Assembly: GCF_058153355.1 (NCBI RefSeq)
Contig: NZ_CM177019.1
Strand: one strand, 5' to 3'
Length of the DNA stretch: 64,000 nt
Shown here: positions 1 to 64,000 of the stretch, one piece after another
Position numbering within the stretch: the stretch's first letter is position 1
Layout of the letters: every line of letters begins with the position of its first letter
Notes under the pieces: model-generated
Database searches by the model: none
Told to the model about the DNA's origin: nothing
The model's input: the letters and a program-made list of their open reading frames with translations, nothing else
Position numbers and translations under genes: made by a program

Positions 1-94
1 TGCTAAAATTTCTCTATCCCGGGATGCCCCTACCAACGCAGCACTCCCGGAGATATCATTACAGCTCTGCAACTGATTTCCGCGACTGAACCGC

Positions 95-505
95 TCAGTT
101 CCTATCCTTCCAGTTGCCTTCCTGCAGCCCCCCCTCCCTGCTGTATACCCCGGTACCACAACGCGGGCAGCACTTTTCTCCTTCATAATCTTCGTCACAC
201 ATCACACAAAACCACTTTCTCACCTTCACCGTATAATCCGGAACCGTCATACCCTGCAGATGCAAACGACGGGCCTCTTTCTCTGCCGGGTCAAGCCAGG
301 TGCATCGCAGCAGGATTTTCTCAGCGACAGTCATCTGGTCATGTTCAAACCACGGTGGTTGTCCGTCATTGCCCCGCTGAAGTGTTAACGGGCATCCACA
401 GGACACACAGCACAAAACGTCCTGGCGGTTGTGCTTCGCTGCTTCTTTCGCCGTAACAAAATGGCCTTTGCTGTCATTCGCCATATAACAGTTCAGAATT
501 CGCAT
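95..505 (-). CDS. hypothetical Cys-rich (putative zinc-binding) protein, paralog A
   Basis: ORF with AGGAGG 6 nt upstream of the ATG at 505; contains CxxC pairs and a PWFEH motif shared with the adjacent ORF. Start trimmed from the track ORF to the SD-supported ATG. Confidence 0.5.
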   Translation of the reverse strand: MRILNCYMANDSKGHFVTAKEAAKHNRQDVLCCVSCGCPLTLQRGNDGQPPWFEHDQMTVAEKILLRCTWLDPAEKEARRLHLQGMTVPDYTVKVRKWFCVMCDEDYEGEKCCPRCGTGVYSREGGLQEGNWKDRN

Positions 506-900
506 ATTTCCTCCTGAGTTGTCCGGGGAATACTGAATCCTCCGGTCTGGCAGTGTGTGCAGTACCGCTCCCCATAATAATCGTGGTGACATTGTCTGCA
601 GTGCCAGCTGGCTTTACGCACCACGGGTAAGGCACCCGGTACGAATTGCTGCAGACGTTTAATCAACTGTATTTCTCTGCGCTCCGGCCTGACATAAGGG
701 CACTGTTGACCGTGCTCTGTCAGCCTGTCGTCAGTGTGTTCAAACCAGGGAAGTTCAGTGTCGTATTGCGGATGGTATCTGAGTGCACTGCCACACAAGT
801 GGCAGGTGTAGTTAGCATAAGGTGCGGCCTGTGCAGTACGGGCGCCCGTCAGACGTCCGTTGCCATCAAGAGCGATAAAGGATTTTGCGTACATAGCCAT
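493..900 (-). CDS. hypothetical Cys-rich (putative zinc-binding) protein, paralog B
   Basis: 135-aa ORF with GAGGA before the ATG; CxxC pairs and a PWFEH motif; its stop lies 8 nt before the start of paralog A. Confidence 0.5.
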   Translation of the reverse strand: MAMYAKSFIALDGNGRLTGARTAQAAPYANYTCHLCGSALRYHPQYDTELPWFEHTDDRLTEHGQQCPYVRPERREIQLIKRLQQFVPGALPVVRKASWHCRQCHHDYYGERYCTHCQTGGFSIPRTTQEEICEF

Positions 901-1153
901 ATTCCTCAGCCGCCAGACGACACGCAGGCAACAGCCGTCCCGGTACGGGCAGCGTGGTCAGGGTGTGAATGGCGGTTCAGTTAAAATCTGGACTGGAGTT
1001 TGGGTAAAGCAGGCTGGTTGCTGTTACAGCACTGTGGTTGTCACACAATGGAACACTGACGTAAAAAACAGTCAGTGGGCGAGTGGATACATCGTTGCCG
1101 CCAGACAACAACCCATACTTTTGGTTTGCCGGATATTGGCGCGCCAGTCGTGC

Positions 1154-1759
1154 TCAACTCCGGCTACAGCCAAAATTGCGCTCACCGGTGCAGTGAGCTT
1201 TGGTATGTTCCTTCGCCAGATAGTCAGCACGTTCCAGCACCTGCTGAAAGCCAGTGTCATCATCGCGTTCCAGCCACACCGCCGGCCAGGCCGGAAAATG
1301 CACCAGCGTGGCATGGCACCCGACATCCACTCCCAGGGCACTGCACCACGCCTGTTTAATCATCCCGGCCAGTGATCCCGGAGCACGGTAATCACCGGCA
1401 CGACACCAGGTATCCCGGTTAACCAGCAGCATCAGGTGATAGTGTTTTTTACCTTTGCACTCCCCAAACTCCCGGGCCCAGACGTAATGCAGGGTTGTGG
1501 GATGCACGCGTTTACCTTCCCGATGCTTACGTTTCTGGTAAGCGTCGATTCGGGCTTTCAGGGCATTGATGAAGCGGGATATCACAGCTGCGTCCGTTGC
1601 TGCCGGTACATCCGGGAAACGCAGGTCAACCCGCAATGCCGTCAGGCGGGGATGAACATTCAGTGCGTGCCGCACCGTCTCACGAATACGTTGCTGCCAG
1701 AAGGGGTTGTATTTGTAGGTCATGGTTAAATCTCCGTATGGTTCATACGGAATAGCCAC
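1154..1759 (-). CDS. inovirus Gp2-family protein (YagK/YfjJ-like)
   Basis: 201-aa ORF; N-terminal MTYKYNPFWQQRIRE and overall sequence match my recollection of the YfjJ/YagK family in CP4 elements. True start may be the internal Met at 1723. Confidence 0.6.
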   Translation of the reverse strand: MAIPYEPYGDLTMTYKYNPFWQQRIRETVRHALNVHPRLTALRVDLRFPDVPAATDAAVISRFINALKARIDAYQKRKHREGKRVHPTTLHYVWAREFGECKGKKHYHLMLLVNRDTWCRAGDYRAPGSLAGMIKQAWCSALGVDVGCHATLVHFPAWPAVWLERDDDTGFQQVLERADYLAKEHTKAHCTGERNFGCSRS

Positions 1760-1918
1760 GTCGTAAAAAATGCGCAGAGTCCCTGAAGTGACCTCCGGCA
1801 GGACACTGTCTCAGGCACTCTGTGATACCCCAACTATCGTCTCCGGACTGACGGTTGAATTTTCAGCGTTGTTTTTTTAATGTAAAAAACCGGTTACGGG
1901 TAAGGCTGTGAGGAGGGA

Positions 1919-2116
1919 GTGATGGTGATACGCAAAAAGAAGTGCAGGGACTGTGGAAACGCGATTACTCATAATACATGTTGCCCGTATTGTGGTTCTG
2001 TCGACCCCTTCGGCTATTACCGGAATACAGACCGTATCGTTACCATACTGCTGGCACTGATTATTGTGGTCCTGCTGACTACTGTCAGCGTCAGTCAGTG
2101 TGTATATACTGTGTAG
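1919..2116 (+). CDS. small zinc-ribbon membrane protein (hypothetical)
   Basis: GGAGGG SD before the ATG; CxxC...CxxC followed by a hydrophobic helix. Preferred over the overlapping minus-strand ORF 1877..2197. Confidence 0.35.
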   Translation: MMVIRKKKCRDCGNAITHNTCCPYCGSVDPFGYYRNTDRIVTILLALIIVVLLTTVSVSQCVYTV

Positions 2117-3248
2117 CTGGTGAGATAACGGTTCATGTATCCCCTGAGCTGACAGTGTACCGGGTATATTAAGCGTAACCGACAGGTTCTCCTTCATACC
2201 ATATTAAATTTTTCCAGGTATTGCCGCTGCCTTATTTCGTCCCATACAGGAAAACTCGTCTGGGTTTCTGACAAATACGCGAAACTCACAGCCCCTCAAT
2301 ATCAACCACACGCTGTAAGCCGGTAATACCTGAAAATCAGCCTATTACCGCCCGCGCCTCCGTTACCGAACGCTCAGGTGACCAGACTGAAGCCCAGCAC
2401 GCACTCGTAAAATTTGCGGTCAGTTCCGTCAGTCAGTGGGCAACCGCAGAGTTACGGGCTTCCAGGTCCACAGGAGTGAGTCTATAACGCGTGTGGGAAA
2501 TCATTTTTTCTGGCGTTGACAGAACGCCTTACGGGCTGCCACTTACCCGGTGTCCCGCAATACAGCCTTAGTGTTCCGTTATCGGGGATCAGGACGCACC
2601 GCAACAACCGGGGAAGTATTTCTGGTTAGAGCTGTGTCAAGAGGGATTTCTCAGCCCCTCACTCACCGGCTCAGTCTCAGGGCAGAAGCATTAATACGCT
2701 CAGTTCATGTCTTATACAGGAATGGGCATGGGGGGAGCTGGCGTGTCACTGCTGATTTTACGCATCAGCGTTCATGTATCTGCACTCTGATACAGAATGC
2801 TTCACAGCGCTCTGTTACCGGAGAGATTTACTCTCTTAGGTTATTCTGGCAAATCCTTTACGTTACTCTCTGATGACTTCTTATATTTATAATACCAATC
2901 AGACAACCTTATCCCATCGGTGATATCAGTCTCCTGCTCGCCAGGAACGGGCTGACTCACTGTAACCACCTCCGAAAACAACTCTGCAATTATCAGAACG
3001 CCTGCTTCTCTCCCTGTCCTCACGAAAACTATCCCCTCTTTATCGCGCGTGCGTGCGGAAGCATCTTTTCGCAACAACCCCCCCGGGATTCCGCTACGGC
3101 TCTGCCATCGCAATCCCCCCGTTTATCTCCGGACAGCCACATTCCCGATTATTTTTTACGTTTCTCCCCGGTTGTTATGCCGGTGAAGGTGGCGCGCTGT
3201 TTTCATGACCACACCGGCTGGTTTAACAACATCCGGAGGAACATTCTC

Positions 3249-3455
3249 ATGGCTACCCCAGTTTCGCTGATGGATGACCAGATGGTCGACATGGCGTTTA
3301 TCACTCAACTGACCGGCCTAACCGATAAGTGGTTTGACAAACTCATCAAAGATGGGGGCTTTCCTGCGCCCATCAAAATGGGGCGCAGCTCCCGCTGGCT
3401 GAAAAGTGAAGTGGAAGCCTGGCTGCAGGCGCGTATTGCACAGTCCCGTCCGTAA
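3249..3455 (+). CDS. alpA: AlpA-family phage transcriptional regulator (Xis-like DNA-binding)
   Basis: 68-aa product with GGAGGA SD 8 nt upstream; sequence (ITQLTGL...WFDKLIKDGGFPAPIKMGRSSRWL) matches the AlpA family. Upstream part of the track ORF rejected. Confidence 0.8.
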   Translation: MATPVSLMDDQMVDMAFITQLTGLTDKWFDKLIKDGGFPAPIKMGRSSRWLKSEVEAWLQARIAQSRP

Positions 3456-3542
3456 TTTTTAACCACTAACCCTTCGCCCACAGCAGACGCAATCTCCGGC
3501 CTGCCGGCGGCGCTCTGCTGCCTGTTATCCCCCGTGAGGAAT

Positions 3543-4151
3543 ATGAAAATGAAACAACAGTATCAGACCCGTTACGAGCTGCTCCATGAAAACTACCAGA
3601 AATGGCTGACCGGCTTCACCCGGCACGCCGTATCATGGGGCGTGTGTCATCCGAATATCTACTATTTCCATAATCTGACGCCCGGGTGGGTGTCATTCAA
3701 TGGCGAAAAACCGGAGATTGCCATCGTTCCCCAGAGTCTGCACCGGCTGATTTATGGTCCGGACAAACGGAGCTCCCCGTCCCTGGATGATGATCTGGTG
3801 GTGAATTTATGCACCAGCGAACACCTGCTGGTTCATCATCCGATGCTGGAAGGGATCCTGCTGTCTGAATGTGAGCGCCTGAAGCAACATTCTCTGGCAA
3901 ACAAACTGATCAGCCTCTTCCGTCAGTTTGGCGGCACGGAGTTACGTCTCAAACTGGTCTGGCTCTGCTGGCTTGACTTAATGACCGGAAACAGCCTTGA
4001 CGACTGGACGAAAAACCTGAAACACAAATCAGAAAAAGATCTGGAGCAATGGATCATTGCACGTCAGGGTCAGAGTGAACCACTGACAAATCTGATGGAT
4101 CAGTACGTGCTTATGGCATACCGTACATCGGTTGATGCCGCTCACAGTTGA
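3543..4151 (+). CDS. hypothetical protein (CP4-like element)
   Basis: Long ORF with GAGGAA SD and an ATG start; no recognisable motifs. Confidence 0.45.
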   Translation: MKMKQQYQTRYELLHENYQKWLTGFTRHAVSWGVCHPNIYYFHNLTPGWVSFNGEKPEIAIVPQSLHRLIYGPDKRSSPSLDDDLVVNLCTSEHLLVHHPMLEGILLSECERLKQHSLANKLISLFRQFGGTELRLKLVWLCWLDLMTGNSLDDWTKNLKHKSEKDLEQWIIARQGQSEPLTNLMDQYVLMAYRTSVDAAHS

Positions 4152-5012
4152 TGTCTGAGAACCACAGGCTGGCAGCAGAAAACCAGCCCTGTGGTAAAAT
4201 ACAGTAATAGCGGCGTACATCAGGCACGCCGCTCACTCGTCCACAGATCATATACGTCATTATACTGCGCGATAACGGAGGGCTTCAGCACCCGGTCATT
4301 TCTGAGCGGGTATGAATACCATTGATGATGCGAAGCAGCCACGGGCAGAAACGTTCTTCACAACCAGGTGCCTCCATCTTCACTGCAGTCTGAATGTGCC
4401 GGCTTGTTATCCACCAGAAATGGTATGCTCCGGTACATGCATACCCCGGAGACTATAAACGCACTGAATCATAGCCTCCCACCTCAGCAGGAGGCAGTCA
4501 GCTTTCAGGCGGAAAAACGTTGCAGTTAAAGATCGTGAGAATCGCTGTTTCGTTGCATAGCAACCCGAACAGTTGTAGTGAAACATTTTACCTGCATCAG
4601 CACATGGTCAGGCGCCGTCTGTATGGCGTGGAATACTGATGTTTCGGCTGATGGCAAGCCTCATTCTCTGTGGAAACAGGGGCGCGCATTAGCTTCTCAA
4701 CCAGAGAGTGTCACAAAGACAAATATTGCTGAAAATCGCATTCATCGTTCAGGCGTGAATGCCCGGAGACAAAAGCCGCTGTCCACACAGTCCCCCTCTG
4801 ACCTGAACAAAAAGCATACACACAACAGGCTCACCTGACCCCGAAAAACCATAACTTCAGCAATACCAGTGACACCAGCACGTTACCTCAGTGCCACATC
4901 TTCAGACCGCGATCAATCTGAAATGTGACTATCGGGGCAATATCCCTGCTTTGTGGTACACGATAACCAGAAAACATCCCCTGAACCGCCAGCCAGAAAG
5001 ACTGGCCACAAA

Positions 5013-6970
<1,958 letters not shown>

Positions 6971-8404
6971 AAGGGGTAAGCTGAAATCGTTTATGGATTA
7001 CATCGACATATGCCTGGCAGAGAATGTCCGGAATGACGAGGTTATCTTTGCGGAGATTAAGGCAATGGTATACGGGCCGACGTTCCATGCCGCGTTACTA
7101 CATTCAGCCCGGACGTAAAATGCGCCCGTCAAAAAGAACGGTTCGCTTCGAAACTCAGCCAGGATACCACCTCTCCGCCACACCCGAGAAGAAGTTGATA
7201 TGGTGGTTGCCGGACAACAGCGCTCCTGGATTGACTGCTGCATCACTCAACCACGCTGAATATCAAAGGAGAGCGTTACCGGTTAAAAGAGAAACGTAAA
7301 GCTGTGGTGATGACCCAAAACGCAACGCCTGTCAGTGAGGATGAAATGGTGAAAAGCGGACAGCATCAGTAACGGAAGTATCTTAGCGGGTACGAAAATG
7401 GCAGGATCGTGACATTGACAGAATATCTCCTGATCATCCTGAATGACTGCAGTTGCTGTAGAAAAGTAAGCTGTCTCCACCCACGGCACCACTTAACAGG
7501 CATTCCGTAACTTCCCCCAGACTTACTATGACGCATTATCGGTGCACTGAAAACGGGAGAGTGCGCTTAAAACCGCAGACCGCATGCGGGTGTTACTGCA
7601 TGACAGTCTGGCCGTATTGTGAGATGTCGGCAGGAACCGATGTCCGCGCAGGGGGGAACTTCCTGCAGTACCTGACGCTTCAAATGGTATTAACCGTAGG
7701 GTGTTGTTGGTTCCGGATCGCGGAAATGGGAGCACAGGTCTGCTACGGGGTGTACCTCTGACAGTATATCCGGCTCGCTCATCTGACAGCCTCTCTCCCG
7801 GAAAAGACCAAAAATGAGATCGTCTCCTCAACAGCAGAGAAGAGGTCTTGACAGACAGGCTACATTGCATACGATTTATGAAGAAAAAGACAGCAAATAT
7901 GGAGGTTATAGCGGAGAATACCCTACGAAATTCCTATGAAAAACGATTGAAAAAAATATCAAATTCGATTCGTTTTTATATGCTTTTTGGGAGCGTGGCG
8001 ATGACGAACTGTTGCATGTGCAGAGGAGAATGCACCCGGAAGCACCAGAATCATCCAGAAAGGCAGAACGATTACGCATCAAACCAGGAGACAGCAATAT
8101 CAAGGTAATATACTGATTTAAAATGAATTTACAGCAATACGTAAAAACATTTTTTACTTAAAGGAGACAGATGCGCTGAAGAGAGTGCAGGTATTTTTAT
8201 ATAAAAATGAGAAGTTTACGGGATGTATATCCGGCACACTATGACCGGAGAATATCAGTCAAGCTTAAAAAGACAATAAATACAGTGAGTTAAATACACA
8301 GAGAAAACGTAGTATCAGAGGGTACATCTGTAAGCGTCTTATCAGGACCGTCTGGCAAATTCCCGATGCTTTGGACAAAGTATCCACCACTAAATTAATA
8401 GTGG

Positions 8405-8833
8405 GTGATAAAAATGTCAGATATACAAAAAAATGCCTCTCCGGGAAGGCCTAAAGGGTGCCTGAATTATCCTCCTGAATTCAAACAACGACTCATAGAA
8501 GCATCATTCCAGCCAGGTGTTTCAATTTCCAGACTGGCCCTGGACAATGGTATTAATGCCAATCTGTTGTTCAAATGGCGTCAGAAATGGCGGCAGGGGA
8601 AGATAAAATTGCCATCATCAGAATCAGGCAGAGAATCTCAGTTAATTCCTGTCACTATTGATGCCCAACTCCCAACTGCTCCGGCTAATGAGCCACTGAC
8701 CGCAAGACCGTCAGTAACACCGGAAATACACAGCATCTCCTGTGAGATTACGTTCAGAAACGGCACCCTTCGGTTGAACGGGGCAGTGAATGAAAATCTG
8801 CTGTCCTTGCTTATACAGGAGCTGAGACGGTGA
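8405..8833 (+). CDS. IS66-family accessory protein TnpA (orfA)
   Basis: First ORF of the IS66 trio; start may be the ATG at 8414 rather than the GTG at 8405. Confidence 0.8.
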   Translation: MIKMSDIQKNASPGRPKGCLNYPPEFKQRLIEASFQPGVSISRLALDNGINANLLFKWRQKWRQGKIKLPSSESGRESQLIPVTIDAQLPTAPANEPLTARPSVTPEIHSISCEITFRNGTLRLNGAVNENLLSLLIQELRR

Positions 8834-9177
8834 TATCTCTCCCTGCAGGTTCGCGTATCTGGCTGGTTGCAGGTATCACCGATATGCGAAATGGCTTTAA
8901 CGGCCTGGCCTCAAAAGTTCAGAACGTCCTGAAGGATGACCCGTTCTCCGGGCATCTGTTCATCTTCCGCGGACGCCGGGGTGACCAGATAAAAGTGTTG
9001 TGGGCTGACAGTGACGGACTGTGCCTCTTCACCAGACGCCTGGAGCGGGGCCGCTTCGTCTGGCCGGTCACCCGTGACGGCAAGGTGCACCTTACTCCGG
9101 CCCAGTTATCCATGCTTCTTGAGGGCATCGACTGGAAACACCCGAAACGAACGGAACGCGCTGGCATCCGCATATAA
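8830..9177 (+). CDS. IS66-family accessory protein TnpB (orfB)
   Basis: 115-aa product; GTG start overlaps the orfA stop (GTGA). Confidence 0.85.
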   Translation: MISLPAGSRIWLVAGITDMRNGFNGLASKVQNVLKDDPFSGHLFIFRGRRGDQIKVLWADSDGLCLFTRRLERGRFVWPVTRDGKVHLTPAQLSMLLEGIDWKHPKRTERAGIRI

Positions 9178-9196
9178 CCCGTTGTAAAGTGAGGAT

Positions 9197-10768
9197 ATGG
9201 ACACCTCACTTGCTCATGAGAATGCCCGCCTGCGGGCACTGTTGCAGACGCAACAGGACACCATCCGCCAGATGGCGAAATACAACCGCCTGCTCTCACA
9301 GCGGGTGGCGGCTTATGCTTCCGAAATCAACCGGCTGAAGGCGCTGGTTGCAAAACTGCAGCGCATGCAGTTCGGTAAAAGCTCAGAAAAACTTCGTGCA
9401 AAAACCGAACGGCAGATACAGGAAGCACAGGAGCGAATCAGCGCTCTTCAGGAAGAAATGGCGGAAACGCTGGGTGAGCAATATGACCCGGTACTGCCAT
9501 CTCCCCTGCGCCAGTCTTCAGCCCGTAAACCGTTACCTGCCTCACTTCCCCGTGAAACCCGGGTCATCCGTCCGGAAGAGGAATGCTGCCCGGCCTGTGG
9601 TGGCGAACTCAGTTCTCTGGGATGTGATGTGTCAGAGCAACTGGAGCTTATCAGCAGCGCCTTTAAGGTTATCGAAACACAACGTCCGAAACTGGCCTGT
9701 TGCCGGTGCGACCATATCGTGCAGGCTCCGGTGCCTTCAAAACCCATTGCACGCAGTTATGCCGGAGCGGGGCTTCTGGCCCATGTTGTCGCTGGAAAAT
9801 ATGCAGACCATCTGCCGTTATACCGCCAGTCAGAAATATACCGTCGTCAGGGCGTGGAGCTGAGCCGTGCCACACTGGGGCGCTGGACAGGTGCTGTTGC
9901 TGAACTGCTGGAACCGCTGTATGACATCCTGCGCCAGTATGTGCTGATGCCCGGTAAAGTCCATGCCGATGATATCCCCGTTCCGGTCCAGGAGCCGGGC
10001 AGCGGTAAAACAAGGACTGCCCGGCTGTGGGTCTACGTTCGTGATGACCGTAACGCCGGTTCGGAAATGCCTCCGGCGGTCTGGTTCGCGTACAGCCCGG
10101 ACCGGAAAGGTATCCATCCACAGAATCATCTGGCCGGTTACAGCGGAGTGCTTCAGGCCGATGCTTACGGTGGTTACCGGGCGTTGTACGAATCCGGCAG
10201 AATAACGGAAGCCGCATGTATGGCTCATGCCCGGAGAAAAATCCACGATGTGCATGCAAGAGTGCCCACCGACATCACCACGGAAGCCCTGCAGCGTATC
10301 GGTGAACTGTATGCCATCGAGGCAGAGGTCCGGGGCTGTTCAGCAGAACAGCGTCTGGCGGCAAGAAAAGCCAGAGCCGCGCCACTGATGCAGTCACTGT
10401 ATGACTGGATACAGCAACAGATGAAAACACTGTCGCGTCACTCGGACACGGCAAAAGCGTTCGCATACCTGCTGAAACAGTGGGATGCACTGAACGTGTA
10501 CTGCAGTAATGGCTGGGTGGAAATCGACAACAACATCGCAGAGAACGCCTTACGGGGAGTGGCCGTAGGCCGGAAAAACTGGCTCTTCGCGGGTTCTGAC
10601 AGCGGTGGTGAACATGCTGCGGTGTTGTACTCGCTGATCGGCACATGCCGTCTGAACAATGTGGAGCCAGAAAAGTGGCTGCGTTACGTCATTGAACATA
10701 TCCAGGACTGGCCGGCAAACCGGGTACGCGATCTGTTGCCCTGGAAAGTTGATCTGAGCTCTCAGTAA
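9197..10768 (+). CDS. IS66-family transposase TnpC
   Basis: 523-aa product with N-terminal coiled coil, a CxxC zinc-finger region and a DDE core; a second copy of its 3' two-thirds recurs at 53803..54843. Confidence 0.9.
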
Positions 10769-10967
10769 ATATCAATACGGTTCTGGCGAGCCGCTTACGT
10801 ACATCTTACAACAGAGACTGAATTTCCGGTTTTTCATAACCGGCGCATTCCGGAAAGTGCAGGCGGCCCGGAGGTTTTCTGACGCCACTACCTGGTAGAT
10901 TGTTCTGTACATCATGTACGGAGGTTTTTGTTTGCTTTTTTAAAATCTGCAAATGTGAGAAAAGCAG

Positions 10968-12131
10968 GTGAGGTGTATTGTGGGAAAGGAACTGGATGAT
11001 ATCTGCACCAGCTGTCCGTATATCGATGCTGTAAAACGGCACAAACAACAGCTCGGTGCCATAGAGGAATATACACAGTGGTTAAAAAAAGAACCACGGG
11101 CATCTTATTTTTTTCTGTTCCAGCTGTATACCCGCATTCACAATACATTTTTCTCCCAAAAGCAACAACTCCCGTTCACTCCCGGTGGCACTCACTGCCC
11201 GGAACCTGATGTCACCCTTCGGGACTTAACGCTTTCCCCTGGCTACCACAGTGATTATGCCCCTCAACCCATTCCGGAGATGGACAGTTCTGCTGTTGTT
11301 CCCCCAACTAATGAAAACACCTCGCCTCCGGAAGATACTCCCGACAACACTCCGGCCGGAGGCAATACCGGACAAGCGGAAAAGACCAGAAACGCAGGAC
11401 TCACACCCATTCCTGAAAAACGTTCAGGAATGCCCCCGGAACATCTGCGGTTTGCCACGGGGTTTCCATCGCAACCGAAGATTGCCGGTCCCAGAGAAAA
11501 GCCGATGCGCACCGTGCATCCGGATAAAATCTACCGTGAAATTATATGGTTCTGCTCCAGTTACCTGCTGAAATCCGGACCAGAGGCTACGAGGACGATT
11601 ATCAACTCAGTATTCTCTGAATGGGCCAGCATAAACAATGATTACCCCTCCCCCTTTTCGTGGGTGGACAGCAGGGACAGTGAACAGTGTGACTGGTTAT
11701 GGAACGCCATGCAGGTCCGGTGTGTGGGAACCCCGCTGAATCCCCTTACCCCGGAGCAGAAATACTGGTTTGCCTGCGCCACGTTTGATAACTGGGAGGG
11801 CTGGAATGAGCAACAGGTACAGTTTTTACTGGAAAGTAATCCCAGACGGAACAGAGCGAAGTTTACGCAGGTCTCCTTCCAGGCCCCCAGGATTCAGCAT
11901 AAAGCGATTCTTCTTGATGAGCTGAAAAGTGCCCGGGAGCAACAAAAAAGGCGTGATGAACGTGCTGATGGTTCCGTCCCTCTGAAACTGTCCGGAAAAA
12001 TCCACAAACAGCTTGAAAGTATTGCCCGAAGTCGTGGTGTCCTCCCAAAAAAACTGCTGAATGAAATGATTGAGCAGGCGTACCATGATTTGGTGGCAAC
12101 CAGGCAGAACTGCCAAATCGATTCCAGATAA
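10968..12131 (+). CDS. hypothetical protein (island backbone)
   Basis: 387-aa ORF with no recognisable motif; the true start may be further downstream. Confidence 0.4.
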   Translation: MRCIVGKELDDICTSCPYIDAVKRHKQQLGAIEEYTQWLKKEPRASYFFLFQLYTRIHNTFFSQKQQLPFTPGGTHCPEPDVTLRDLTLSPGYHSDYAPQPIPEMDSSAVVPPTNENTSPPEDTPDNTPAGGNTGQAEKTRNAGLTPIPEKRSGMPPEHLRFATGFPSQPKIAGPREKPMRTVHPDKIYREIIWFCSSYLLKSGPEATRTIINSVFSEWASINNDYPSPFSWVDSRDSEQCDWLWNAMQVRCVGTPLNPLTPEQKYWFACATFDNWEGWNEQQVQFLLESNPRRNRAKFTQVSFQAPRIQHKAILLDELKSAREQQKRRDERADGSVPLKLSGKIHKQLESIARSRGVLPKKLLNEMIEQAYHDLVATRQNCQIDSR

Positions 12132-12214
12132 TTTCAGACAGATATTATTTCCGTGAATCCCCCGCCACCTTTCCGGTGCGCGGGGTTTTGTCTTTTTTCA
12201 CCGGGAATACATGT

Positions 12215-12874
12215 ATGAATCCGTCTGATGCCATTGAGGCAATTGAAAAACCGCTCTCCTCCCTGCCTTACTCACTTTCCCGTCACATCCTGGAACATCT
12301 GCGCAAACTCACCAGTCACGAACCCGTGCCTGGCATTATGGGTAAAAGCGGGGCCGGTAAATCCTCACTCTGTAATGCGCTGTTTCAGGGGGAGGTCACC
12401 CCGGTCAGTGATGTTCACGCCGGCACCCGGGAAGTGCAGCGCTTCCGTCTGAATGGCCATGGTCACAGCATGGTTATCACTGACCTGCCCGGGGTGGGCG
12501 AGAGCCGGGACAGGGATGCAGAGTATGAAGCCCTGTACCGTGACATTCTGCTCGAACTGGACCTGGTACTGTGGCTGATTAAAGCCGATGACCGTGCCCT
12601 GTCTGTGGATGAGTATTTCTGGCGACACATCCTGCACCGGGGACATCAGCGGGTACTGTTTGTGGTGATGCAGGCCGATAAAACGGAGCCCTGCCATGAA
12701 TGGGATATGGCCGGTATTCAGCCTTCTCCCGCAGAGGCACAGAACATTCGCGAAAAAACGGAGGCGGTATTCCGTCTGTTCCGGCCCGTACATCGGGTTG
12801 TTGCCGTATCGGCCCGCACCGGCTGGGAACTGAACCCGGTGGTGATGTACCAGGCTGTTGTTACAGATTTTTAA
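12215..12874 (+). CDS. yeeP: YeeP/YfjP/YkfA-family small GTPase (50S ribosome-binding GTPase-like)
   Basis: G1 motif GIMGKSGAGKSS and G3 motif DLPG; backbone gene of CP4-type elements; may be C-terminally shorter than YfjP. Confidence 0.65.
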   Translation: MNPSDAIEAIEKPLSSLPYSLSRHILEHLRKLTSHEPVPGIMGKSGAGKSSLCNALFQGEVTPVSDVHAGTREVQRFRLNGHGHSMVITDLPGVGESRDRDAEYEALYRDILLELDLVLWLIKADDRALSVDEYFWRHILHRGHQRVLFVVMQADKTEPCHEWDMAGIQPSPAEAQNIREKTEAVFRLFRPVHRVVAVSARTGWELNPVVMYQAVVTDF

Positions 12875-13050
12875 CTCCATGAAAACACTATGCAAACGCA
12901 GCCATACCCGGGTTGTCCCCTTGCGTTGTGTTTCTCAAGTTAATAGAATACATCAATCGTTACTATCATATCGATCGTTATAAACAATCGTTTGTAGTAA
13001 ATGACCTCCTCCGTGGTTGTCATGAAAATGCGTCTTAGGAAGGTTAAATA

Positions 13051-15447
13051 ATGCACGAAAAGAACATCGCCCTGCTTTGTGATGAAGCCGACCGACTTTT
13101 GCAACTGAACATTAATCTGCTCCGGCAAATGGTTGAGGAGCCAGATGTGTTATCTGACAGTAAGAACGAAAACAGACTGCTTTTTGATAAACAGAAAGCA
13201 CTGAAAAGAATTGAGGAGCTGGAGGGCGAACAAATCAAAACCGCCCGCAGGGAGATGGTGCTGGCTGTTGTCGGCACGATGAAAGCAGGCAAATCAACCA
13301 CCATCAACGCCATTGTGGGGCAGGAAATTCTGCCTAACCGTAACCGCCCCATGACCTCTGTACCGACGCTCATCCGCCACGTTCCCGGAAAAACTGAGCC
13401 GGTTCTCCATCTGGAACATATTCAGCCTGTCCGCAATTTATTAATCACACTGCAGGAAAAACTCGCCACCCCGGCAGGACAGCAGGTCGCACAGACCCTG
13501 CAGCAAACCGGGGATACCCGCGAACTGCTGGATATTCTGACGGATGATGGCTGGCTCAAAAATGAATACCACGGGGAGGAGGAAATCTTTACCGGACTGG
13601 CATCGTTAAACGATCTGGTTCGTCTTGCTGCGGCAATGGGGACTGAATTTCCTTTTGATGAATACGCAGAAGTGCAGAAACTGCCGGTGATCGACGTGGA
13701 ATTCAGCCATCTGGTGGGGATGGATGCATGCCAGGGAACACTCACACTGCTGGATACCCCCGGCCCTAATGAGGCCGGACAACCGCAGATGGAAGTGATG
13801 ATGCGGGATCAACTGCAGAAAGCCTCTGCGGTTCTGGCTGTGATGGATTACACCCAGATGAACTCAAAAGCGGATGAAGACGTCCGTAAAGAGCTTAATG
13901 CCATTGCTGACGTATCAGCCGGCCGCCTGTTTGTACTGGTCAATAAATTTGATGAGAAAGACCGCAATGGCGATGGGGCAGATGCCGTACGCCAGAAAGT
14001 TCCGGCAATGCTGAACAGCGATGTGCTGCCCGCCTCCCGCGTTTATCCCGGATCCTCACGCCAGGCATACCTGGCTAACCGTGCGCTTCATGAGTTACGG
14101 AAAAACGGAACCCTTCCTGTTGATGAAGCCTGGGTCGATGATTTTATCAGAGGTGCCTTCGGTTGCATGAAAAAAGAATACGTCTGTAAAGACAGTGAAC
14201 TGGCAACTGAAGGGGCGACAGACCTGTGGGAAGGCTCACTTATCGATCAACTGATAACGGAAGTCATACAGAGCTCACATTCCAGAGCTGCGGCACTGGC
14301 GGTTGACTCTGCCGCCGCAAAACTGATGCAGAATGCAGAAAATATCAGTGAATACCTGTTGTTACGCCATCAGGGGCTACAGCAAAGCATTCAGTCACTG
14401 CAGTCGCATATCACCAGCCTGCTTGCGGATATCCGGGAAATCGCGGACTGTCAGGAGCAGATGACCACTGATGTCAGAATGGCCATGGAGGAGATCGATA
14501 CTAAAACCCGGGAATTACTGACGGGGGTCTGCACCTCACTGGAAGAGGAGCTGAATGACTATTTCAGAAGCGGTAAACGCAAAGAACAGCAAATGCTGGA
14601 GGAAGAAGACGCAGAACAACGAAGGTCTCAGTCCGGATTATGGGGGAAAATTTCTCAATGGTCCGGTATCAACAACCAGGGCCGGGAGGATTACAGGAAA
14701 CGAGATTTTGCCCCGGACAGCCCCGAAATAAAATTCAGTGATCGCAGGGAAGCCCTTGAACTGATGACGCAAATCGAATCGACCGTGACCAGCCTGCACC
14801 GTGAGGCTGAAGCACAGTTCCGGCCTGAGCTGGAGAAAATCGTCAGCGGGATTGAAACAGGTTTTCGTGGCACGGCCCTGTACGCCACAGAAAACATTGC
14901 CGGTCGCATCAATGCCCGCCTGGAGGATGAGGGCTTTACCGTAAAAATCAGTTTTCCGGCAGTCAGCCAGTTACAGACCCGGCTCGCGGTAAAAATAAAT
15001 CTGAGTGCGCTTATGGAGGAAAGAACGGAGACCGTCACCCGTCGCCGTCGGCAGAGTGGCGTATGGGGAACCGTTTGTCGATGGTTTGGCACCAGTGACC
15101 TGGGCTGGGAAAACTATGACGAGGATGTGAGTCGCAGCGTGATCAATATCAACAAGGTCAGAGAGGAAGTTATGTCACTGACCCGGGCATATTTCGGGGA
15201 GCTGCAGGCATCCATTGAGCAGGATATTAACCAGCCCGTCCGCCAGGAAATCGATGCCTTTTTCTGCGCATTCAGGGAGAAAGTTGAACAACTGCGTAAC
15301 ACGCTGATTCAGAGCTCTGAAGATCATAAACGCGATCAGCAGGCGCAGGAACGGCTTACCGGGCGACTTCAGGCATTAAATGAAAGGGTTCCTGAGCTCA
15401 TTACTGACAGTAAGGCGCTGAGGGAAGAGCTGGAGACAATGCTGTGA
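13051..15447 (+). CDS. bacterial dynamin-like GTPase (798 aa)
   Basis: GGAAGG SD; G1 GTMKAGKST, G3 DTPG, G4 NKFD, followed by about 500 aa of helical/coiled-coil sequence. Confidence 0.8.
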   Translation: MHEKNIALLCDEADRLLQLNINLLRQMVEEPDVLSDSKNENRLLFDKQKALKRIEELEGEQIKTARREMVLAVVGTMKAGKSTTINAIVGQEILPNRNRPMTSVPTLIRHVPGKTEPVLHLEHIQPVRNLLITLQEKLATPAGQQVAQTLQQTGDTRELLDILTDDGWLKNEYHGEEEIFTGLASLNDLVRLAAAMGTEFPFDEYAEVQKLPVIDVEFSHLVGMDACQGTLTLLDTPGPNEAGQPQMEVMMRDQLQKASAVLAVMDYTQMNSKADEDVRKELNAIADVSAGRLFVLVNKFDEKDRNGDGADAVRQKVPAMLNSDVLPASRVYPGSSRQAYLANRALHELRKNGTLPVDEAWVDDFIRGAFGCMKKEYVCKDSELATEGATDLWEGSLIDQLITEVIQSSHSRAAALAVDSAAAKLMQNAENISEYLLLRHQGLQQSIQSLQSHITSLLADIREIADCQEQMTTDVRMAMEEIDTKTRELLTGVCTSLEEELNDYFRSGKRKEQQMLEEEDAEQRRSQSGLWGKISQWSGINNQGREDYRKRDFAPDSPEIKFSDRREALELMTQIESTVTSLHREAEAQFRPELEKIVSGIETGFRGTALYATENIAGRINARLEDEGFTVKISFPAVSQLQTRLAVKINLSALMEERTETVTRRRRQSGVWGTVCRWFGTSDLGWENYDEDVSRSVININKVREEVMSLTRAYFGELQASIEQDINQPVRQEIDAFFCAFREKVEQLRNTLIQSSEDHKRDQQAQERLTGRLQALNERVPELITDSKALREELETML

Positions 15448-16349
15448 CTTCACCATTTATTCAACAAATTGCTGATAACCGGGTATGTCAGGTACTCACC
15501 TGTCTTCCTGAAAAATTTGTGGTTGATTTCGCAAACGGAATCGATGTTGCACAGGAGCATATCCGCACGGCCGGAGAGAGCACGTTCTTCCGGCGTTTAA
15601 AAGAGGGGCTGACCGGCGAAGGCGCTGCACGGCAGAATGCCATCAATGCGTCGCTTGCACAGGGCGTTGAGGCGTCCCTGCGCTGGCTGACGGAGATGAC
15701 AACGTCACTTGCCACCACAAACTACGCGATTACCCGGGTAAACGACAGGGTCAGTTCACTGGTCAGTGATACAGCCAGGCTGGCGCATTATTCCGCAGAT
15801 ACGCGGGAGCAGTTACTCACCCTGGCCGATCAGGTTCACCATAAACTGAATCATCTTGAAGAAAAACTCCACCGTGTTGACCAGGTTCAGCGGGCGCAGT
15901 TACATCTTGAGCAGATATTCTCATGGTGGAGCGCCGGGCGATATGCGTCATTTTCCCCTGCCGGACGTTGTTATGTGGCACTTGAAGAGCTTCGCTGGGG
16001 CGCGTTTGGTGATGTGATACGTCAGAGCGAAACAGGCCAGGTTAACCAGCTACTGGATATTCTCAGACATAAAGCATTAACGCAGATGGCACAGGAGAGT
16101 GGCGGTAGTGCAACCGTGCGTCTGAACACTCTGGACTGGCTTGGTGGTCAGGGCCGGGAGCAGGCAGATAACGAGTGGCATGACGCGATTAACTGGCTGG
16201 GAGACTGGTGCAGTGAAGAGCAGCATCCGGTGATCTGGTCAACCACGCAGGCTGCAGAACACTTACCGGTTCGCATGCCTCGCCTCTGCTCTGCAGAACG
16301 CCTCTCTGAAAGTATGGTCGATGAAATATTTCAGAAGGGGGCTGCATGA
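15444..16349 (+). CDS. hypothetical helical protein, middle gene of the dynamin-patatin operon
   Basis: GTG start overlaps the upstream stop (GTGA) and its own stop overlaps the next ATG (ATGA); no recognisable motif. Confidence 0.55.
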   Translation: MTSPFIQQIADNRVCQVLTCLPEKFVVDFANGIDVAQEHIRTAGESTFFRRLKEGLTGEGAARQNAINASLAQGVEASLRWLTEMTTSLATTNYAITRVNDRVSSLVSDTARLAHYSADTREQLLTLADQVHHKLNHLEEKLHRVDQVQRAQLHLEQIFSWWSAGRYASFSPAGRCYVALEELRWGAFGDVIRQSETGQVNQLLDILRHKALTQMAQESGGSATVRLNTLDWLGGQGREQADNEWHDAINWLGDWCSEEQHPVIWSTTQAAEHLPVRMPRLCSAERLSESMVDEIFQKGAA

Positions 16350-17416
16350 GTACAGAAATGAAAACGGGGCTGGTGCTGTCCGGTGGCGGGGCGGTGGGCG
16401 CTTATCAGGCGGGAGTGGTTAAGGCACTGGCAGAGTGTGGTACACAGATCAGCATGGTTTCAGGGGCCAGCATTGGCGCATTCAATGGTGCCATTATCGC
16501 GGCCTCTCCCGATCTGTCAGAAGCTGCCGTACGCCTGGAGGCGCTCTGGGATCATCTGGGGAATAATCAGGTGCTGTCGGTAAACAGATTGGTTTACTTT
16601 TCATTGCTGAAAAAATTGTTCCAGGCAATGAACCTCTGCCAGATCCCCGGACGTGCAGGAGCACTGCTTACGACGCTTCTTCGCCATATATCGACAATCA
16701 ACGGGTTTGACAATCTGATGGCTCAGCCGTTGTTGTCAGATGAGCCCCTGACAGCGCTGATGGATCATTATCTTGATACTGATGCTCTGGCAGACGGGCT
16801 ACCGCTGTATGTGTCGCTGTACCCCACAGAAGGGGGCATGCAGGATATTATTGACTGCATTCGTGCTGAACTGGGTGTCGGAACCACGAAAAACGCCGTT
16901 TTTCAGCATATCCAGAGCCTGCCCCGCGGACAGCAGAAAGAGGCTCTGCTTGCGTCAGCCGCGCTGCCCCTGCTGTTCCGTCCCCGTGAGGTTCAGGGGA
17001 CAATGTTCGGTGATGGTGGTATGGGAGGATGGCGAAATATGCAGGGAAATACCCCTGTGACGCCTCTGGTCGATGCCGGATGCAATATGGTGATTGTGAC
17101 GCATCTGAGTGACGGTTCTTTATGGGATCGCCAGGCTTTTCCGGACACCACAATCCTTGAGATCCGTCCCCGGAAAAGGCTGAAATATGCAGGTGATGGT
17201 GGCAACAGCGGCGGTCTGCTCAGTTTTACATCGGCACATACCGACGCCTGGCGTCAGCAGGGCTATGAAGACACGATGCTGGCGATGGAGCATATCCGGA
17301 AACCGCTGGCAGCACGTCAGGCACTGACCCGGTCAGAGGCGGTATTGCAGAAAAGCCTGGATATAACGGAAGAGGCAGATTTGGCACTGAGAAACGCGAT
17401 GGCCCGGATTAAATAA
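16346..17416 (+). CDS. patatin-like phospholipase
   Basis: Oxyanion-hole motif SGGGAVGAYQAG, nucleophile elbow GASIG (GxSxG) and catalytic Asp in FGDGG; translationally coupled to the upstream gene. Confidence 0.8.
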   Translation: MSTEMKTGLVLSGGGAVGAYQAGVVKALAECGTQISMVSGASIGAFNGAIIAASPDLSEAAVRLEALWDHLGNNQVLSVNRLVYFSLLKKLFQAMNLCQIPGRAGALLTTLLRHISTINGFDNLMAQPLLSDEPLTALMDHYLDTDALADGLPLYVSLYPTEGGMQDIIDCIRAELGVGTTKNAVFQHIQSLPRGQQKEALLASAALPLLFRPREVQGTMFGDGGMGGWRNMQGNTPVTPLVDAGCNMVIVTHLSDGSLWDRQAFPDTTILEIRPRKRLKYAGDGGNSGGLLSFTSAHTDAWRQQGYEDTMLAMEHIRKPLAARQALTRSEAVLQKSLDITEEADLALRNAMARIK

Positions 17417-17746
17417 AGACGCCCCAAAGAAACGCCACCGCCTGTGGTGGTGTTTTTCCTGTCTGGTGTTATTGAAAATATTTTCATATATATATTACCT
17501 GAGAGAAAGTTTTACCCCTCACCTGTCAATTCACTCACTGGAAATTTAATTATGAAATTACCTGTAAAGTTATTAATGAGCCTTATATCTCTGGTCAGCG
17601 TTATTGCACGTGCCGGGGAATATAAAAATTACAGCCGGGATGAAATAAAATACTGGCGATATACATCATACAAGGGGGGGAAACTTCCGGAAGGTTTCAC
17701 TGATGAGAAATTTTCCAGCGCCATTTACAACGGAAGAATATTTACA

Positions 17747-18235
17747 ATGAAACGTTTACATACCCTTATGTTATTTCTGGCGGTTCTGTTCACGGGCTTT
17801 AACTTTAACGCAGAAGCGGCTACCGTAAAACAAGCTCTTAGTTGTAACCCGGAAGCCTGGGCTGAACAACCTGGAGCGTGTCCATCAACGTACGAGTTGT
17901 ACGAAGGTGACGCTACCTACAAAGCCGCTATCGACAAAGCATTAAAACCGGTCGGACTGAGCGGCATGTTCGGTAAAGGCGGCTATATGGATGGCCCTGG
18001 TGGAGGTATCACGCCAGTAAACATTAACGGTACAGTCTGGTTCCAGGGCGACGGTTGCAAAGCCAATACCTGCGGCTGGGACTTTATCGTAACACTCTAT
18101 AACCCAAAAACCCATGAAGTTGTTGGCTACCGTTACTTTGGTTTAGATGACCCGGCCTACCTGGTTTGGTTCGGTGAAATTGGCGTGCATGAATTCGCGT
18201 ATCTGGTGAAAAACTACGTAGCTGCGGTTAACTAA
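17747..18235 (+). CDS. secreted protein, possibly Ivy-like (inhibitor of vertebrate lysozyme family)
   Basis: Signal peptide MKRLHTLMLFLAVLFTGFNFNAEA; CKANTCG motif resembles the Ivy CKPHDCG loop; AT-rich codon usage. N-terminal extension in the track ORF rejected. Confidence 0.45.
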   Translation: MKRLHTLMLFLAVLFTGFNFNAEAATVKQALSCNPEAWAEQPGACPSTYELYEGDATYKAAIDKALKPVGLSGMFGKGGYMDGPGGGITPVNINGTVWFQGDGCKANTCGWDFIVTLYNPKTHEVVGYRYFGLDDPAYLVWFGEIGVHEFAYLVKNYVAAVN

Positions 18236-18250
18236 TTTAAGGAGTCTATC

Positions 18251-18661
18251 ATGAAAACTTTTATCAAAACTTTACTCGTTGCTGTAACTATTCTGTTCTC
18301 TGTCTTCGCTACTGCGAAACAAGTAAAACTGCCAAATAACATCAAATACGTTAATACTACAGAAGCGTTTTCCTGTACCGAAATTGACGGTATGAATTGC
18401 CAGACAAAGAATCAGTTCAACTATAAAGATAACAGCTATGTTTTCGTGCTTGAACGTGGTGGTGCCTGGTGCTACGACTACACTGTCTCGGTAGTTAACC
18501 TGAAAACCGGGAAAGCACAAATGATTGAATACGGGGACAATCAACTGTGCTCAGGTAGCAACAAACCGTTCTTCGAAATCAAAAATGGCGTACCGACGGT
18601 AGGAGTCATCGACACATCCGGAAAACCTGTCGTTGTAGCCCAGGACAAACTTAAAATCTAA
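18251..18661 (+). CDS. small secreted hypothetical protein
   Basis: Strong SD TAAGGAG; signal peptide; four Cys; AT-rich. Confidence 0.55.
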   Translation: MKTFIKTLLVAVTILFSVFATAKQVKLPNNIKYVNTTEAFSCTEIDGMNCQTKNQFNYKDNSYVFVLERGGAWCYDYTVSVVNLKTGKAQMIEYGDNQLCSGSNKPFFEIKNGVPTVGVIDTSGKPVVVAQDKLKI

Positions 18662-18881
18662 GGAGTAAACCATGCGTTTCTCTGCACATTATTAATATCA
18701 AAGGTAAATACAGCCCCAGCCATTGTTACCGGAAAGCCGCTTAATGCGTGGCTCGCCAGTGAAAGGCCTCTCAGACAATAAACCTTATTCATTTCACCCG
18801 TCAGGCCGCGTCTTCTCCGGGAGACGCGGCTTTTTTCATTTATTGCACCAGTAAATCTTAACCACCGATAAGGAGCAAAGT

Positions 18882-19703
18882 ATGCGATTAGCAAGTCGTT
18901 TTGGTTATGCTGCAAACCAGATACGCCGTGACCGTCCGCTGACACATGAAGAACTGATACGCCATGTACCCAGTATTTTTGGGGAAGACCGGCACACCTC
19001 CCGCAGTGAACGGTATGCGTACATTCCCACCATTACCGTCCTGGAAAATCTGCAGCGGGAAGGCTTTCAGCCGTTCTTCGCCTGCCAGACCCGTGTGCGC
19101 GACCCGGGCCGCCGGGGATACACAAAACACATGCTGCGTCTGCGGCGGGCCGGAGAGATAAACGGAGAACATGTCCCTGAAATTATTCTGCTCAACTCTC
19201 ATGACGGTACCTCCAGCTACCAGATGCTGCCGGGTTACTTCAGGTTCGTCTGCCAGAACGGGTGCGTCTGTGGCCAGTCTCTGGGGGAAGTGCGTGTTCC
19301 ACACCGGGGAAATGTAGTGGAGAAAGTTATCGAAGGGGCTTACGAGGTGGTGGGCGTGTTTGACCGGATAGAGGAGAAGCGTGATGCCATGCAGTCGCTG
19401 GTCCTGCCGCCACCGGCACGCCAGGCGCTGGCACAGGCGGCACTGACTTACCGTTATGGTGACGAACATCAGCCCGTCACCACCGCCGACATTCTGACGC
19501 CGCGACGCCGGGAGGATTACGGTAAGGACCTGTGGAGCGCATATCAGACCATCCAGGAGAATATGCTGAAAGGCGGGATTTCCGGTCGCAGTGCAAAAGG
19601 AAAACGTATCCATACCCGGGCCATTCACAGCATTGATACCGACATTAAGCTCAATCGCGCATTGTGGGTGATGGCAGAAACGATGCTGGAGAGCCTGCGC
19701 TGA
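18882..19703 (+). CDS. DUF932-family protein (YfjQ/YafZ-like)
   Basis: 273-aa product with AAGGAG SD; conserved backbone position after the GTPase in CP4 elements; family assigned from recall. Confidence 0.65.
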   Translation: MRLASRFGYAANQIRRDRPLTHEELIRHVPSIFGEDRHTSRSERYAYIPTITVLENLQREGFQPFFACQTRVRDPGRRGYTKHMLRLRRAGEINGEHVPEIILLNSHDGTSSYQMLPGYFRFVCQNGCVCGQSLGEVRVPHRGNVVEKVIEGAYEVVGVFDRIEEKRDAMQSLVLPPPARQALAQAALTYRYGDEHQPVTTADILTPRRREDYGKDLWSAYQTIQENMLKGGISGRSAKGKRIHTRAIHSIDTDIKLNRALWVMAETMLESLR

Positions 19704-19784
19704 TGCCGTTTCCCTGAGTGAGGGAATCATTCAGCTTTCGTTCCTGAAAAACACACATTTATTTGTTATTTAAGGAGTTATCTC

Positions 19785-20264
19785 ATGAAAACCGTTTCTC
19801 AGAATACCCCCACAATTTATTCAGCTACAACACCAGAGAATAATCCGCCTCAGTTGGTTGCCAGCCTCGTCCCTGATGAACAGCGCATCAGCTTCTGGCC
19901 GCAGCATTTTGGCCTCATTCCACAGTGGGTGACCCTGGAGCCCCGTGTCTTCGGCTGGATGGACCGTCTGTGCGAAGACTACTGCGGTGGTATCTGGAAT
20001 CTGTACACCCTGAACAACGGCGGGGCATTTATGGCACCCGAACCGGATGACGATGATGACGAAACATGGGTACTGTTCAATGCCATGAACGGTAACCGCG
20101 CAGAAATGAGCCCGGAAGCCGCCGGTATTGCCGCCTGTCTGATGACGTACAGTCATCATGCCTGTCGTACGGAGAATTATGCCATGACGGTCCATTATTA
20201 CCGGTTGCGGGATTACGCCCTGCAGCATCCGGAATGCAGCGCCATTATGCGCATCATCGACTGA
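19785..20264 (+). CDS. antirestriction protein (ArdB/KlcA family; YfjX/YafX-like)
   Basis: 159-aa acidic protein with TAAGGAG SD, in the usual backbone position before the RadC-like gene. Confidence 0.6.
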   Translation: MKTVSQNTPTIYSATTPENNPPQLVASLVPDEQRISFWPQHFGLIPQWVTLEPRVFGWMDRLCEDYCGGIWNLYTLNNGGAFMAPEPDDDDDETWVLFNAMNGNRAEMSPEAAGIAACLMTYSHHACRTENYAMTVHYYRLRDYALQHPECSAIMRIID

Positions 20265-20279
20265 ATGGAGAGAAGCACA

Positions 20280-20756
20280 ATGCAACAACTTTCCTTTCTG
20301 CCCGGAGAGATGACGCCCGGCGAGCGCAGCCTCATTCAACGGGCCCTGAAAACCCTGGACCGCCATCTTCATGAACCCGGCGTGGCCTTCACCTCCACCC
20401 GTGCAGCACGGGAATGGCTGATTCTGAACATGGCGGGACTGGAGCGTGAAGAATTCCGGGTGCTGTATCTGAACAACCAGAATCAGCTGATTGCCGGTGA
20501 AACCCTCTTCACCGGCACCATCAACCGCACGGAAGTCCATCCCCGGGAAGTGATTAAACGCGCCCTGTACCACAATGCCGCTGCCGTGGTACTGGCACAC
20601 AATCACCCGTCCGGTGAAGTCACACCCAGTAAGGCAGACCGGCTTATCACCGAACGTCTGGTACAGGCACTGGGCCTGGTGGATATCCGGGTGCCGGACC
20701 ATCTGATAGTCGGTGGCAACCAGGTTTTCTCCTTTGCCGAACATGGTCTGCTTTAA
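20280..20756 (+). CDS. yeeS: RadC-like JAB-domain protein YeeS
   Basis: JAB/MPN motif HNHPSGEVTPSKAD; start set at MQQLSF by comparison with recalled K-12 YeeS. Confidence 0.8.
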   Translation: MQQLSFLPGEMTPGERSLIQRALKTLDRHLHEPGVAFTSTRAAREWLILNMAGLEREEFRVLYLNNQNQLIAGETLFTGTINRTEVHPREVIKRALYHNAAAVVLAHNHPSGEVTPSKADRLITERLVQALGLVDIRVPDHLIVGGNQVFSFAEHGLL

Positions 20757-20818
20757 CCCTTCACAACCACATCACACCTGTTTTCACTTTTATCTTCTGT
20801 CTTCAGAGGTATCCCATT

Positions 20819-21040
20819 ATGAAAATTATCACCCGTGGTGAAGCCATGCGTATTCACCAACAACATCCGACATCCCGTCTTTTTCCGTTCTGTACCGGTA
20901 AATACCGCTGGCACGGCAGTGCTGAAGCGTATACCGGTCGTGAAGTGCAGGATATTCCCGGTGTGCTGGCCGTGTTTGCTGAACGCCGTAAGGACAGTTT
21001 TGGTCCGTATGTCCGGCTGATGAGCGTCACCCTGAACTGA
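20819..21040 (+). CDS. yeeT: DUF987 protein YeeT
   Basis: 73-aa product matching recalled YeeT/YpjJ family sequence. Confidence 0.75.
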   Translation: MKIITRGEAMRIHQQHPTSRLFPFCTGKYRWHGSAEAYTGREVQDIPGVLAVFAERRKDSFGPYVRLMSVTLN

Positions 21041-21113
21041 GTGGGAATTCTGATGAGCAGAATTATCGCCACTACCGGACCATTCTTAGCCGATTTTCTG
21101 TAAGGATTTTATC

Positions 21114-21482
21114 GTGTCAGACACACTCCCCGGGACAACACTTCCCGACGACAATCACGACCGCCCCTGGTGGGGGCTGCCCTGCACCGTGACGCCCTGT
21201 TTCGGGGCACGTCTGGTGCAGGAGGGTAACCGGTTGCATTACCTTGCCGACCGCGCCGGTATCAGAGGCCTGTTCAGCGATGCAGATGCGTACCACCTGG
21301 ACCAGGCCTTTCCGCTGCTGATGAAACAACTGGAACTCATGCTCACCAGCGGTGAACTGAATCCCCGCCATCAGCATACCGTCACGCTGTATGCAAAAGG
21401 GCTGACCTGCAAAGCCGATACCCTCAGCAGTTGTGGTTACGTTTATCTGGCTGTTTATCCGACGCCCGAAATGAAAAATTAA
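21114..21482 (+). CDS. cbeA: type IV antitoxin CbeA (YeeU)
   Basis: 122-aa product matching recalled CbeA sequence (MSDTLPGTTLPDDNHDRPWWGLPCTV...). Confidence 0.85.
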   Translation: MSDTLPGTTLPDDNHDRPWWGLPCTVTPCFGARLVQEGNRLHYLADRAGIRGLFSDADAYHLDQAFPLLMKQLELMLTSGELNPRHQHTVTLYAKGLTCKADTLSSCGYVYLAVYPTPEMKN

Positions 21483-21570
21483 CTCTCCAGAATAGCCTTC
21501 TGCTACGGCCTGGTGTTTTCACCACGCCACTTTTCCATTTTTATATCTGCATATCAGGAAAATCTTCAGT

Positions 21571-21944
21571 ATGAAAACATTACCTGTATTACCCGGGCAG
21601 GCGGCCAGTTCTCGCCCGTCTCCTGTTGAAATCTGGCAGATACTGCTGTCCCGACTGCTGGACCAGCACTATGGCCTCACACTGAATGACACACCTTTTG
21701 CCGATGAACGTGTGATTGAGCAGCATATTGAGGCAGGCATTTCACTGTGTGATGCGGTGAACTTTCTCGTGGAAAAATACGCGCTGGTGCTACCGACCAG
21801 CCGGGATTCAGCGCCTGTACCCGCTCTCAGTTAATAAACAGCATCGATATCCTCCGGGCTCGCAGGGCGACCGGCCTGATGACCCGCGACAATTACAGAA
21901 CGGTAAATAACATTACCCTGGGTAAGTATCCGGAGGCGAAATGA
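21571..21944 (+). pseudogene. cbtA: toxin CbtA (YeeV), frameshifted
   Basis: First 73 codons match CbtA; the frame then terminates at 21832..21834, while the canonical C-terminus ([41 protein letters not shown]) is encoded in another frame ending at 21944. Confidence 0.7.
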
Positions 21945-22135
21945 TGACACTGGAAGCCGACAGCGTTAACGTACAGGCGCTGGATATGGGGCACATTGTC
22001 GTTGACATTGATGGTGTTAATATCACTGAACTGATTAATAAGGCCGCTGAAAACGGTTATTCACTCCGCGTGGTGGATGACCGTGACTCTACCGAAACAC
22101 CGGCAACTTATGCCAGCCCTCACCAGTTGCTGTAA
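21941..22135 (+). CDS. yeeW: YeeW-like protein
   Basis: 64-aa ORF whose ATG overlaps the canonical cbtA stop (ATGA). Confidence 0.6.
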   Translation: MMTLEADSVNVQALDMGHIVVDIDGVNITELINKAAENGYSLRVVDDRDSTETPATYASPHQLL

Positions 22136-22289
22136 GACAATGCAGTGATGCAGGGTATAGTGCCATTAACCACAGAAACAGCACTGTTGTCCTGTATTAA
22201 GCAGGCAAGAGAAGATGTCCTTACCCTGCGCCATCTGCAGCTTCTGCACCAGAACCGGTGAATCTCACTCAACAGGCTTCATTTCCCCT

Positions 22290-22318
22290 GACGCCAGCCT
22301 GAATACAGCTGGCGTTTT
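22290..22318 (+). terminator. rho-independent terminator after yeeW
   Basis: Hairpin CGCCAGC-CTGAATACA-GCTGGCG followed by TTTT. Confidence 0.6.
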
Positions 22319-22490
22319 CATTTATAAACAGAAAGGAAAACCGATAATAATGGAATGGACGCCCCGACCATGAAGCAACGGTAGGATATTACTGATAAAC
22401 CTTCCAGTGGAGGTGCGTTATGGCCGTTTTAACGATTAGCATTGACCTGACAAAAAATGAATTCCAAATCCACGGTCTGGGTAGGAACAG

Positions 22491-22552
22491 AAAAATCTAA
22501 GCTCAGAAAACGGATTAAAGTAAAAATCTAAGCTCAGAAAACGGATTAAAGT
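22491..22552 (+). repeat. perfect 31-bp tandem duplication (2 copies) in the leader of the IS110-family transposase
   Basis: AAAAATCTAAGCTCAGAAAACGGATTAAAGT at 22491..22521 and again at 22522..22552. Confidence 0.9.
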
Positions 22553-22680
22553 AAGGCAGTATGACTTTCCGTGAGACAGATGCTGGCCAACGTGGGATAT
22601 TTAACGCGGGTTAACATCGTTGTCAGAGCCGCATGGGTGAGCTGTTGCTACACCCCGGTATTTCCACCACGGAGGCCAGC

Positions 22681-23808
22681 ATGAACAACAATAACACATT
22701 GTACGTCGGGTTAGATGTTCACAAAGAATCGATTACTGTCGCTTATGCTATCAATTCAGAACCTGTTGAACTGATGGGTAAAATTGGCACATCACCTACT
22801 GATATTCAGAATCTTTGTAAACGTCTCAGGTCAAAGTCATCGCAGGTCAGTATCGTTTATGAAGCGGGGCCCTGTGGTTATGGACTTTATCGTCGGCTGG
22901 TGAAATCCGGTTTTGACTGCATGGTCTGCGCCCCCTCACTTATCCCGAAAAAACCGGGGGAGCGGGTTAAAACCGATCGCCGTGATGCCATCAGACTTGT
23001 GCGTTCACTGCGTGCAGGAGATCTTTCTGCTGTCTACGTACCCGGCATTGAAGATGAGGCATTCCGGGATTTGGCCCGGGCATGGGCATCTGCCCGCGAT
23101 GATTTACGGCATGCAAGGCAACGTCTGAAATCGTTTCTTCTGGTTCATGGGGTCCATTATGTCGGGCGAGCAGATTGGGGCCCTGCACACCGACGCTGGC
23201 TCAGCAAATACTCATTCGAAAGTCCCTGGCGACAATTAGCTTTTGACGAACACCGTCGTACAATAGAAGACCGGCAGGCACAATGTGAACGGCTGGAATC
23301 CGCCCTGAAGGAGGCCGTTACCGAATGGAGGCTGTATCCGGTAGTAGAGGCGCTGCAAGCCATGCGAGGGATTCAGTTTATTACTGCGGTTGGATTAATT
23401 TCTGAACTGGGTGATCTGACCCGTTTTGAACATCCACGACAACTGATGTCATGGTTTGGTATCACGCCATCAGAATATTCATCGGGTGGAAGCAGACATC
23501 AGGGCAGCATTACCAAAGCCGGAAACAGCTATGCCAGAAAGCTATTGGTCGAGGCAGCGTGGAGTTACCGTCATCCGGCACGCATCAGTCCGGCAATACA
23601 AAAAAGGCAGGAAAATTTACCCCGCCCCGTCATTGACAGAGCATGGGATGCTCAACTCAGGCTTTGTAAGAGGTATCGAAAACTTCAGGCCAAAGGAAAG
23701 AATGTCAATATTACAATTGTTGCTGTTGCACGTGAGCTGGCGGGTTTTATCTGGGATATGGGCCGAATAGCAATGTCTGTCGCACAACAACCACAATGTC
23801 ACAAATAA
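22681..23808 (+). CDS. IS110-family transposase (DEDD recombinase)
   Basis: GGAGG SD; N-terminal YVGLDVHK motif typical of IS110-family RuvC-like domains; 375 aa. Element ends not determined. Confidence 0.8.
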   Translation: MNNNNTLYVGLDVHKESITVAYAINSEPVELMGKIGTSPTDIQNLCKRLRSKSSQVSIVYEAGPCGYGLYRRLVKSGFDCMVCAPSLIPKKPGERVKTDRRDAIRLVRSLRAGDLSAVYVPGIEDEAFRDLARAWASARDDLRHARQRLKSFLLVHGVHYVGRADWGPAHRRWLSKYSFESPWRQLAFDEHRRTIEDRQAQCERLESALKEAVTEWRLYPVVEALQAMRGIQFITAVGLISELGDLTRFEHPRQLMSWFGITPSEYSSGGSRHQGSITKAGNSYARKLLVEAAWSYRHPARISPAIQKRQENLPRPVIDRAWDAQLRLCKRYRKLQAKGKNVNITIVAVARELAGFIWDMGRIAMSVAQQPQCHK

Positions 23809-26012
23809 AAAATGAGAATAACCAGTTCCCTGAAGGCGACGTAGCCCGGTACAAGAGTAACCCACGTTAGCGCTTGGCGACGGCGGAACAAAGCTGATTC
23901 GCGACGTAAGAAAGTGGCAGGCTCATATGACGGACCTCTGTAATGCGGTATCCAACCCGCGAATATCAGCGTGATTCACCGTCGGATTTACTGCTACGTC
24001 GCCCTCAGGGAATTAAACCTAAAAAGAAAATCGTCAAAATTAGAGATTCCGGTTTGACACGGAAAGTCATATCAGCGTTAATGGAGAATCATATTGATGC
24101 TTATTTATTGGTGAGAACTACGTTCCATGGCAGGAGTTCATCAATACGGTTGGAAGGTTATTCCGGCAGTACGCTCAGGATATGGCGCAGATACGCTTCC
24201 GGATCAATGTCGTTCAGAAGGCAAGTGCCGATAAGCCCATACAACAGTGCACTGCGCTCGCCGCCGAAGAACATAAAGTTTTTATTTCCGAGACAGATGG
24301 CACAAAGGGCTTTTTCCGCGGCATTATGTCTGCCTCCGCCTGACCGTCAACACTGTAATAACAGAGTGCGCCCCACTGATTCAGTACACAGCTGAACCAT
24401 TCTCCCAGTCTGGATTTTTGGATAGCGTGGCATTTTTCTCCACCATGCATGCAGTGAGTCCAGTAACAGTTTGCTCTTCTTCTGCCTGACCACAAGATGT
24501 GCTGGACTGGTAAACGATGGGGATACCTGCTTACGCGAGAGCAATAAGTGGCTGGCCACAATTCTCGGTACAAAACTCTGCTGAATAGCAGCGATTTTCC
24601 CAGCGTGGTGCGTCGTTTGCATTTTACTGGTTCTAAGTTAACAATTATCTGTTCACTAATGACTACTCTAAAAACTTGTATCAGGACTATCACTTATTTA
24701 AGTGATATTGGTTGTCTGGAGATTCAGGGGGCCAGTCTATAAACTTTTTACAAAAGGATGAATGCAGAAGGTTACTCTAATGGCCAGAGTGATGACAATG
24801 ATGGTCAGACGTTGACCTGCAGAAACTGCATTTTAATTGGTCTATAAAGTCTGCAAGAGGAATCAGGGTCAGATCAGTGAGTCTTATCGCGGCCCGAAGC
24901 TATGACTGAAAGAAGGCTGGATACAGAATTGCAACAATTTGGCAATGTCAGAACACAGAAGCTTTGCAAGCAGGTGAAAGGTTATGTCTAGCAAAAGGAG
25001 TATATCAGAATACATCTACTGATGTACAAAACACAACAATAGCTTCATGATATATAAATACGTGATGACGAGTGGTACTCCGCATGGTTATTTAACTTCT
25101 CAGCACCACTAATGATCCTGAGCAACTTCGTATTTGGGCCATTGCCATGGAGTAGAAAGCTGTGTCTGAGAATGCAGAATTTGAGAAAAGAATTCGCTTT
25201 CTTGGAGAGCTTCTGAAAATGGCACGCTAACAACGTTTTGTTAAAAAATGTGAATCACTTGCCGGGGCTGCATTTTCTATTCGAGGAGAATGTTGACGTA
25301 GATATTACAGAAATCTCAGCGCATCAGGATAAACTGCTACCTTAGGTCAACCACCAAAAGAAAATACAATACGTCCAGTTTGTATGCCTTTAATAACACA
25401 TCTTTTAAATGTTGAAGAATTATCCCGCCTGCTGAAGAACGTTGCTCTGAGTGTGATAAACCTTTTTATTCTTGATGATGTCAGCGAGAAGATGGAATAT
25501 ATCCCCGACTGGGTCGTGGTTACCCGGTTAAACATCTGGTGGCGCTAATAAATCTGGCAAGTCACATTCTGTTGAATGCTGTGACAGTGCCTTACCGAGA
25601 GAGCGAAATTGTGGTGTTCTAGTGCATAGTCGCCACCATTCCGGATAATTCTATTGCGTTGTTTTACAAGTTCTTTTACAGCGCAGATCTGTCGCTGACG
25701 TTGAATCAATAGCCTGGATTTCAGAACACAATGCCCGTTTGCTGGTTGGTCCGGCAGTAGCATTAATTCATTATCTGAATGAAATGTGTCAATCCACAGA
25801 AACCGCTGTCAATGACACATTTTGTCGGACGTTAACACGAGAAAGTCTGGCTATTCCGTAATGCCATCTTATTTCGTAATGGATTGAGAATGCTGGATTT
25901 TTAATTATATTACGCGCAGTATTAATCGCGTAAATGTTTTGCGGTCAGCAACGGTGGGGGATCCATTGTTCTGTTCAATGAATACCATCATACATTTGAA
26001 TCAGGAGTCGGT

Positions 26013-26558
26013 ATGATGATTTTGGTGACGGGGGGCGCACGGAGCGGGAAGAGTCGCCACGCAGAGGCGCTTATTGGGGACTCTTCACAGGTTCTGTATA
26101 TCGCTACCTCGCAAATCCTTGATGATGAGATGGCTGCACGGATAGAACATCATCGGCAAGGCCGCCCGGCGCACTGGCGCACAGTGGAGCGCTGGCAACA
26201 TCTTGATGAATTAATTCATGCAGACATTAACCCGAATGAGGTTGTGTTGCTGGAATGCGTTACCACAATGGTGACTAATCTGTTGTTTGATTATGGCGGC
26301 GATAAAGACCCTGATGAATGGGATTATCAGGCGATGGAACAGGCGATTAATGCTGAGATTCAGTCGTTGATTGCTGCCTGCCAACGTTGCCCCGCAAAGG
26401 TTGTATTAGTGACTAACGAAGTGGGAATGGGGATTGTGCCGGAGAGTCGTCTGGCACGACATTTTCGTGATATTGCCGGGCGGGTAAATCAGCAGTTGGC
26501 CGCTGCGGCAAATGAAGTATGGCTGGTGGTTTCGGGTATTGGAGTAAAAATCAAATGA
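26013..26558 (+). CDS. cobU: adenosylcobinamide kinase / adenosylcobinamide-phosphate guanylyltransferase CobU
   Basis: 181-aa product with P-loop GGARSGKS; overlaps the cobS start by 4 bp. Confidence 0.95.
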
Positions 26559-27322
26559 GTAAATTATTTTGGGCGATGCTCTCATTTATTACGCGTCTGC
26601 CTGTACCGCGTCGCTGGTCCCAGGGACTGGATTTCGAGCATTATTCTCGCGGTATTATTACTTTTCCTTTAATTGGATTATTGCTTGGCGCGATTAGCGG
26701 GCTGGTCTTCATGGTGCTGCAGGCATGGTGTGGCGTACCACTGGCGGCACTGTTTAGCGTACTTGTGCTGGCGCTGATGACCGGGGGATTCCACCTGGAC
26801 GGCCTCGCCGATACCTGTGATGGCGTATTTTCTGCACGTAGCCGCGATCGCATGTTGGAAATCATGCGTGATAGCCGTTTAGGCACCCATGGCGGTCTGG
26901 CATTGATTTTTGTTGTACTGGCAAAGATTCTGGTATTAAGCGAGTTGGCTCTGCGTGGCGAACCGATCCTTGCATCGCTGGCGGCAGCATGTGCGGTCAG
27001 CCGCGGGACTGCCGCATTATTGATGTATCGTCATCGTTATGCGCGGGAAGAAGGGCTTGGCAATGTGTTCATTGGCAAAATTGATGGGCGACAAACCTGC
27101 GTCACACTCGGCTTAGCCGCTATTTTTGCTGCCGTATTATTGCCGGGTATGCATGGTGTGGCTGCTATGGTGGTGACGATGGTGGCGATTTTCATCCTCG
27201 GTCAGCTTCTCAAACGTACGCTGGGCGGGCAAACCGGCGATACGCTGGGAGCTGCTATAGAGCTTGGTGAACTGGTCTTCCTGCTGGCACTGCTATCTGG
27301 CACTGCTATAAAGAGACGTGAC
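26555..27322 (+). CDS. cobS: cobalamin 5'-phosphate synthase CobS; stop codon lost, frame runs on into cobT
   Basis: Matches recalled CobS to ...ELVFLLALL; a 13-bp tandem duplication at 27284..27309 shifts the frame past the expected TAA, so the ORF continues to 28402. Confidence 0.85.
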
Positions 27323-28402
27323 ATGCAAACACTTGCCGATTTACTGAATACGATCCCTGCTATCGATCCTGCCGCTATGTCGCGTGCACAACGGCATATT
27401 GACGGGTTACTCAAACCTGTTGGTAGCCTGGGAAGGCTGGAGGCGCTTGCCATACAACTGGCGGGAATGCCGGGGTTGAATGGCATACCGCATGTGGGCA
27501 AAAAAGCGGTACTGGTTATGTGTGCCGATCACGGCGTCTGGGAGGAAGGGGTCGCTATTTCCCCAAAAGAAGTGACAGCCATTCAGGCTGAAAATATGAC
27601 CCGCGGAACAACCGGCGTGTGTGTGCTGGCAGCACAAGCGGGCGCTAACGTCCACGTAGTTGATGTTGGTATTGATAGTGCTGAGCCTATCCCCGGGCTT
27701 ATCAACATGCGTGTCGCACGAGGTAGCGGCAATATTGCTTCAGCTCCGGCAATGAGTCGCCGTCAGGCTGAAAAGTTGCTTTTGGACGTCATATGTTATA
27801 CGCGGGAGCTGGCAAAAAACGGTGTCACGCTGTTTGGTGTAGGTGAACTGGGGATGGCAAACACGACACCGGCAGCGGCAATAGTCAGCACAATCACTGG
27901 CCGGGATCCTGAAGAAGTGGTTGGGATTGGCGCAAACCTGCCGACAGATAAACTGGCTAATAAAATTGATGTTGTGCGCCGGGCGATTACGTTGAATCAA
28001 CCAAATCCGCAGGATGGCGTTGATGTCCTGGCAAAAGTGGGTGGATTTGATTTGGTCGGAATGGCTGGCGTGATGTTAGGCGCTGCTTCCTGCGGTTTAC
28101 CCGTGTTGCTGGATGGATTTCTTTCTTATGCTGCCGCGCTCGCAGCCTGCCAGATGTCTCCTGCAATCAAACCGTATCTCATTCCTTCTCACCTGTCGGC
28201 AGAAAAAGGGGCGCGTATTGCGCTGTCGCATTTGGGGCTGGAGCCTTATCTCAATATGGAGATGCGTTTAGGTGAGGGGAGTGGCGCAGCTCTGGCGATG
28301 CCCATCATCGAAGCTGCCTGTGCGATATATAACAACATGGGCGAACTTGCTGCCAGTAATATTGTTCTACCGGGGAATACGACTTCTGATTTGAACAGTT
28401 AA
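27323..28402 (+). CDS. cobT: nicotinate-nucleotide--dimethylbenzimidazole phosphoribosyltransferase CobT
   Basis: 359-aa product from the ATG at 27323 ([15 protein letters not shown]...); in frame with the read-through cobS frame. Confidence 0.9.
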
Positions 28403-28466
28403 AAACGAAAAGTCTGATAAAAGCTATACTTAACGGATAGCTTTCGCGACTTAGGAAAGGGACATG

Positions 28467-29399
28467 ATGCGTCGTGTAAATATTTTTTGCTCATTTGCTC
28501 TGCTTTTTGCCAGCCAAAATAGCCTGGCGGTAACTTATCCATTACCTCCAGAGGGTAGCCGTTTAGTGGGGCAGTCGCTTACTGTAACTGTTCCTGATCA
28601 CAATACTCAGCCGCTGGAGACTTTTGCCGCACAATACGGGCAAGGGTTAAGTAATATGCTGGAAGCGAATCCGGGCGCTGATGTTTTTTTGCCGAAGCCT
28701 GGCTCACAACTCACCATTCCGCAGCAACTGATTTTGCCCGCCACTGTTCGTAAAGGGATTGTGGTTAACGTCGCTGAAATGCGTCTTTATTACTATCCGC
28801 CAGACAGTAATACAGTGGAAGTCTTTCCTATTGGTATCGGCCAGGCTGGGCGAGAAACCCCGCGTAACTGGGTGACTACCGTTGAACGTAAACAAGAAGC
28901 ACCAACCTGGACGCCAACGCCGAACACCCGGCGCGAATATGCGAAACGAGGGGAGAGTTTGCCCGCATTTGTTCCTGCGGGGCCCGATAACCCCATGGGG
29001 CTGTACGCGATTTATATTGGCAGGTTGTATGCCATCCACGGTACCAATGCCAATTTTGGTATTGGGCTCCGTGTAAGTCAGGGCTGTATTCGTCTGCGTA
29101 ATGACGATATCAAATATCTGTTTGATAATGTTCCTGTAGGCACTCGTGTACAAGTTATTGATCAGCCAGTGAAATACACAACGGAACCGGATGGTTCAAA
29201 GTGGCTGGAAGTTCATGAGCCGCTGTCGCGCAATCGTGCAGAATATGAGTCTGACCGAAAAGTGCCATTGCCGGTAACCCCATCTTTGCGGGCGTTTATC
29301 AACGGGCAAGAAGTTGATGTAAATCGCGCAAATGCTGCGTTGCAACGTCGATCGGGAATGCCTGTGCAAATTAGTTCTGGTTCAAGACAGATGTTTTAA
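28467..29399 (+). CDS. ldtA: L,D-transpeptidase LdtA (ErfK)
   Basis: Signal peptide, LysM-like N-terminus and YkuD catalytic motif HGT...SQGCIRL. Confidence 0.9.
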
Positions 29400-29420
29400 G
29401 AGCGTTGATAATTAGAAAGT

Positions 29421-29449
29421 AAAAAGCCTGCTCGAAAGCAGGCTTTTTT
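29421..29449. terminator. bidirectional rho-independent terminator between ldtA and tRNA-Asn
   Basis: Hairpin AGCCTGC-TCGAA-GCAGGCT flanked by an A-run and a T-run. Confidence 0.8.
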
Positions 29450-29454
29450 GAATT

Positions 29455-29530
29455 TGGCTCCTCTGACTGGACTCGAACCAGTGACATACGGATTAACAGT
29501 CCGCCGTTCTACCGACTGAACTACAGAGGA
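29455..29530 (-). tRNA. asnV: tRNA-Asn (GUU)
   Basis: 76-nt exact match to the E. coli tRNA-Asn sequence, with anticodon loop CUGUUAA and 3' CCA encoded. Confidence 0.97.
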
Positions 29531-29856
29531 ATCGTGTGAACGGGGCGCATATTAATGGCAGTGCATGGTGATGTCAAAGGGTGAAATGCATTTTTTTGTT
29601 TGTTTGCTGCCAATTTCAACAAAGTGGTGAGCTTTCAATCTTATTGGGTAATGAACCATCGTGGTGCATACCCTCCTTTTATAGGGCAGGTGAATGCGAC
29701 TGCAGATAAAAAGAGCCAATGACGAATCTATCATAATCTCTTATTTGACAGTTGGTTAGCTTGCGCATCAACGCCAAAATAGAACTGGCAAGCATCTTGC
29801 ATTCTGGTTGTAAGTAATGGCGGCACTTGGGCCGACTCTTAAAAACCGGAGGCAAC

Positions 29857-30774
29857 ATGAACTTCAGACGCCTGAAATACTTCGTAAAAATTGTAGATAT
29901 TGGTAGCCTGACCCAGGCTGCTGAAGTATTGCATATCGCACAACCAGCGCTCAGCCAGCAGGTTGCCACACTGGAAGGTGAGTTTAATCAACAACTTTTG
30001 ATTCGCACAAAACGGGGCGTTACGCCAACTGACGCCGGAAAAATTCTCTATACCCATGCGCGGGCCATTTTACGTCAGTGTGAGCAGGCCCAACTGGCGG
30101 TGCATAACGTTGGTCAGGCATTATCGGGGCAAGTCTCGATTGGCTTTGCGCCAGGAACCGCTGCGTCATCCATCACCATGCCCTTATTACAGGCGGTTCG
30201 CGCTGAATTCCCGGAGGTCGTTATCTATCTTCATGAAAATAGCGGTGCAGTGCTTAACGAAAAACTGATAAATCACCAACTCGATATGGCGGTGATTTAT
30301 GAGCATTCCCCTGTGGCTGGTGTATCCAGTCAGGCTTTACTGAAAGAAGATCTTTTCCTGGTAGGGACTCAAGATTGTCCGGGGCAAAGCGTTGATGTTA
30401 ATGCTATTGCGCAAATGAACCTCTTTCTTCCCAGTGATTACAGTGCTGTTAGACTTCGTGTTGATGAGGCTTTTTCCCTACGGCGACTCACGGCAAAAGT
30501 CATTGGTGAAATTGAGTCTATTGCCACGCTTACCGCAGCGATTGCCAGCGGCATGGGCGTTGCAGTATTACCCGAATCGGCCGCGCGTTCGTTATGTGGC
30601 GCAGTAAACGGGTGGATGTCACGCATTACCACACCTTCCATGAGTCTCTCTTTGTCATTAAATTTACCCGCCAGAGCGAACTTATCACCACAGGCACAGG
30701 CAGTGAAAGAGTTGTTAATGTCAGTGATGAGTTCTCCAGTGATGGAAAAAAGGCAGTGGCAATTGGTGAGCTAA
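29857..30774 (+). CDS. nac: LysR-type nitrogen assimilation regulator Nac
   Basis: 305-aa LysR-family protein with N-terminal HTH; GGAGG SD; recalled Nac sequence and K-12 synteny. Confidence 0.9.
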   Translation: MNFRRLKYFVKIVDIGSLTQAAEVLHIAQPALSQQVATLEGEFNQQLLIRTKRGVTPTDAGKILYTHARAILRQCEQAQLAVHNVGQALSGQVSIGFAPGTAASSITMPLLQAVRAEFPEVVIYLHENSGAVLNEKLINHQLDMAVIYEHSPVAGVSSQALLKEDLFLVGTQDCPGQSVDVNAIAQMNLFLPSDYSAVRLRVDEAFSLRRLTAKVIGEIESIATLTAAIASGMGVAVLPESAARSLCGAVNGWMSRITTPSMSLSLSLNLPARANLSPQAQAVKELLMSVMSSPVMEKRQWQLVS

Positions 30775-30875
30775 GCGTTATATCGGGATGGAATAAGATG
30801 CGGGTTTTTATTATTTGTTATGCCGGGCATTAGACTTTAACAATAACGGAAAATCTGAACTGCCCGGAGTTTACC

Positions 30876-31826
30876 GTGAATTTCCAACAACTAAAGATAA
30901 TCCGCGAGGCTGCACGTCAGGATTACAACCTGACAGAGGTTGCGAATATGCTTTTTACCTCACAGTCCGGCGTCAGCCGTCATATTCGGGAACTGGAGGA
31001 TGAACTTGGCATCGAAATATTTGTTCGACGAGGTAAGCGACTGCTGGGCATGACTGAACCGGGCAAAGCATTACTGGTCATTGCAGAACGTATTCTGAAT
31101 GAAGCCAGTAATGTTCGTCGGCTTGCAGACCTGTTTACCAACGATACGTCTGGCGTTCTCACTATTGCAACGACGCATACTCAGGCACGTTATAGTTTGC
31201 CAGAGGTCATTAAATCTTTTCGCGAACTTTTCCCGGAGGTTCGGCTCGAGCTAATCCAGGGGACGCCACAGGAAATTGCGACGTTGTTGCATAATGGTGA
31301 AGCTGATATTGGTATCGCCAGCGAGCGTTTGAGTAATGACCCGCAGCTCGTCGCCTTCCCGTGGTTTCGTTGGCACCATAGTTTGCTTGTTCCACTCGAT
31401 CATCCCTTGACGCAAATTACACCATTGACGCTGGAATCAATAGCGAAGTGGCCGTTAATCACTTACCGACAGGGGATTACGGGGCGCTCACGTATTGATG
31501 ACGCATTTGCCCGCAAAGGTTTGCTGGCAGATATTGTATTAAGTGCGCAGGATTCTGATGTCATTAAAACCTATGTTGCTCTTGGGCTTGGGATCGGAAT
31601 AGTTGCCGAACAATCCAGCGGTGAACAAGAGGAAAAGAATTTAATCCGCCTGGATACGCGGCATCTTTTTGATGCTAATACTGTCTGGTTGGGACTGAAG
31701 CGAGGACAACTTCAGCGTAACTATGTCTGGCGCTTTCTGGAACTTTGTAATGCAGGGCTTTCAGTTGAGGATATCAAGCGGCAGGTGATGGAAAACAGTG
31801 AAGAGGAAATTGATTATCAGATATAG
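30876..31826 (+). CDS. cbl: LysR-type regulator Cbl (CysB-like)
   Basis: 316-aa LysR-family protein; recalled Cbl sequence and synteny. Confidence 0.9.
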   Translation: MNFQQLKIIREAARQDYNLTEVANMLFTSQSGVSRHIRELEDELGIEIFVRRGKRLLGMTEPGKALLVIAERILNEASNVRRLADLFTNDTSGVLTIATTHTQARYSLPEVIKSFRELFPEVRLELIQGTPQEIATLLHNGEADIGIASERLSNDPQLVAFPWFRWHHSLLVPLDHPLTQITPLTLESIAKWPLITYRQGITGRSRIDDAFARKGLLADIVLSAQDSDVIKTYVALGLGIGIVAEQSSGEQEEKNLIRLDTRHLFDANTVWLGLKRGQLQRNYVWRFLELCNAGLSVEDIKRQVMENSEEEIDYQI

Positions 31827-31827
31827 C

Positions 31828-31856
31828 AAAAAGCCCGCTATAAAAGCGGGCTTTTC
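31828..31856. terminator. bidirectional rho-independent terminator between cbl and tRNA-Asn
   Basis: Hairpin AGCCCGC-TATAAA-GCGGGCT followed by TTTT. Confidence 0.8.
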
Positions 31857-31863
31857 AGAAATT

Positions 31864-31939
31864 TGGCTCCTCTGACTGGACTCGAACCAGTGACATACGG
31901 ATTAACAGTCCGCCGTTCTACCGACTGAACTACAGAGGA
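31864..31939 (-). tRNA. asnU: tRNA-Asn (GUU)
   Basis: 76-nt sequence identical to the other tRNA-Asn copies. Confidence 0.97.
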
Positions 31940-32099
31940 ATCGCTGTTGAGGCACATCTTAACGGCGAAAAATCTTTTGTCAAACCCGATTTTTAATTTT
32001 CCCAACTGTTTGCCGTTTCTATCAACAGTTTGTTGCATTTGCAGACAATTTGTTGGCGAAAATCTTTGCAGCTTTGCTGATTCTCCCTCATTATTTGAA

Positions 32100-33587
32100 A
32101 TGTGGTTTCACTTTCTGCAATTAAGGTCGGCTTTGAATATCTCCTCTGCTTTACGCCAGGTTGTTCACGGCACTCGCTGGCACGCTAAACGCAAGAGCTA
32201 CAAAGTGTTGTTCTGGCGCGAGATAACCCCGCTTGCTGTTCCTATCTTCATGGAGAATGCCTGTGTCCTGTTGATGGGGGTTCTGAGCACTTTTCTGGTC
32301 AGCTGGCTGGGAAAAGATGCGATGGCCGGCGTGGGATTGGCGGACAGCTTCAATATGGTCATTATGGCTTTTTTTGCTGCTATCGATCTTGGTACTACTG
32401 TCGTTGTGGCATTTAGTCTCGGTAAGCGGGATCGACGACGAGCGAGGGTGGCGACGCGGCAGTCATTGGTGATCATGACGTTGTTTGCCGTACTGTTGGC
32501 AACGCTTATTCATCATTTTGGCGAGCAAATTATTGATTTCGTCGCGGGTGATGCCACGACAGAAGTTAAAGCACTGGCGTTGACTTATCTGGAGCTGACG
32601 GTACTCAGTTATCCAGCAGCTGCCATCACTTTGATTGGTAGCGGGGCACTTCGTGGTGCAGGGAATACGAAAATACCGCTACTGATTAACGGTAGCCTGA
32701 ATATTCTTAATATTATTATTAGCGGCATATTGATTTACGGCCTTTTCTCCTGGCTGGGACTGGGATTTGTCGGGGCTGGGTTGGGGTTAACCATTTCTCG
32801 TTATATTGGCGCAGTGGCAATTTTGTGGGTGCTGGCGATTGGTTTTAATCCTGCGCTAAGGATTTCGTTAAAGAGCTATTTTAAACCGCTGAATTTTAGC
32901 ATTATCTGGGAAGTCATGGGGATTGGTATTCCCGCGAGTGTCGAATCAGTGTTATTTACCAGTGGTCGGTTATTAACCCAAATGTTCGTTGCCGGGATGG
33001 GGACCAGTGTTATTGCCGGAAATTTTATCGCGTTTTCAATTGCGGCTCTTATCAACTTACCCGGAAGTGCGCTCGGCTCTGCTTCTACGATCATTACAGG
33101 CCGAAGGTTGGGTGTAGGACAGATAGCGCAAGCAGAGATTCAGTTGCGGCATGTGTTCTGGCTTTCCACTCTTGGATTAACGGCCATCGCCTGGCTAACG
33201 GCTCCCTTTGCCGGGGTTATGGCATCGTTTTACACCCAGGATCCACAGGTTAAACATGTCGTTGTGATTCTGATTTGGCTAAATGCTTTATTTATGCCTA
33301 TTTGGTCTGCCTCATGGGTGCTACCCGCTGGATTTAAGGGTGCTCGCGATGCACGTTACGCCATGTGGGTTTCTATGTTGAGCATGTGGGGTTGCCGGGT
33401 TGTAGTCGGTTATGTGCTGGGAATCATGCTTGGCTGGGGTGTGGTTGGTGTCTGGATGGGAATGTTTGCCGACTGGGCTGTGCGGGCCGTGCTGTTTTAC
33501 TGGCGCATGGTTACTGGACGTTGGCTGTGGAAATACCCTAGACCTGAGCCGCAAAAGTGTGAAAAAAAGCCAGTTGTGTCGGAATAA
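32100..33587 (+). CDS. yeeO: MATE-family efflux transporter YeeO
   Basis: 495-aa polytopic membrane protein; start set at MWFHFLQ because the longer track ORF overlaps the tRNA gene. Confidence 0.85.
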   Translation: MWFHFLQLRSALNISSALRQVVHGTRWHAKRKSYKVLFWREITPLAVPIFMENACVLLMGVLSTFLVSWLGKDAMAGVGLADSFNMVIMAFFAAIDLGTTVVVAFSLGKRDRRRARVATRQSLVIMTLFAVLLATLIHHFGEQIIDFVAGDATTEVKALALTYLELTVLSYPAAAITLIGSGALRGAGNTKIPLLINGSLNILNIIISGILIYGLFSWLGLGFVGAGLGLTISRYIGAVAILWVLAIGFNPALRISLKSYFKPLNFSIIWEVMGIGIPASVESVLFTSGRLLTQMFVAGMGTSVIAGNFIAFSIAALINLPGSALGSASTIITGRRLGVGQIAQAEIQLRHVFWLSTLGLTAIAWLTAPFAGVMASFYTQDPQVKHVVVILIWLNALFMPIWSASWVLPAGFKGARDARYAMWVSMLSMWGCRVVVGYVLGIMLGWGVVGVWMGMFADWAVRAVLFYWRMVTGRWLWKYPRPEPQKCEKKPVVSE

Positions 33588-33687
33588 ACGACAAAGTGCA
33601 GATTATTTCAGCAAACGATTTCAAATTTAAAAAACAGGCTTTGACATTGTGGATGGGCGTCGCTAATATTCGCCTCGTTCTCACGAT

Positions 33688-33763
33688 TCCTCTGTAGTTC
33701 AGTCGGTAGAACGGCGGACTGTTAATCCGTATGTCACTGGTTCGAGTCCAGTCAGAGGAGCCA
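33688..33763 (+). tRNA. asnW: tRNA-Asn (GUU)
   Basis: 76-nt TCCTCTGTAGTTCAGTCGGTAGAACGGCGGACTGTTAATCCGTATGTCACTGGTTCGAGTCCAGTCAGAGGAGCCA. Confidence 0.97.
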
Positions 33764-34213
33764 AATTTTAGTTTTGAGACATCTCTATGAGTCTCAAGAC
33801 AGTTAAAAAATAAAAATTATTTTTACCCGGTTACCTTGTAAAAAAGTGACTGGGTTTTTTGATTTCTGTGTTTCGTGCGCTTAATCGAGTCTCACGCTTC
33901 AGTTAGCAAATTGCCCCCCAACAGACATCACGATTCGCAAGGTCAAAAAATTCGTTCCGTGAAGTACCGTACAAAGGTATAGAGAAAAATGCCTTATGCG
34001 GGATGTTGCTGTCGCGTTTTTATCGGGAAACTAAACGTAATTGCCACTTTGTCTTCTGTAATCAGAAAAAGAAAACCTGGAATTTTAATAAATATTATTT
34101 CTCTGGGGCCGGTATTTTTATAATCAATATGACGAGTTGAATATTATATTTATTATAAGAATCATATGAGATTAAAGAAATCTGCCATAAAGACAGATTT
34201 CTTTAAAATATAA

Positions 34214-34930
34214 TTAGAGATTTGCGACGTTATGATAAACTTTTTGAACATCGTCGTCATCTTCAAGGGCATCAACAAGCCCTTCAAAGATTTCTAAATC
34301 TTCTGGTGAAAGCTCAACTTCAGATTGAGCGATCATTTCTAATTCTGTTGTTGAGAACTCAGTGATTCCAGCTGCTTTTAGAGCCGCGATTCCTTTATGA
34401 AGGTCAGTTGGTTCAGTATAAATAACAATGTTACCTTCTTCTTCGGTCACATCACGAACATCAACTTCAGCTTCAAGTAAAATTTCAAAAATATGGTCAG
34501 GGTCTGTACCTTTAAATACAATCACACCCGTATTGTCAAACATATAGCTGACAGAACCTGCCGCTCCGATATTGCCGCCTTTTTTATTGAAAATTGTGCG
34601 AACGTTAGCAATCGTACGGTTAACATTTGAAGTCAAGGTTTCAGCGATAATCATTGAGCCATTAGGACCAAAGCCTTCATAACGGCCCTGCACGAACGTT
34701 TCATCTCCGCCGCCTTTGGCTTTATCAATTGCTTTATCAATAACATGCTTTGGAACTTGTGCCTGCTTTGCTCGTTCAATAACGAATTTTAAAGATGTGT
34801 TTAATTCTGGATCGGGTTCACCTTGTTTGGCAGCAGCATAGATTTCTACACCGAATTTTGCATAAATTTTAGACGTCGCACCGTCTTTAGCCGTTTTTTT
34901 AGCAACAATATTGGCCCATTTACGTCCCAC
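34214..34930 (-). CDS. yeeN: YebC/PmpR-family transcriptional regulator YeeN
   Basis: 238-aa product matching the YebC family; AT-rich gene; K-12 synteny. Confidence 0.85.
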
Positions 34931-35271
34931 TGGAATGATCTCCTCGAAAATTTATTTACATTACTGGTAAATCGTTAACATGCGTTAATTCGGCATATTA
35001 TATCATAACAGGAAAAATCTCGTCTATTAGAAATAAAAATATTCTAAATCCATAATCTTATATTTAATCTCATAAAAACTAATGTTGTTGGCGGATTTTT
35101 TTATAATTGTATTTTGAAAGCATACTTGCTTTTAATATATGGAAATCATTAAGGCTATAATAAAACTCGTATCCGCCCCAGGAAGCAAACAGCCTGCTTT
35201 ATTGCAGGCTATTTGCTGGATGACTTACTAAATCCTTCACATCTATTCCTGATAAAAAGGAACAGAACTTA

Positions 35272-36726
35272 TTACCGGAACGGCGGTTCATTAAAGGTTC
35301 GTAATTTACGTGAATGCAGTCGGTCGCCTTCTGCGCGCAGCAAATCGATCGCCCGAATGCCAATTTGCAGGTGTTCGGAAATAGCGCCTTCATAAAAACG
35401 GTTAGCCTGACCGGGAAGTTTAATCTCACCATGCAACGGTTTATCTGAAACACACAGTAGTGTCCCGTATGGCACGCGGAAACGATATCCTTGCGCGGCA
35501 ATGGTTGCACTTTCCATATCAATTGCTACGGCCCGGCTTAAGTTAAAACGAAGTGCAGAAGCTGAGTAACGTAATTCCCAGTTCCTGTCATCTGTGGTTA
35601 CCACAGTGCCAGTACGTAGCCGCTGTTTAACTTCCTCTCCGGGCCTGCCGCTGACTAACTTGGTAGCGTCATAAAGCGCACGTTGCACTTCAGCAATGCT
35701 CGGAATAGGAATATCGGGCGGCAGTACCGCATCAAGAACGTGGTCATCGCGTAAATAAGCGTGTGCAAGTACATAATCTCCAATGGCCTGGCTTTCACGT
35801 AAGCCACCACAGTGACCAATCATCAACCAGACATCCGGGCGCAGCACCGCCAGATGATCGCAGATGGTTTTAGCATTTGACGGTCCCACGCCAATATTCA
35901 CCAGAGTAATACCCTGACCATCGGCGGTAATTAAATGCCATGCTGGCATCTGGTGTTTTTTCCATGCAAGGTCGGAAATGGCTTCTTCTGGCGCTTCGGT
36001 TTCGGCGGTGATCCAGTTCCCGCCAGCACAAGAAAGGGCAATGTAGGGACTATCAGGGTCGAGGATCTGGCTGCATCCCCAACGAACGAATTCATCCACA
36101 TAACGTGTGTAGTTGGTAAACAAGACGAACGGCTGAAAATGTTCAACTGGCGTACCGGTATAATGGCGCAACCGCGCGAGGGAAAAATCGACGCGGCGCG
36201 CATCAAAATGCGATAGCGGGGAGAATTCCGTTGGATGATAAATGCCGTCTGCAGTTTCATCGCCAATTTGCGCCAGTTCTGTTGTCGGGAAGTAGCGAGT
36301 TAATCCAGCGCTCATTGAGCGATCAAGTGTCAATTCAGAGCCATCGATGACATAAGGATAAGGGATTTCATGCTGCGAGGGTTGCACCGAGATATGCGCA
36401 CCATAATCCTGATACAGCAACGTAAGTTGTTCATTCAGATACGAACGAAAGAGAGTAGGGCGAGTAATCGTGGTGGTGTAGCTGCCTGCGTGGGTAAAAC
36501 GACCAAATGCGCGCGTTTTGGGGGGATTTGTTGTGCTACCGTCCCAGGTTACGGTCAGTGATGGATAGACAAAAAGACCTTCTTTACGGGCATTTTCATC
36601 AGGTAATTCGCCACTTTTAATATAGTTGCCAATGGCATTGCGTAAAGCGACTACAGATTGCTCATACAGCGCGTCGAGTTTTTCCAGTGCCTGAGCTGGG
36701 GTCAGACCGGAGCCCTTATTATTCAT
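35272..36726 (-). CDS. amn: AMP nucleosidase
   Basis: 484 aa from the SD-supported ATG at 36726 (AGGAGA upstream); matches recalled Amn. Confidence 0.9.
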   Translation of the reverse strand: MNNKGSGLTPAQALEKLDALYEQSVVALRNAIGNYIKSGELPDENARKEGLFVYPSLTVTWDGSTTNPPKTRAFGRFTHAGSYTTTITRPTLFRSYLNEQLTLLYQDYGAHISVQPSQHEIPYPYVIDGSELTLDRSMSAGLTRYFPTTELAQIGDETADGIYHPTEFSPLSHFDARRVDFSLARLRHYTGTPVEHFQPFVLFTNYTRYVDEFVRWGCSQILDPDSPYIALSCAGGNWITAETEAPEEAISDLAWKKHQMPAWHLITADGQGITLVNIGVGPSNAKTICDHLAVLRPDVWLMIGHCGGLRESQAIGDYVLAHAYLRDDHVLDAVLPPDIPIPSIAEVQRALYDATKLVSGRPGEEVKQRLRTGTVVTTDDRNWELRYSASALRFNLSRAVAIDMESATIAAQGYRFRVPYGTLLCVSDKPLHGEIKLPGQANRFYEGAISEHLQIGIRAIDLLRAEGDRLHSRKLRTFNEPPFR

Positions 36727-36827
36727 GTGTGTCTCCTGTTCCATACAATTACCGCACTTCCGATAGTATGTCACAGGAATGTGAAACAAAAGTGTAAGGC
36801 GAAGATCGGATGATCTTCGCCAGGCTA

Positions 36828-38144
36828 TTAAGCGCGTTGATTGTCTTTCATCAACAAAGCGGTCATTGCGGAAATCAGGCATCCAGCCAGTAAATAAATG
36901 GCGACGCTATGCCAGTTCCCGGCAAAGTAAGTGATAAGTGCAGCGGCAATGAAAGGTGTAAATCCACCGCCAACCACACTGGCAACCTGATATCCGATTC
37001 CAGCACCACTGTAGCGATAACTGGCACCAAACATTTCGGTAAACATCGGTTGTTGCACGCACACCACCATGTCATGCGCAATGTTTGCCAGCATTATGGA
37101 GAAGAAAACTATCCAGAAAATGGATTGTGCTTCAAGCGCCATAAAGAAAGGAAATGCGCTCAACGTTCCGATTAACGCACCTGTGATATAAACTCTGCGG
37201 CGACCAAAACGATCGGCAAGCCAGGCAAAACAGGGAATTGTCAGACAGCTTAGTCCACCTACCAGCAAACCAATATTGAGGAAAAGTTCGCGCGGTAACC
37301 CCATATTCTGGGTTGAATAATTAAGTGCGAAGGCGGTAACGATGTACATCGTCAGCAACTCGCACAGTCGTAGCGCAATAATCTTCAGAAAAGCACCGGG
37401 ATGTCGTAACAGTGCTTCGATAACCGGGATGCGTTTTTGCGCTGCCGCTTGATTATGTTGCTGTTGTTCAAATTCCGCGGACTCCTCCATGCCATTACGC
37501 ACCCACAATGCCCCCAGTACCAGTACGATGCTAAACAGGAAAGGAATGCGCCAGCCCCAGCTTAAAAACTGTTCGTCAGTCGTCATCATACTGATCAATG
37601 AAACCAGTCCGGTCGAAAGCAGTAAACCTACTCCGTAGCCAACTTGTACACCGCTACTGTAAAAGGCTTTTTTATTTTTCGGTGCACTTTCAACGGAAAG
37701 TAACGCCGCGCCTCCCCATTCGCCGCCGACAGCAAATCCCTGAATGGCACGCAGCGTCACCAGTAAAATGGGGGCCCACCACCCAATAGTCGAGAATGAA
37801 GGAAGAATACCAATCAAGGCTGTCGCGATACCCATCATCCAGACGGTCAGCATTAACATGCGCTTACGTCCCAGTCGGTCGCCAAAGTGACCGAAAATGA
37901 CACCGCCGAGCGGACGGAACAGGAATCCGACACCAAAGGTGGCAAATGCGGCGAGCGTTCCCATAGCCGGGCTTACTTGCGGGAAAAACTCGCGATTAAA
38001 CACCAGTGCGGCGGTAATGCCATAGAGTAAAAAATCATACCAGTCGACGACGGCACCAGCGAAACTGCCTAACGCAGCTCGTCGGGCGCGACTTAACGAA
38101 AGCGTCCCTTCATCGGGACGAGTGGAGATGAGCGTGGAGTCCAT
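36828..38144 (-). CDS. shiA: shikimate transporter ShiA (MFS)
   Basis: 438-aa 12-TM MFS protein with GRLGRKR-type loop; synteny. Confidence 0.9.
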   Translation of the reverse strand: MDSTLISTRPDEGTLSLSRARRAALGSFAGAVVDWYDFLLYGITAALVFNREFFPQVSPAMGTLAAFATFGVGFLFRPLGGVIFGHFGDRLGRKRMLMLTVWMMGIATALIGILPSFSTIGWWAPILLVTLRAIQGFAVGGEWGGAALLSVESAPKNKKAFYSSGVQVGYGVGLLLSTGLVSLISMMTTDEQFLSWGWRIPFLFSIVLVLGALWVRNGMEESAEFEQQQHNQAAAQKRIPVIEALLRHPGAFLKIIALRLCELLTMYIVTAFALNYSTQNMGLPRELFLNIGLLVGGLSCLTIPCFAWLADRFGRRRVYITGALIGTLSAFPFFMALEAQSIFWIVFFSIMLANIAHDMVVCVQQPMFTEMFGASYRYSGAGIGYQVASVVGGGFTPFIAAALITYFAGNWHSVAIYLLAGCLISAMTALLMKDNQRA

Positions 38145-38449
38145 AATGATCCTGTTTGTACTGTCTTTTTATAATTAGTATGGAAAAGGTAACTCACATT
38201 GCCGTCGATCTATAAACGAACCTTATGAGACTACCGCGCCAGAGCGCTTCTGCAAATGATTTTATGGCTGATTAACGGCAACATGAAAAATTCGATGGAA
38301 GATGAAATCGCAGGAGTTGCATAAGGATTGAGCAGAGCACCTACAGTTTTGAGATATGAAACATAAAAGTCCGCATATGCACAAAATTGCACCCTGATGA
38401 TTCTGATAGACTGCATTGCATTATAACCAGTAGGGAGGCGAGGTTAGGT

Positions 38450-39520
38450 ATGTTTTTAGCATCATTGTTGAGACGTATTGCATTTAGTTACTACGATTAT
38501 AAAGCTAATAATTTCAATATTGAAAAAACAGAGTTTGTTGTCATCCATATTCCCGATCAGATTGGCGATGCTATGGCTATCTTTCCAGTGATTCGGGCGC
38601 TTGAATTGCATAAAATCAAGCATCTTTTAATAGTTACTTCGACAATTAATTTAGAAGTCTTTAATGCGCTCAAACTTGAACATACTAAATTAACATTAGT
38701 CACAATGACTATGCAGGATCACGCAACATTAAAAGAAATAAAAGATTTAGCGAAGAACATAACACAGCAATACGGTACGCCGGATCTTTGTATAGAGGCA
38801 ATGCGTAAAAAGAACCTGAAAACGATGTTATTTATCAGTCAGTTGAAAGCAAAAACAAATTTTCAGGTTGTTGGTTTAACCATGAAGTGCTACTCCCCTT
38901 TGTGTAAGAACGCCTCCCGGATGGATCAACATCTCCGGGCTCCCGTACCCATGACATGGGCGTTTATGATGCGTGAAGCGGGTTATCCGCCAGTCAGGCC
39001 AATATATGAATTACCATTAAGCGAGCAGGTAATAAATGAAGTACGTGAGGAATTGTGCACTTTAGGATCTTACATTGCGCTTAATTTAGATGGCAGCGTG
39101 CAGGAACGCACATTTTCGTTATCAGTAGCTGAGAAACTCATCGCCAAAATTCAAAGTGATAATGATATGCCAATAGTCATTGTTCATGGACCAAAAGGGG
39201 AAGATAAAGCCCGGAAATTAGCGGGTTGTTATAATAATGTCTACCGGCTATCCTTATCACCCTCGATTAAACGTTCAGCAGCAATCATAAAAGATGCTTA
39301 TATCGCAATAACCCCTGATACCTCAATATTACATATGGCAAGTGCCTATAATACCCCCGTCGTTGCAATTTATGCTGATTACAAAACGCGGTGGCCTGCG
39401 ATGGCAGATATCTCGGAGTCAGTGGTCGTTGGGCAAAAAATTGATCATATAAGTTTGGATGAATTCGGAAAGGCGCTAAAAAGTGCTTTGGAGAGAGTAT
39501 GTGTCAGTACTTACGTATAG
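38450..39520 (+). CDS. yeeL: GT9-family heptosyltransferase-like protein YeeL (intact)
   Basis: GGGAGGCGAGG SD before the ATG at 38450; AT-rich; family assigned from recall and position next to yeeJ. Confidence 0.65.
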   Translation: MFLASLLRRIAFSYYDYKANNFNIEKTEFVVIHIPDQIGDAMAIFPVIRALELHKIKHLLIVTSTINLEVFNALKLEHTKLTLVTMTMQDHATLKEIKDLAKNITQQYGTPDLCIEAMRKKNLKTMLFISQLKAKTNFQVVGLTMKCYSPLCKNASRMDQHLRAPVPMTWAFMMREAGYPPVRPIYELPLSEQVINEVREELCTLGSYIALNLDGSVQERTFSLSVAEKLIAKIQSDNDMPIVIVHGPKGEDKARKLAGCYNNVYRLSLSPSIKRSAAIIKDAYIAITPDTSILHMASAYNTPVVAIYADYKTRWPAMADISESVVVGQKIDHISLDEFGKALKSALERVCVSTYV

Positions 39521-39899
39521 AAGGTAATGCCGATCTATGCTGAACAGGGGACATTAATACCCTGAGGTTGGTCAATCACCACAAAAAAAGCCTTTGAATC
39601 AAAGCAATACTCACCGAATAATAAGGCAACCTGAACTTAAATCCCCGTTAACTGCCATACATTATTATGACTTGCACTGATGTAATTAGCTAAATATTAT
39701 CGTGATTTGACTAAATAGCAAAAATGATAGCTATCAAAAATAGCTCATATACTTTGTTTCCCGCTGCCGTAGAATAGATGGTCCTTCCATGTTTCAAGCA
39801 TTTATTCAAAAAAAAGGGGGCTCGACTGTCTTACGATAAACAGAGAGGGATTGTAAAGTCGAGTGCCCCTAATGGAGCACTCTATAAAAAAATCAACAA

Positions 39900-47888
<7,989 letters not shown>

Positions 47889-48200
47889 GCTTACCTTCCC
47901 TGAACGAGCTAACATAAATGCGCCCTTTCTAGCACAGCGAAAAAATATAAATCCTGATAGCAATATGATTGAAAATTAATAACTTTTCGTTAAGCAGTTT
48001 TGGGTGTGAGTTGCAAGAGGGGAGACTACTGAATAACTCAAGTTTTATAATCGAGGGGAAAATGGTGATGGTGTCCATAGCAAAACGCCCTCAACCATAA
48101 AGATCGAGGGCGCTTAAGATGTCAAAAACCCGCTATCCGTTAAAAAGCAATGCTCAACTAAGGTCAGTGACATTGCGCTAAAAAGCGAATTTTTAGAATT

Positions 48201-48216
48201 TGGCTCCTCTGACTGG
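48201..48216 (-). other. 16-nt remnant of the tRNA-Asn 3' end (asnT position): direct repeat marking an island junction
   Basis: TGGCTCCTCTGACTGG is identical to the 3' end of the three intact tRNA-Asn genes, then diverges; it lies 312 bp upstream of yeeJ, where asnT sits in K-12. Confidence 0.8.
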
Positions 48217-48367
48217 GATCGCCGTAGCCATTAACTGGCTGATTGGTAAGCTAAACCTAAAAGTTGGGGTTGTCAAGACCACCAGAATGACCACCTCTTT
48301 ACTTTGAAACTAACGACATATTTTACGCTCATCCCTCAGTCAATCGTAAGCTAATAAACAACACCAA

Positions 48368-50122
48368 CTACGGTGCTGGTATTATAGTCTCTGCTCCAAA
48401 CCAATTTCCAAGTGTTGTCAGTGCCGCAGGTGACAAAGCTTGGGTGAAAAGGATCGCAAGGCGCTTTTGGGGTCTGGAACAAGCGACGTAAAACAAATTT
48501 CGGTTTCGTTCAAATGAGTCTTGCTTATCGACTGGAATCGTTTGGGCTCCAGCGAATTCCAACATTTCTCCGAAGTTATACTGGTTCCACCCACGCCCAA
48601 CAACAACCAGGACATTCTCAAATTCAGCACCTTTCACACCATGTTTAGTTTCGAATGGAGAATATCCATCAAGATAACGGCGAAGTGATCTGACCTCCGA
48701 ATAGGGAATATTTTTCAGCTTTTCAAGTTCTTTTAATCTTCGGGGCATTTCAACATCAGCCGTTCTGTCAAAATGGAGTAACTCCTGCTCAAATTATTCA
48801 ACCTTATCTGGAAGTCTTGGCTTCCGTTGAGCACGGATGAACTCAATTACGTCGCCAATTGTACCAGTTTCGCGGAGAGCAAGAAGTTGCGTCATTACAT
48901 TGTGCCAACTCACCTTATCTGAATGTCTACGCAACAGTGGTGTAATACCGCCAAGCGCATTAAACATCTCTCCATACTTACGAGCGGTAAAGGCATCACA
49001 GGCGGGTTCCAGTTTGTCTACAAAAAAGGCTATATGTTCATGTTCCTTTTTCGTGAAGGATTCATTGTATTTAAACGCTGCCACTATATTTGAATAGCCC
49101 TGCTGATTGGCTAAAAGTCGATGGGTCAACATGAGAATTTTGGTGTGATTGGGAGAAAAGTCCCAACCATCCTGCTCCAACGTTGTTTTAACTCGTTCCA
49201 GAGTAGCCTGGCCTTCACATAATGGTAAATCACCACTCCAGTGCACGCCTTTTTGACGAACTCCTTGCCAATTGTTTGTATGGAAAACGCGTACTAAACC
49301 TGTAGCTTCGGGATCTTTAACACACTGCGGTAGCTCAGGTCTCATACGATTAAGGGCATCAACAATTATCTTGTCCGAACGAAAATTGGCTTCTTTACCT
49401 ATTTCAACCACGTCCTGATGTTCCAGCTTTCCACATCCACCACCATAGATTTTTTGCCAATGGTCGCCGAAAAAACCAAATAAAGGTGCTCTAGCTTGTC
49501 CAAGAAAATGCCGTTTAATTGCCTCAATCCAGTTTTTATCAGTGTCCTGGTACTCATCGACCAGAATGATTGGAAAGCGTTCTGCAATCACTCTACGGAA
49601 TTTTTCGTGCTCCATGAGTGAGACAGTTAAAGAAAGAACATCGTCATGATGAAGAGTTATACGATGGTCGCGAATAGAGCGATGTCCAAGATTATACTCA
49701 ACACTACGATTCCCAAGGCTTCCACCAACTTCTTCGAGCTTTTCTGTCCATGTTGGCATTGTCTCAATCAGTTCTCTCAACGGTTTTTGAAAGCTGCTTA
49801 TTAACGACCAACAGAACGCATGATTGGTATCACAAAAAACGATGGGGCTTCGATCTGTTCGCGCGACGATTTCATCCTTCGCCACGTTAGTAAAGGTGAT
49901 GCAGGCAATTTGCTGGCTACGTTTTTCAAATAAATCCTTATTTCGCTCAATCAAGAATCGAAGTGCCTTAATAAGGGAATACGTTTTACCCGCACCAGCG
50001 CCAGCTTCCAGCCGGAAGCTTCGTCCTTCACTGAGGCAAGCATACATAGATTCCAAAGCTCGCTGGCTAGCAGCTTCGGCGGGCGAATGGATCTCAGACA
50101 TCAGCGCTGGCTCCTTCTTCAA
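48368..50122 (-). pseudogene. UvrD/PcrA-like SF1 helicase (GajB-like), interrupted by one in-frame TAA
   Basis: Motif I AGAGAGKT and motif II ILVDEYQDTD in the 442-aa ORF; after the TAA at 48794..48796 the same frame continues into the C-terminal helicase domain (YVACSRPQKRLAIL). Confidence 0.7.
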
Positions 50123-52166
50123 TACTAGTTGTGGCTTCTACAACTTGCGCCAATACTGGATCTTGTGTCATAAGCTCATTGCTGCCAGCTAACCAGCGGA
50201 TTCCATCGACTATGTATTTGGGGGCGTTCCATTCTGTCTCTGTAATCGCGTATTTCAATGCAAATTCTGATTTTTTCCACTCAGACGCTTTATCACGGGC
50301 TTCTATTTCCAGTTCCTGAGAATTTCTCCCTACCAGCCCGAATAAAGCCGAATTTGCAAGGATAAATGCATCTTCGAATGTGCGTCCGCAGGGGCCATCT
50401 GTCACTTCTGCACATTGATAGGCAATACGATTTCCATTACGAGCTTTATCATCGTCACTCCTGGCAATCAAACCAGCTAATGTGAAAGGGGTATCTTCAG
50501 AGAACCATGCTTTCAAACAAGCATTACTGGAATATGTACCAAGATGAACAGCACATGCCTGACCTCCTGCTCTTTGGACTGCGTCCAGATCTGTTATGAT
50601 CAGACTCTGAAGCTCAAGAAACGCTAATAACTCGAAGAACAAATGAGCGTAAGCACCGCCGACTTCCATCACCGTTGCGTACTGGCTCGACAGCTTCGGT
50701 CTCTCTGGTTCGGCTGATTCTAGTTTTTTGATGATGACGGGAAGCAATAATCGCTCGCTTAACCCCTCGACGAGAATCGCTTTATCTGCGAAAAACAGAT
50801 CACAACGTGTCAACGTCATGTATTGATGAAGGAATTTTTTATCTTCAATTAGAATATGATTCAGCCCTTTACGCAGATCTTTAATTTTGGTTTTTCGGAC
50901 ACCTTCCTGAGTCCCCTGTGCTGGAGCCCCCAGAAAATAGCGAATACTCTCGAAACCAGCCGCATTGGCAATGTGAGACGAGTGTGTAGACACGACAAAT
51001 TGTACAGGCCAGGGTCTCCTGTCCTCAGTGCCATCCACCAGTTGTTGTGCAATTTTGGCAAGTTGACGAATAAAAACCTCCTGCATTTGTGGATGCAGAT
51101 GGGCTTCTGGTTCTTCAATGAATATCAGGTGTACACCCGGCTCAGTAACTTCAGCACAAAATGCTTTATAGAAACCAGCTAATTGCAAGAGAATAAATAT
51201 CAGATTACGTGTACCAAGACCGTTATATGACTCCGGTAATGCGATTCCGCTATAACCTGAATAGCGAACTTTCGTGAAGTTTGATAGCAACTTGCTAACA
51301 TCGAGCAATGTTTCAGTATGTAACTCCTGTCCTCCCAATCCTGGGTATCCAAAAGTTTCTAGAGCCGGAATCAGACTGTTGAGCTGGTTTCCGAAGTTTG
51401 TGTCAATTTGAGTCTGAATGTCCTGAACTGCACCTTTCAATGCATCAGCAATTTGTTTATCAGCAGCTCCCGCAGATGCCGAAGAGGCTGTTGCGAAAAG
51501 ATTTTCAACCGTTTTAGCCAGTACATCGGATTCTCGGGACGTCACATCATCAAGTCCTCGCTGAGCGTTGATAAAGCCCGATTTGACCAGACCGCGCAAT
51601 GCACTAGGTGGTAACTCGCGACGATTATCAGGATCGTTGGGATCTTCAGCCCATATTTTCACACAGAAATTATTAGGGATACGTTCTCGCAATATACGGA
51701 GGAAAGCGAGGCGGTCTTCTCTAGAAAGTGGCATTTCAGTCTGACTTTCGAGAAATTGTGTCAGATGGCCATCTTTCAATTCGTATCGGACTACTACCTG
51801 CGCTTCAGAACACGCGGGATCCAAATCGATAACAAAGGGACTCAATGGACCTAATTGAGGTTGTGCAGGGTCGTACTGGAATTTCAGTCGAAGTTCAATG
51901 GCGGGAATAAGTTCTCGAACGAGATGATCTTCCATGCCTTCCTTAAGTGCTTCCAGAACATCACAAAAACGGTCGTAGCAGGAACTGGAAAAGTCTTCAA
52001 GTTGGAAAGTAGCACTACCATCTGCTAAGAATCTGCGTATTATTTCTGAGAGTGATGTTTTTCCGCTGTTGTTTCGTCCAACAATGACGGTCGTCTGTTC
52101 CTCCAATACAAGCTCTGCATCAGCTAAAAGACGGAAGTTTTTAATTTCGACCTGATGAATGTGCAT
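50094..52166 (-). CDS. OLD-family ATP-dependent endonuclease (ABC-type ATPase + Toprim; GajA-like)
   Basis: Walker A GRNNSGKT, Walker B/D-loop LIFIEEPEAHLHP, Toprim motifs ILVEGLSE and ITDLD; its end overlaps the helicase start by 29 bp. Confidence 0.8.
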   Translation of the reverse strand: MHIHQVEIKNFRLLADAELVLEEQTTVIVGRNNSGKTSLSEIIRRFLADGSATFQLEDFSSSCYDRFCDVLEALKEGMEDHLVRELIPAIELRLKFQYDPAQPQLGPLSPFVIDLDPACSEAQVVVRYELKDGHLTQFLESQTEMPLSREDRLAFLRILRERIPNNFCVKIWAEDPNDPDNRRELPPSALRGLVKSGFINAQRGLDDVTSRESDVLAKTVENLFATASSASAGAADKQIADALKGAVQDIQTQIDTNFGNQLNSLIPALETFGYPGLGGQELHTETLLDVSKLLSNFTKVRYSGYSGIALPESYNGLGTRNLIFILLQLAGFYKAFCAEVTEPGVHLIFIEEPEAHLHPQMQEVFIRQLAKIAQQLVDGTEDRRPWPVQFVVSTHSSHIANAAGFESIRYFLGAPAQGTQEGVRKTKIKDLRKGLNHILIEDKKFLHQYMTLTRCDLFFADKAILVEGLSERLLLPVIIKKLESAEPERPKLSSQYATVMEVGGAYAHLFFELLAFLELQSLIITDLDAVQRAGGQACAVHLGTYSSNACLKAWFSEDTPFTLAGLIARSDDDKARNGNRIAYQCAEVTDGPCGRTFEDAFILANSALFGLVGRNSQELEIEARDKASEWKKSEFALKYAITETEWNAPKYIVDGIRWLAGSNELMTQDPVLAQVVEATTSIEEGASADV

Positions 52167-52303
52167 ATGTCCCTCATGATCTATTTATAGTCTATCGATA
52201 AATCTGATGTTATTGCTCTACCTGTAATTTTCATTCTTACGATTGTTTTGCAATGCAAAATATACCTCAGGCCATATTTATTCCTGAGGTATGTTTTGGT
52301 ATC

Positions 52304-53802
52304 TCACTCGGTCAAAGAGGCCTCACGAACATCATCCGGTTGAGGTTGGCACTCTTTCCATCGTCGAATAAGCGTTGCTACACAGGGATTACCCGCCAGT
52401 TGATTCATTCTGACCCAGTCAACATCCACTAATCCAGCCAGAAGTTCAGGATTTAGTTCCCCTTGTAATGGGTGCCACTGGCGAATACTGGGCTGGCGCT
52501 GAATTTGAGGTTGAAGGGGAGCCAAACTCCCGACGATAACGTAATTTTGTTCTGGATCATGCCAGAGTCGTGTAATGCCAGGTATGTTTTTCAACCAGTT
52601 TCGAGGATCACCTAAAGGTAAATCAAAAACACGAGAGAGTAATTTATTCCATGACGCTATTAATGACGAACTGGCTTTCTTTGCCAATTTTTTCTCACCT
52701 GCCAGGAGTGCATTTTTTCTTTCTGGCCATTTGGAAAAAATATAACTTTTTAAAATATCGTAGGTAACATTAAGTTCATTATTGTAATAATACTCACGCA
52801 AAGCACAATTCCACAACTCGCACAGCAAGTCTAGTTCACGCATGAGTGTATTTTTATTGGTATCTGATAATTCACCTTCCTCATTAAGTTGCGCTATATA
52901 AAAAGACAGTATCTTTGTATCTGGTAAGAGCCAGTGGTTTAGTGAGAACTGCTGACTTTGAGTATCAAGAACAGTCATTAATGCATCTAAATTCTCAGGG
53001 ATCATATTAGGGGTGTCGTATTTCGGATCCTGAAGAAGAATGGATATTTCTTCCATTCTATGAATAATTATTGTCAATCTCTGAGCAAATCTGGTTAATT
53101 TATCTTCACTGCTGCCAAAACCTTGCGCTATTGATTCAGGCCGATAAGTATAAGGCCATTTTTTATTTAAGAGAGTAAGAAGAGCCTCGACAGAGGTATC
53201 AAACAGTTTCAGCCTTTCATCGCAGGCTTTAACTAAATCCGGGCAAGAAGGATTAAAAGGTAAAATTACTGGGCGGTCTTGTTCAGCGGTGAATAAATAT
53301 CCTTCGGTGATAACCAATAGGTCATGAGTCAGTAAGTCTTTCTGTTCTGTCAGGCTTGTACTGATTCTTGTTTCTTTGCAAAGTAAAAGATGCTTCAACG
53401 CAAGTTCTTTGTACGCAACTTCGGTATTACGCGCCAATGCATCAAGACAGGTCTTTTTCTCAAGATCTTGAATGGCATAGTCGTAATAGCAAGAATCTAT
53501 CGCAGGGATGAGTCGGGTAGTCCCATCGGGAGTATCCTGCTCAATCAATAAATTATCAACAACAGAATCACCACTAAGATCAAACGGATTAACGTTGATA
53601 TGCTGGCACGCAATTTTAGTTCTTAGATTCTGAGTTAACGGATAGCGGTCATCAATTATACCACGGATCTGATCTAACAAAACAAGTATGCATATAGAGC
53701 TGTCTTTTTCCAATTTTTCAAATGATGAGGGTTCTGAATCCGGTAATAATTCCAGCTGTACATCAGGATACTTTTTGTTCAACACCTTTTGTATCTGCGC
53801 AC
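52304..53802 (-). pseudogene. large hypothetical protein gene, 5'-truncated at the junction with the IS66 remnant
   Basis: About 500 codons of unique sequence; the N-terminal 66 codons of the track ORF are antisense IS66 sequence, and no native start codon is retained. Confidence 0.5.
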
Positions 53803-54843
53803 TTCCCCGTGAAACCCGGGTCATCCAACCGGAAGAAGAATGCTGCCCGGCCTGTGGTGGCGGGCTCAGTCCTCTGGGATGTGATGTGTCAGAACAACTG
53901 GAGCTTATCAGCAGCGCCTTTAAGGTTATCGAAACACAACGTCCGAAACTGGCCTGTTGCCGGTGCGACCATATCGTGCAGGCTCCGGTGCCTTCAAAAC
54001 CCATTGCACGCAGTTATGCCGGAGCGGGGCTTCTGGCCCATGTTGTCGCTGGAAAATATGCAGACCATCTGCCGTTATACCGCCAGTCAGAAATATACCG
54101 TCGTCAGGGCGTGGAGCTGAGCCGTGCCACACTGGGGCGCTGGACAGGTGCTGTTGCTGAACTGCTGGAACCGCTGTATGACATCCTGCGCCAGTATGTG
54201 CTGATGCCCGGTAAAGTCCATGCCGATGATATCCCCGTTCCGGTCCAGGAGCCGGGCAGCGGTAAAACAAGGACTGCCCGGCTGTGGGTCTACGTTCGTG
54301 ATGACCGTAACGCCGGTTCGGAAATGCCTCCGGCGGTCTGGTTCGCGTACAGCCCGGACCGGAAAGGTATCCATCCACAGAATCATCTGGCCGGTTACAG
54401 CGGAGTGCTTCAGGCCGATGCTTACGGTGGTTACCGGGCGTTGTACGAATCCGGCAGAATAACGGAAGCCGCATGTATGGCTCATGCCCGGAGAAAAATC
54501 CACGATGTGCATGCAAGAGTGCCCACCGACATCACCACGGAAGCCCTGCAGCGTATCGGTGAACTGTATGCCATCGAGGCAGAGGTCCGGGGCTGTTCAG
54601 CAGAACAGCGTCTGGCGGCAAGAAAAGCCAGAGCCGCGCCACTGATGCAGTCACTGTATGACTGGATACAGCAACAGATGAAAACACTGTCGCGTCACTC
54701 GGACACGGCAAAAGCGTTCGCATACCTGCTGAAACAGTGGGATGCACTGAACGTGTACTGCAGTAATGGCTGGGTGGAAATCGACAACAACATCGCAGAG
54801 AACGCCTTACGGGGAGTGGCCGTAGGCCGGAAAAACTGGCTCT

Positions 54844-56667
54844 GTGTGTCACGAAGGAGTACTTATGGCAACAATGTGAAAATTGCAGCATAAGTTATCC
54901 ATGCTCTGAGGTGGGTGGAGGTGGGCCCTCCGGTCAGGGTTTACAGGAGCACTGACCAAACGACCCGGTGCTGCTTCATTCTAAGGAATGAGGTGGTGAG
55001 CGACTCGGGAAAAGGCAGAGATCTACTGTCACGTGGGGTTCGGGAAGCTGAACGAAAGTAAACTGTCCGATGAAGCATCGAAATCTTAGATGATGTCAAA
55101 ATGGGGCCGTACAGCCGTCCCCTGATAAGCGCAGAAGACACCTGCTTACTGACTGCGCGGCATCCGGTGTGAAGGCAGCAGGATCCCGGGCCAGACCATC
55201 TCAGGGAACGTGAGAACCTGTTTCCGGCACGTATCGGGAAACAGGGGCGGACCCATTCGTAGTAGTGATGAAAGATCTGTAATGGGTCTGGAGCGAAGGG
55301 ATGGGGATCACATTCATTGCAGAAGACACAACCCAAAAGGGGATGACGTAACTGATGCAACGAAAATCATTTGAAATACCAAAAGCACTGGTCTGGGCAT
55401 CATATCTGGATGTGCGTCGCAACAAGGGAGCCCCCGGATGCGACGGGCAGACTTTGAAAATGTTCGACCAGCAACGTGATGGCAATCTATACAAGATCTG
55501 GAACCGGCTATGTTCGGGAACATGGTTTCCGCCACCAGTGCTGGAAAAACGGATCCCGAAGTCGAATGGCAAGGAACGCATTCTGGGGATCCCAACAGTA
55601 TCCGATCGAATTGCTCAGGGAGCGATAAAACTTTTCATGGAAGAAAAGCTTGACCCGATTTTCCATGCTGATTCATATGGTTACCGACCAGGCAAATCAG
55701 CTCATGACGCTCTGAAACAATGTGCCATCCGGTGCTGGCGTTATAGCTGGATACTGGAAGTGGACATCAGTGCGTTTTTCGACCATGTGAGACATGATCT
55801 GGTGCTCAAAGCTCTGGAACACCACGGGATGCCTAAATGGGTCATCCTGTACTGTCGACGCTGGATGGAAGCGCCAATGCAGAGTTGTGAAAATGGAGAA
55901 TTAATAACCCGAACACGAGGCACTCCGCAGGGCGGGGTCATTAGTCCACTACTTGCTAACTTGTTCCTTCACTATGCATTTGATTTGTGGATGGAAAGAG
56001 AATATCGGGGGGTACCGTTTGAGAGGTACGCTGACGATATTGTAGTACATTGTTCACGAATGAGTGATGCAACAAGGCTGAAGAACAGGTTATCGGAGCG
56101 CTTCTCGGAAGTCGGGCTGGTCCTGAATGCAGGGAAAACGAATATCGCCTACATTGACACGTTTAAAAGGAGAAACGTCGCAACGAGTTTCACCTTTCTC
56201 GGATATGACTTCAAAGTGCGTACGCTGAAGAATTTCAAAGGCGAACTGTACCGAAAATGCATGCCGGGTGCGTCAAATGCAGCAATGCGCAAAATAACAG
56301 AAACAATCAAGAAGTGGCGTATACATCGCTCAACAGCTGAGAGTTTGCTGGATTTTGCGAGGCGCTACAATGCGATAGTGAGAGGCTGGATCGAGTACTA
56401 CGGAAAGTTCTGGTCCAGAAATTTCAACTATCGACTGTGGAGTGCAATGCAGTCACGTCTGCTCAAGTGGATGCAGTCTAAATACAGACTTTCGAACCGG
56501 AAGGCTCAGCGAAAGCTGACGCTGGTAAGGAAGGAGTATCCGAAGCTATTTGTTCACTGGTATTTACTACGTGCATCAAATGAGTGATCAAGAGCCGTAT
56601 GACGCGAGAGTGTCACGTACGGTTCCGTGAGCAGCCGGGGAGTGAAATTCTCTCCGGCTGACTCGAC
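54844..56667 (+). mobile_element. bacterial group II intron (1824 bp) in sense orientation within IS66 tnpC
   Basis: Starts GTGTG immediately after the exon 1 homology and ends ...AC before exon 2; domain V-like GAGCCGTATG...CACGTACGGTTC at 56592..56625; contains the RT/maturase ORF. Confidence 0.75.
55355..56587 (+). CDS. group II intron reverse transcriptase/maturase (no endonuclease domain evident)
   Basis: RT motifs including GTPQGGVISPLLANLFL and YADDIVVH, plus a maturase X domain (RGWIEYYG); 410 aa. Confidence 0.85.
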   Translation: MQRKSFEIPKALVWASYLDVRRNKGAPGCDGQTLKMFDQQRDGNLYKIWNRLCSGTWFPPPVLEKRIPKSNGKERILGIPTVSDRIAQGAIKLFMEEKLDPIFHADSYGYRPGKSAHDALKQCAIRCWRYSWILEVDISAFFDHVRHDLVLKALEHHGMPKWVILYCRRWMEAPMQSCENGELITRTRGTPQGGVISPLLANLFLHYAFDLWMEREYRGVPFERYADDIVVHCSRMSDATRLKNRLSERFSEVGLVLNAGKTNIAYIDTFKRRNVATSFTFLGYDFKVRTLKNFKGELYRKCMPGASNAAMRKITETIKKWRIHRSTAESLLDFARRYNAIVRGWIEYYGKFWSRNFNYRLWSAMQSRLLKWMQSKYRLSNRKAQRKLTLVRKEYPKLFVHWYLLRASNE

Positions 56668-56852
56668 TCGCAGGTTCCGACAGCGGTGGCGAACATGCGG
56701 CGGTGTTGTACTCGCTGATCGGCACATGCCGTCTGAACAATGTGGGGCCAGAAAAATGGCTGCGTTACGTCATTGAGCATATCCAGGACTGGCCGGCAAA
56801 CCGGGTACGCGATCTGTTGCCCTGGAAAGTTGATCTGAGCTCTCAGTAAATA

Positions 56853-58796
56853 TCAATACGGTTCTGGCGAGCCGCTTACGTTTAATCGGGAAATCTCATA
56901 TTTTCGGTTCATCATTAATGGCAGAAGGAAGCGTTGATGCTGTTGACGAGAAATTTCACCAGCACGGAGCAGTTTTTCTAGGTTGCGTAACTGGAAACCC
57001 GCATGCGCCATATCATCATTGTTCTCTGTATTGGCCTGAAAAGCGGAAAAGTAATAATGCCGTGATTCCAGCAAATATAAACAGGTCAGATCCATATTTT
57101 TGCCAGATTCAGGCAGGCTGAAATCCAGATTCACACCATTCGTCGCAGAGGCGGTCTGAGTCAGCACAATGACAATACGCCGGGAGGCAAATGCGGCCTG
57201 ATAAGCATCACTAAAGCCCTTTTTCTTCTGACATTCTGCGGTTAACAGACAAATCAGCGCAGGCTCATTATGTATGCTCACTGGGATAAACACATCAGCA
57301 AAATTTTTTAGTAGAGGATCATCAGATAAAGGTTGTTCCATTTTTAACCATGCGAGGTATTCTCTACTTTGTGTTGCTATTGTAGTGGTAAGCCATTTTC
57401 TTAAATAGGCTATGGAATTCACGAAAGCAAGATGCCCCCGGTGTTGAGGTCTTTTTCCCGCAAGATCCAATACATTAAGCAATTTTAGCAGTATATTTTT
57501 TCGATATTCTGATTCGAAATCTGATGAGGGGTCATCGCCATTCTGGAAAAAATCGGGGGCTAGCGAAGCGAGCAGATCAACACAATGCGGGTTATTCTTT
57601 ATGCTATTGAAATCTTGAATCTCAGCATTCAGTTGTGTGTTTCTGATATTTTCTTTGCTGTTATTGATCTCTTCAATAGCTAAATACTGCAACTGGAAAT
57701 CATCAGCCGTCTGGACATAAGGTATCGGTTCTTTAAACCACTCGACAGGTCGTTTTTCAAAAGTTGTTCCCAGAAAACTTTGTGTAACAGCAGGGTTGCG
57801 TGCTTCTGCAATATAACGAAGAGCTGAATTAATCCACCGGACATCGAAGTGATTACAGGCTCTTTCAATATATGACGTAGCCGACAGTGCAAAGACAAGA
57901 TTACGACTGGCGAGAGAAAGCAGCAGACCTTCTGCCGTCGTGGGCAGAAAGGCACGTTTGATCTGTATCCGTAACGGATCGATATCCGTATCTGAGACAT
58001 TCTGTTTCAGCAACCAATTGGTCAAGCCAAAAATACTGGCATGAGTATTTGGCAAAATATTACTTTTCCTTAATTCCCGTAGTTCCGGCAGGTCAGTACG
58101 CGGTAACAAAAATCGGGACATATTGGGCAGGGTTGAGCCGTAGTATGAAGGCCTGTAATCATTAACGGGGTCGAACAGAAGTCGGGTTAACTTTTTAATG
58201 TATTCATACGCTTCATCTTCACTTGCAGTCAGGTCGGTCAACATTAGGCTAAACTGTCGAATGAATTTTTCCATCAAGCGTAAAAAATCACTGATGTCGA
58301 TAGTCTGATCGCTATCCTGAAGCGGAGAGTCTGGCCTGATAATTTCGTATCCATGTTCCGCTTTCCGCATAATAAGCCGTTCACTGGTCACCAGTTGATC
58401 GGAACGGAATAAATAATGCTCACCAAAGGGTTTATTATCCAGATATTGCTGAAGAGGAATAACCAGCGATCTGGCATGTGTTAAATCAGCATGTTTTTCT
58501 GTTAATGCACTATCCAGATCATTAATAAATTTTTCTAGACGTTCACGGATCATAGGTGCAGGTTCCATTTCAACATACTGCATACGTTGTAGTAATCTGC
58601 GTCCCCCGTCGAGCAACTGACCCAGACACTCAGGTGGTTCCTGAACCCATTGCGCCTGTGCCAGATACTCTTGTAATACCTCAGACTGGTAATCAAATTC
58701 ATCGATGAAAATGATGTAATTACGCAGCTCTTTGCTGGACATTTTTACTTTGCGACGCCCATCGTAAAACGATGAAACCATCTTTTGAGTCGTCAT
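56853..58796 (-). CDS. large hypothetical protein; C-terminal 8 codons and stop supplied by the IS66 terminus
   Basis: 647-aa ORF; N-terminal IIFIDEFD resembles a Walker B / DExx motif; the last codons (SGSPEPY) are encoded within the IS66 right inverted repeat. Confidence 0.5.
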   Translation of the reverse strand: MTTQKMVSSFYDGRRKVKMSSKELRNYIIFIDEFDYQSEVLQEYLAQAQWVQEPPECLGQLLDGGRRLLQRMQYVEMEPAPMIRERLEKFINDLDSALTEKHADLTHARSLVIPLQQYLDNKPFGEHYLFRSDQLVTSERLIMRKAEHGYEIIRPDSPLQDSDQTIDISDFLRLMEKFIRQFSLMLTDLTASEDEAYEYIKKLTRLLFDPVNDYRPSYYGSTLPNMSRFLLPRTDLPELRELRKSNILPNTHASIFGLTNWLLKQNVSDTDIDPLRIQIKRAFLPTTAEGLLLSLASRNLVFALSATSYIERACNHFDVRWINSALRYIAEARNPAVTQSFLGTTFEKRPVEWFKEPIPYVQTADDFQLQYLAIEEINNSKENIRNTQLNAEIQDFNSIKNNPHCVDLLASLAPDFFQNGDDPSSDFESEYRKNILLKLLNVLDLAGKRPQHRGHLAFVNSIAYLRKWLTTTIATQSREYLAWLKMEQPLSDDPLLKNFADVFIPVSIHNEPALICLLTAECQKKKGFSDAYQAAFASRRIVIVLTQTASATNGVNLDFSLPESGKNMDLTCLYLLESRHYYFSAFQANTENNDDMAHAGFQLRNLEKLLRAGEISRQQHQRFLLPLMMNRKYEISRLNVSGSPEPY

Positions 58797-58798
58797 GA

Positions 58799-59572
58799 TC
58801 AGCAGGTGTTGCTTTTCGTCACGCCAGGCAATGGCGGGCAGAATGCGCCTGACCCAGACGTGGCGACGGAAATCTGCAACTCGTTGCCTGGCTTGGCTGC
58901 CTGCGTGAGTTCATGTTCTTCGCCATATTTTTCTTTTTGTTTCTTGGCTTCTTTTTCCAGCAATTTGATATTCTGAATCAGAGTTATCTCCACCGCTGCG
59001 CATGATTTGATTAATGACTCTTTCTCACTGGCGATGGCCGTCTGAAAACGCGTCGGATATCCTTTCAGCGATTTGTTAATATGCAGTATGTTTTTGCAAT
59101 TTCTACGCAATTTGTCGGCGATATCCTGAATGGCAAACAAATTTCTGTCTTCCAGGATATTGATGGAGTCAAATGGATCGGGAAGTGAGTCTGCGGAAAT
59201 ATTATTCTCATGAGGCAAGGGGGTGGCCTCGATGGCAGAAACGATCTGTTCATCTTGTGCATAGAGCACGCTGACGGTGAATGGTTCCCCGTTACTGTCT
59301 TTATGCGCTGCCGTTTTCTCATAAATGTCGTGCAAAATATTCCAGCGATGGGTAACCAGAATGGCTTGAGAGCCTGATTTTTTTATCGTCTCCAGCGCCG
59401 GGAGAGCGTTATCGGCATAGCCAGAGCGGTAGAGTGAGCTGGTTTTTCCGCTACCCGTAGGCCCCTGAAGCTGACAAAATCCTGCGATACGACGGGATGT
59501 TTTGGATTTTTTTGCCTGAGAAAGGGTGTATTCAATAACGGCATTGTAGGAACGTATTAAAGGGGCACTCAC
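58799..59572 (-). CDS. P-loop NTPase (helicase motif I-like GPTGSGKT)
   Basis: 257-aa ORF with Walker A GPTGSGKT; stop lies 2 nt before the ATG of the downstream 647-aa ORF. Confidence 0.5.
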   Translation of the reverse strand: MSAPLIRSYNAVIEYTLSQAKKSKTSRRIAGFCQLQGPTGSGKTSSLYRSGYADNALPALETIKKSGSQAILVTHRWNILHDIYEKTAAHKDSNGEPFTVSVLYAQDEQIVSAIEATPLPHENNISADSLPDPFDSINILEDRNLFAIQDIADKLRRNCKNILHINKSLKGYPTRFQTAIASEKESLIKSCAAVEITLIQNIKLLEKEAKKQKEKYGEEHELTQAAKPGNELQISVATSGSGAFCPPLPGVTKSNTC

Positions 59573-60075
59573 ATTTCACCTCATCCGTGTCAGGTTATCG
59601 AAGAGTAGAATTTCAGCAAATTCATGTTACACCGAACGGGTATCATTTCAATGTTTAATAATAATTTCCCCTTATAAAACAACGCTTATAATACATTCGC
59701 AGGTCAGATGATTTATCGGTGTGTTATTTGTTTGAATTTGGTGTTGTGGTTTTCTTTTTTTAACAATCTTCGATCTTCCTTCCACGACTTCCCCTTGCCG
59801 TTTTCAACCGAAAGCGGTATCTTTCACTTGCACCTGCAAAATCAGGTGCCGGGATTGGAACCCCGAAATGTAACCATACTGGCGACACGTGACGCGTCTG
59901 CGTCTTTTTTTATGTCGCGCGCTTAGCTACACCAAAATTATGGTGGGCTGGGCGGGGGCACCGTAAGGTGCGCCGGTTCCAGTATGGCCGGTAGTTCCAA
60001 CCTCGTTCAGTCCACCACCCATGAGATTGGAACCTCTGGTGGTGGTTTTCAAACCACATACTGGAGGCTGCCTTT

Positions 60076-60543
60076 ATGGCTACGATCCCCACTCAGACAC
60101 ACCCGTTACTTGCTGTTCCCTTCAATGCTGCCACAGATTTTACCGTACTGGCAGACCACTGTGAAAACTTCGCCGAAACCCTGATCGAAAGCGACGACCC
60201 GGTGCTGCGGCTGGCGCTTTGCGGGCGGCTTGCCGCCTGTCTGACTCTGCTGCAACCCACGCTGAACGAACCCATCCCGTCCCATCTGACTGACAGCCTG
60301 ACCGTTGATGCTCTACCTGCCGATATGCCCCGATTTGTCCCCGACGCTGAATTACTTTGTGACTACTCACTGACGCTGGCGCAACTTCTTATCGGGCAGG
60401 GGATGCTGCCAAAAATGGAGCAGACGATAACTGGCTTATTATGTGAACTGGTCTGGTATTTTGCCGCTGAAATGAAAGCCCCGCGTTGGCTGCGTACTGC
60501 CGGTGGCGTGAAGTTTATCGATGGTGTGGAGGCCAAAGCATGA
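60076..60543 (+). CDS. hypothetical protein (155 aa)
   Basis: GGAGG SD; stop overlaps the ATG of the Ner-like gene (ATGATG/TGA). Confidence 0.55.
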   Translation: MATIPTQTHPLLAVPFNAATDFTVLADHCENFAETLIESDDPVLRLALCGRLAACLTLLQPTLNEPIPSHLTDSLTVDALPADMPRFVPDAELLCDYSLTLAQLLIGQGMLPKMEQTITGLLCELVWYFAAEMKAPRWLRTAGGVKFIDGVEAKA

Positions 60544-60746
60544 TGCAGTCTGACTGGCATCCTGCCGACATTATCGCCGGGCTGAAAAAACGTGGCACTT
60601 CGCTGTCAGCGCTTTCGCGTCAGGCTGGGCTGGCGTCCTCCACGCTGGCTAATGCGCTTACCCGCCGCTGGCCCAAAGGTGAAAGATTGATTGCCGAAGC
60701 GTTAGATGTTGCGCCTGAGAACATCTGGCCTTCGCGCTATCGCTGA
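60540..60746 (+). CDS. Ner/Nlp-like DNA-binding regulator
   Basis: 68-aa product; WHPADIIAGL...STLANAL...WPKGE...IWPSRY matches the Ner/Nlp family from recall. Confidence 0.75.
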   Translation: MMQSDWHPADIIAGLKKRGTSLSALSRQAGLASSTLANALTRRWPKGERLIAEALDVAPENIWPSRYR

Positions 60747-61093
60747 TGTCCTTCCGGCGCAGCCACGATACGGAAGCTGCGCCGCATTTCGTTTATCTGA
60801 TTTGTCATAATCCTTTGAACCGCAAAAACAGTTTTCTATTATCGGCCTTCTTACCACGAACTAAGCTCCCGCCTGTACAAAATGCTTCATGACCTGAAAG
60901 AAGCGCCTGATGTATCAGGATGGTCGCCGTTTTACCGGCAATGCCGCCTTTGAAAACTGCCGGATCTGTCCTTCGATGGATTAAGGCTTTCTTCATACTT
61001 TATTACGCTAAGGAAATCACAATGAATCTGATGAATAATTGTGCATCGCCTGCCGTAGATGTTATATTAAAATATAATATTCGGAGGTGCTCT

Positions 61094-61351
61094 ATGTATA
61101 CAACTCGCCTGAAAAAGGTCGGCGGATCCATCATGCTGGCGGTTCCCCCCGCCGTGCTGAAAACGCTGGAGCTGTCGACGGACAGCGAAGTGGGTATGAC
61201 CATTGATAATGGCTGCCTGATTATTGAACCCCAGAAACGGCCCCGTTATTCGCTTGAGGAGCTGTTGGCGCAGTGCGATCCGCACGCAGAAATGAGCGAA
61301 GAGGATCGGGAATGGATTGATGCGCCTGCGGTGGGCAAGGAGATCCTGTAA
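61094..61351 (+). CDS. pemI: PemI-like antitoxin (AbrB/MazE fold)
   Basis: GGAGGTG SD; 85-aa product closely resembling recalled PemI (TTRLK.VGGS.ML.VPPA...SL.ELLAQCDP). Confidence 0.85.
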   Translation: MYTTRLKKVGGSIMLAVPPAVLKTLELSTDSEVGMTIDNGCLIIEPQKRPRYSLEELLAQCDPHAEMSEEDREWIDAPAVGKEIL

Positions 61352-61684
61352 ATGGACAGAGGGGAAATCTGGCTGGTTTCACTGGATCCGATTGCAGGTC
61401 ACGAGCAAAGCGGAAAACGTCCGGTGCTTATCGTATCGAAGGCATCGTTTAACAAGCTGACCCGGCTACCCGTTGTTGTTCCCGTTACCAGCGGTGGAAA
61501 CTTCGCCCGTGCAGCCGGTTTTACCGTCTCACTGGACGGTGCGGGAACAAAAACAACGGGCGTTATTCGCTGCGACCAGCCCAGAACCATTGATATGGGA
61601 GCCCGGAGCGGAAAGCGACTGGAACGTATACCCGATGCTGTCGTGAATGAAGTGCTGGCCCGACTGGAGGCCATTCTGAGCTGA
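61352..61684 (+). CDS. pemK: PemK-like mRNA interferase toxin (MazF/PemK family)
   Basis: 110-aa product starting immediately after the pemI stop; RGEIWLVSLDP...GKRPVLIVS pattern. Confidence 0.85.
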   Translation: MDRGEIWLVSLDPIAGHEQSGKRPVLIVSKASFNKLTRLPVVVPVTSGGNFARAAGFTVSLDGAGTKTTGVIRCDQPRTIDMGARSGKRLERIPDAVVNEVLARLEAILS

Positions 61685-61702
61685 TGCTTTTTATGTAAAC
61701 TG

Positions 61703-61740
61703 AATGATGGCGCTGTCATATACAGCGCCATCATTTTTTA
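61703..61740 (+). terminator. rho-independent terminator after pemK
   Basis: 14-bp stem AATGATGGCGCTGT / ACAGCGCCATCATT with 5-nt loop, followed by TTTTTTA. Confidence 0.8.
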
Positions 61741-62122
61741 TAACGACAAGTGATTAAAAAATCCTTTTGCAGGTAAAAACAGTTTTTCCTTTCTCCGCCA
61801 GCGGTACTGGCATAGTCTCCCCCTTGCCCTATGCTGTCGTTGACAGCGCCACGCTTCACAACCTGAAAGAAGCGCCTGTTATCAGGAGGTTGAGCCCTTT
61901 ACCGGTGCAGACCTTTGCAAACACCGGGTCGCAGAACATCGCGACGGAGGCCAGAGTTTTAACACGATACGTCCTTTTACTGCGCCAGCCTGCTGGTCTG
62001 AATCTGCCCCGCGCCGGAATTTTCCCGGTCAGCTTATATTTGCTGACACCCTCAGCACCTTTTACCTCACGGGCTGCGGCATGCATTTGCCGCAAGGCAT
62101 TTGCTGACGCGTGCCCGTAAAA

Positions 62123-62244
62123 CTGCACCAGACGGTAAATTTTCAGACGCTGCACCAGACCCGTGCGTCACTTTAACCGCGCAGAGCGGGAAAGTGACGC
62201 ACGCAATCCCTTTCGACCTGCACCAGAAAACTCAACTGCGCCAG
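62123..62244 (+). repeat. cluster of 4 CTGCACCAG(AC) motifs upstream of the recombinase gene
   Basis: Copies at 62123, 62150, 62218 and (CTGCGCCAG) 62236; a 12-bp-arm palindrome GTGCGTCACTTT / AAAGTGACGCAC at 62163..62202 lies between them. Confidence 0.7.
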
Positions 62245-62535
62245 CTCACGGCTGGAGTCTGACACCGCCTTTTCAGGCCATTTACCTATAAGGAGAACAT
62301 GAATCGATACCGAGGCGGATCCGGACGATCCGGGGGATAACCCGCGCAAGCGGGCGGCTGCTCAGAGAGCACAACCGAAGCCCCACCACACCTCAACGGC
62401 TGCCGCCCCGGCGCTCAGGTATCGTTCGCAGCCCCGACAAAAAAACAGGGGCTATCGGCCTGTGCGCCGGGGAAAGCTGTATCAGTGTTGGTTTTTTGGG
62501 GGATGAGTTTGCGGCAATCATGAAAAGGGGAATGT

Positions 62536-63423
62536 ATGGGGATACTGGAGCAGGAAATGACGCGACTGGCGCAGCAGGCGGGTGGCAGCTACAAAACTGT
62601 GGATGACCGCATCAGGCTGGCGCAGCGGTTTTGTGAGCGTCTGGTTCTGGCGCAGAACGTACAAATCCGCCGGGTGGAGCAGCTTAAGGCGCGGCATATT
62701 GAAGGCTATGTTCGTGAACGGCTGGCGCAGGGCATCACAAAGCGTTCCCTGCAAAATGAGATGGCGGCGGTGCGCTGCATTCTGAAACAGGCCGGGCGTG
62801 ACAGGCTGGCGCAGAGTGAGCGGCTGAATAACCGCTCGCTGGGATTGTCCGGAGCATCCCGTAACGGGACGAAGCTGGCTATTACACTGGAGCACTATCG
62901 TGATGTGCTGGAGACCGCCCGCGTAAAAGATCCGGGGCTGGCGGCAGCGCTGGAGCTCTCAAGGTTGATGGGATTACGTTCGCAGGAGGCGGTGCAGAGT
63001 GTACAGTCGCTGAAAACGTGGATACAGGCGCTGGAGCGTGGTGAGTCCCGGTTAACCGTGGTGTTCGGCACCAAAGGCGGACGGCCCCGCGAGACGATTA
63101 TTCTTGATGCTGGCGTAGTTAAAAAAGCGCTGGATAATGCGCTGGTGGTGGCTGAGGATCGTCACGGCAGGCTGATAGATAAGCCCGATCTGAGAAGCGC
63201 GATGAAATACTGGCACAGCCAGGCGTCGGGTCTTGGTTTAACTGGCGCATATTCCCCGCACTCGTTGCGCTATGCCTGGGCGCAGGATGCTATTCGTCAT
63301 TATCTGGCGCAGGGATTTTGTGAGAAGGAAGCGCTGGCGATGACGGCGATGGATTTGGGTCACGGCGACGGGCGCGGGCGGTATGTGGCGCAGGTTTACG
63401 GGCGAAAGGGGGATGCTGATTGA
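62536..63423 (+). CDS. tyrosine recombinase (phage-integrase family, 295 aa)
   Basis: Box I-like TKGGRPRETII and box II-like HSLRYAWA...LGHGDGRGRYVAQVY (catalytic Tyr); no N-terminal arm-binding domain evident. Confidence 0.75.
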   Translation: MGILEQEMTRLAQQAGGSYKTVDDRIRLAQRFCERLVLAQNVQIRRVEQLKARHIEGYVRERLAQGITKRSLQNEMAAVRCILKQAGRDRLAQSERLNNRSLGLSGASRNGTKLAITLEHYRDVLETARVKDPGLAAALELSRLMGLRSQEAVQSVQSLKTWIQALERGESRLTVVFGTKGGRPRETIILDAGVVKKALDNALVVAEDRHGRLIDKPDLRSAMKYWHSQASGLGLTGAYSPHSLRYAWAQDAIRHYLAQGFCEKEALAMTAMDLGHGDGRGRYVAQVYGRKGDAD

Positions 63424-63466
63424 TAGCTTCAGACTTGCAATATGATGTTATTCATCGTTTTCCGTA

Positions 63467-63562
63467 CAAAATTATTTGCCTCAAATAATTTTGGGTGATT
63501 TCCTATTAATCCCGGGTTATTCATCGTTATTCACCGAAAAAATTTCTACGTAGAAATTTTTT
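63467..63562. promoter_or_regulatory. two perfect palindromic operator-like sites (12-bp arms with 3-bp spacer; 13-bp arms, no spacer) with associated direct repeats
   Basis: CAAAATTATTTG-CCT-CAAATAATTTTG at 63467..63493 and AAAAAATTTCTAC/GTAGAAATTTTTT at 63537..63562; TTATTCATCGTT direct repeat at 63449 and 63518. Confidence 0.6.
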
Positions 63563-63618
63563 GTTCGATTTCCTCTCAATAAAAATGCTTCTGAACGGTA
63601 TGGCCTATTAACAGGCCT

Positions 63619-63881
63619 CTGGTGCAGTATTACGGTATTTTACTGATGATTGCGCCAGCAAAAGGAAAAGGCCAAATAATGGTAAAGGGCGACTAAGGGT
63701 AACAGCGCCAGACCGGAAAGGGCCAAAAGGCTAAAAGGCCTTAACACTGGCGCAGTTTGATGTTTATCCAATAATATCTGGCGCAGTCCTGACATAGACA
63801 GGTGACAGCGGACTGGTGCAGTAAATGGTGACATTGAACTGGTGCGGATACGATGTATTGGGAAATCAGTTTCTGGTGCAG
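63619..63881 (+). repeat. array of 6 direct CTGG(T/C)GCAG motifs downstream of the recombinase gene, inverted relative to the upstream cluster
   Basis: Copies at 63619, 63747, 63778, 63813, 63839 (CTGGTGCGG) and 63873; spacings 26-35 bp for the last five. Confidence 0.7.
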
Positions 63882-63906
63882 ATTATCTGGCAGCTATCGT
63901 CTGGAG

Positions 63907-64000
63907 ATTATTCACTGTGAATAATTTTCGTTATTTGCCTATTGATTCATAATATATTGATAGGTTTTCGTACAAAATTATTCTACGTCGAATAATTTTG
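63907..64000. promoter_or_regulatory. further palindromic sites at the window edge
   Basis: ATTATTCAC-T-GTGAATAAT at 63907..63925 and CAAAATTATTC-TACGTC-GAATAATTTTG at 63973..64000; the half-site resembles the 63467 palindrome. Confidence 0.5.

Follow-up and report, generated by a model that had tools for sequence, protein, structure and literature searches.

A Gabija anti-phage locus with a probably disabled helicase on a decaying asn-tRNA island of Escherichia coli

The gajAB locus analysed here, on an E. coli genomic island, is an anti-phage gene pair of the ordinary Gabija type that existing catalogues cover; in it, the helicase gene gajB is interrupted by an inherited stop codon. The window, that is, the whole 64,000-nucleotide stretch of contig NZ_CM177019.1 (assembly GCF_058153355.1), also carries the wrecked remains of a plasmid-defence module adjoining gajAB; together with the broken gajB they mark the region as a decaying defence island and not as a new system. 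As an explanation of the locus as a whole, a two-gene Gabija system (class 2 OLD arrangement) with a disabled helicase on a decaying asn-tRNA island is very likely the best one. Taken alone, a nonsense mutation specific to one lineage, in a defence system already catalogued, is of little import; the locus documents, in some detail, the turnover of a defence island within one young lineage. The features of the region are listed in Table 1.

Table 1. Features of the gajAB region and its neighbourhood, in window coordinates
Feature	Position	Strand	Description
Distal att-type repeat	48201..48216		16-nt copy of the tRNA-Asn 3' end; adjoins yeeJ; island end
gajB pseudogene	48368..50101	-	UvrD-like SF1 helicase; 577 codons, broken at codon 436
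Premature TAA (Lys436 AAA -> TAA), followed by T	48794..48796	-	Codon 436 counted from ATG 50101
gajA	50094..52166	-	690 aa; OLD-family (class 2) ABC-ATPase + Toprim nuclease; ORF intact
ddmE-like 3' remnant	52304..53799	-	About codons 320-818 of an Argonaute-fold gene, first ~957 nt deleted; defined by alignment to the LF82 818-aa gene
IS66-family internal fragment (tnpC)	53800..54843	+	Left side truncated; NCBIfam transpos_IS66 E=1.7e-123
Group II intron inside the IS66 fragment	54844..56667	+	Boundaries from IS66 self-alignment
IS66 right end	56668..56881	+	96.7% identity to window 10587-10800; abuts the truncated ddmD-like gene
ddmD-like 5' remnant	56879..59572	-	nt 1-2689 of 3903 of a helicase-nuclease gene (alignment to the LF82 1300-aa gene)

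A first-pass annotation made from the sequence alone had described a 690-aa open reading frame and a split helicase frame and had assigned the pair to the GajA-GajB, or class 2 OLD, arrangement. Both frames are present, as are the motifs quoted then, including the C-terminal helicase motifs in frame past the stop, and searches of Pfam, PADLOC and PDB revealed both the OLD/Toprim and the UvrD relationships. The assignment itself is borne out by full-length PADLOC matches, of which that of GajA to profile PDLC00063 reached E=3.4e-290 with residues 1-672 on profile positions 1-672 of 679. Pfam placed AAA_15/AAA_21 at residues 1-400 and OLD-like_TOPRIM at 458-528 of GajA. The ATPase part carries a Walker A motif (GRNNSGKT, 30-37) and the sequence IFIEEPE (348-354), the Toprim part LVEGLSE (465-471) and TDLD (525-528). 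The catalytic Toprim residues are conserved: E467 aligns with E379 of Bacillus cereus GajA (8wy4/8jq9), and TDLD with its TDND. The best sequence matches in PDB were class 2 OLD nucleases, namely that of Thermus scotoductus (6P74, E=7e-11) for the whole protein and those of Burkholderia pseudomallei (6NK8) and Xanthomonas campestris (6NJV) for the Toprim region; B. cereus GajA and GajB were found as well.

The helicase frame on the minus strand (48368..50122) comprises 585 codons with one internal stop. Full-length GajB matched the PADLOC GajB profile PDLC00113 at E=4e-267 (residues 3-575 on profile positions 4-575 of 579). The two pieces left by the stop share this profile between them, the N-terminal 435 aa of the window GajB covering positions 4-435 and a 126-aa ORF (48368..48748) positions 453-575. 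With E=1e-203 to 1e-290, the PADLOC matches lie far past chance. Ahead of the stop we found GAGAGKT (34-40) and VDEYQD (181-186), and past it, in frame, KGAEF (490-494, motif V) and YVACSRP (538-544, motif VI). Pfam analysis of the intact LF82 GajB gave AAA_19/UvrD-helicase at 25-221 and UvrD_C at 344-553, which places the codon-436 stop inside UvrD_C. A single-polypeptide UvrD-like SF1A helicase with motifs I, II, V and VI is encoded by the LF82 orthologue (577 aa) and not by the window gajB.

gajA directly precedes gajB on the minus strand, and the genes overlap by 8 bp (ATGTCTGA) at the gajA stop. The ATG at 50101 is the likely gajB start, as it is preceded at 9 nt by GGAG (Shine-Dalgarno) and is the start annotated in RefSeq orthologues; an overlap of 29 bp, as proposed originally, is an artefact of a mechanically chosen TTG start at 50122. 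A promoter and terminator scan of positions 48000-52500 gave no signal exceeding shuffled expectation.

The locus shares with described Gabija systems (PDLC00063/PDLC00113; B. cereus VD045, PDB 8SM3, 8TK0, 8U7I) an OLD ABC-ATPase-Toprim gene followed by an overlapping UvrD-like SF1 helicase gene on the same strand, the Toprim Glu and DxD residues, and, within a single reading frame, helicase motifs I, II, V and VI. It differs in that the window GajB is cut at codon 436. The window proteins exceed their B. cereus counterparts (GajA, 578 aa; GajB, 494 aa) by about 110 and 80 residues, respectively, and show only remote sequence similarity to them (E ~1e-5). This size had earlier suggested a divergent variant larger than the canonical proteins. 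We rejected a new large Gabija variant, since PADLOC already holds full-length models of this size class whose lengths (679 and 579) match these proteins; a literature search found no experimentally characterised member of the 690/577-aa subfamily. Class 2 OLD nucleases likewise stand in tandem with a UvrD/PcrA/Rep-like helicase gene, as found here; 'class 2 OLD' and 'Gabija' denote the same arrangement, and sequence divergence and the broken helicase are the sole differences.

Two further OLD-containing systems were considered and rejected. For PARIS (AriA/AriB, class 4 OLD), the AriA model fits the ATPase part (1-400) alone, at E=1e-52 far weaker than the GajA model, and ATPase and Toprim are here fused, with a helicase as partner, rather than divided between AriA and AriB. 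A retron-associated OLD (Eco8, class 3) scored 52 bits with NCBIfam retron_eff_Eco8 against a cutoff of 250, and the sole reverse transcriptase in the vicinity is that of a group II intron (TIGR04416, RF01999/RF00029).

The TAA in gajB is a real, inherited stop codon. As had been proposed, it is single and in frame. Codon-by-codon comparison with orthologues showed AAA at codon 436 in LF82 and A13 and TAA in the window, and a single A-to-T change has converted Lys436 to the stop. Among 5426 complete E. coli genomes, 19 carry the locus (99.2% identity), of which 18 annotate a single helicase CDS. That the TAA differs by a single base from all complete-genome orthologues could point to a sequencing or assembly error in an actually intact gajB. 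We consider this explanation extremely improbable and rejected it, because the identical TAA context occurs in four other separately produced assemblies or runs (SRR8656992, GCA_043012465.1, GCA_015332025.1 and SRR34880751), one of which has the neighbouring genes in a different state, and because the TAA arises by substitution and not by a homopolymer indel. The exact 435-aa and 126-aa products of the cut are present in four independent assemblies. In the related-strain comparison proposed with the first-pass annotation, the stop is lineage-specific and shared within the lineage. The assemblies that share it are at most 3 mismatches apart over 5.5 kb. In SRR34880751 the TAA is present, the IS66/intron lesion described below is absent and the ddmD-like gene is intact, which makes the TAA the older, shared lesion.

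The stop removes the last 142 residues of GajB, which make up half of UvrD_C and include motif V as well as the arginine of motif VI (YVACSRP); this would leave the helicase/ATPase non-functional, with loss of defence. According to published work on other Gabija systems, from which the mechanism outlined here is taken, GajA would be an ATP/NTP-gated Toprim nuclease acting as a tetramer, on which GajB, a UvrD-like SF1A helicase/ATPase, would dock through domain 1B, forming a complex of 4:4 stoichiometry; this complex would attack phage DNA, both proteins being required in vivo. GajB is essential for defence in vivo (PMC10781630), and helicase-site mutants of an E. coli Gabija abolish stand-alone defence (bioRxiv 10.1101/2022.08.21.504612). 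From this requirement we infer that the window system is probably inactivated, as suggested before; with GajB essential in vivo, it is very probably dead. Domains 1A/1B survive in the truncated GajB, and with them the region by which B. cereus GajB touches GajA; the fragment could therefore still bind GajA.

Function might nevertheless be kept if the 435-aa and 126-aa pieces reassembled, if the stop were read through at a low level, or if GajA acted without an active helicase, e.g. by sensing nucleotides for a partner system, as described for synergy with tmn. There are observations that would fit: gajA is intact with its Walker A, Walker B and Toprim residues, and the 126-aa ORF with the C-terminal motifs is still open. 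In addition, synergy of a plasmid-borne E. coli Gabija with tmn needed only the GajA ATPase domain, and mutants in the helicase and Toprim still synergised (bioRxiv 10.1101/2022.08.21.504612). The intact gajA is uninformative, however, since assemblies so little diverged have had no time for decay; the gajA frame would still be open only because the lineage is very young. Also against retained function, the ATG at 48748 has no Shine-Dalgarno sequence and residues 436-451 would be lost, and termination in E. coli is most efficient at a TAA with T as the next base. No tmn gene came to light in the examined parts of the island. Moreover, independent truncations in other strains (gajB W191* in A13; gajA stubs in EC28, ECO20 and ECO21) are consistent with dispensability of the system. 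Residual function is very improbable, and we favour inactivation. The dN/dS values relative to LF82 were 0.27 for gajA, 0.57 for gajB, 0.21 for the ddmE-like and 0.19 for the ddmD-like gene; the gajB value rests on only 3 synonymous and 6 non-synonymous changes, and numbers this small cannot demonstrate relaxed selection.

Defence finders using HMMs would give both GajB fragments strong scores (E=3e-203 and 2e-57). A dead Gabija locus could in this way be counted as active, so pseudogene checks matter for defensome surveys.

The 16-nt repeat downstream of gajB reproduces exactly the 3' terminus of three tRNA-Asn genes (29455, 31864 and 33688). The island of LF82, integrated at the tRNA-Asn beside nac, is bordered by this repeat too. 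gajAB forms the distal end of a mobile island whose integration sites are asn-tRNA genes of E. coli and relatives. E. coli LF82 and Serratia quinivorans both have, on one strand and with 79-86% protein identity, a four-gene cassette consisting of a ddmD-like gene, a ddmE-like gene, gajA and gajB, and the islands of both have the same PemK and AlpA-type neighbours. The first-pass annotation had missed both the position of gajAB at the end of an asn-tRNA island and the adjoining DdmDE-like module, which is destroyed as well.

In the window, this module is interrupted by IS66 sequence carrying a group II intron. The IS66 fragment at 53800..54843 shows 99.3% identity to window positions 9543-10586, part of a fuller copy. 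The group II intron encodes a reverse transcriptase/maturase (ORF 55355..56587; TIGR04416 group_II_RT_mat, E=6e-118) and matches Rfam RF01999 at 54917-55033 and RF00029 at 56590-56667. The ddmD-like remnant carries, in addition, a 5-bp duplication near 58889-58893 that leads to a frameshift and a stop at codon 258. The module has been destroyed by insertion of IS66 with an adjacent deletion, by the group II intron and by the frameshift. Including the nonsense mutation in gajB, four independent lesions are found in one young lineage: the nonsense mutation, the 5-bp duplication, the IS66-associated deletion with the group II intron, and an 8-bp deletion in the ddmE-like gene, the last of which comes from a sister sample and not from the window.

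By sequence, the upstream pair matched nothing in Pfam, PADLOC v2, NCBIfam or (as single sequences) PDB, and its DdmDE-like identity was resolved only by a family profile and structure predictions. The AlphaFold2 model of the LF82 ddmD-like protein (pLDDT 85) gave exclusively DdmD among the top 20 Foldseek matches in PDB (E=4e-31 to 8e-25). The model of the ddmE-like protein (pLDDT 86) matched DdmE structures at E=2e-21 to 5e-12 and other Argonautes at 5e-10 or weaker. DdmD and DdmE are the top PDB folds; the lead over the next folds is 15-20 orders of magnitude in the case of DdmD and about 11 in that of DdmE. The ddmD-like family profile matched DdmD of Lactobacillus casei (9ix4_A; E=2.2e-10), the helicase and nuclease segments aligning collinearly, and the family has invariant Walker A, DE, SAT and QxxGRxxR motifs and a D...D-A-K nuclease motif. 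A DdmD-type SF2 helicase with a C-terminal PD-(D/E)xK nuclease is encoded by the intact LF82 orthologue, the window gene being frameshifted and truncated, and a DdmE-type Argonaute-fold partner follows directly downstream, with a gap of 3 bp in LF82. As in DdmDE of Vibrio cholerae and L. casei, a helicase-nuclease of this type (~1300 aa) precedes an Argonaute-fold protein of ~820 aa. Identity to DdmDE is only 11-16%, each protein exceeds its DdmD or DdmE counterpart by about 100 residues, and in the window both genes are destroyed. The homology of the upstream pair to DdmDE is well supported.

The four genes might also form one composite system rather than two modules, a reading suggested by the co-oriented cassette in both E. 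coli LF82 and S. quinivorans and by the mere 137 bp that separate gajA from the ddmE-like gene. The DdmDE-like pair is conserved in seven distant loci, of which just one, the Serratia copy of this island, also has GajAB; no relative of GajA/GajB accompanies the pair in Alteromonas, Spirochaeta, Photorhabdus, Rheinheimera, a MAG and a cyanobacterium, where tblastn was negative. A 138-aa AAA_15 fragment following the cyanobacterial pair showed no GajA likeness by tblastn. Since Gabija is also an autonomous two-gene system in the literature and the cassette of E. coli and Serratia has the look of a single mobile island common to both, we rejected the composite as very improbable and regard gajAB and the DdmDE-like pair as separate modules.

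Another relative considered was ApsAB from E. coli ST38 (PMC11096173), also a helicase-nuclease and Argonaute-like pair on E. coli genomic islands and, like the window module, often partly deleted or inactivated. ApsA has been placed with DdmD in a broad ApsA-to-DdmD superfamily (PMC11096173). The partner found here, however, resembles DdmE and not ApsB. Comparison by hhalign with ApsB (the published first ~400 residues) and with a stand-in for ApsA (an ApsA-like entry of 100% identity, printed over ~400 residues and lacking the N-terminus) was not significant (E=0.63 and 0.044). LF82-type N-terminal peptides were absent from the homologue tables of PMC11096173. We therefore rejected identity with ApsAB on these partial supplement sequences and on the peptide and accession search of the supplement.

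One can speculate that the pair is an unrecognised deep branch of DdmDE that travels with Gabija on an Enterobacterales asn-tRNA island, and that the loss of both modules was perhaps selected by plasmids; we hold this combined reading to be possible, though rather unlikely. Anti-plasmid activity, and especially selection for loss because the island blocked a useful plasmid, is conjecture. An experimental precedent is the inactivation of ApsAB under carriage of pOXA-48 (PMC11096173). The DdmDE-like pair comprises about 70 unannotated protein clusters per partner in Enterobacterales, Vibrio, Alteromonas, cyanobacteria and Spirochaeta. These clusters are candidates for tests of plasmid defence and, as such, a more useful result than the gajAB finding.

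The feature is a known kind of system, a Gabija (class 2 OLD) pair, pseudogenised within a decaying defence island. The observation made in the first-pass annotation was confirmed and its interpretation supported, with corrections concerning the gene overlap, the protein size and the island context. The surrounding chromosome is E. coli-like, with 28000-40000 matching its closest complete E. coli genome at 98.5% identity. Translation bore out the intact 690-aa ORF (gajA) and the helicase frame (gajB) interrupted by a lone TAA, and all motifs quoted earlier were found in the two translations (Table). A single-frame reading of 48368..50122 (-) gave 585 codons with one internal stop, TAA at 48794..48796. 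The 29-bp gene overlap reported previously rests on a TTG start at 50122; the ATG at 50101, with GGAG 9 nt ahead of it (GAAGGAGCCAGCGCTGATGTCTGA), overlaps the gajA TGA by 8 bp and is equivalent to the annotated start of the RefSeq orthologues of gajB.

Table. Features of the Gabija locus and its surroundings (window coordinates unless stated otherwise).
Feature	Position	Strand	Remark
yeeO, amn, shiA, cbl and three tRNA-Asn genes	28000-40000
tRNA-Asn genes	29455-29530, 31864-31939, 33688-33763		share 16-nt direct repeat
yeeJ-like giant adhesin (invasin/intimin type)	39900-47963	-	intact, 2687 aa; IAT_beta, Big_1 repeats
gajA	50094..52166	-	intact ORF, 690 aa
GajA motifs	residues 30-37; 348-354; 465-471; 525-528		Walker A; IFIEEPE; LVEGLSE; TDLD
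GajB motifs	residues 34-40; 181-186		GAGAGKT; VDEYQD
GajB-frame motifs past the stop	residues 490-494; 538-544		KGAEF; YVACSRP
ddmE-like remnant	52304-53799	-	first ~957 nt gone
IS66 tnpC fragment	53800-54843		internal
Group II intron	54844-56667		1824 bp; Rfam RF01999 + RF00029; RT/maturase ORF 55355-56587
IS66 right end	56668-56881
ddmD-like remnant	56879-59572	-	nt 1-2689 of 3903
isrK Hfq-binding RNA	59830-59910	+	Rfam, above gathering score
C4 antisense RNA	59936-60022	+	Rfam, above gathering score
Hypothetical gene	within 60076-63423		155 aa
PemK/MazF-type toxin, AbrB/MazE-type antitoxin	about 61094-61684
EFASI RNA	62299-62428	+	Rfam, above gathering score
Integrase-domain ORF	62536-63423		weak XerC similarity
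Intact E. coli LF82 pair (L001)	12105-14561; 14565-18467		818 aa; 1300 aa

GajA matched PADLOC-DB model PDLC00063 (GajA) with E=3.4e-290 (residues 1-672 on profile 1-672 of 679), an intact GajB orthologue matched PDLC00113 (GajB) with E=4.2e-267 (residues 3-575 on profile 4-575 of 579), and the window GajB fragments covered positions 4-435 (E=2.9e-203) and 453-575 (E=2.1e-57) of the latter. Pfam domains were AAA_15/AAA_21 (1-400) and OLD-like_TOPRIM (458-528) in GajA, and AAA_19/UvrD-helicase (25-221) and UvrD_C (344-553) in GajB, so that the stop at codon 436 bisects UvrD_C. Among PDB sequences, GajA came closest to class 2 OLD nucleases, namely 6p74 of T. scotoductus (E=7e-11) and, over the Toprim region, 6nk8 of B. 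pseudomallei and 6njv of X. campestris; B. cereus GajA came next (E about 4e-5), its catalytic E379 aligning with E467. The closest entries for GajB were Rep and the GajB of B. cereus, the latter with E=1.2e-5. PADLOC, Pfam and PDB searches therefore uphold the Gabija / class 2 OLD assignment. Similarity to the B. cereus system, which has been characterised, is only remote. The earlier suggestion that proteins larger than canonical might represent a divergent variant was not sustained: PADLOC already includes full-length models dedicated to proteins of this size, and the larger size is no mark of a new variant.

Of 5426 complete E. coli genomes, 19 contained the entire locus by megablast of 48200-52400 (99.2% identity), and 18 of these have the helicase annotated as one CDS. 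Codon-by-codon comparison with related strains revealed AAA (Lys) at codon 436 in E. coli LF82 and A13, where the window reads TAA. The exact 435-aa and 126-aa GajB products are present in public collections, and the TAA context recurs in contigs from SRR8656992, GCA_043012465.1, GCA_015332025.1 and SRR34880751. The first three end within the IS66 fragment beyond the ddmE-like remnant, as would be predicted were their structure that of the window. In the fourth (L008), nothing interrupts the upstream region and the ddmD-like gene is intact; the ddmE-like gene there has lost 8 bp close to its start, at about codon 28 (5350-7798 of L008), so that this module was disabled by another route. The TAA is thus common to sub-lineages with differing other lesions; it is an inherited change and not an artefact.

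The same Gabija locus has decayed independently in other strains. A13 (L002, NZ_CP028761, 3169-4902) carries a different, independent nonsense mutation in gajB, W191*; EC28, ECO20, ECO21 and S87 retain only about 1.1 kb, comprising the gajA 5' end and the upstream gene; and protein clusters hold other truncated GajA and GajB forms, e.g. a 463-aa form in E. albertii.

ATP hydrolysis by SF1A helicases depends on motif V and on the arginine of motif VI; both are missing from the window GajB, which loses residues 436-577. The premature TAA is followed by T, a context that makes a strong terminator, and no Shine-Dalgarno sequence was found at the downstream ATG 48748 (126-aa ORF). In B. cereus, in vivo defence requires both GajA and GajB, and the GajB 1B domain is the contact with GajA (PMC10781630); helicase active-site mutations abolish stand-alone defence by a plasmid-borne E. 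coli Gabija (bioRxiv 10.1101/2022.08.21.504612). The lost motifs and this published requirement for GajB support the earlier reading of a probable inactivation, and we consider Gabija very probably inactive in the window. B. cereus GajA by itself cleaves DNA in vitro (PMC10781630), and in the plasmid-borne E. coli system the GajA ATPase domain alone suffices for tmn synergy (bioRxiv 10.1101/2022.08.21.504612). That GajA, with or without truncated GajB, retains some role in the window seems highly improbable. Over about 5.5-5.8 kb, 0-3 mismatches and no more than one gap separate the assemblies sharing the TAA from the window; their lineage is young, and therefore the intact gajA ORF is uninformative on retained function.

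Upstream of gajA in LF82, and in the same orientation, lie 1300-aa and 818-aa genes annotated as hypothetical, whose products gave no match in Pfam, PADLOC, NCBIfam or the PDB by single sequence. Homologue searches yielded about 70 protein clusters for each partner, all annotated hypothetical, with the same scattered distribution (Enterobacterales, Vibrio, Alteromonas, Rheinheimera, cyanobacteria, Spirochaeta). The 1300-aa family has the invariant motifs GxTGxGK, DE, SA, QxxGRxxR and E..D...D-A-K, and its profile matched only L. casei DdmD in the PDB (E=2.2e-10, four collinear segments). For an AlphaFold2 model of residues 1-1200 (pLDDT 85) the 20 best PDB matches were DdmD (E=4e-31 to 8e-25); the next families, besides a short L. 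casei DdmDE chain (9ixm_C, 4e-10), were XPD/DinG-type helicases (~1e-8). The 818-aa model (pLDDT 86, pTM 0.83) matched L. casei and V. cholerae DdmE (E=2e-21 to 5e-12), whereas all other Argonautes scored 5e-10 or weaker. Profile and model matches thus identify the pair as a deeply divergent DdmDE-type module of helicase-nuclease and Argonaute-like protein, only 11-16% identical to the solved proteins. This family without annotation is the most useful by-product of the analysis. ApsAB, an anti-plasmid system of E. coli ST38, was described within a broad ApsA-to-DdmD superfamily (PMC11096173). Identity with ApsAB was rejected, and the pair is distinct from it: hhalign was not significant against the first ~400 residues of ApsB or against ~400 residues of an ApsA-like entry lacking the N-terminus, and N-terminal peptides of the LF82-type proteins are absent from the homologue tables of that paper.

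Six distant loci have the DdmDE-like pair but no Gabija; among the distant loci the two occur together only in Serratia quinivorans, apparently on the same island, and we therefore treat them as independent neighbouring modules. In a cyanobacterial MAG (L009, GCA_038531675.1, 11629-13132) an AAA_15/AAA_21 ATPase stub of 138 aa, cut by a DDE transposase, comes after the pair; tblastn detected no GajA likeness in it, but it is another ATPase beside this module.

Only remnants of the pair survive in the window, the ddmD-like one with a 5-bp duplication near 58889-58893 that creates a stop at codon 258. In the simplest history, IS66 would have inserted into the ddmD-like gene, and a deletion beside it would then have taken the IS left part, the ddmD-like 3' end and the ddmE-like 5' end; the group II intron may have entered IS66 at any point in this order. 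The intron sits exactly between the equivalents of 10586/10587 in a fuller IS66 copy elsewhere in the window (about 9543-10800).

At 48201-48216, just past gajB, a 16-nt direct repeat of the 3' end of tRNA-Asn marks the island end, and the yeeJ-like adhesin ORF directly adjoins it. LF82 has this island, again bordered by the repeat, at the tRNA-Asn by nac; different asn-tRNA genes have therefore been used in different strains. The LF82 copy also holds IS elements, a toxin-antitoxin pair of the PemK/MazF type, an integrase pseudogene and another gene with an integrase domain. The island end with the full tRNA and the integrase is probably situated to the right of the window, and the backbone genes at 60076-63423 are 94% identical to LF82. 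The island also contains isrK, C4 and EFASI RNAs, kinds typical of phage-derived or island-derived elements.

Follow-up and report, generated by a model that had tools for sequence, protein, structure and literature searches.

Organisation of the locus

The window, a stretch of 64,000 nucleotides from contig NZ_CM177019.1 (RefSeq assembly GCF_058153355.1), contains two IS66-family elements (Table 1). The first is intact. It matches the family models NF047595 and NF033517 (479 bits), has terminal inverted repeats starting with GTAAGCG and generated an 8-bp target duplication. The second, at 53803..56879, is a remnant in which only the right inverted repeat and tnpC from codon ~116 onwards survive; it has lost tnpA, tnpB and ~115 codons at the start of tnpC. 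The initial annotation had recognised the truncation and the retained repeat, with the right end placed at 56878. The element actually ends with ...CGCTTAC at 56879, beyond the tnpC stop codon (56847-56849), and host sequence starts at 56880.

The tnpC of the remnant is interrupted by a group II intron, the only copy in the window. The 5′ exon ends with ...AACTGGCTCT at 54843, and the 3′ exon restarts with TCGCAGG at 56668. This places the insertion in tnpC directly after the ...NWL codons and ahead of those for FAGS.... The ends of the insert fit the group II consensus GUGYG/AY, with GUGUG at 54844-54848 and ...GAC at 56665-56667. If the 1824 nt are removed, 53803..54843 becomes continuous with 56668..56879. 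The ligated exons form a gapless alignment with the intact copy (positions 1217-2469) at 98.9% identity (14 mismatches), and the restored frame runs to ...DLSSQ and the stop, the same end as in the intact 523-aa TnpC. An insert of 1824 bp at 54843/54844, starting with GTGTG, lying in sense orientation in tnpC and followed by the resumed frame, had been proposed from the letters alone; the comparison with the intact copy bore out the exact coordinates and the orientation. The seven mismatches of the 5′ exon (1041 nt) all lie within 53827-53894. The intact copy has an empty candidate site for the intron at 10586/10587, 45 kb from the occupied one.

Table 1. Features of the interrupted IS66-family remnant, its surroundings and the intact copy in the window.
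Feature	Position	Strand	Basis and remarks
Intact IS66-family copy (tnpA, tnpB, tnpC)	8330..10798	+	Flanked by 8-bp target duplication GTACATCT
C-terminal ~500 codons of 818-aa host gene	52304..53802	−	5′ end deleted; comparison with E. coli LF82 locus
5′ exon, IS66-family tnpC remnant	53803..54843	+	IS positions 1217-2257, gapless alignment
Group II intron E.c.I3 (bacterial class D, group IIB)	54844..56667	+	1824 nt, GUGUG to ...CGAC; Rfam matches
Part of ribozyme domain I	54917..55033	+	RF01999 group-II-D1D4-2, 91.9 bits, full model length
Candidate EBS1 GGGGCC	55103..55108	+	Could pair with IBS1 GGCUCU (54838-54843)
Intron-encoded protein, 410 aa	55355..56587	+	RT domain (YADD motif) and maturase (X), in domain IV
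Domain V	56592..56625	+	34 nt; RF00029 alignment and predicted fold
Domain VI	56628..56665	+	Predicted fold
3′ exon, tnpC end and right inverted repeat	56668..56879	+	IS positions 2258-2469, gapless, 7 mismatches
N-terminal ~896 codons of 1300-aa host gene	56880..59572	−	Cut by the IS; comparison with E. coli LF82 locus

Ribozyme structure

The hairpin first described as domain V-like is a canonical domain V. The Rfam model for domains V and VI, RF00029, matches at 56590-56667 with 57.1 bits (gathering score 40). The AGC triad is located at 56593-56595, the 2-nt bulge at 56616-56617, and the tetraloop is GAGA, of the GNRA type. Domains V and VI together have a z-score of −6.2 in the predicted fold. 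A56661 is a single bulge in the domain VI helix, seven nucleotides before the 3′ splice site, and is the presumed branch point in the predicted structure. The sequences flanking the open reading frame can pair as a domain IV stem, with a predicted duplex energy of −17.4 kcal/mol.

In domain I, the curated model RF01999 covers only 117 nt, at a score well above its gathering score of 36; domains II, III and most of domain I stem from MFE prediction without a curated model. Folding had been proposed as a check, and the MFE fold of the ORF-deleted intron recovered the Rfam-supported hairpins of domain I together with domains IV to VI. It was left out as evidence because its long-range topology of domains I to III is unreliable.

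From the complementarity to the end of the 5′ exon, we infer GGGGCC as a candidate EBS1. The duplex with IBS1 would include two G-U pairs. The corresponding sequence is GGAGCC in E. coli 536 and GGGGUU in a copy on an ETEC plasmid (L001), and the pairing at −3, −5 and −6 is kept in all three copies. Exon position −2 is a G in L001 and in a second inspected locus, L002, and would mismatch the candidate. An EBS2/IBS2 pairing was not found: domain I has no GUUUUU-type complement to the conserved AAAAAC at −13 to −8. A 7-nt complement, TTTCCGG at intron position 378, was judged coincidental, because it forms part of a strong hairpin stem and lies 3′ of the EBS1 candidate.

Intron-encoded protein

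The open reading frame in the intron had been read as an RT/maturase that appears to lack an endonuclease domain, and both parts of this reading held. Pfam finds RVT_1 (E 1e-40) and GIIM (E 5e-14) in the 410-aa protein and no other domain. An HNH endonuclease domain is absent by Pfam, and the protein ends 25 aa past GIIM. The NCBIfam model of group II RT/maturases, TIGR04416, scores 393.9 bits with a cut-off of 300. The protein differs in three amino acids from the copy in E. coli 536.

Identity and occurrence of the intron

The intron shares 99.0% identity with positions 4007952-4009775 of the E. coli 536 genome (NC_008253), with 19 mismatches in 1824 nt and no indels. This copy is catalogued as E.c.I3-2b (PMC3522654, Table S3). 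The catalogue assigns an intron name above 90% nucleotide identity to a listed copy (PMC3522654, Table S2), and the intron in the window is therefore an E.c.I3. E.c.I3 belongs to class D according to PMC3522654 (Table S2), an assignment taken from that table, and to group IIB according to PMC8283771 (Table 1). It is reported to target IS679, an IS66-family element, specifically; copies -1 and -2a are known from strain ED1a and -2b from 536, and fragments from Shigella pINV and an E24377A plasmid (PMC3522654). An E.c.I3 within tnpC of an IS679/IS66-family element is thus an arrangement that is already known and catalogued. Literature retrieved under spelling variants of EcI3 comprised unrelated papers only.

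The window intron and E.c.I3-2b have the same length, tnpC insertion point, orientation and endonuclease-less RT-X protein. In contrast to the catalogued copies, the intron described here resides at another chromosomal locus, in an island adjoining yeeJ and inside the 1300-aa gene. Its carrier is an ISCro1-like variant, the 5′ exon of which shares ~95% identity with that of the 536 carrier.

Among 5,426 complete E. coli genomes, 55 matched at least 80% of a query consisting of the intron and 200 bp of each exon. About 27 of the matches listed cover both exons fully, and there the intron is at the same tnpC site; most of the matches listed have IS66 or transposase-domain fragments annotated on both sides. 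All four inspected loci (L001, L002, L003 and L006) carry the intron at the same tnpC position. In one inspected tnpC, this site is kept in flanking sequence of ~950 bp with only ~70% identity, as counted from the difference list.

The lifestyle is shared with E.c.I4, a group II intron that is also nested in IS transposase genes and spreads with mobile elements (PMC3522654). E.c.I4 differs in belonging to class A, in its targets, the IS3-family elements IS629 and IS911 of E. coli and Shigella, and in its much higher copy numbers (PMC3522654).

Disrupted host genes and deletion

The remnant separates the residues of two host genes. The 647-aa and 52304 open reading frames of the initial annotation belong to a 1300-aa and an 818-aa gene, respectively, as revealed by the LF82 locus. 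Relative to LF82, a 5-bp insertion at 58889-58893 also shifts the frame of the 1300-aa gene. Missing from the window are positions 5306..7478 (2,173 bp) of the LF82 locus (L005), which hold the last ~404 codons of the 1300-aa gene and the first ~318 of the 818-aa gene. The IS has lost bases 1-1216, which contain the left inverted repeat, tnpA, tnpB and tnpC codons 1 to ~115. The junction lies in a 10-of-11-bp microhomology (CTGCgTCACT/CTGCcTCACT), and host and IS have CACT in common, so that the left breakpoint could be placed anywhere within 53800-53803. Open reading frames of 401 aa and 566 aa at the left junction are chimeras; the latter starts inside antisense IS sequence.

A single IS66 event had been thought to replace both gene ends. 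Both ends are indeed lost, but at least two events are required. Insertion of the IS was the first, because its intact right end abuts host sequence at 56879/56880. The second was a separate deletion that took IS bases 1-1216 together with the 2,173 bp of host DNA. Coverage of window positions 50000-60500 (10.5 kb) does not exceed 71% in any of the 5,426 complete E. coli genomes, and this particular insertion and deletion are therefore not represented among them. An E. coli host is supported by the region of yeeO-cbl-nac and tRNA-Asn, which shares 99.6% identity with this species.

The disrupted host genes had no PADLOC, NCBIfam or significant Pfam matches. They form an uncharacterised two-gene module that was destroyed by the IS insertion and the deletion and adjoins a Gabija system.

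Origin of the nested element

RmInt1 of Sinorhizobium meliloti, cited in PMC3522654 (ref. 34), is the prototype of class D and homes into ISRm2011-2. It shares with E.c.I3 the group IIB ribozyme, an endonuclease-less protein, homing into an IS transposase gene and the presumed mechanism of reverse splicing and priming at replication forks. Host, target IS family and sequence differ.

The locus is explained best, and with high confidence, as a structurally complete E.c.I3 at its catalogued homing site in an IS66-family tnpC that was truncated by a deletion after the IS had inserted. By analogy with what is established for RmInt1 and other class D introns, the intron probably arrived by retrohoming. 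The intron RNA-protein particle would recognise the site by EBS/IBS pairing and reverse-splice into one DNA strand. As the protein has no endonuclease, a nascent strand at the replication fork would serve as primer for the cDNA. The carrier IS had inserted into the 1300-aa gene, in the island adjoining yeeJ on an E. coli chromosome, and a separate microhomology-associated deletion then removed IS bases 1-1216 and the adjacent host gene ends. The intron is now stranded in a dead IS fragment that has no recognisable promoter upstream.

Homing need not have happened in this genome. Mismatches between the remnant and the intact IS are distributed very unevenly: seven fall within the first 92 bp and seven within the 212-bp 3′ exon, and the 949 bp between them have none. 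The IS66::E.c.I3 composite could have been acquired ready-made, on an intron-carrying IS or an island, and truncated afterwards, with the identity in the 5′ exon resulting from gene conversion between the IS copies. We give this scenario a little less than an even chance. The 3′ exon, with 3.3% divergence from the resident intact copy (7 mismatches), resembles the ETEC plasmid copy (5 mismatches) more closely, and a mosaic with seven differences in the 5′ 92 bp and none in the middle 949 bp is typical of recombination. Movement of E.c.I3 copies with islands and plasmids is documented (PMC3522654). However, the 949 mismatch-free bp extend right up to the intron boundary, which is explained equally well if the intron homed into a sister copy of the resident IS, and the donor copy is not identifiable under either reading. 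The uneven mismatches could even record that E.c.I3 homed, in this genome, into a sister copy of the resident ISCro1-like element and that the 3′ exon was co-converted from the donor. We regard this as improbable; if true, nature would have provided evidence that an endonuclease-less class D intron can home by a route that depends on recombination.

Expression and activity

A promoter scan upstream of the remnant on the + strand found no convincing sigma-70 promoter, with nothing above chance. The nearest + strand candidates, at 52764 and 53041, have 9 of 12 matches each, and such sites are fewer than in shuffled sequence. The suggestion that the intron could splice out of tnpC mRNA agrees with its sense orientation and the restored frame, but splicing would have no functional consequence here. 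It would not affect transposition, because the first ~115 tnpC codons, tnpA and tnpB and their promoter are missing. Any splicing would rely on cryptic or read-through transcripts and would still leave the element without a transposase.

The copy may still be an active retroelement that is transcribed cryptically or by read-through, splices and forms RNPs which invade other IS66 copies in the cell. This seems rather unlikely. The intact 410-aa reading frame with its YADD motif and so few changes to 536, an indel-free ribozyme and the canonical domains V and VI speak for activity, as does an apparently suitable empty site in the same window. Against it stand the lack of a promoter-like site in the remnant or just upstream and the intact IS copy, in which 10586/10587 is still unoccupied, with a single intron copy in the window. 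The uninvaded site fits inactivity or a lack of expression.

A retron, a defence-associated RT (DRT/Abi) or another non-intron RT element without splicing boundaries as the insert in tnpC has a negligible probability and was rejected: the matches to Drt3a (77 bits, cut-off 200), retron St85 RT (68, cut-off 235) and Drt2 (54, cut-off 390) stay below the cut-offs, such weak matches being expected of any RT, whereas TIGR04416 is above its cut-off, GIIM is present, the Rfam matches of domain I and domains V/VI exceed the gathering thresholds, the GUGUG...AC boundaries are exact, excision restores the host frame and the insert is 99% identical to a catalogued intron.

Significance

The initial observation is real and was correctly interpreted in its main claims; the feature is ordinary and already known. 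It matters little beyond correct annotation. The appropriate label for the locus is an E.c.I3 group II intron in a 5′-truncated IS66-family (ISCro1-like) element, in place of separate pseudogenes for 'hypothetical', 'transposase domain' and 'reverse transcriptase' proteins. The two-gene module beside the Gabija system may prove more interesting than the intron. For E.c.I3, the locus adds one further data point to the known picture of an intron with a low copy number that is carried on islands and plasmids and resides in decaying IS copies.

Intron boundaries and identity

The initial annotation placed an 1824-bp insert between window positions 54843 and 54844, within a truncated IS66-family tnpC, with its end at 56667, and the sequence agrees. 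The 5′ flank finishes with ...GGAAAAACTGGCTCT at 54843, and the insert starts with GTGTGTCACG. It finishes with ...CTGACTCGAC at 56667 and is followed by TCGCAGGTTCCGAC. In silico joining of the exons (53803-54843 and 56668-56879) yields the junction ...CTGGCTCT/TCGCAGG.... The joined exons align with positions 1217-2469 of the intact IS66-family copy of the window (8330..10798) in a single gapless alignment with 98.9% identity and 14 mismatches. Their single frame ends with ...WKVDLSSQ and a stop codon and corresponds to the last 408 residues of TnpC (523 aa) as encoded by the intact copy. The inverted repeats of the intact copy start with GTAAGCG, and its target duplication is the 8-bp GTACATCT. 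By this inverted-repeat criterion, the right end of the remnant is 56879, one base beyond the annotated 56878. The remnant has no left repeat and neither tnpA nor tnpB, and its tnpC is about 115 codons short.

With 200 bp of exon on either side, the intron corresponds to 4007752..4009975 of E. coli 536 (NC_008253.1), which places the intron of strain 536 at 4007952..4009775. This is the copy E.c.I3-2b (Leclercq and Cordaux 2012, Table S3; PMC3522654). The copies of E.c.I3 in ED1a also have a length of 1824 bp (Table S3). The same study assigned E.c.I3 to class D (Table S2), identified the IS66-family element IS679 as its specific target and described fragments on the Shigella virulence plasmid (PMC3522654). 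E.c.I3 has been placed among the group IIB introns (PMC8283771). The window intron and the 536 copy differ at 19 of 1824 positions without indels, and the encoded proteins differ in three residues.

Ribozyme and encoded protein

An Rfam scan of the whole window at gathering thresholds gave two group II intron matches, both within the insert and on its strand (see table). The region 56588-56667 folds with −45.3 kcal/mol (z = −6.2 against shuffled sequences). Domain IV is predicted to be closable by pairing between the sequences flanking the ORF. For the encoded protein, the NCBIfam model TIGR04416 (group II intron reverse transcriptase/maturase) gave 393.9 bits, above its cut-off of 300. Models for retrons and DRT fell far short of their cut-offs, and a reading of the insert as such an element was rejected. 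The Rfam matches, the fold of domains V and VI, the RVT_1 and GIIM domains and the TIGR04416 score thus support the annotation as a group II intron; neither a lack of intron domains nor a retron-like element was found. Class D introns, with RmInt1 as the prototype, have no endonuclease domain. This agrees with the domain scan of the window protein, in which no Pfam domain was detected after GIIM.

Features of the group II intron in the window
Feature	Position	Strand	Evidence
RF01999 (group-II-D1D4-2)	54917-55033	+	Rfam, 91.9 bits
RF00029 (domains V and VI)	56590-56667	+	Rfam, 57.1 bits
Domain V, 34 nt; AGC triad, 2-nt bulge 56616-56617, GAGA loop	56592-56625	+	Predicted fold
Domain VI helix; sole bulged A at 56661, seven nt 5′ of the 3′ splice site		+	Predicted fold
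Intron ORF, 410 aa; YADD motif	55355..56587	+	Pfam RVT_1 (E 1e-40), GIIM (E 5e-14)

Formation of the IS66 remnant

The DNA around the remnant belongs to an E. coli chromosome; the yeeO-cbl-nac region, which includes three tRNA-Asn genes, has 99.6% identity to E. coli. The island of the window also occurs in LF82 and other strains, where intact genes for a 1300-aa and an 818-aa protein adjoin a Gabija pair. Window positions 50000-53803 align with 1501-5305 of the LF82 locus, and 56879-59864 with 7479-10459. Therefore, 2,173 bp of host DNA (5306-7478 of the LF82 locus) are missing from the window. On the right, the IS terminus is complete and directly adjoins host GTTTAATC; this is a normal insertion, near codon 896 of the 1300-aa gene. 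On the left, the joint reads ...ATCTGCG-CACTTCCCC and was formed from host ...ATCTGCGTCACTATC and IS ...CCTGCCTCACTTCCCC. Its breakpoint falls within a 10-of-11-bp microhomology, with the loss of one T, which points to an illegitimate deletion and not to a single transposase-mediated event. The deletion would have taken IS bases 1-1216 and shortened both host genes, the 1300-aa one by ~404 codons at its 3′ end and the 818-aa one by ~318 codons at its 5′ end. The initial annotation had attributed the damage to both genes to one IS66 event; the loss of the gene ends holds, but it is explained by an insertion plus a separate microhomology deletion. The 647-aa gene of the initial annotation is one gene with the upstream 257-aa ORF, split by a 5-bp insertion (58889-58893). 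The presumed gene at 52304 (566 aa) is a chimera reading across the junction, and so is a 401-aa ORF at 53688.

In LF82, the intact 818-aa and 1300-aa genes are located at 3805-6261 and 6265-10167 of the locus (WP_000982354.1, WP_001275764.1). Their remains in the window are at 52304-53802 and 56880-59572, respectively. The pair directly adjoins Gabija, and the island also has ash, C4 and isrK features. PADLOC and NCBIfam gave no match for the pair, nor did Pfam for the 818-aa protein; the 1300-aa protein had only a non-significant P-loop/helicase hint (Pfam AAA_11, E 0.03). This uncharacterised pair is possibly an undescribed defence module, destroyed in the window. The Gabija system is located at 48794-52166 on the − strand. 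The 690-aa gajA is intact (PADLOC GajA, 962 bits), and gajB ends at codon 442 of 577. The gajB alignment to LF82 is gapless; hence, a nonsense substitution causes the early stop. This stop and the 5-bp frameshift show that the island is decaying in the window strain. Three RNAs above the Rfam gathering thresholds were isrK (71 bits), C4 antisense RNA (83 bits) and EFASI RNA (119 bits), at 59830-60022 and 62299-62428. isrK and C4 are just past the disrupted genes and EFASI is ~2.7 kb further; the three RNAs fit a P4-like satellite or an integrative element that adjoins yeeJ.

Divergence between the two IS copies

The remnant's mismatches to the intact IS are very unevenly distributed. Seven are in the first 92 bp, all within 53827-53894; the remaining 949 bp before the intron have none, and the 212-bp 3′ exon has seven again. 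This 3′ exon is closer to a copy on an ETEC plasmid than to the resident IS. The pattern suggests a mosaic, either with a gene-conversion tract ending at the intron or of recombinant origin. The simplest explanation is that the two IS copies underwent gene conversion; co-conversion of exons in the course of homing is less likely.

No megablast match listed for the 5,426 complete E. coli genomes covered the left-hand ~500 bp of the intact IS (8330-8840; IRL, tnpA). The best hits for this part, with 97.7% identity, were Escherichia albertii plasmids, and the remainder of the element is ~97% ISCro1-like. The intact IS therefore appears to be a hybrid. About 1.5 kb to its left, ORFs of 260 and 340 aa are present on the − strand (5079-6880). 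IS21-family istB/istA genes of 783 and 1023 bp are annotated beside E.c.I3 in strain 536; by size only, our guess is that the two ORFs are an istB/istA-like pair.

Occurrence in E. coli

Some part of the intron was present in 168 of 5,426 complete E. coli genomes. At least 80% of a query of the intron and 200 bp of each exon was found in 55, mostly on plasmids. Among the matches listed, both exons were fully covered in about 27, and IS66 or 'transposase domain' fragments were annotated on both sides in most. The tnpC position was identical in all four loci inspected (ETEC plasmid, wastewater chromosome, pINV plasmid and strain 536). Given this recurrence, the nesting described initially is the normal, documented habitat of E.c.I3. 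Intron-free IS66 exon sequence is far commoner, with ~13,000 places in 4,258 records.

The wastewater chromosome (NZ_CM129853.1, 3049-5826) has an E.c.I3 of 98.5% identity, inserted at the same codon as in the window in a tnpC of the IS66 family. Around the insertion, ~950 bp of this tnpC share only ~70% identity with the window (hand count from the difference list); exon and intron together reach 88.3%. Between −13 and −1, −2 is the sole exon position that is not conserved. E.c.I3 thus uses several diverged IS66 lineages via a conserved motif.

Target recognition and present state

By analogy to class D introns, the intron RNP would recognise the tnpC site through base pairing and then reverse-splice into DNA; the nascent strand at the replication fork would prime cDNA synthesis. 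Pairing is possible between a candidate EBS1, GGGGCC (55103-55108), and GGCUCU, the six bases with which the 5′ exon ends. The equivalents of this candidate are GGAGCC in the 536 copy and GGGGUU in a decayed plasmid copy, with pairing kept at three positions in all three copies. The pairing scheme is provisional, since two other carriers have a G at −2, a predicted mismatch to the candidate EBS1, and a search for EBS2 in domain I of the window intron found none.

An empty E.c.I3 site, in the same orientation as the occupied one, is present at 10586/10587 in the intact IS, 45 kb from the intron. The two sites share 40 identical bases of the 5′ exon; in the 3′ exon they differ only at +5 (G in place of A), +11 (T in the empty site) and +23. 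The window intron copy appears intact. A + strand promoter scan detected fewer sites than in shuffled sequence, with no promoter-like site inside the remnant or a short way upstream of it.

Overall, the initial observation is confirmed and the evidence supports its interpretation, apart from small changes to one coordinate and to how many events took place. Both the intron and its target are catalogued, so the window holds one more copy of an already known arrangement. In the window, the intron is most likely a silent passenger; even transcription and splicing would give no more than a 5′-truncated tnpC message.

Follow-up and report, generated by a model that had tools for sequence, protein, structure and literature searches.

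Remains of a probable DdmDE-family module from a divergent, little-studied branch, next to a damaged Gabija locus

The window (the whole stretch of DNA analysed, 64,000 nucleotides of contig NZ_CM177019.1, RefSeq assembly GCF_058153355.1) contains two consecutive open reading frames (ORFs) of 257 and 647 aa on the minus strand, followed in the direction of transcription by an IS66-family element, a 566-aa ORF and the two genes of a Gabija system (Table 1). The 647-aa ORF extends over 56853..58796 (-) and carries NYIIFIDEFDYQ close to its N-terminus (ORF listing). At the boundary, the TGA stop of the first ORF (58801-58799) is followed by two bases (58798-58797) and the ATG of the second (58796-58794); with 2 nt between the two codons, the ORFs lie in different frames. 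The original prediction had described this ORF arrangement, with GPTGSGKT in the 257-aa ORF and a Walker B-like motif near the N-terminus of the 647-aa ORF, and the ORF listing and the sequence agree with it.

The 566-aa ORF opens with 69 codons of antisense IS66 sequence and continues as the remnant of a gene whose intact product has 818 aa. The IS66 element is interrupted by a group II intron (D1-D4, 54917-55033; domain V/VI, 56590-56667) with an RT/maturase ORF (55355-56587); a retron or other RT-type defence function of the latter was ruled out, since this ORF has intron RNA domains on both sides and encodes the maturase of the group II intron. The neighbouring genes match the GajA and GajB profiles at 2e-290 and 4e-267, respectively; the ddmD-like ORFs of the window gave no match when searched for these two profiles. 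The region had been proposed to be a decayed defence island, and so it is: the truncated gene noticed at 52304 is the 3' remnant of the Argonaute-like partner of the ddmD-like gene, and the OLD/UvrD genes are those of Gabija, of which gajB contains a nonsense codon.

Table 1. Features of the decayed module and its neighbours in the window.
Feature	Coordinates	Strand	Remarks
5' fragment of ddmD-like gene	58799..59572	-	257-aa ORF, GTG start, GPTGSGKT
5-bp tandem duplication	58889..58898		TGGCT TGGCT (+ strand); one copy in LF82
Rest of surviving ddmD-like coding sequence	56879..58888	-	native codons 228-896
IS66 terminal sequence read by 647-aa ORF	56853..56878	-	8 foreign codons and stop
IS66-family element, 5'-truncated	53804..56878	+	tnpC only (zf-IS66, DDE_Tnp_IS66, IS66_C)
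3' remnant of ddmE-like (Argonaute-like) partner gene	52304..53803	-	native codons ~321-818
gajA	50094..52166	-	OLD-family ATPase-nuclease of Gabija, apparently intact, 690 aa
gajB	48368..50101	-	UvrD-like helicase of Gabija, premature stop at codon 436 of 577 (K to stop)

Intact homologues in other genomes, suggested earlier as a check, were found. In 24 complete E. coli genomes, including LF82 and NRG857C, the region of the two ORFs is a single annotated CDS of 1300 aa with 98.9% DNA identity to the window (megablast), and a 25th genome has a single 1300-aa ORF at 82% identity; the native C-terminus of the one fused protein is a predicted nuclease domain. The intact gene pair, LF82_RS10435/RS10440 in LF82, is present in 25 of 5426 complete genomes, among them those of the AIEC strains LF82 and NRG857C; the E. 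coli pair is annotated as 'hypothetical protein' and no more, and a search of the literature and of the ApsAB supplements for WP_001275764 and WP_000982354 found neither. A helicase gene (~1300 aa) is directly followed by a gene for ~820 aa at each of 13 loci examined, which span Enterobacterales, Vibrio, Rheinheimera, cyanobacteria, Spirochaeta and metagenomes; the two overlap or are separated by a few nt in 12 of these cases, and by 176 nt in the remaining one (L008).

Judged by conserved motifs and by its predicted structure, the intact 1300-aa protein is a distant relative of DdmD, with a putative SF2 helicase (motifs I-VI) and a putative C-terminal PD-(D/E)xK nuclease. Motifs I, II, III, V and VI of an XPD/DinG-like SF2 helicase core are present in the intact homologues, and the invariant residues (37-38 homologues) comprise G37/T39/G40/G42/K43 of the P-loop and D289/E290 of Walker B (both in 37 diverse homologues), S562/A563, G811/N813/L814, and Q915/G918/R919/R922. 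In the nuclease domain, E1144, E1170, D1173, D1184 and K1186 are invariant; their spacing agrees with the VcDdmD site (E1059, E1082, D1085, D1100), and they align with the nuclease block of L. casei DdmD. This last match came from a search of the family profile against PDB sequences, which retrieved L. casei DdmD (9ix4, E=8.2e-8); the four blocks of the alignment are collinear and cover Walker B, motif III, motif VI and, as block 4, the nuclease. The PADLOC DdmD model (PDLC04130) matches 17 of 37 family members (best 2.8e-13).

The E. coli sequence alone gave no DdmD match: the window ORFs and the intact LF82 proteins had at most sub-threshold P-loop, DEAD or AAA_11 matches in Pfam, PADLOC and NCBIfam, Pfam gave nothing beyond weak DEAD matches for all 37 family members, and the PDB sequences contained no phmmer match to either intact protein. 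The predicted structure of the intact homologue has the expected NTPase fold and matches DdmD, DinG and XPD. The AF2 model, which covers residues 1-1200 and leaves the last 100 aa outside (pLDDT 85.6, pTM 0.86), matched V. cholerae DdmD in Foldseek over ~1250 columns (9ezx_A, E=3.5e-31, TM 0.52/0.54), then L. casei DdmD (1e-25) and DinG/XPD (1e-8); 20 DdmD chains rank above any other protein.

The modelled structure of the 818-aa partner (AF2, pLDDT 84, pTM 0.80) is an Argonaute fold (N, L1, L2, MID, and PIWI with an insertion) that is closest to DdmE, with L. casei DdmE (E=9e-18, TM 0.51/0.56) and V. cholerae DdmE (~1e-15) ahead of pAgo/Argonaute/PIWI proteins at ~1e-9. Invariant Y373-x12-Q386 and E452-x3-K456 of the partner family have, as a spacing pattern, the same within-pair distances as Y363/Q376 and E401/K405 of VcDdmE, which bind the 5' end (5'-phosphate) of the guide in the MID pocket. 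The partner is probably catalytically inactive and devoid of a DEDX tetrad, as suggested by the alignment and the predicted strands, where neither of the RNase-H-like strands 481-485 and 564-568 has a conserved Asp at its end; invariant D735, D779 and D781 are present elsewhere in the protein. None of 36 partner-family members matched the PADLOC DdmE model, and the partner-family profile retrieved noise and no DdmE from the PDB sequences, but two of ten remote relatives from the full library search match the DdmE model weakly (5.6e-5 and 2.5e-3).

We consider it unlikely that the clade formed by these pairs is a third, separate branch of the Argonaute-plus-helicase-nuclease superfamily, outside both DdmDE proper and ApsAB; the guide or target preference of such a branch may differ (e.g. 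RNA guides, or phage targets in addition to plasmid DNA), and a functional link to the Gabija genes that follow it may exist in Enterobacterales.

It is less probable still that the pair should be assigned to ApsAB and not to DdmDE proper. ApsAB is an anti-plasmid system of E. coli ST38 (Nat Commun 2024, PMC11096173); it lies on a genomic island, is often inactivated, and forms one broad superfamily with DdmD (PMC11096173). PSI-BLAST from ApsA did reach an Oceanisphaera member of the clade, at 13% identity, but the ApsAB table itself labels the clade member and its partner 'Unclassified' and not DdmD-like (PMC11096173). ApsA is larger (~1500 aa), has GFGKS/DELH motifs and carries a long extension at its N-terminus (PMC11096173), whereas the clade protein has 1300 aa with GPTGSGKT and DEFD; ApsB, with the motif Y-x3-K...QG...K, was reported to be without PIWI and PAZ domains and structurally unlike DdmE (PMC11096173), whereas the best structural matches of the clade partner are to DdmE. 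In hhalign comparisons of the family profiles with the first 384 aa each of ApsA and ApsB of CNR81D10, as given in the supplement of that paper, no similarity was found (probability 0.2-0.3%).

An obligatory four-gene system, made up of the helicase-nuclease/Argonaute pair and the adjacent Gabija, is very improbable. The genes are contiguous and co-oriented in the LF82-type and SC418-type islands of E. coli and in Serratia quinivorans, and at one cyanobacterial locus an OLD/AAA_15 fragment directly follows the pair; however, the pair occurs without Gabija at nine of the 13 loci (Vibrio, Rheinheimera, Photorhabdus, Spirochaeta, another cyanobacterium and four metagenomic contigs), and the gap between the pair and gajA is 137 nt, compared with 4 nt within the pair. 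Gabija is, moreover, known to act alone. The cyanobacterial OLD fragment has no tblastn similarity to E. coli GajA, and an ancient four-gene cassette with Gabija, shared by these hosts, was ruled out on this ground. The gajA gene adjoins the DdmDE-like pair and is not part of it.

The DdmD-type gene of the window bears two lesions. In the alignment of the window with LF82 (2986 columns), the 5-bp duplication is the sole gap; it shifts the frame after codon 227 and has thereby split the gene into the two ORFs. The 257-aa ORF accordingly comprises native codons 1-227, including motif I (residues 37-44), and then 30 codons read out of frame before a stop; the 647-aa ORF begins at the internal Met258 of the native protein. 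Native codons 228-896 carry Walker B (DEFD, 289-292), motif III (SAT, 562-564) and motif V (around 804-815). In silico removal of one TGGCT copy yields an open frame of 896 codons with no stops and 10 substitutions relative to LF82. A chance pair of ORFs is excluded by the identity to the 1300-aa CDS in the 24 genomes and by the invariant P-loop and Walker B residues, and programmed frameshifting was ruled out, as the shift stems from a strain-specific duplication and the homologues are in one frame.

Of the options in the original prediction, one frameshifted NTPase and two coupled genes, the former is upheld by the single ~1300-aa homologues and the duplication. Two separate, translationally coupled genes for a small P-loop NTPase and a larger Walker B-bearing partner would suit the window taken alone, in which the ORFs are 2 nt apart and the second has its own ATG, but are virtually excluded: each of the 72 homologue clusters found is a single protein, in nearly every case full-length (about 1300 aa), which already refutes such an arrangement; the boundary was made by the duplication, which the 24 near-identical genomes lack; the frame of the 647-aa ORF has no stop between the duplication and its ATG; and a single RecA-like domain would have its motifs I and II on two different proteins.

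The second lesion of the frameshifted gene is a deletion linked to IS66. From 56879 onward the window aligns to complete E. coli genomes at ~99% (megablast), whereas 56853-56878 has no alignment to those genomes and matches the ends of IS66-family transposons instead, which places the junction at 56878/56879. The 647-aa ORF ends in ...EISRLN (native residue N896) and then VSGSPEPY and a stop, i.e. eight IS66-derived codons, as had been proposed together with the loss of the native C-terminus. Positions 9828-12000 of the LF82 arrangement (L001; 2173 bp) are replaced by IS66 and intron sequence; this one deletion of 2.17 kb took ddmD-like codons 897-1300, now missing at the IS66 end, and with them helicase motif VI and the whole nuclease domain; from the 818-aa gene downstream it took codons 1 to about 320. 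The copy in the window hence has motifs I and II in different frames and motif VI deleted. The same IS66 junctions were not found in complete E. coli genomes, whose best matches cover the IS66-plus-intron segment alone. Through the duplication and the IS66-linked deletion, the copy in the window is an ordinary pseudogene, and the module is dead and could not function.

Overall, it is highly probable (about 0.88) that the two ORFs are the wreck of one DdmD-type gene, the first gene of a dead two-gene DdmDE-family module with a DdmE-like Argonaute as the second; this reading is built on gene unity, the lesions, the homology with DdmD and DdmE in fold and motifs, and the conserved pairing. For the intact system, DNA-guided degradation of plasmids may be envisaged in three steps, all by analogy with DdmDE of V. 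cholerae and L. casei. The Argonaute partner (818 aa, 'long-C', predicted to be inactive) would load short DNA guides and bind complementary plasmid DNA; the guide-loaded Argonaute would recruit the helicase-nuclease, a putative XPD/DinG-like SF2 5'-3' helicase fused to a C-terminal PD-(D/E)xK nuclease, to the displaced strand and activate it; and the helicase-nuclease would translocate 5'-3' and degrade the DNA, which would result in plasmid elimination.

DdmDE and ApsAB are known Argonaute-guided plasmid-elimination systems, which shape which bacteria keep resistance plasmids. A rare pair of E. coli island genes annotated as hypothetical is now placed in the DdmDE/ApsAB superfamily, as a deep branch that current defence-finder models miss. 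By itself, the single locus is an ordinary pseudogene from a branch, little studied so far, of a known system; it adds a further case of module inactivation, by frameshift and IS66 deletion and with the adjacent Gabija damaged too, and fits the pattern of apsAB, whose inactivation stabilises plasmids (PMC11096173).

Among known systems, Gabija is the immediate neighbour of the pair, on the same strand and in the same island, and is likewise damaged in the window, but its proteins are unrelated to the pair, which at most loci occurs without it. ApsAB shares the species (E. coli) and the logic of an SF2 helicase/PD-(D/E)xK nuclease with an Argonaute-like protein. From DdmDE of V. cholerae (VSP-II) and L. 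casei, composed of DdmD and the long-C pAgo DdmE, the clade differs in its low sequence identity of 11-16%, in proteins larger by ~110-130 aa (1300 vs ~1190 aa for DdmD; 818 vs ~690-712 aa for DdmE), in a partner missed by DdmE sequence models, and in its hosts (Enterobacterales, Vibrio, cyanobacteria, Spirochaeta); the clade is known here from sequences and models, and its copy in the window is a pseudogene. The two have in common the gene order, helicase-nuclease then Argonaute; the predicted XPD/DinG-like SF2 core (motifs I-VI) with a C-terminal PD-(D/E)xK site (E...ExxD...DxK); a spacing pattern, Y-x12-Q and E-x3-K, like that of the DdmE MID pocket; the location in defence islands; and a predicted full-length similarity in fold (E=3.5e-31 for DdmD, 9e-18 for DdmE).

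The ORF listing and the raw sequence agree on two adjacent ORFs, at the originally predicted positions and in different frames, separated by TGA, 2 bases and ATG, for which the original prediction had offered either two coupled genes or one frameshifted NTPase. The region is present in 25 of 5426 complete E. coli genomes (megablast), with approximately 99% identity to the window in 24 of them (LF82, NRG857C and PSUO2 included) and 82% in one. In LF82 it comprises a single CDS of 1300 aa (WP_001275764.1), followed after 4 nt by an 818-aa CDS (WP_000982354.1; the partner gene) and by genes for an 'ATP-dependent nuclease' and a 'UvrD-helicase domain' protein; the gene layout of the 82% variant is identical. 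Furthermore, 72 relatives of the 1300-aa protein were found among 5.8 billion protein clusters, all of them single proteins and nearly all full-length (~1300 aa), with no split homologue among the 72. Two coupled genes are thus contradicted by the intact homologues in other genomes and clusters, which are one ORF, and the ORF pair of the window is, as read from these sequences, one gene with a frameshift.

The alignment of the window with LF82 contains one indel in 2986 columns: positions 58889-58898 read TGGCTTGGCT, where LF82 has TGGCT. Removal of one TGGCT copy in silico restores an open frame of 896 codons with 10 residue differences from the LF82 protein; the frameshift is thus a recent one. 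In the 257-aa ORF, native codons 1-227 are followed by 30 out-of-frame codons, and the 647-aa ORF starts at the internal Met258, its frame being open upstream to the 5-bp duplication. The last native residue is N896; it is followed by VSGSPEPY, i.e. eight codons derived from the IS66 end, as had been proposed, and the alignment to all matching E. coli genomes begins at window position 56879, never at 56853.

Features of the ddmD-like locus and its surroundings in the window
Feature	Coordinates	Strand	Remarks
gajB (UvrD-like helicase)	48368-50101	-	nonsense codon at 436 of 577 (Lys to stop)
gajA	50094-52166		full length
'566-aa ORF'	52304-54004		first 69 codons are antisense IS66 sequence; the remainder is the 3' remnant of the partner gene
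IS66-family element, tnpC part	53804-56878		domains zf-IS66, DDE_Tnp_IS66, IS66_C
Group II intron, RNA domains	54917-55033, 56590-56667		splits IS66 tnpC
Group II intron, RT/maturase ORF	55355-56587
3' ORF of ddmD-like gene	56853-58796	-	647 aa; IIFIDEFD 28 residues from ATG
5' ORF of ddmD-like gene	58799-59572	-	257 aa; GTG start; GPTGSGKT
isrK Hfq-binding RNA	59830-59910	+	71 bits (Rfam)
C4 antisense RNA	59936-60022	+	83 bits (Rfam)
Integrase-domain gene	62536-63423

The IS66 segment stands in place of 2173 bp of the LF82 arrangement, with loss of codons 897-1300 of the helicase gene and codons 1 to ~320 of the downstream partner gene; its right junction is the IS end and its left junction lies inside tnpC. 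In the simplest history, IS66 would have inserted at codon 896, and a later deletion, beginning within the element, would have removed the remainder of the helicase gene and entered the partner gene. E. coli 536 and several isolates from dogs and birds carry the same composite of IS66 and intron (97% identity); the two junctions of the window were found together in no complete E. coli genome. The window copy of the module cannot work, because motif I and the remaining sequence are in different frames, motif VI and the nuclease have been lost, and the N-terminal 40% of the partner is absent.

The neighbouring genes were assigned to Gabija by PADLOC (GajA, 2e-290; GajB, 4e-267), and this system is probably inactive in the window too, because gajB carries a premature stop. 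Of the four defence genes, three are thus broken, which supports the proposed decayed defence island. In E. coli SC418, gajA and gajB are broken and annotated as four pieces (5173-8202 of the extracted locus), and the annotation of E. coli A13 has two hypothetical proteins in place of the 1300-aa gene; the cluster has decayed independently in these strains too. Only in the enterobacterial cassette is the pair followed by Gabija, and an OLD-like fragment after the pair in one cyanobacterial locus is unrelated to E. coli GajA; therefore, the pair represents an autonomous two-gene module and Gabija a neighbour.

The ~1300-aa gene is directly followed by a ~820-aa gene in all 13 loci examined (two E. 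coli types, Serratia, Photorhabdus, Vibrio, Rheinheimera, two cyanobacteria, Spirochaeta, and four metagenomic contigs), with an overlap or a few nt between them in 12 and 176 nt in one metagenomic contig (L008). Type I R-M genes, integrases and toxin-antitoxin pairs are found as neighbours, settings typical of defence or mobile islands. On the metagenomic contig SRR26844659_75265, a 44%-identical pair (7690-13999 of locus L013) lies in the middle of a BREX locus, with brxR-brxA-brxB-brxC to one side and pglZ-brxL, on the opposite strand, to the other, in the usual place of pglX. In the window, isrK and C4 RNAs are predicted a short way upstream of the start of the ddmD-like gene, and beyond them lie a small ORF, an HTH gene, a MazE/MazF-like pair (ending at 61684) and the integrase-domain gene; this stretch looks like the immunity/regulatory end of a P4/CP4-like integrative island. 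The tRNA-Asn/nac/cbl/yeeO block, which flanks the island in LF82, is located ~15 kb from the defence cluster of the window (29405-33768 vs 48190-63900), and tRNA-Asn-like repeats occur in both orientations, suggesting that the island is arranged differently here or that the asn tRNA hotspot has received a further insertion.

With the E. coli 1300-aa sequence alone, no match to Pfam, NCBIfam, PADLOC or PDB sequences exceeded the threshold. A family alignment of 37 sequences, used for invariance calls and as profile, contains invariant motifs I (G37-x-T-G-x-G-K43), II (D289-E290) and VI (Q915-x2-G918-R919-x2-R922), motif III (S562-A563 invariant, T564 nearly so), a motif V-like block (804-815), and the C-terminal pattern E1144...E1170-x2-D1173...D1184-A-K1186, whose invariant acidic residues are spaced like the published nuclease residues of V. 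cholerae DdmD (E1059, E1082, D1085, D1100). Among solved proteins, the profile matched L. casei DdmD alone (9ix4; E=8.2e-8), in four collinear blocks which coincide exactly with the helicase and C-terminal motifs above, and the PADLOC DdmD model matches 17 of the 37 members (best 2.8e-13). For the AlphaFold model (residues 1-1200; pLDDT 85.6, pTM 0.86), the top Foldseek matches were 20 DdmD chains (V. cholerae, E=3.5e-31, TM 0.52/0.54, ~1250 columns; L. casei, ~1e-25), with DinG and XPD helicases next at ~1e-8; profile and structure prediction agree with the NTPase fold originally predicted.

The 818-aa family is equally small (66 clusters; only 64 matches at E<=1e-3 among 1.84 billion representatives), with no match among family models or PDB sequences. 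Its AlphaFold model (pLDDT 84, pTM 0.80) matched DdmE of L. casei (E=9e-18, TM 0.51/0.56) and V. cholerae (~1e-15), then many prokaryotic Argonautes and PIWI proteins (~1e-9). The family invariants Y373-x12-Q386 and E452-x3-K456 keep the within-pair spacing of the guide 5'-end pocket of V. cholerae DdmE (Y363, Q376, E401, K405), as a pattern match and not a superposition. No conserved Asp is found at the DEDX tetrad sites of the predicted RNase-H-like core strands, which is no more than suggestive of a partner without the catalytic tetrad. Of ten remote relatives obtained by a full library search, two weakly matched the PADLOC DdmE model (5.6e-5 and 2.5e-3).

No similarity of the pair to ApsA or ApsB was detected against fragments of these (N-terminal 384 aa). 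One clade member, Oceanisphaera profunda WP_087038521.1 (1295 aa, 13% identity to ApsA), is listed with its 769-aa neighbour, both as 'Unclassified' (Nat Commun 2024, PMC11096173, Supplementary Data 8), and neither WP_001275764.1 nor WP_000982354.1 was found in the searchable literature; these proteins thus form a deep branch, neither recognised nor characterised, of a known kind of system, and the window holds a pseudogene of this branch. The closest known system is DdmDE, to which family the helicase-nuclease and its partner belong with a probability of about 0.9. The unity of the gene, its lesions, the motifs and folds and the conserved pairing come from the present analysis, the mechanism from published work on DdmDE. 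There, an inactive Argonaute binds short 5'-phosphate DNA guides, which it pairs with the plasmid; the auto-inhibited DdmD dimer that it recruits comes apart and is loaded onto the non-target strand, and DdmD moves 5'-3' and cuts ssDNA via its PD-(D/E)xK domain. By analogy, a plasmid-degrading function is fairly likely for the intact copies, which would proceed through the same steps, i.e. guide loading of the Argonaute, recruitment of the helicase-nuclease, and plasmid degradation.

Follow-up and report, generated by a model that had tools for sequence, protein, structure and literature searches.

The two RNAs of the closest described systems, IsrK, which equals the seqA RNA of P4, and C4, which equals the P4 CI RNA, have been named together the 'IsrK-C4 immunity system' in the literature (PMC3632133; PMC4825925). 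The immunity region of P4 consists of the PLE promoter, seqA, the CI RNA, seqC and the first ORF of the left operon, and the parts of the locus described below stand in the same order. The immI region of P1 and P7 comprises a1, b1, c4, a2, b2, icd and ant and shares with our locus a recognition by two segments, with two sites on each side of C4. In the curated GenBank record of P1, promoters, a1, b1, a 77-nt c4 RNA, a2, b2 and icd are marked, along with the note 'repression of icd ant translation'. Biere et al. are said to have found in 1992 that the translational block in P1 also ends in Rho-dependent polarity. The isrK - STnc1160/orf45 - anrP locus of Gifsy-1 presents an IsrK with a leaky terminator, then a processed C4-like RNA and then a regulated gene, which is also the succession proposed here. 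IsrK of Gifsy-1 is complementary to the downstream RNA, binds Hfq and, through partial read-through of its terminator, has a long isoform; its effect, shown by experiment, is activation via the uORF orf45 (PMC4825925). Finally, in the records of APSE-7 and APSE-8, phages of Hamiltonella, an sRNA of the isrK family, one of the C4 family and putative a'/b' segments are marked upstream of a Bro-N gene, in an arrangement like that of our locus.

Our analysis of a 64,000-nt stretch of DNA (contig NZ_CM177019.1, hereafter the window) revealed a divergent intergenic region of 503 bp at 59573-60075, in agreement with the length of about 500 bp given by an earlier reading made from the letters of the DNA (hereafter the sequence-only reading). 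This region very probably constitutes a complete P4/P1-type IsrK-C4 RNA immunity cassette, which stands before an operon of two genes in a genomic island of E. coli. Our computations show the assignment to families, the folds, a three-way complementarity supported by co-variation, the overlap with the Shine-Dalgarno (SD) sequence and the conserved geometry; how C4 is processed, whether the operon is repressed or activated, the occurrence of polarity and what IsrK does at this locus we infer by analogy with P1, P4 and Gifsy-1. All RNA features, sites and genes described below lie on the plus strand.

The sequence-only reading had pointed to a palindrome, a weak terminator-like hairpin and two repeated motifs between the divergent genes, and all of them were recovered by inspection of the sequence. 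The palindrome CACCTG-CAAAAT-CAGGTG occupies 59831-59848, its stem being extended beyond the earlier description by one further pair, G59830-C59849, and the hairpin GACGC-GTCT-GCGTC lies at 59891-59904, is followed by seven T at 59905-59911 and was also picked up by a terminator scan. The motif ATTGGAACC is present at 59854-59862 and 60026-60034, its only two copies in the whole 64-kb window (0.62 expected), and CATACTGG is present at 59875-59882 and 60057-60064, with five copies across the window against 1.83 expected. The sequence-only reading overlooked that each motif recurs a third time, as a reverse complement located between the direct copies, namely CCAGTATGG at 59979-59987 and GTTCCAA at 59994-60000. 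In shuffles of the 249-nt stretch 59830-60078, a direct/inverted/direct 8-mer arose in 10-33 of 20,000 cases and a direct/inverted/direct 7-mer in 173-361 of 20,000, with four of the latter, from two separate motifs, being present in the real sequence. The arrangement of the repeated motifs is not due to chance.

An Rfam scan of positions 57000-64000 of the window assigned the upstream part of the region to the IsrK family (RF01394; 59830-59910, 71.1 bits against a cut-off of 50, E 3.5e-14, model positions 1-77 of 77). The match includes the terminator, and the proposal of a small RNA ending at this terminator, near 59911, was thus supported, although the RNA at 59830..59911 would measure about 82 nt and not the 100-200 nt that had been anticipated. 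It is the counterpart of the P4 'seqA' RNA and carries a1 and b1 sites of the P1 type; a second family, c4-a1b1 (RF03163), overlaps the IsrK match at 59817-59869 with 45.2 bits, 1.5 bits short of its cut-off of 46.7 (E 3.7e-09). Along with the score above the cut-off, the IsrK-like RNA displays the two 5' hairpins and the Rho-independent terminator of its family, and its fold has a z-score of -2.53. Hairpin 1 (59830-59849) is the palindrome, with double-sided changes in 6 of its 7 pairs, and hairpin 2 (59850-59865) is followed by the terminator. The loop of hairpin 2 presents the target site a1 (AUUGGAAC, 59854..59861), which is complementary to the bulge a' of C4 and has a predicted opening cost of 0.0 kcal/mol. 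The target site b1 (CCAUACUGG; CCATACTGG) at 59874..59882 is complementary to the apical loop b' of C4 at 9 of 9 positions, and the b1-b' duplex is predicted at -13.9 kcal/mol. By eye, no alternative anti-terminator structure involving b1 was seen.

The intrinsic terminator of the IsrK-like RNA (59891..59911) consists of a 5-bp stem, a 4-nt loop and U7, with a predicted hairpin energy of -7.5 kcal/mol; across 17 cassettes its T-run is invariant and its stem is 85.5% paired. Since this terminator is weak, it is probably leaky and lets transcription read through into C4. Read-through of the homologous terminator of Gifsy-1 has been demonstrated experimentally (PMC4825925). Upstream, a putative sigma-70 promoter at 59795..59823 combines a -35 element TTGCCG (59795-59800), a 17-nt spacer and a -10 element TATCTT (59818-59823), and would place the start of transcription at about G59830. 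It is absent from the list produced by the promoter scan because it matches the consensus at only 8 of 12 positions; in 14 of 14 compared cassettes, a -35/-10 pair keeps one and the same spacing to the start of the IsrK model. We infer from these sequences that the promoter at 59795-59823 drives the cassette.

The IsrK-like RNA sits directly upstream of C4, on the same strand, at a gap of 25 nt and is complementary to it. The stretch taken for a GC-rich leader by the sequence-only reading contains this C4-family antisense RNA at 59936..60022, the family of P4 CI RNA and Salmonella STnc1160, which was recognized both by Rfam (RF01695; 83.2 bits against a cut-off of 45, E 8.4e-16, model positions 1-87 of 87) and by its fold. 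The architecture comprises a long closing stem, a hairpin capped by GUAA and a second hairpin with an 11-nt loop, at a minimum free energy of -48.2 kcal/mol and a z-score of -5.55, with none of 200 shuffles folding as well. In the 17 cassettes, pairing of the closing stem reaches 100%, 5 of its pairs show double-sided changes, and all 5 pairs of the inner hairpin co-vary. By analogy with the 77-nt C4 of the P1 record, mature C4 would extend from about 59942 to about 60017-60020. Two of its segments carry the complementarity. The 11-nt apical loop b' (UUCCAGUAUGG, 59977..59987) pairs through CCAGUAUGG with CCAUACUGG, matching b1 and b2 at 9 of 9 positions at both sites, and the 8-nt single-stranded bulge a' (AGUUCCAA, 59993-60000) pairs with a1 and a2, its GUUCCAA being complementary to both copies of ATTGGAAC at 7 of 7 positions at both sites and the pairing being extendable into CCUCG, up to 60005. 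Hence a' and b' are complementary to sites both upstream (a1, b1) and downstream (a2, b2) of C4, as is characteristic of the family.

The downstream site a2 (AUUGGAACC, 60026..60034) lies a few nucleotides 3' of C4, in the position that a2 has in the P1 record. The site b2 (CAUACUGGA, 60057-60065) overlaps the SD sequence GGAGG (60063-60067) of the first downstream ORF, which encodes 155 aa and starts at 60076, and its distance of 10 nt to the ATG is that between b2 and icd in P1. An interaction prediction between 59760-59911 and 59940-60075, which had been suggested as a check on the proposed pairing of small RNA and leader, yielded duplexes of -13.9 and -7.8 kcal/mol. This proposal was supported, as the strong co-variation across homologues described below marks the motifs as base-pairing determinants. 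The two copies of each motif cannot pair mutually because they are identical, and their partner is a third RNA, C4.

A local leader hairpin at 60033..60067, in which an anti-SD segment (CCUCUGG...) is paired with b2 and the SD sequence, is predicted at -19.6 kcal/mol, with an opening cost of 9.5 kcal/mol for b2 and a z-score of -3.07 for the leader fold. Binding energies of C4 were obtained from segment duplexes plus opening energies; RNAduplex runs of whole C4 against the targets were discarded, as they gave unrealistic full-length duplexes. The net energies amount to -7.5 and -4.4 kcal/mol at the IsrK sites versus -0.4 and +1.2 kcal/mol at the leader, and the predicted equilibrium gain is about -12 kcal/mol on IsrK versus about 0 on the leader. 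Almost no net gain is obtained at the leader because b2 and the SD sequence are buried in the predicted local hairpin. According to these models, C4 would need to bind co-transcriptionally, or the local hairpin may itself be the main or a second lock; the imbalance in binding energies makes a decoy role of IsrK plausible.

The pairing scheme was evaluated in an alignment of 17 sequences (12 phages and 5 islands), in which pairs were counted for a structure that we specified. The structure was taken from one of the aligned sequences, which introduces some bias in its favour, and the double-sided changes far exceed this bias. Changes on both sides were found in 6 of 7 pairs of helix a1-a' (98.3% of cells paired), 7 of 9 pairs of b1-b' (98.0%), 7 of 9 pairs of b'-b2 (93.3%) and 4 of 5 pairs of a'-a2 (92.8%). 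Overall, 97.1% and 95.7% of cells were paired in two runs, values that dropped to 37-47% when the partners were slid by 1-3 columns and were reached in none of 500 shuffles. The longest run of b'-b2 measured 9.1 nt for cognate versus 4.6 nt for non-cognate cassettes. In the parts extracted from the compared cassettes, a1, a' and a2 vary in concert, and so do b1, b' and b2; the a types comprise AUUGGAAC, AUUGGCGU, AUUGGUCU, UUUGAGAC, AUUUGCAC, UCGCAG and CGUGGAAA, and there is almost one b type per cassette. In the sister island of E. coli EC28, the a type is kept and b1, b' and b2 are all altered, to UGUUACAGG / CCUGUAAC. This joint change means that pairing is under selection within the lineage of the islands. 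More widely, the cassette (59830 to about 60093) is conserved at about 70-75% identity in more than 220 phage records, among them phiP27, Stx phages, phages of Salmonella, Hafnia and Yersinia, and APSE, and among the phage matches listed the adjacent genes are mostly annotated as antirepressor-type (Ant, Rha or Bro). In all 13 related loci that were fetched, Rfam placed IsrK before C4 at a distance of 22-25 nt.

The operon headed by the cassette consists of the 155-aa ORF (60076-60543) and a Ner/SfsB-like HTH_35 gene (60540-60746; 112.7 bits), which overlap by ATGA. The operon is followed by PemI/PemK, EFASI and an Integrase_1 gene. In Rfam, a weak STAXI match and a strong EFASI match lie 2 kb downstream of the cassette; Weinberg et al. 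(PMC2864571) reported STAXI motifs in the neighbourhood of c4 RNAs. For the 155-aa protein, 411 homologues were found across Enterobacterales, with identities of up to 98%, and no match to a described family. It is modelled as a bundle of four helices whose structural neighbours are all generic, and neither family nor structure searches recognized an antirepressor in this ORF. The cassette precedes a gene of the 155-aa type in every context examined. A core composed of a P4-type integrase at a tRNA gene, sometimes Integrase_1, HTH_35, a 153-aa gene and the cassette recurs in the islands of EC28, PSUO2, Klebsiella and Dickeya, and the cargo beyond the cassette differs among islands (AbiE/TacAT/DUF4747; type I RM with DarTG; truncated GajA with two large unknown proteins). 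The island in the window is decaying: it carries a group II intron, beside which the divergent 1300-aa cargo gene is split into 257 and 647 aa, and in sister strains ISEc1 is inserted inside the IsrK gene.

Among 5426 complete E. coli genomes, 25 carry the specificity type of the window, in all cases without annotation. A 41-mer megablast of this type gave no match in 50,697 phage records, and exact 28-mer and 21-mer scans of IMG/VR returned one contig, L019, in which the island-type gene lies beside Mu-like tail genes. A 14-mer scan produced chance matches, and among the matches listed only L019 has a C4. Cross-talk with phages of the same specificity was dropped after the 28-mer, 21-mer and 41-mer scans had given only L019.

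By analogy with P1, P4 and Gifsy-1, C4 likely represses the operon of the 155-aa and Ner-like genes, and IsrK is likely its second target or a decoy. A single promoter at about 59795-59823 would initiate transcription at about G59830, and many transcripts would end at the weak terminator (59891-59911), yielding the IsrK-like sRNA of about 82 nt that displays a1 and b1. Read-through RNA would carry C4 (59936-60022), which may be excised as a stable RNA of about 77-80 nt, as RNase P does in P1, and would expose the loop b' (CCAGUAUGG) and the bulge a' (GUUCCAA). Pairing of a' and b' with a2 and b2 immediately downstream, the latter lying over the SD sequence, would block translation of the 155-aa ORF, and the overlapping Ner-like gene would be silenced as well, via coupling or Rho-dependent polarity. 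In addition, a1 and b1, whether carried by IsrK or by the nascent transcript, may be bound by the same segments of C4, which would result either in autoregulation, as in the P4 model, or in a decoy effect that relieves repression when the short IsrK is abundant, as in the Gifsy-1 model. A simple transfer of these prototype models is complicated by the predicted hairpin that locks the SD sequence and by the counterpart of the orf45/'Ash' uORF required in the Gifsy-1 model, which has 8 codons here, running from an ATG at 59940 to a TAA at 59964 out of frame with the 155-aa ORF. The uORF has only 8 codons because its TAA lies in the GUAA tetraloop.

Several other explanations of the region were weighed. 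That the repeats are chance matches or a REP-type element, the latter having been named by the sequence-only reading as a finding that would speak against its proposal, has a next to negligible probability. The short length of the repeats is all that fits such an origin, and against it stand the rarity of the arrangement in shuffles, the confinement of ATTGGAACC to its two sites in 64 kb and the fact that the motifs differ between homologues and yet always match the loops of the cognate C4. A dispersed REP element was ruled out, as Rfam gave only IsrK, c4-a1b1 and C4 in the region and the scan contained no REP-family match. It is also very improbable that the stretch encodes an 'Ash family protein' and that the repeats are incidental. 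A CDS of this name is called by PGAP over the homologous stretch in E. coli EC28, translations of homologues match Pfam PF10554, and 8 of 14 cassettes contain a long ORF that shares the frame of the downstream gene. However, early stops occur in four cassettes and the ORF is out of frame in six, so that frame and length vary among homologues, and the substitutions keep base pairs and not codons. The PF10554 matches span exactly the C4 RNA and leader, and the founding member of the family is the historical P4 'cI' ORF, which indicate that PF10554 is largely a conceptual translation of C4/CI RNA and leader. Membership of the window ORF in the Ash family was rejected, since its frame stops at codon 9, after the 8 codons of the uORF. 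More substantial, although still quite improbable, is the view that a P4-like element has decayed and left the cassette behind as an inert remnant that regulates nothing. The degraded state of the island, with its 1300-aa gene split beside the group II intron, the ISEc1 within the IsrK gene of sister strains and the lack of P4 replication or hijacking genes agree with such a fate. By contrast, every part of the cassette is intact, as is the 155-aa ORF, which has homologues of up to 98% identity; the complementarity reaches 9/9 and 7/7 at both sites, and the EC28 island changed b1, b' and b2 in a coordinated manner.

The remaining alternatives concern the mode of action of the cassette. One of them, in which pairing of C4/CI on the nascent transcript mainly causes premature Rho-dependent termination after loss of translation, as opposed to simple occlusion, is a tentative contender that we hold to be less likely than not. 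In sequence detail (promoter, terminator context and first codons) our cassette is nearest to P4, P4-type integrases are found in the island family, and the P4 literature cited in PMC4825925 and PMC3632133 supports this mode. On the other hand, neither a terminator nor a rut site was identified downstream of b2, the spacer of 107 nt in P4 compares with 25 nt in the window, and sequence alone does not separate this mode from a translational block. According to the other alternative, which we regard as possible but doubtful, the long read-through RNA cannot by itself be translated, and activation comes from the short IsrK-like sRNA, which acts in trans by pairing with the C4 region or by refolding the leader; the cassette would then be mainly an ON switch and not a repressor, a mode that is compatible with an IsrK-C4 cassette heading the operon. 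Direct experiments on the homologous Gifsy-1 locus (PMC4825925), the far better accessibility of the IsrK sites to C4 than of the leader sites in the net energies given above and the SD sequence locked in the predicted local hairpin point in this direction. Such activation requires translation of orf45 through C4 and coupling, whereas the uORF of the window is 8 codons long and out of frame, and b2 still overlaps the SD sequence as in P1, where C4 is the repressor. Our preferred reading remains a complete IsrK-C4 cassette upstream of a regulated two-gene operon.

The locus is an ordinary, unannotated example of the known IsrK-C4 system, with a specificity type of its own and an unusual downstream operon, and it leaves the understanding of the system unchanged. 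A P4/P1 RNA immunity cassette is seen here in a non-phage setting, preceding a conserved operon in islands with defence cargo across Enterobacterales, and the comparison of 17 cassettes provides a clean natural example of modular three-site co-variation setting antisense specificity. The practical value lies in annotation, as the locus is without annotation in the 25 E. coli genomes and its EC28 homologue is labelled 'ash family protein'. A bolder reading, which we consider unlikely, would make the IsrK-C4 cassette the only lysogeny-type switch of small tRNA-integrated islands (those with a P4-type integrase, a Ner-like HTH, a conserved four-helix protein of 153-155 aa and variable defence cargo), the 155-aa/Ner pair a new kind of effector and the a x b types an RNA 'immunity code'. 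If this were true, the pair might be, for example, an excision inducer or a helper-phage antirepressor, and the specificity types might stop cross-talk among co-resident phages, satellites and islands, or let an island sense a matching helper.

Among the known systems, P4 is the one that the locus resembles most in sequence detail. P4 itself scores 60.8 bits for IsrK and 74.9 bits for C4 in Rfam, thus representing the same families, and the promoters are homologous, with TTGCCT...TATAGT upstream of seqA in P4 and TTGCCG...TATCTT in the window. Common to both are the terminator context GGCGACA-N-GACGCG and the SD/start region GGAGGCUGCC...AUGGCUAC; the first codons are alike (MATTLT in P4, MATIPT in the window), and the integrases of the window's island family are of P4 type at tRNA genes, as in P4. 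The two differ in the distance between IsrK and C4 (107 nt in P4, 25 nt here), in the a/b specificity, which is CGUGAGAA / AUUCACAGG in P4, and in the downstream genes, which are a short first ORF, epsilon and primase in P4 and the genes of the 155-aa four-helix protein and the Ner-like HTH here. A relationship of the 155-aa protein to P4 ORF151, which is of similar length, was rejected (BLASTP E 0.14, hhalign probability 0.1%). None of the P4 core genes (alpha primase, sid, psu, delta, epsilon) was found at 54000-64000 of the window or in the islands of EC28, PSUO2, Klebsiella and Dickeya, and the island is not a P4 satellite, since it is without the P4 genes for replication and capsid hijacking, although its cassette would work like that of P4.

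With Gifsy-1, the likeness of the parts is accompanied by a different output, which there is an antirepressor followed by AntQ, genes that were not found at our locus, and by a mechanism that needs translation of orf45 across the C4 region, unlike the uORF of only 8 codons found here. The APSE cassettes stand in a phage context with the specificity UUUGAGAC / CUAACAAGG, while that of the window stands in an island and has another specificity. P1 shares the C4 family with the window (68.8 bits for C4 and 51 bits for c4-a1b1 in Rfam). Its upstream part, however, reaches 35.1 bits on the IsrK model, below the cut-off, with a terminator less canonical than that of the window, a C1 operator lies over the c4 promoters of P1 and none is evident at our locus, and P1 regulates icd and ant in place of the 155-aa and Ner-like genes. 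The spacing of the sites in P1 is nearly that of the window, with a2 a few nucleotides after C4, b2 22-23 nt past a2 and the start codon 10 nt past b2. Furthermore, relatives with differing specificity types are known from the heteroimmunity of P1 and P7 (PMC12197685), and the family to which the cassette of the window belongs is alike in this respect.

The leader of the 155-aa gene is predicted to fold into a 15-bp hairpin (60033-60067, -19.6 kcal/mol), in which an anti-SD segment, CCUCUGG, is paired with the leader site b2 and the Shine-Dalgarno sequence. Counterparts of this hairpin, of the form CCUCC/UUUCC...GGAGG, are visible in most of the lambdoid cassettes. The opening codons of the regulated ORF (60076-60105 in the window; 8366-8330 in the comparison sequence L020) are also alike in P4, phage and island cassettes despite the unrelated genes that follow, reading MAT-I/T/V-P/L-T, with an additional ..HP.. 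in the first codons of P4 and the islands. Since these first codons are shared across unrelated genes, the homology of the cassette reaches about 20-30 nt into the ORF, after which the genes diverge.

On the other side of the cassette, the divergently transcribed cargo gene is whole in the sister islands of E. coli PSUO2 and EC28, where it spans 3.9 kb and codes for a protein of 1300 aa without family matches. The copy in the window is broken into ORFs of 257 and 647 aa (region 55355-59572), and homology to the cargo gene stops near 56879, adjoining a group II intron reverse transcriptase/maturase (55355-56587). The homology shared by PE164-type E. coli and the window begins at position 59757, roughly 40 nt before the -35 element, and this position looks like the recombination boundary that separates the variable cargo from the conserved cassette.

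LF82/PSUO2-type E. coli carries an ISEc1 element (window 59853-59864; 5981-7271 in L022, the PSUO2 sequence) exactly within the IsrK-like gene, in its a1 hairpin, flanked by a 12-bp target duplication, GATTGGAACCCC. With this element in place, b1, the terminator, the C4 RNA and the 155-aa gene are cut off from the promoter and hairpin 1, a natural knock-out of the cassette promoter.

The C4/CI RNA and its leader, conceptually translated, appear to be what the Pfam family PF10554 (Phage_ASH) represents. In 153-aa homologues whose N-terminus is over-extended, the family matches residues 1-56, and it also matches the historical 'cI' ORF of P4 (59.7 bits) and the protein of EC28 annotated by PGAP as 'ash family protein'. 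Phage_ASH-related stretches lie at 59940-59966 in the window, at 12304-12600 in the comparison sequence L001 and at 8171-8584 in L020; the window reading frame of this type ends after MVGWAGAP.

In EC28 and PSUO2, the same type of island, with a P4-type integrase, occupies one of the three tRNA-Asn genes that flank nac, cbl and yeeO (29455-33763 in the window). The island of the window is located about 25 kb from these genes, past an ORF of 2687 aa (39900-47963), and presumably sits at a different asn tRNA that lies outside the window. A PemI/MazE-like antitoxin and PemK/MazF-like toxin pair (61097-61684) lies downstream of the Ner-like gene and is followed by a weak STAXI match (61832-61902; 25.5 bits, under the cut-off) and a strong EFASI RNA match (62299-62428; 119.2 bits, cut-off 51.2), both just upstream of an Integrase_1/Phage_int_SAM_2 gene (62536-63423). 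The only IMG/VR contig with the exact C4 loops of the window, IMGVR_UViG_2924896205_000008 (region 3599-4312), carries the same 155-aa gene, adjoining Mu-like Gp48, tail-fibre and tail-fibre-assembly genes; its neighbouring cargo is a HEPN (LA2681-like) gene.

The loop of IsrK hairpin 1 (59837-59842), CAAAAU in the window, is conserved among the 17 aligned cassettes, with two invariant A residues, but has no pairing partner within the cassette. The corresponding loop is GCAAAUU in P1 and GCAAAAUC in P4.

Follow-up and report, generated by a model that had tools for sequence, protein, structure and literature searches.

A putative transfer module with polar 9-mer arrays in a probable mobilizable island at tRNA-Asn

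Organization of the locus

The region described here lies in a window of 64 kb, the whole stretch of DNA that was analyzed (contig NZ_CM177019.1). It contains a gene for a 295-aa protein with a tyrosine recombinase fold, which is preceded by a partial STAXI motif, a hairpin and an EFASI RNA motif. Copies of the 9-mer CTGGYGCAG are found on both sides of the gene and within it: the upstream copies, designated F, read CTGCRCCAG on the + strand, and those in the opposite orientation are designated R. The features of the locus are the following:

48201..48216, - strand: 16-bp copy of the tRNA-Asn 3' end (TGGCTCCTCTGACTGG), probable distal att repeat
60076..60746, + strand: orf155 and a SfsB/Nlp (Ner-like) helix-turn-helix gene (SfsB, 4e-30), conserved upstream partners of the module
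about 60860-60930: second partial STAXI copy, STAXI being duplicated around pemIK
61094..61684, + strand: pemI/pemK (MazE/ChpB-MazF-like) toxin-antitoxin cassette
61832..61902, + strand: partial STAXI motif (RF01728), 25.5 bits, under the gathering score of 40.5
61980..61988, + strand: upstream distal 9-mer CTGCGCCAG, F orientation, from the exact 9-mer count
62123..62131, + strand: F copy 1, CTGCACCAG, the best-conserved copy, inside the block CGTAAAACTGCACCAGA
62150..62158, + strand: F copy 2, CTGCACCAG, 3 nt from the 5' side of the hairpin
62162..62203, + strand: universal hairpin, CGTGCGTCACTTT-N16-AAAGTGACGCACG, between F copies 2 and 3; putative oriT core
62218..62244, + strand: F copies 3 (CTGCACCAG at 62218) and 4 (CTGCGCCAG at 62236), 3' of the hairpin
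62299..62428, + strand: EFASI RNA motif (Rfam RF02957), matched over its whole length (model positions 1-133) with 119.2 bits, the gathering score being 51.2
62406..62497, + strand: stem-loop (62406-62419 pairing with 62459-62472) and T-run (62492-62497), just 5' of the ribosome-binding site
62536..63423, + strand: gene for the 295-aa protein (Integrase_1 and Phage_int_SAM_2), candidate MOB_M-type relaxase
62566..62814, + strand: five in-gene 9-mers CTGGCGCAG (at 62566, 62617, 62647, 62722 and 62806), each coding for Leu-Ala-Gln
63304-63312, + strand: sixth in-gene 9-mer, R orientation like the other five
63449..63580, no strand assigned: two AT-rich units of about 62 bp, each containing a perfect palindrome (CAAAATTATTTG/CAAATAATTTTG and AAAAAATTTCTAC/GTAGAAATTTTTT)
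63619..63881, + strand: downstream array of six R 9-mers, exact at 63619, 63747, 63778, 63813 and 63873, and with one mismatch at 63839 (CTGGTGCGG)
63660..63741, + strand: purine-rich element inside the downstream array, AAAAGGAAAAGGCC...TAAGGGTAACAGCGCCAGACCGGAAAGGGCC...AAAAGGC
63907..64000, no strand assigned: additional AT-rich palindromic units, in the opposite orientation to 63537-63581 and truncated where the window ends

The element that carries these features is most likely a mobilizable island of roughly 17 kb at tRNA-Asn, extending from about 48.2 kb to just past the end of the window. Its int and tRNA end would lie beyond base 64000, judging from close relatives, in which a P4-type integrase gene and a tRNA gene adjoin the module and the module always occupies a fixed place beside int. 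The cargo of the island includes the defence system Gabija, and no transfer (mating-pair-formation) genes were seen among the island ORFs checked. The presence and sequence of orf155 and of the SfsB-like protein do not track the presence of the 9-mer arrays. A preliminary description of this DNA had read the neighbouring pemIK genes as a hint of a plasmid-derived segment, but pemIK is an optional insertion that only some relatives have. A plasmid resolution or partition region, also put forward there, does not fit the locus either: no Par or Res genes are conserved nearby, all 52 of the 52 E. coli matches are chromosomal, and the relatives adjoin the P4-type integrase and a tRNA gene. Transposon ends, likewise suggested there, do not fit: neither terminal inverted repeats nor target duplications were found, and the 9-mers continue within the coding sequence.

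In relatives, the downstream array is followed by a bidirectional terminator and then by the 3' end of the P4-type int gene. The AT-rich units of about 62 bp are confined to the sub-lineage whose integrase is of the tRNA-Asn type. The purine-rich element is found in 30 distinct versions with an almost invariant core; a conserved RNA structure is not supported for it (RNAalifold covariation term of -0.3, with just one compensatory pair), and a small hydrophobic minus-strand ORF that overlaps it (63640-63834) was rejected, as its frame and ends are not conserved. Another minus-strand ORF, annotated in LF82 and corresponding to 61856-62155 of the window, contains stops and frameshifts in relatives and is not a gene.

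The 295-aa protein and its upstream cassette

The assignment of the 295-aa product to the tyrosine recombinases, already made in the preliminary description, was confirmed by Pfam matches to Integrase_1 (3e-60) and Phage_int_SAM_2 (8e-36). Residues R148, K180, H242, R245, H276 and Y288, which form its catalytic set, are invariant or at least 90% conserved among 39 sequences with identities down to 32%. An AlphaFold2 model (pLDDT 93.9) shows a two-domain fold like that of Xer, lambda Int and Cre, and it aligns over its full length to Xer, lambda Int(75-356), XerH, IntI, Tn1549 Int and Cre with TM values of 0.55-0.63. As modelled, the protein is a complete two-domain C-clamp tyrosine recombinase, with core-binding and catalytic domains and an intact catalytic set. 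A PDB sequence search with it gave no match, and NCBIfam returned only a weak XerC match. To our knowledge, no member of its Pfam family has been biochemically characterized.

The protein is 50% identical over 291 aa (3e-103) to WP_033567157.1 of pSGI4, which is a seed of MOB_M, the tyrosine-recombinase-like relaxases, in the preprint of Ares-Arroyo et al. (2026). According to the same preprint, MOB_M is the commonest chromosomal relaxase, 96% of its members adjoin an integrase, and oriT lies upstream. On this basis the 295-aa protein is most likely a MOB_M-type relaxase or nicking enzyme, an assignment made by homology to a seed protein from the list of one preprint (the CONJscan MOB_M profile has a cut-off of 84). 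SGI-4 also encodes a TraI-like (MOB_H) relaxase, so the protein could be an accessory factor and not the relaxase. It departs as well from the validated tyrosine-recombinase-like relaxases TcpM, MobK and MpsA, all of which lack a core-binding domain, by having an N-terminal SAM_2 core-binding-like domain. With TcpM (pCW3) and MobK (pIGRK) it shares the catalytic tyrosine, the recombinase active-site motifs and, in its own case putatively, an oriT 5' of the gene; in a profile comparison with TcpM (hhalign), however, the similarity was limited to the HxLR...GH active-site stretch, with a probability of 32%.

The hairpin upstream of the gene has a 13-bp stem in the window. It is found about 325-372 bp 5' of the gene in all clades (67 loci), and the 51 distinct versions present in these loci, which span 50-93% protein identity, all fold into stems of 14-20 bp. 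The lower stem, GCGTCACTT/AAGTGACGC, is invariant, and the upper stem and loop vary by compensatory changes. EFASI lies between the hairpin and the gene, in the same place as in relatives and in SGI-4. At the position of the partial STAXI motif of the window, relatives (41-139 bits), SGI-4 and small plasmids have a full STAXI. The stem-loop and T-run that follow EFASI may be a terminator or attenuator of its transcript, and no convincing conserved sigma-70 promoter for EFASI was found. Rfam places EFASI a few hundred bases 3' of STAXI and 5' of integrase genes, with function unknown; its descriptions of the two motifs do not include the intervening hairpin, the 9-mer arrays or the occurrence of the cassette on plasmids without the gene. 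Two E. coli plasmids of this last kind, of 3.1 and 5.3 kb and with rep only, carry STAXI, the hairpin and EFASI and no homologue of the protein, which agrees with what is expected of an oriT. The better-supported reading of STAXI-hairpin-EFASI is that of a putative oriT cassette.

SGI-4, an ICE of monophasic Salmonella Typhimurium ST34, has the same order of STAXI, GTCACTT hairpin, EFASI and gene, with homologous proteins, and its oriT would coincide with the hairpin region according to the method of the preprint. It differs in its size of 80 kb, in being self-transmissible, with a type IV secretion system of its own and a TraI-like gene, and in having no CTGGYGCAG arrays; the element in the window is small, and no transfer machinery was seen among those of its ORFs that were checked. 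SGI1, a mobilizable island, also has a GC-rich inverted-repeat oriT followed by a small RNA and a gene for a tyrosine-recombinase-like enzyme. Its mobilization module consists of oriT, sgm-sRNA, mpsA and mpsB, and sgm-sRNA is essential. EFASI occupies the place that sgm-sRNA has between oriT and mpsA, a likeness of position. In SGI1 the core-binding domain missing from MpsA is provided separately by MpsB (SAM_4-like), whereas a SAM_2-like domain is fused in the protein described here, and no polar repeat arrays have been reported for SGI1.

Polarity, conservation and selection of the 9-mers

Exact matches to CTGGYGCAG on both strands number 24 in the window, against 1.04 expected (sd 1.07; 100 dinucleotide shuffles, maximum 4), and allowing one mismatch there are 53 against 15.4. 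Sixteen of the 24 fall within 1.9 kb (61980-63881), five of them upstream in one orientation and 11 in the other (six in the ORF and five exact copies downstream). The preliminary description was right about four copies 300-400 bp upstream of the gene, the fourth having G for A. It also gave the positions and spacing of six copies 200-450 bp past the gene as they are found, although only five of these are exact. They lie 196-458 bp past the stop codon, and successive copies are 128, 31, 35, 26 and 34 bp from one another (about 31 bp apart). What had been described as arrays inverted around the gene are indeed conserved, inverted and tied to a mobile-element protein of the recombinase family; the inversion is about the gene start, and six same-orientation copies run through the ORF.

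Across 46 related loci, which come from many genera of enterobacteria, 120 forward and no reverse 9-mers were counted upstream of the gene, and no forward and about 236 reverse ones between -250 and +1750; these loci share ancestry, and the counts are not of independent events. Among the roughly 356 copies none is in the wrong orientation, and the orientation flips at the EFASI motif. Enrichment is limited to about -750 to +1750 and is not island-wide. Copy 1 upstream is almost invariant in an alignment that includes sub-clades of 65-75% identity, and copies 3 and 4 are found only in the clade nearest to the window. The downstream array has from zero to six copies in relatives, with spacings clustered at 27-35 bp. 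Noncoding 9-mers are retained while the intervening sequence diverges, and the 9-mers that lie in terminator loops or in inserted cassettes invariably keep the same orientation. No helical phasing of the arrays was found.

Within 36 related genes, the exact CTGGCGCAG encodes 90 of the 108 LAQ tripeptides (83%), compared with 25% expected from codon usage, and 13 further copies are out of frame. The in-gene copies occupy nine different codon positions, with amino-acid turnover. The synonymous-site evidence and this turnover point to selection on the in-gene copies at the DNA level. Two other origins or roles for the repeats were considered and rejected. The downstream copies could be relics of a duplicated 5' end of the gene, but their spacings are not multiples of three and differ from those in the gene; and the P4-type integrase could use the arrays as its arm sites, but over 1.4 kb, including the int gene, separates them from the att core.

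Homologues of the protein that lack flanking repeats had been named beforehand as evidence against the array-based reading, and such homologues were found: the arrays are absent from those at 64% identity or less and from SGI-4, about half of the family. For this reason the arrays are neither the primary recognition sites of the family nor a defining part of the system; they are a clade-specific addition, previously undescribed. The arrays may be compared with the arm-type sites of lambda, with DR1/DR2 of integron attI and with the recombinase-fold regulators MrpR/YopR of SPbeta, in which a protein of the tyrosine recombinase fold binds short repeats away from the catalytic site; MrpR/YopR are distant fold matches of the model. 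The present case differs in that the protein has no arm-binding domain, in that the arrays extend over more than 1 kb, through coding sequence, and in that the catalytic residues are intact, unlike those of a pure regulator. The most economical reading of the arrays is that the 9-mers would be polar accessory, arm-like binding sites.

A proposed transfer module and its alternatives

Taken together, the region probably serves an integrative mobilizable element as its transfer (mobilization) module, formed by a STAXI-hairpin-EFASI oriT cassette and a MOB_M-type enzyme, with the polar 9-mers as accessory sites. In this proposal, the P4-type integrase would insert the island in the tRNA-Asn gene, the 295-aa protein would act on the hairpin region as a MOB_M-type relaxase or nicking enzyme, and a co-resident conjugative element would transfer the excised island. 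The 9-mers point away from the hairpin/EFASI center on both sides; those on the left surround the hairpin, and those on the right extend over the first (5') third of the gene and the 3' untranslated region. They would be orientation-dependent accessory sites, probably for the enzyme itself, and when bound they would regulate the module or give rise to a nucleoprotein complex with polarity. In this scheme we infer the relaxase activity, the nick position, the helper element and the 9-mer binder.

A first alternative, which develops the main idea of the preliminary description, makes the protein a true site-specific recombinase: an Xer-like enzyme that resolves multimers of the excised circle, a second integrase or an invertase. 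The hairpin would then be its crossover site and the 9-mers its accessory arm sites. The full two-domain fold with a core-binding domain and all the catalytic residues would suit such an enzyme, inverted arrays that flank a central site recall lambda-type arm sites or the additional IntI sites present in attI, and small plasmids could use the hairpin as a cer-like resolution site. We nevertheless consider this unlikely. The invariant hairpin arms are 10-22 bp apart, and the spacer between them is palindromic and varies by compensatory change, unlike the asymmetric crossover regions of 6-8 bp in tyrosine recombinase sites. Neither a second copy of the site nor inverted or deleted variants were found in 78 loci. 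Moreover, the islands already have a P4-type integrase, a small plasmid would gain little from a resolution site whose enzyme is rare and supplied by an ICE or IME, and half of the family lacks the arrays.

A bolder form of the transfer hypothesis sees in the strictly divergent CTGGYGCAG arrays signals that the DNA-processing machinery at an oriT of the tyrosine-recombinase type would read according to their orientation, for instance directional loading, stop or protection sites on both arms that amount to a Chi/KOPS-like polar code for conjugative transfer. This is speculative and rather improbable; if true, selection for the 9-mers would be strong enough to mould the amino-acid sequence of the enzyme's gene.

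It is more doubtful still that the 9-mers, rather than being static binding sites, are polar signals that a translocating or replicating machine reads, as with Chi, KOPS or the initiator boxes near an origin. They would mark both arms that leave the oriT/EFASI center, which would then be origin-like. Chi and KOPS show a leading-strand bias around oriC, and the layout found here mirrors it. Strand polarity is absolute and flips at one point, the same orientation is kept in coding sequence, terminator loops and inserted cassettes, spacing is free of helical phasing, and the motif has CTGGTG in common with Chi. However, the enrichment covers only about -750 to +1750 and not the rest of the island, most copies are CTGGCGCAG, with at least two mismatches from Chi, and rep, primase and helicase genes are not among the conserved partners of the module. 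We know of no machine that reads a CTGGYGCAG-type motif.

Very little favors the view that the excised element uses the downstream array, together with its purine-rich element and AT-rich palindromes, as an iteron-based origin of replication or partition site. Short repeats do lie at regular spacing beside AT-rich palindromes, and related mobilizable islands such as SGI1 replicate once excised; against this, no Rep or Par protein is conserved, the AT-rich units are confined to one sub-lineage, copies of this 9-mer are spread through the gene and the oriT region as well, and a 9-bp unit is short for iterons. Hardly credible is the explanation that the repeats are functionless, with in-gene copies reflecting favored Leu-Ala-Gln codons and flanking copies being chance or hitch-hiking relics: CTG, GCG and CAG are preferred codons and the shared ancestry of the loci inflates the counts, but two thirds of the exact matches of the window lie in 1.9 kb when about one (1.0) is expected window-wide, no copy is in the wrong orientation, the exact 9-mer encodes 83% of LAQ tripeptides against 25% expected and new codon positions are gained via amino-acid change, and noncoding copies are kept in diverging sequence.

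The interpretation as a transfer module would matter beyond this locus, which belongs to a large cross-genus family of tRNA-gene islands whose sole transfer-related gene, for a recombinase look-alike, is annotated as 'integrase domain-containing protein'. Many islands with defence or virulence genes have no known transfer route. The two orphan Rfam motifs EFASI and STAXI would gain a concrete role, tied to a hairpin, an enzyme gene and oriT-only mini-plasmids, and the polar arrays combine DNA-level selection within coding sequence with a perfect orientation bias around a presumed oriT. The module would also lend weight to the recent suggestion that chromosomes commonly encode relaxases of the tyrosine-recombinase-like kind.

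The 9-mer arrays and their orientation

The exact 9-mer CTGGYGCAG was found 24 times on both strands of the 64-kb window, against 1.04 copies (maximum 4) in dinucleotide-preserving shuffles, and 16 of these copies fall within 61980-63881. The array finding is thus real, and a motif recount in the window confirmed the coordinates and counts of the preliminary description. The gene concerned encodes a protein with a tyrosine recombinase fold. It had been described as bracketed by inverted arrays: the arrays are indeed inverted, but they do not simply bracket it, since orientation switches only once, from F (CTGCRCCAG on the + strand) to R (CTGGYGCAG on the + strand), between 62244 and 62545, and the R series continues through the gene itself.

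61980, 62123, 62150, 62218, 62236 (+ strand): F copies
62566, 62617, 62647, 62722, 62806, 63304: six R copies inside the ORF
63619, 63747, 63778, 63813, 63839, 63873: downstream R copies, five exact and one with one mismatch
63449-63580 and 63907-64000: AT-rich units of ~62 bp with perfect 12-13-bp palindromic arms (e.g., AAAAAATTTCTAC/GTAGAAATTTTTT)
63660-63741: purine-rich element of about 80 nt, almost invariant across genera

A census was made of 46 loci coding for a protein at least ~65% identical to that of the window, including loci from Phytobacter, Citrobacter, Klebsiella, Kluyvera, Brenneria, Tatumella, Salmonella, and E. albertii. Positions -750 to -250 contained 120 F and no R copies, and positions -250 to +1750 no F and about 236 R copies, with a background outside those spans of 0-4 copies per 250-bp bin. 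Upstream, conservation is highest at F copy 1; copy 2 abuts a hairpin (see below), and copies 3 and 4 come after it. Within 36 genes, Leu-Ala-Gln is written CTGGCGCAG in 90 of 108 cases (codon usage predicts 25%) and Leu-Val-Gln is written CTGGTGCAG in six of six; another 13 copies lie out of frame, and no F copy was found in these genes. The in-gene copies span nine different codon positions. There, other lineages encode LEQ, LKQ, LAA, VAE, and the like, which means that amino-acid change has given rise to new copies. Downstream, R copies are kept while the intervening sequence diverges, their spacings clustering at 27-35 bp with no helical phasing, and even a terminator loop and an inserted cassette hold R copies, with unchanged orientation. 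The 9-mer is essentially the whole motif; a following T is weakly preferred.

The purine-rich element is better conserved than the neighboring protein, and neither a conserved RNA structure nor a conserved ORF was found in it. In E. albertii L046 (region 2875-3400), a small reverse-strand ORF is inserted between the gene and this conserved element; the insert is flanked by four CGTTACTGCGTAACG palindromes, and the 9-mers inside it stay R. The AT-rich units form inverted blocks around the downstream array and are restricted to a sub-lineage, in islands with a tRNA-Asn-type P4 integrase. A canonical Chi octamer (GCTGGTGG) lies at 63142-63149, within the gene and oriented like the R copies; this single occurrence is compatible with chance.

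The enzyme, its upstream cassette and a probable link to conjugation

The ORF at 62536-63423 codes for 295 aa matching Pfam Integrase_1 (3e-60) and Phage_int_SAM_2 (8e-36), a pair that the one paper found to discuss it terms simply an integrase. Alignment with 38 homologues, down to 32% identity, showed R148, K180, H242, R245, H276, and the tyrosine Y288 to be invariant or nearly so. The AlphaFold2 model (pLDDT 93.9) superposes full length on two-domain tyrosine recombinases (Xer, lambda Int 75-356, XerH, IntI, Tn1549 Int, and Cre; TM 0.55-0.63). No relative was detected by PDB sequence search, and no specific model by NCBIfam search. Upstream of the gene lie three elements:

61832-61902: STAXI fragment (Rfam, sub-threshold)
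62162-62203: hairpin
62299-62428: EFASI RNA motif (RF02957; Rfam, 119 bits), coinciding with the orientation switch

Rfam records EFASI as following STAXI and preceding integrase genes and gives its function as unknown. The pemIK genes stand between two copies of a ~190-bp repeat (60750-61000 and 61690-61960), each with a partial STAXI; since only one copy is present in a relative that does not have pemIK, pemIK looks like an insertion with duplication. The hairpin was found in 67 loci, in every clade, at -325 to -372 relative to the start codon, and also in SGI-4, an ICE. Its 51 distinct sequences share an invariant lower stem (GCGTCACTT/AAGTGACGC), and the upper stem differs wholly between lineages, yet pairing is kept. 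A palindromic and length-variable center argues against a recombination crossover site; such a center fits a hairpin or cruciform of the origin-of-transfer kind.

A homologue 50% identical to the window protein, WP_033567157.1, is encoded on pSGI4, the excised form of SGI-4. It is among the seeds of the MOB_M profile of tyrosine-recombinase-like relaxases, which among chromosomal relaxases are the commonest class; an integrase adjoins 96% of MOB_M genes, over half of these genes belong to islands that have no mating apparatus, and an oriT family defined upstream of MOB_M genes matches the experimentally localized SGI-4 oriT (Ares-Arroyo et al., bioRxiv 10.64898/2026.01.13.699239). SGI-4 shares with the window the order STAXI, hairpin, EFASI, gene, but is without the 9-mer arrays. 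The same logic is seen in SGI1, where an essential sRNA and, after it, mpsA follow a 125-bp GC-rich oriT region with inverted repeats.

As an independent test, the SGI-4 upstream region was used as query against E. coli genomes, and its ~100-bp hairpin segment was found in 78 of them. Two matches were the plasmids pGF60-E (L085, 5,318 bp) and p3 (L086, 3,140 bp), with a Rep protein as sole product, both bearing STAXI, hairpin, and EFASI. Neither a recombinase homologue (tblastn, E up to 10) nor a relaxase gene was found on them. This enzyme-less cassette looks like what an oriT-only hitch-hiker would carry, and both are candidate oriT-only plasmids relying on SGI-4-type elements.

Validated TR-like relaxases differ from the window protein in being without its core-binding domain, similarity to the TcpM profile is confined to the active-site stretch, and SGI-4 additionally carries a TraI-like gene. 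Weighing these points, we consider it somewhat probable that the region is a transfer module with a candidate relaxase, and rather unlikely that the protein is a true recombinase. In its core, the region would be of a recently recognized kind, in which an island carries an oriT cassette together with a tyrosine-recombinase-like enzyme.

The chromosomal island

Near-identical DNA is chromosomal and present in 43 of 5,426 complete E. coli genomes. LF82 has the gene in an island that adjoins a P4-type integrase pseudogene and tRNA-Asn; in one Salmonella record, two islands of this sort stand in tandem. Across 78 loci of species-representative genomes, the recurrent order is orf155, an SfsB/Ner-like HTH gene, optional pemIK, the gene, a 0.2-1.3 kb spacer, a convergent P4-type int, and a tRNA (Asn, Phe, Leu, and others); some loci have int upstream instead. 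At 48201, 16 bp repeat the 3' end of tRNA-Asn and probably mark the far end of the island, whose int and tRNA end, judging from relatives, would lie just past base 64000. Among its cargo are Gabija (GajA and GajB) and a reverse transcriptase. These features together identify a small defense island and not a plasmid remnant. A plasmid-derived segment, suggested from pemIK, is not supported (only some relatives have pemIK), nor is a plasmid resolution or partition region; the proposal of transposon ends also found no support.

The Gabija pair occupies 48794-52166 (GajA, 689 aa, E 3e-289; then GajB, 441 aa); GajB aligns with no more than positions 4-435 of a 579-position model and may be truncated. 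A 410-aa reverse transcriptase (PADLOC RT, 8e-61), which may be either a group II intron maturase or a defense-associated RT, is encoded at 55355-56587, and its neighboring 566-, 647-, and 257-aa proteins had no PADLOC match. An immunity RNA set of P1/P7 type (Rfam) at 59817-60022 immediately precedes orf155 and the SfsB-like gene and suggests antisense control of this operon. It comprises c4-a1b1 targets (45 bits, slightly under the threshold), isrK (71 bits), and C4 antisense RNA (83 bits); all three also occur in the Salmonella relative L002. Three tRNA-Asn genes at 29455-33763 stand among ORFs matching LF82 nac, cbl, and yeeO in size and order, and none bears an island. The LF82 copy sits at the tRNA-Asn adjoining nac; by comparison with relatives, the window island would use a fourth tRNA-Asn gene, past the window end.

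Reading of the arrays

The distribution, upstream, in-gene, downstream, and motif-extent data together indicate that selection acts on the DNA or RNA sequence of the 9-mers, their orientation being defined with respect to the hairpin/EFASI center. No arrays were found at loci with 58-64% protein identity, in SGI-4, or on the small plasmids; on this comparison, they are a clade-specific layer over the universal cassette. The enzyme is their sole constant partner, since the presence of arrays does not go with orf155 or the SfsB-like gene. We prefer to read the 9-mers as putative polar accessory binding sites; a directional signal of the Chi/KOPS kind would be the more novel alternative. Strictly polar, partly coding arrays of this type appear undescribed and merit experimental study.

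Follow-up and report, generated by a model that had tools for sequence, protein, structure and literature searches.

A 64-bp orientation-fixed palindromic DNA module between a PF12835 gene and a converging integrase gene in enterobacterial islands

The palindromes clustered at the right end of the 64,000-nucleotide stretch analysed here (the window) represent a palindromic DNA module of 64 bp and fixed orientation, not described before, of which three copies are complete and one has decayed. They lie in a spacer between the 3′ ends of an Xer-like tyrosine-recombinase-fold gene (62536..63423, plus strand) and of a P4-type integrase gene that converges on it and lies next to a tRNA. The product of the first gene, 295 aa in length, matches the PF12835 (3e-60) and PF12834 (4e-36) profiles, and the arrangement of PF12835 gene, spacer and integrase was seen in Salmonella and E. 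coli and at 79 loci across Enterobacterales. Judged from sequence comparisons, the region appears to be non-coding, cis-acting and under selection, and action as double-strand DNA fits better than action as RNA.

A preliminary description had placed four perfect palindromes in this stretch. Three are present as claimed, at 63467-63493 (CAAAATTATTTG-CCT-CAAATAATTTTG, arms of 12 bp), 63537-63562 (AAAAAATTTCTAC abutting GTAGAAATTTTTT, arms of 13 bp) and 63907-63925 (ATTATTCAC-T-GTGAATAAT, arms of 9 bp), as is a direct repeat of TTATTCATCGTT at 63448 and 63517. The fourth, at 63973-64000, exists but is not strictly perfect: it has 14-nt arms with one mismatch or, equivalently, perfect 11-bp arms round a 6-nt centre, and it is truncated at the end of the window. 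In 577 bp there are thus three perfect palindromes whose arms reach 9 bp or more, plus a near-perfect fourth, where ∼0.02 perfect ones are expected, and only seven sites with such arms are found in the whole 64-kb window, three of them in 63424-64000. In Markov simulations that kept the dinucleotide content, three such palindromes per 577 bp arose in 1 of 3,000 runs, and in none of 3,000 when the simulation was restricted to AT-rich blocks. The AT-richness reported for the 550-bp stretch holds at both ends and not in the middle (GC 32% at 63424-63600, 47% at 63600-63900 and 27% at 63900-64000). The absence of a convincing open reading frame was borne out, the longest encoding 64 aa (63640-63834, minus strand); as a gene this frame was rejected, for it overlies a block whose indels in relatives are not multiples of three. 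No Rfam family matched 63424-64000 at gathering scores, and the homologous spacer of locus L002 gave only chance-level matches at E up to 5. The region was not found to lie inside a known IS or prophage terminal repeat, the alternative named beforehand. An attR repeat of tRNA-Asn was sought within the window to delimit the island, and the matches were three tRNA genes only.

Each module follows one plan: a left flank (TATTSATMGG-TTTTC), a variable A/T-rich inner palindrome and a right flank (GMTTTCC-KATYAATA). Both flanks are conserved but imperfectly symmetric, with T-rich internal mismatches on one strand, and the inner stem is variable yet always self-complementary, with an invariant TT-N8-AA core. 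Module M1 (type T1; 63449..63511, plus strand; inner palindrome 63467-63493) starts 26 nt past the stop codon of the PF12835 gene; with a covariance model its plus-strand score is 65.2 bits and its minus-strand score 36.4 bits. Its orthologues start at +26 or +27 in at least 10 loci. M2 (type T3; 63518..63581, plus strand; inner palindrome 63537-63562; 58.8 bits by the covariance model) is the most conserved module, and the TACGTA centre of its inner palindrome is invariant. M3 (63898..63950, plus strand) is degenerate: the inner palindrome at 63907-63925 and the right flank (TTTGCCTATTGAT) are kept, the left arm is truncated, and the score falls below the covariance-model threshold. M4 (type T4; 63955..64000, plus strand; inner palindrome 63973-64000; 53 bits) is 3′-truncated, the window ending at model position 46 of 64; in relatives it continues into GTACGCTTTCCGATTAATA, followed by a GC-rich bidirectional terminator and the integrase stop codon, ∼117 bp past the window.

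The covariance model returned 135 matches, which correspond to 73 modules in 27 related loci, all within the spacer, with none elsewhere in 788 kb of loci or in the rest of the 64-kb window. This confinement excludes REP/BIME- or MITE-type dispersed repeats. Seventy of the 73 modules score best on the strand of the adjacent PF12835 gene; the other three come from a neighbouring island in inverted position. Orientation relative to the adjacent gene is uniform wherever that gene is known. In the seed alignment (19 modules), 95% of the inner helix is paired, 12 of its 15 pairs have changed on both sides, and its covariation is 0.42 versus 0.17 in shuffles and at most 0.12 in slid controls, figures inflated by the origin of the seed modules in a palindrome scan, as are those of the larger alignment by its fitting to the model. 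The inner palindromes comprise ∼15 sequence types, and the length of their centre varies among copies (3, 4 or 6 nt). Loci carry 0 to 5 modules, adjacent copies follow a 69-70 bp period with a linker of ∼6 bp, and the left and right groups of modules form inverted repeats round ∼370 bp. Signs of DNA-hairpin dynamics are the exact, clean deletion of the inner hairpin in loci L033 and L018 and a flipped loop in one module copy of L001. Hybrid and deleted copies are joined within the conserved flanks.

The inner stems contain G.T and A.C mismatches in similar numbers (50 versus 56), and this absence of strand bias speaks against either RNA in folded form or single-strand DNA as the acting form. 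As RNA, three of the four copies in the window fold weakly (−9.6 to −13 kcal/mol, z about −1 to −1.7), M2 at −9.6 kcal/mol with z = −0.95, and a full M4-type copy in L002 folds at −22.3 kcal/mol (z = −6.2). As DNA hairpins the modules are small and weak (−4 to −12 kcal/mol).

Orthologous modules are 87-95% identical, compared with 75.7% identity at third codon positions of the adjacent gene, and M2 orthologues reach a mean of 95.4% against the same 75.7%. Identity above that of synonymous sites indicates that the modules are under purifying selection. Compact relatives with spacers of 243-300 bp keep a G-rich block and an array of 9-mers, described below, and have zero modules; together with the copy number of 0 to 5, this indicates that the modules are accessory. 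Their presence tracks the clade of the PF12835 protein and not the integrase type. No correlation was found between modules and three candidate regulators (orf155, Ner-like (HTH_35) and PemIK genes): orf155 and Ner-like genes are found both beside modules and in their absence, and neither gene accompanies the modules of L036 and L044. Arm-type sites of the integrase were rejected as an identity for the modules, since the TATTGAT of the L002 attL arm occurs in only 3 of ∼25 module-bearing loci and modules also accompany integrases that share only 35-43% identity with the L002 enzyme. In distant mode, the homologous L002 spacer found matches in 497/5,426 complete E. coli genomes (∼9%). A plasmid source was discarded, as the one "plasmid" of the near search is a 473-kb Salmonella record with chromosomal-type genes (AMP nucleosidase). 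The phage search for the region found nothing, and distant searches of plasmids and viral contigs brought up no modules outside the Salmonella island known before.

The preliminary description overlooked the two most conserved components of the spacer, a G-rich block (∼63660-63741) and CTGGYGCAG 9-mers. The block (63660..63741, plus strand), purine-rich with repeated AAAGG/AAGGG units, is the most conserved part of the spacer and is flanked, together with the 9-mer array, by the modules. Within it lies the near-invariant TAAGGGTAACAGCGCCAGACCGGAAAGGGCC, of which an inverted box-like CAGCGCCAG (63703-63711) forms part. Among loci that have a converging integrase and a PF12835 protein of 65% identity or more, nearly all carry the block, those with 243-300 bp spacers included. 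It has no covariation-supported fold, and neither it nor the palindromic modules matched an Rfam family, even at E up to 5. A P2/P4 cos site was sought in it and gave no match with up to 3 mismatches. To the left of the block lies a 9-mer box CTGGTGCAG (63619..63627, plus strand), followed by TATTACGG; it is similar to sequence at the gene's 3′ terminus (GTGGCGCAGGTTTACGG at 63385) and, in inverted form, to 62115-62132. At the left edge of the block is an inverted box-like 9-mer TTGCGCCAG (63650..63658, minus strand; reverse complement CTGGCGCAA), and compact relatives have a plus-strand box at the corresponding position. To the right, five plus-strand 9-mers span 63747..63881 (starting at 63747, 63778, 63813, 63839 and 63873, that at 63839 being the variant CTGGTGCGG).

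The CTGGYGCAG 9-mer is present in 24 copies in the window, compared with 1.04 expected, and is strongly polar. Between −800 and −300 of the gene start it occurs on the minus strand only (135 to 0 in 49 loci), as in the upstream array of five copies in the window (61980..62244, minus strand; at 61980, 62123, 62150, 62218 and 62236); downstream it is in plus orientation (about 280 to 3). This polarity reverses at an EFASI motif that precedes the PF12835 gene. Intervals between 9-mers are uneven (25-40 bp), and the series continues into the coding sequence, where six in-frame copies of CTGGCGCAG each encode Leu-Ala-Gln, and is mirrored upstream. The upstream region was considered as an inverted copy of the downstream core and this was rejected, with only the 9-mers and short flanks common to both. 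In the subfamily of 58-64% identity, no second polar motif came near the CTGGYGCAG signal. A DnaA-box-like TTTATCCAA at 63765 varies among relatives (TATCC, TATAC, TATTC or absent).

The PF12835/PF12834 Xer-like protein is a candidate MOB_M-type relaxase. PF12835 has been used as a relaxase-like signature ("INT_DTR_like", PMC10484663), and the catalytic-type residues R148, K180, H242, R245, H276 and Y288 are invariant. A homologue is encoded on an MPF_G plasmid that is listed in PLSDB with no relaxase type; the protein has no PDB homologue. The EFASI motif (Rfam RF02957; 62299..62428, plus strand; 119 bits, E = 3e-24) lies ∼108 bp upstream of the gene. Of 12 loci scanned, 11 have it ahead of the homologous gene, and these 11 include two plasmid loci but not the Caballeronia plasmid L010. 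On a Pantoea MPF_G plasmid the structured motif STAXI (RF01728) occupies the equivalent downstream position. The unit sits at the integrase end of an integrative, probably mobilizable defence island. Members of the family terminate islands with defence systems (Gabija here; NACHT and HEPN proteins in strain N17) or T6SS clusters, and in E. coli they end defence, T6SS and other islands at tRNA-Asn, tRNA-Asp and tRNA-Phe. It had been suggested that a cognate protein for the palindromes might be encoded beyond the window; the next gene in every close relative is the converging P4-type integrase and no regulator.

Our tentative interpretation, which we hold to be quite possible though short of probable, is that the modules are a duplex or cruciform-prone architectural element of the mobilization module of the island, accessory to a conserved core. 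As double-strand DNA, prone to cruciform formation and intrinsically bent, the modules would offer sites for recognition by some protein and would shape the spacer round the core of G-rich block and polar CTGGYGCAG array. They may thereby modulate a complex built by the Xer-like protein on the 9-mers for transfer or recombination, the link of modules to 9-mer array being one of position only, and would be accessory tuning elements and not the essential site. A bolder form of this proposal seems improbable to us: the modules would extrude as cruciforms whose bases are four-way junctions, bound by the same PF12835 protein that would coat the 9-mer arrays mirrored round EFASI, to give a new relaxosome, replication-initiation or recombination complex of a very common island family. 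Positive supercoiling, expected between converging genes, would disfavour the extrusion of short A/T-rich stems. The fixed orientation and the T-rich mismatched segments on one strand are unexplained by a purely symmetric duplex model, and the inner stems are too unlike among paralogues for all of them to be read by one sequence-specific protein.

Several other readings were weighed against this architectural role. The modules may act at the RNA level, as weak intrinsic terminators, insulators or 3′-end stabilising hairpins for the converging PF12835 and integrase transcripts, which we consider unlikely but still to be reckoned with. The site between converging genes and the fixed orientation fit such a role, as do the start of M1-type modules 26-27 nt past the stop codon in many loci and the T-rich tract that follows the hairpin on the gene strand, and the T1 copy of L002 was flagged as terminator-like (17 pairs, then TTTCCTATT). 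An intrinsic terminator has a stable GC-containing stem and then a U-tract; in the window copies A/U-only stems (−9.6 to −13 kcal/mol) are followed by just three consecutive U. However, G.U pairs are not in excess over A.C among the mismatches, and three of the four window copies fold weakly. Sites resembling terminators show no clear enrichment, a single GC-rich bidirectional terminator suffices in compact relatives, the presence of up to five copies is more than termination seems to need, and the most conserved module is kept in its loop and flanks as well as in its stem. The lack of strand bias among wobble pairs also counts against folding on a transferred or displaced strand after mobilization or rolling-circle replication, as single-strand origins, priming sites or Frpo-like promoters, and we regard this reading as improbable. 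It would account for the orientation fixed relative to the putative relaxase gene and for the hairpin potential retained despite sequence divergence; the island looks mobilizable, with the PF12835 gene and an upstream EFASI resembling the oriT-mpsA of SGI1 (PMC6414798, PMC8409611), the structured STAXI holds the same position on the MPF_G plasmid, and the module flank contains a TTGATA that resembles a −35 element. Against it, the module types share no conserved −10-like element at a suitable distance, one orthologue (L001) has a flipped loop, the hairpins are weak as DNA and compact relatives are without modules. Duplex-type symmetry, in agreement with the mismatch data, high sequence conservation and perfect or nearly perfect palindromes would suit operators for a dimeric repressor of a spacer promoter, for example one for a small RNA directed toward the terminator, and one promoter-like site (TTGATA-16-TATTCT) lies inside M4. 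Such sites are not above shuffles, though (2 in the window versus 1.7 expected; 4 versus 2.4 in L002), in L011 and L012 the key T is missing from the −10 of the M4 site, and inner palindromes and centre lengths are unlike between copies. The preliminary description had favoured repressor operators or a replication or partition locus; no regulator gene co-occurs with the modules, which are flanked by the PF12835 gene and the P4-type integrase, and the operator reading is in our view doubtful.

More doubtful still is a role in the excised island as replication origin, with iterons and an A/T-rich unwinding element, or as partition centromere. Repeated 9-mers, A/T-rich palindromes and the DnaA-box-like TTTATCCAA are found in combination, SGI1-type islands carry an iteron origin (PMC8409611), and the tandem palindromes recall sopC and parS. 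Yet the 9-mers are irregular, lie within coding sequence and are mirrored upstream, the DnaA-like box is not conserved, and the palindromes are not identical, unlike repeated ParB-binding palindromes. No rep or par gene is annotated on either side in related loci, and true plasmids, with whose ori/par regions a comparison had been suggested, are without the region, as are phages. There is a slight chance that the modules are non-functional, self-propagating palindromic repeats made in place by slippage and unequal recombination, given the variable copy number, the 69-70 bp tandem period of adjacent copies, the hybrids and deletions that end in the conserved flanks, the copies that lack exactly the hairpin, and the compact relatives that have none. 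Orthologues far above synonymous sites (87-95% versus 76%), a fixed orientation and positions conserved across genera oppose this. The slightest chance goes to substrates of the PF12835 recombinase, whether attC-like folded sites, dif/lox-like cores or boundaries of an invertible switch. The adjacent tyrosine-recombinase-fold gene, the conserved outer inverted flanks round a variable palindromic centre as in attC, the 13-6-13 layout like that of lox/dif (11-14 bp arms, 6-bp TACGTA or TACGTC centre) and the inversion of left and right module groups round ∼370 bp are in line with this, but there are no cassettes between modules, the flanks misfit RYYYAAC/GTTRRRY, the arms are unlike between copies and without strand bias, and the PF12835 gene is intact in relatives without modules. 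A fim-like invertible switch was rejected, since wherever the G-rich block and 9-mers are present they point the same way relative to the gene; the sole reversed case belongs to a separate, inverted island.

Among known systems, the oriTs of MOB_M elements (SGI1 oriT-mpsAB, pIGRK oriT-mobK and pCW3 oriT-tcpM) are likewise non-coding, rich in inverted repeats and placed beside a tyrosine-recombinase-fold mobilization gene on a mobilizable element, and the pIGRK oriT contains a G-rich tract (PMC8152469), as the spacer does. A structured element lies upstream of the gene in both cases, EFASI here and a three-stem-loop oriT with sgm-sRNA in SGI1 (PMC6414798, PMC9299015). The SGI1, pIGRK and pCW3 oriTs are all upstream of the relaxase gene, whereas the spacer is downstream and the upstream place is held by EFASI; the spacer was rejected as a MOB_M oriT on this ground. 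The SGI1 oriT is GC-rich, in contrast to the A/T-rich palindromes here. The PF12835 protein has an N-terminal SAM-like (core-binding-type) domain, and MpsA, MobK and TcpM, reported to be without one (PMC9299015), are set apart from it by these descriptions. STAXI and EFASI, which surround "integrase" genes of MPF_G elements, share a neighbourhood with the modules and are structured non-coding motifs; STAXI, however, is a GC-richer multi-hairpin pseudoknot motif unlike the modules.

REP/BIME elements resemble the modules as imperfect palindromes clustered in 3′ intergenic DNA, often between converging genes, with varying copy number and hairpin-mediated rearrangement. REPs are ∼35 bp long, GC-rich, present at hundreds of sites and linked to RAYT transposases; the modules differ in being 64 bp long, A/T-rich and limited to one spacer of one island family. 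With attC sites the modules share conserved outer inverted flanks, a variable self-complementary centre of similar size, a tandem arrangement and an adjacent tyrosine-recombinase gene, but they lack gene cassettes, the R″/R′ consensus (their flanks being TATTSATMGG and KATYAATA) and the bottom-strand signature. The neighbouring enzyme matches PF12835 and PF12834, with no sign of IntI in the profile search. F sopC and P1 parS are also tandem short palindromes in non-coding DNA of a mobile element; here no ParA/ParB genes are nearby, the units differ and the copies lie between two recombinase genes.

The backbone of PF12835 gene, converging integrase and tRNA is also present in many other Enterobacterales, and a 2026 preprint proposed PF12835-type proteins as the commonest chromosomal relaxases. 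The DNA on which PF12835-type elements act is almost unstudied. The present analysis provides a parts list for this island family: EFASI, two mirrored polar 9-mer arrays, the G-rich block and the accessory palindromic modules. If the modules are only terminators or structural spacers, the finding is an ordinary one. If the parts are determinants of transfer or maintenance, they would explain the movement of many "immobile" islands and would give sequence markers for them.

Sequence inspection confirms the positions that the preliminary description had given for the four dyads, and for the TTATTCATCGTT repeats, of the flagged stretch (63449-64000). Three of the dyads are perfect palindromes with arms of 12, 13 and 9 bp, as had been claimed for all four, but the fourth (63973-64000), which has 14-nt arms and is cut by the window end, contains one mismatch. 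The 64-kb window has only 7 sites where a perfect hairpin has arms of 9 bp or more, and 3 of these lie in this stretch. Dinucleotide-preserving simulations reached three such sites per 577 bp in 1 of 3,000 runs, and in 0 of 3,000 when drawn from AT-rich blocks only. The description of the stretch as AT-rich holds for its two flanks (27-32% GC) but not for the central part between them (47% GC). No credible ORF was found in it, in agreement with the earlier reading.

A phage search with the flagged region gave 0 matches, and a plasmid search gave one, a 473-kb Salmonella "plasmid" record with chromosomal-type genes. The near search matched 39 of 5,426 complete E. coli chromosomes, and a distant search with the homologous spacer of locus L002 matched 497 of 5,426 complete E. 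coli genomes. In the relatives from the near search the non-coding stretch is ~700 bp long and extends to the stop codon of a P4-type integrase gene, which converges on it and adjoins tRNA-Asn; by homology, the integrase gene is predicted to end ~117 bp past the window. A scan with the Xer-like PF12835 protein encoded upstream recovered 79 loci in many Enterobacterales, with a converging integrase in ~40. In order, the island backbone consists of orf155 and a Ner-like helix-turn-helix gene, then in some islands a toxin-antitoxin pair; next come the EFASI motif and the PF12835 gene, and after the spacer the integrase gene and a tRNA. E. coli islands bounded by this backbone lie at tRNA-Asn, tRNA-Asp and tRNA-Phe.

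We aligned eleven close loci, compared sub-blocks with all loci by BLAST and inspected compact relatives, which showed that the spacer has two layers: a conserved core, and accessory palindromic modules inserted on both sides of it. A covariance model of the module was built from a 19-sequence alignment seeded by palindrome-scan matches. Searching 788 kb of loci and the window with this model gave 135 matches that resolve into 73 modules in 27 loci, all within the spacer between the PF12835 and integrase genes and none elsewhere in the sequence searched. The better-scoring strand is the gene strand in 70 of the 73, and the other 3 lie in an inverted neighbouring island. Each 64-bp module opens with TATTSATMGG-TTTTC and closes with GMTTTCC-KATYAATA, and these enclose an inner stem of 13-15 bp with a centre of 3-6 nt between its arms. 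In the seed alignment the inner stem is 95% paired, as compared to 37-46% in slid controls, and 12 of its 15 pairs have changed on both sides. There are ~15 inner-stem types, with an invariant TT and AA eight nucleotides apart in the seed. Flank sequences are conserved and only partially complementary; between flank and stem lie four positions per side, T-rich on one and the same strand, which give the module a polarity. The window carries M1 (type T1, 63449-63511), M2 (T3, 63518-63581), a decayed M3 (~63898-63950) and M4 (T4, 63955 to past 64000), and lacks the T2 module and ~105 bp of spacer present in most relatives.

Orthologous modules are on average 95.4% (T3), 90.8% (T2), 88.1% (T1) and 86.8% (T4) identical, while the adjacent gene of these loci is 75.7% identical at third codon positions and ~94-95% at the first two. 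The excess over third positions indicates purifying selection on the modules. The data establish the anatomy, distribution and symmetry of the modules; the palindromes are real, and the region is under selection. Copy number varies from 0 to 5 per locus, with adjacent copies 69-70 bp apart, and the endpoints of module deletions and hybrids fall in the conserved flanks. Two loci (L033 and L018) have lost exactly the inner hairpin between two GTAC tetramers, and in a third (L001) the T2 loop is the reverse complement of that of its orthologues, changes that are characteristic of DNA hairpin or cruciform dynamics.

If the modules acted as one folded strand, either RNA or transferred single-stranded DNA, more G.T wobbles than A.C mismatches would be expected on that strand. 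We counted 50 G.T and 56 A.C mismatches. The most conserved module, M2, has a predicted RNA fold of −9.6 kcal/mol (z = −0.95) and a DNA fold of −7.8 kcal/mol, and a strong fold is seen only in the full M4 (−22.3 kcal/mol, z = −6.2). The lack of a G.T excess and the weak M2 fold favour a symmetric double-strand reading, by protein binding or as a cruciform, which leaves the fixed orientation of the modules unexplained. A live rival is that the modules are terminators or RNA stabilisers, for which the main case is the T1 copy, starting 26-27 nt past the stop codon.

Within the spacer, non-coding conservation is highest in a G-rich, purine-rich block (~63660-63741) of repeated AAAGG/AAGGG units that holds the near-invariant TAAGGGTAACAGCGCCAGACCGGAAAGGGCC and is accompanied in the core by copies of the 9-mer CTGGYGCAG. 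In Brenneria-type loci the spacer is 243-300 bp long and is made up of the core plus a GC-rich bidirectional terminator, and nothing else. No RNA fold of the block is supported by covariation. Some relatives (L005, L006) show canonical G-quadruplex spacing in it. The oriT of the MobK plasmid pIGRK also needs a G-rich tract (PMC8152469).

The 9-mer occurs 24 times in the window (1.04 expected), with 16 copies in 61980-63881 and five in the flagged region. Across 49 loci with a PF12835 protein sharing at least 65% identity with that of the window, the stretch from −800 to −300 relative to the gene start holds 135 minus-strand and 0 plus-strand copies, and that from −100 to +1700 holds 3 minus-strand and ~280 plus-strand copies, so the switch in orientation falls at EFASI (62299-62428). 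The 9-mer does not occur in the protein subfamily at 58-64% identity. Its six in-gene copies are all in frame as Leu-Ala-Gln, residues not conserved in that other subfamily. The layout of the 9-mers is reminiscent of mirrored arm-type sites flanking a core, or of the multiple transposase-binding sites at transposon ends.

The PF12835 gene (62536-63423, plus strand) encodes the "recombinase" of the preliminary description, a 295-aa protein matching PF12835 (3e-60) and PF12834 (4e-36); its catalytic-type residues (Arg, Lys, His, Arg, His and Tyr) do not vary across nine homologues. PF12835 serves as the signature of MpsA-type "relaxase-like integrases" (PMC10484663). MOB_M relaxases are reported to show kinship with tyrosine recombinases and to be the commonest chromosomal relaxases, 96% of them lying near an integrase, alone or with MPF_G systems (2026 preprint, 10.64898/2026.01.13.699239). 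A Pantoea plasmid typed MPF_G carries a PF12835 homologue; PLSDB gives that plasmid no relaxase type. A PDB search found no sequence relative of the window protein, and it keeps an N-terminal SAM-like domain that MpsA, MobK and TcpM are reported to lack (PMC9299015), so that its identity as a MOB_M relaxase is only likely.

EFASI (RF02957, plus strand), listed as a small RNA, precedes the PF12835 gene by ~100 bp in 11 of the 12 loci scanned, two plasmid loci included (copies besides that of the window: L002, L006-L009, L019, L031, L040, L055, L076 and L082). Its position parallels that of the structured oriT and sgm-sRNA upstream of mpsA in SGI1 (PMC6414798, PMC9299015, PMC8409611), and by this analogy the transfer origin of these elements may be, or overlap, EFASI. 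In a more distant subfamily (L008, L009, L055, L076, L082) STAXI (RF01728) occurs upstream of EFASI. On the Pantoea MPF_G plasmid (L008) STAXI is also found directly 3' of the PF12835 gene (3943-4093), the slot of the palindromic modules in the window.

The density of dyads had been taken as typical of repressor operators or of a replication or partition locus. The region is not demonstrably a set of operators: promoter-like sites show no enrichment, and the modules co-occur with no regulator. Nor is it a plasmid-type origin or partition locus, as nearby rep and par genes are lacking, the irregular repeats run on into a coding region and the DnaA-like box is variable. Constant orientation among relatives speaks against an invertible switch, and an attC site was dismissed for want of a consensus, cassettes and a strand signature. 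Integrase arm sites were rejected, as were dispersed REP or MITE repeats, the modules being confined to the spacer and searches of plasmid and viral contigs giving nothing new. No Rfam family matches the spacer. We tentatively propose, as a possibility that falls somewhat short of even, that the palindromes are accessory architectural modules, duplex or cruciform-prone, around a core of G-rich block and polar 9-mers that would serve the Xer-like protein.

Upstream, the cargo carried in the window includes a Gabija defence system, a group II intron and an IS66 transposase. The Gabija genes are on the minus strand, gajA (50094-52166, E = 3e-289) and gajB (48794-50122); the latter spans positions 4-435 of a 579-position profile and may be truncated. 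An IS66-family transposase ORF (53688-54893) is directly followed by a group II intron (Rfam matches at 54917-55033 and 56590-56667) with a reverse transcriptase/maturase ORF (55355-56587). Between the intron and the isrK/C4 cassette lie adjacent minus-strand ORFs of 647 and 257 aa (56853-59572), which may be an uncharacterised defence pair; PADLOC matched neither, and Pfam gave no match to the 647-aa ORF and only weak AAA_11 and DEAD matches to the 257-aa ORF. The cassette (59830-60746), common to many related islands, comprises isrK (59830-59910) and the C4 antisense RNA (59936-60022), a P1/P7 immunity-type RNA pair, then 3' a conserved ORF of 155 aa that matches no family, and the Ner-like HTH_35 gene. 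The latter is separated from the 9-mer array by a PemI/PemK (MazEF-type) toxin-antitoxin pair (61100-61684); in other islands this slot holds RelE or HigA modules, or is empty.

Frameshifts or truncations of the PF12835 or integrase gene mark many E. coli backbones (L005, L091 at tRNA-Asp; L090 at tRNA-Asn; L004), some of which adjoin type VI secretion clusters. The G-rich block and modules are still kept beside the broken genes, which suggests decaying, immobilised islands. The flagged region is part of the backbone conserved across a widespread, and probably mobilizable, island family.
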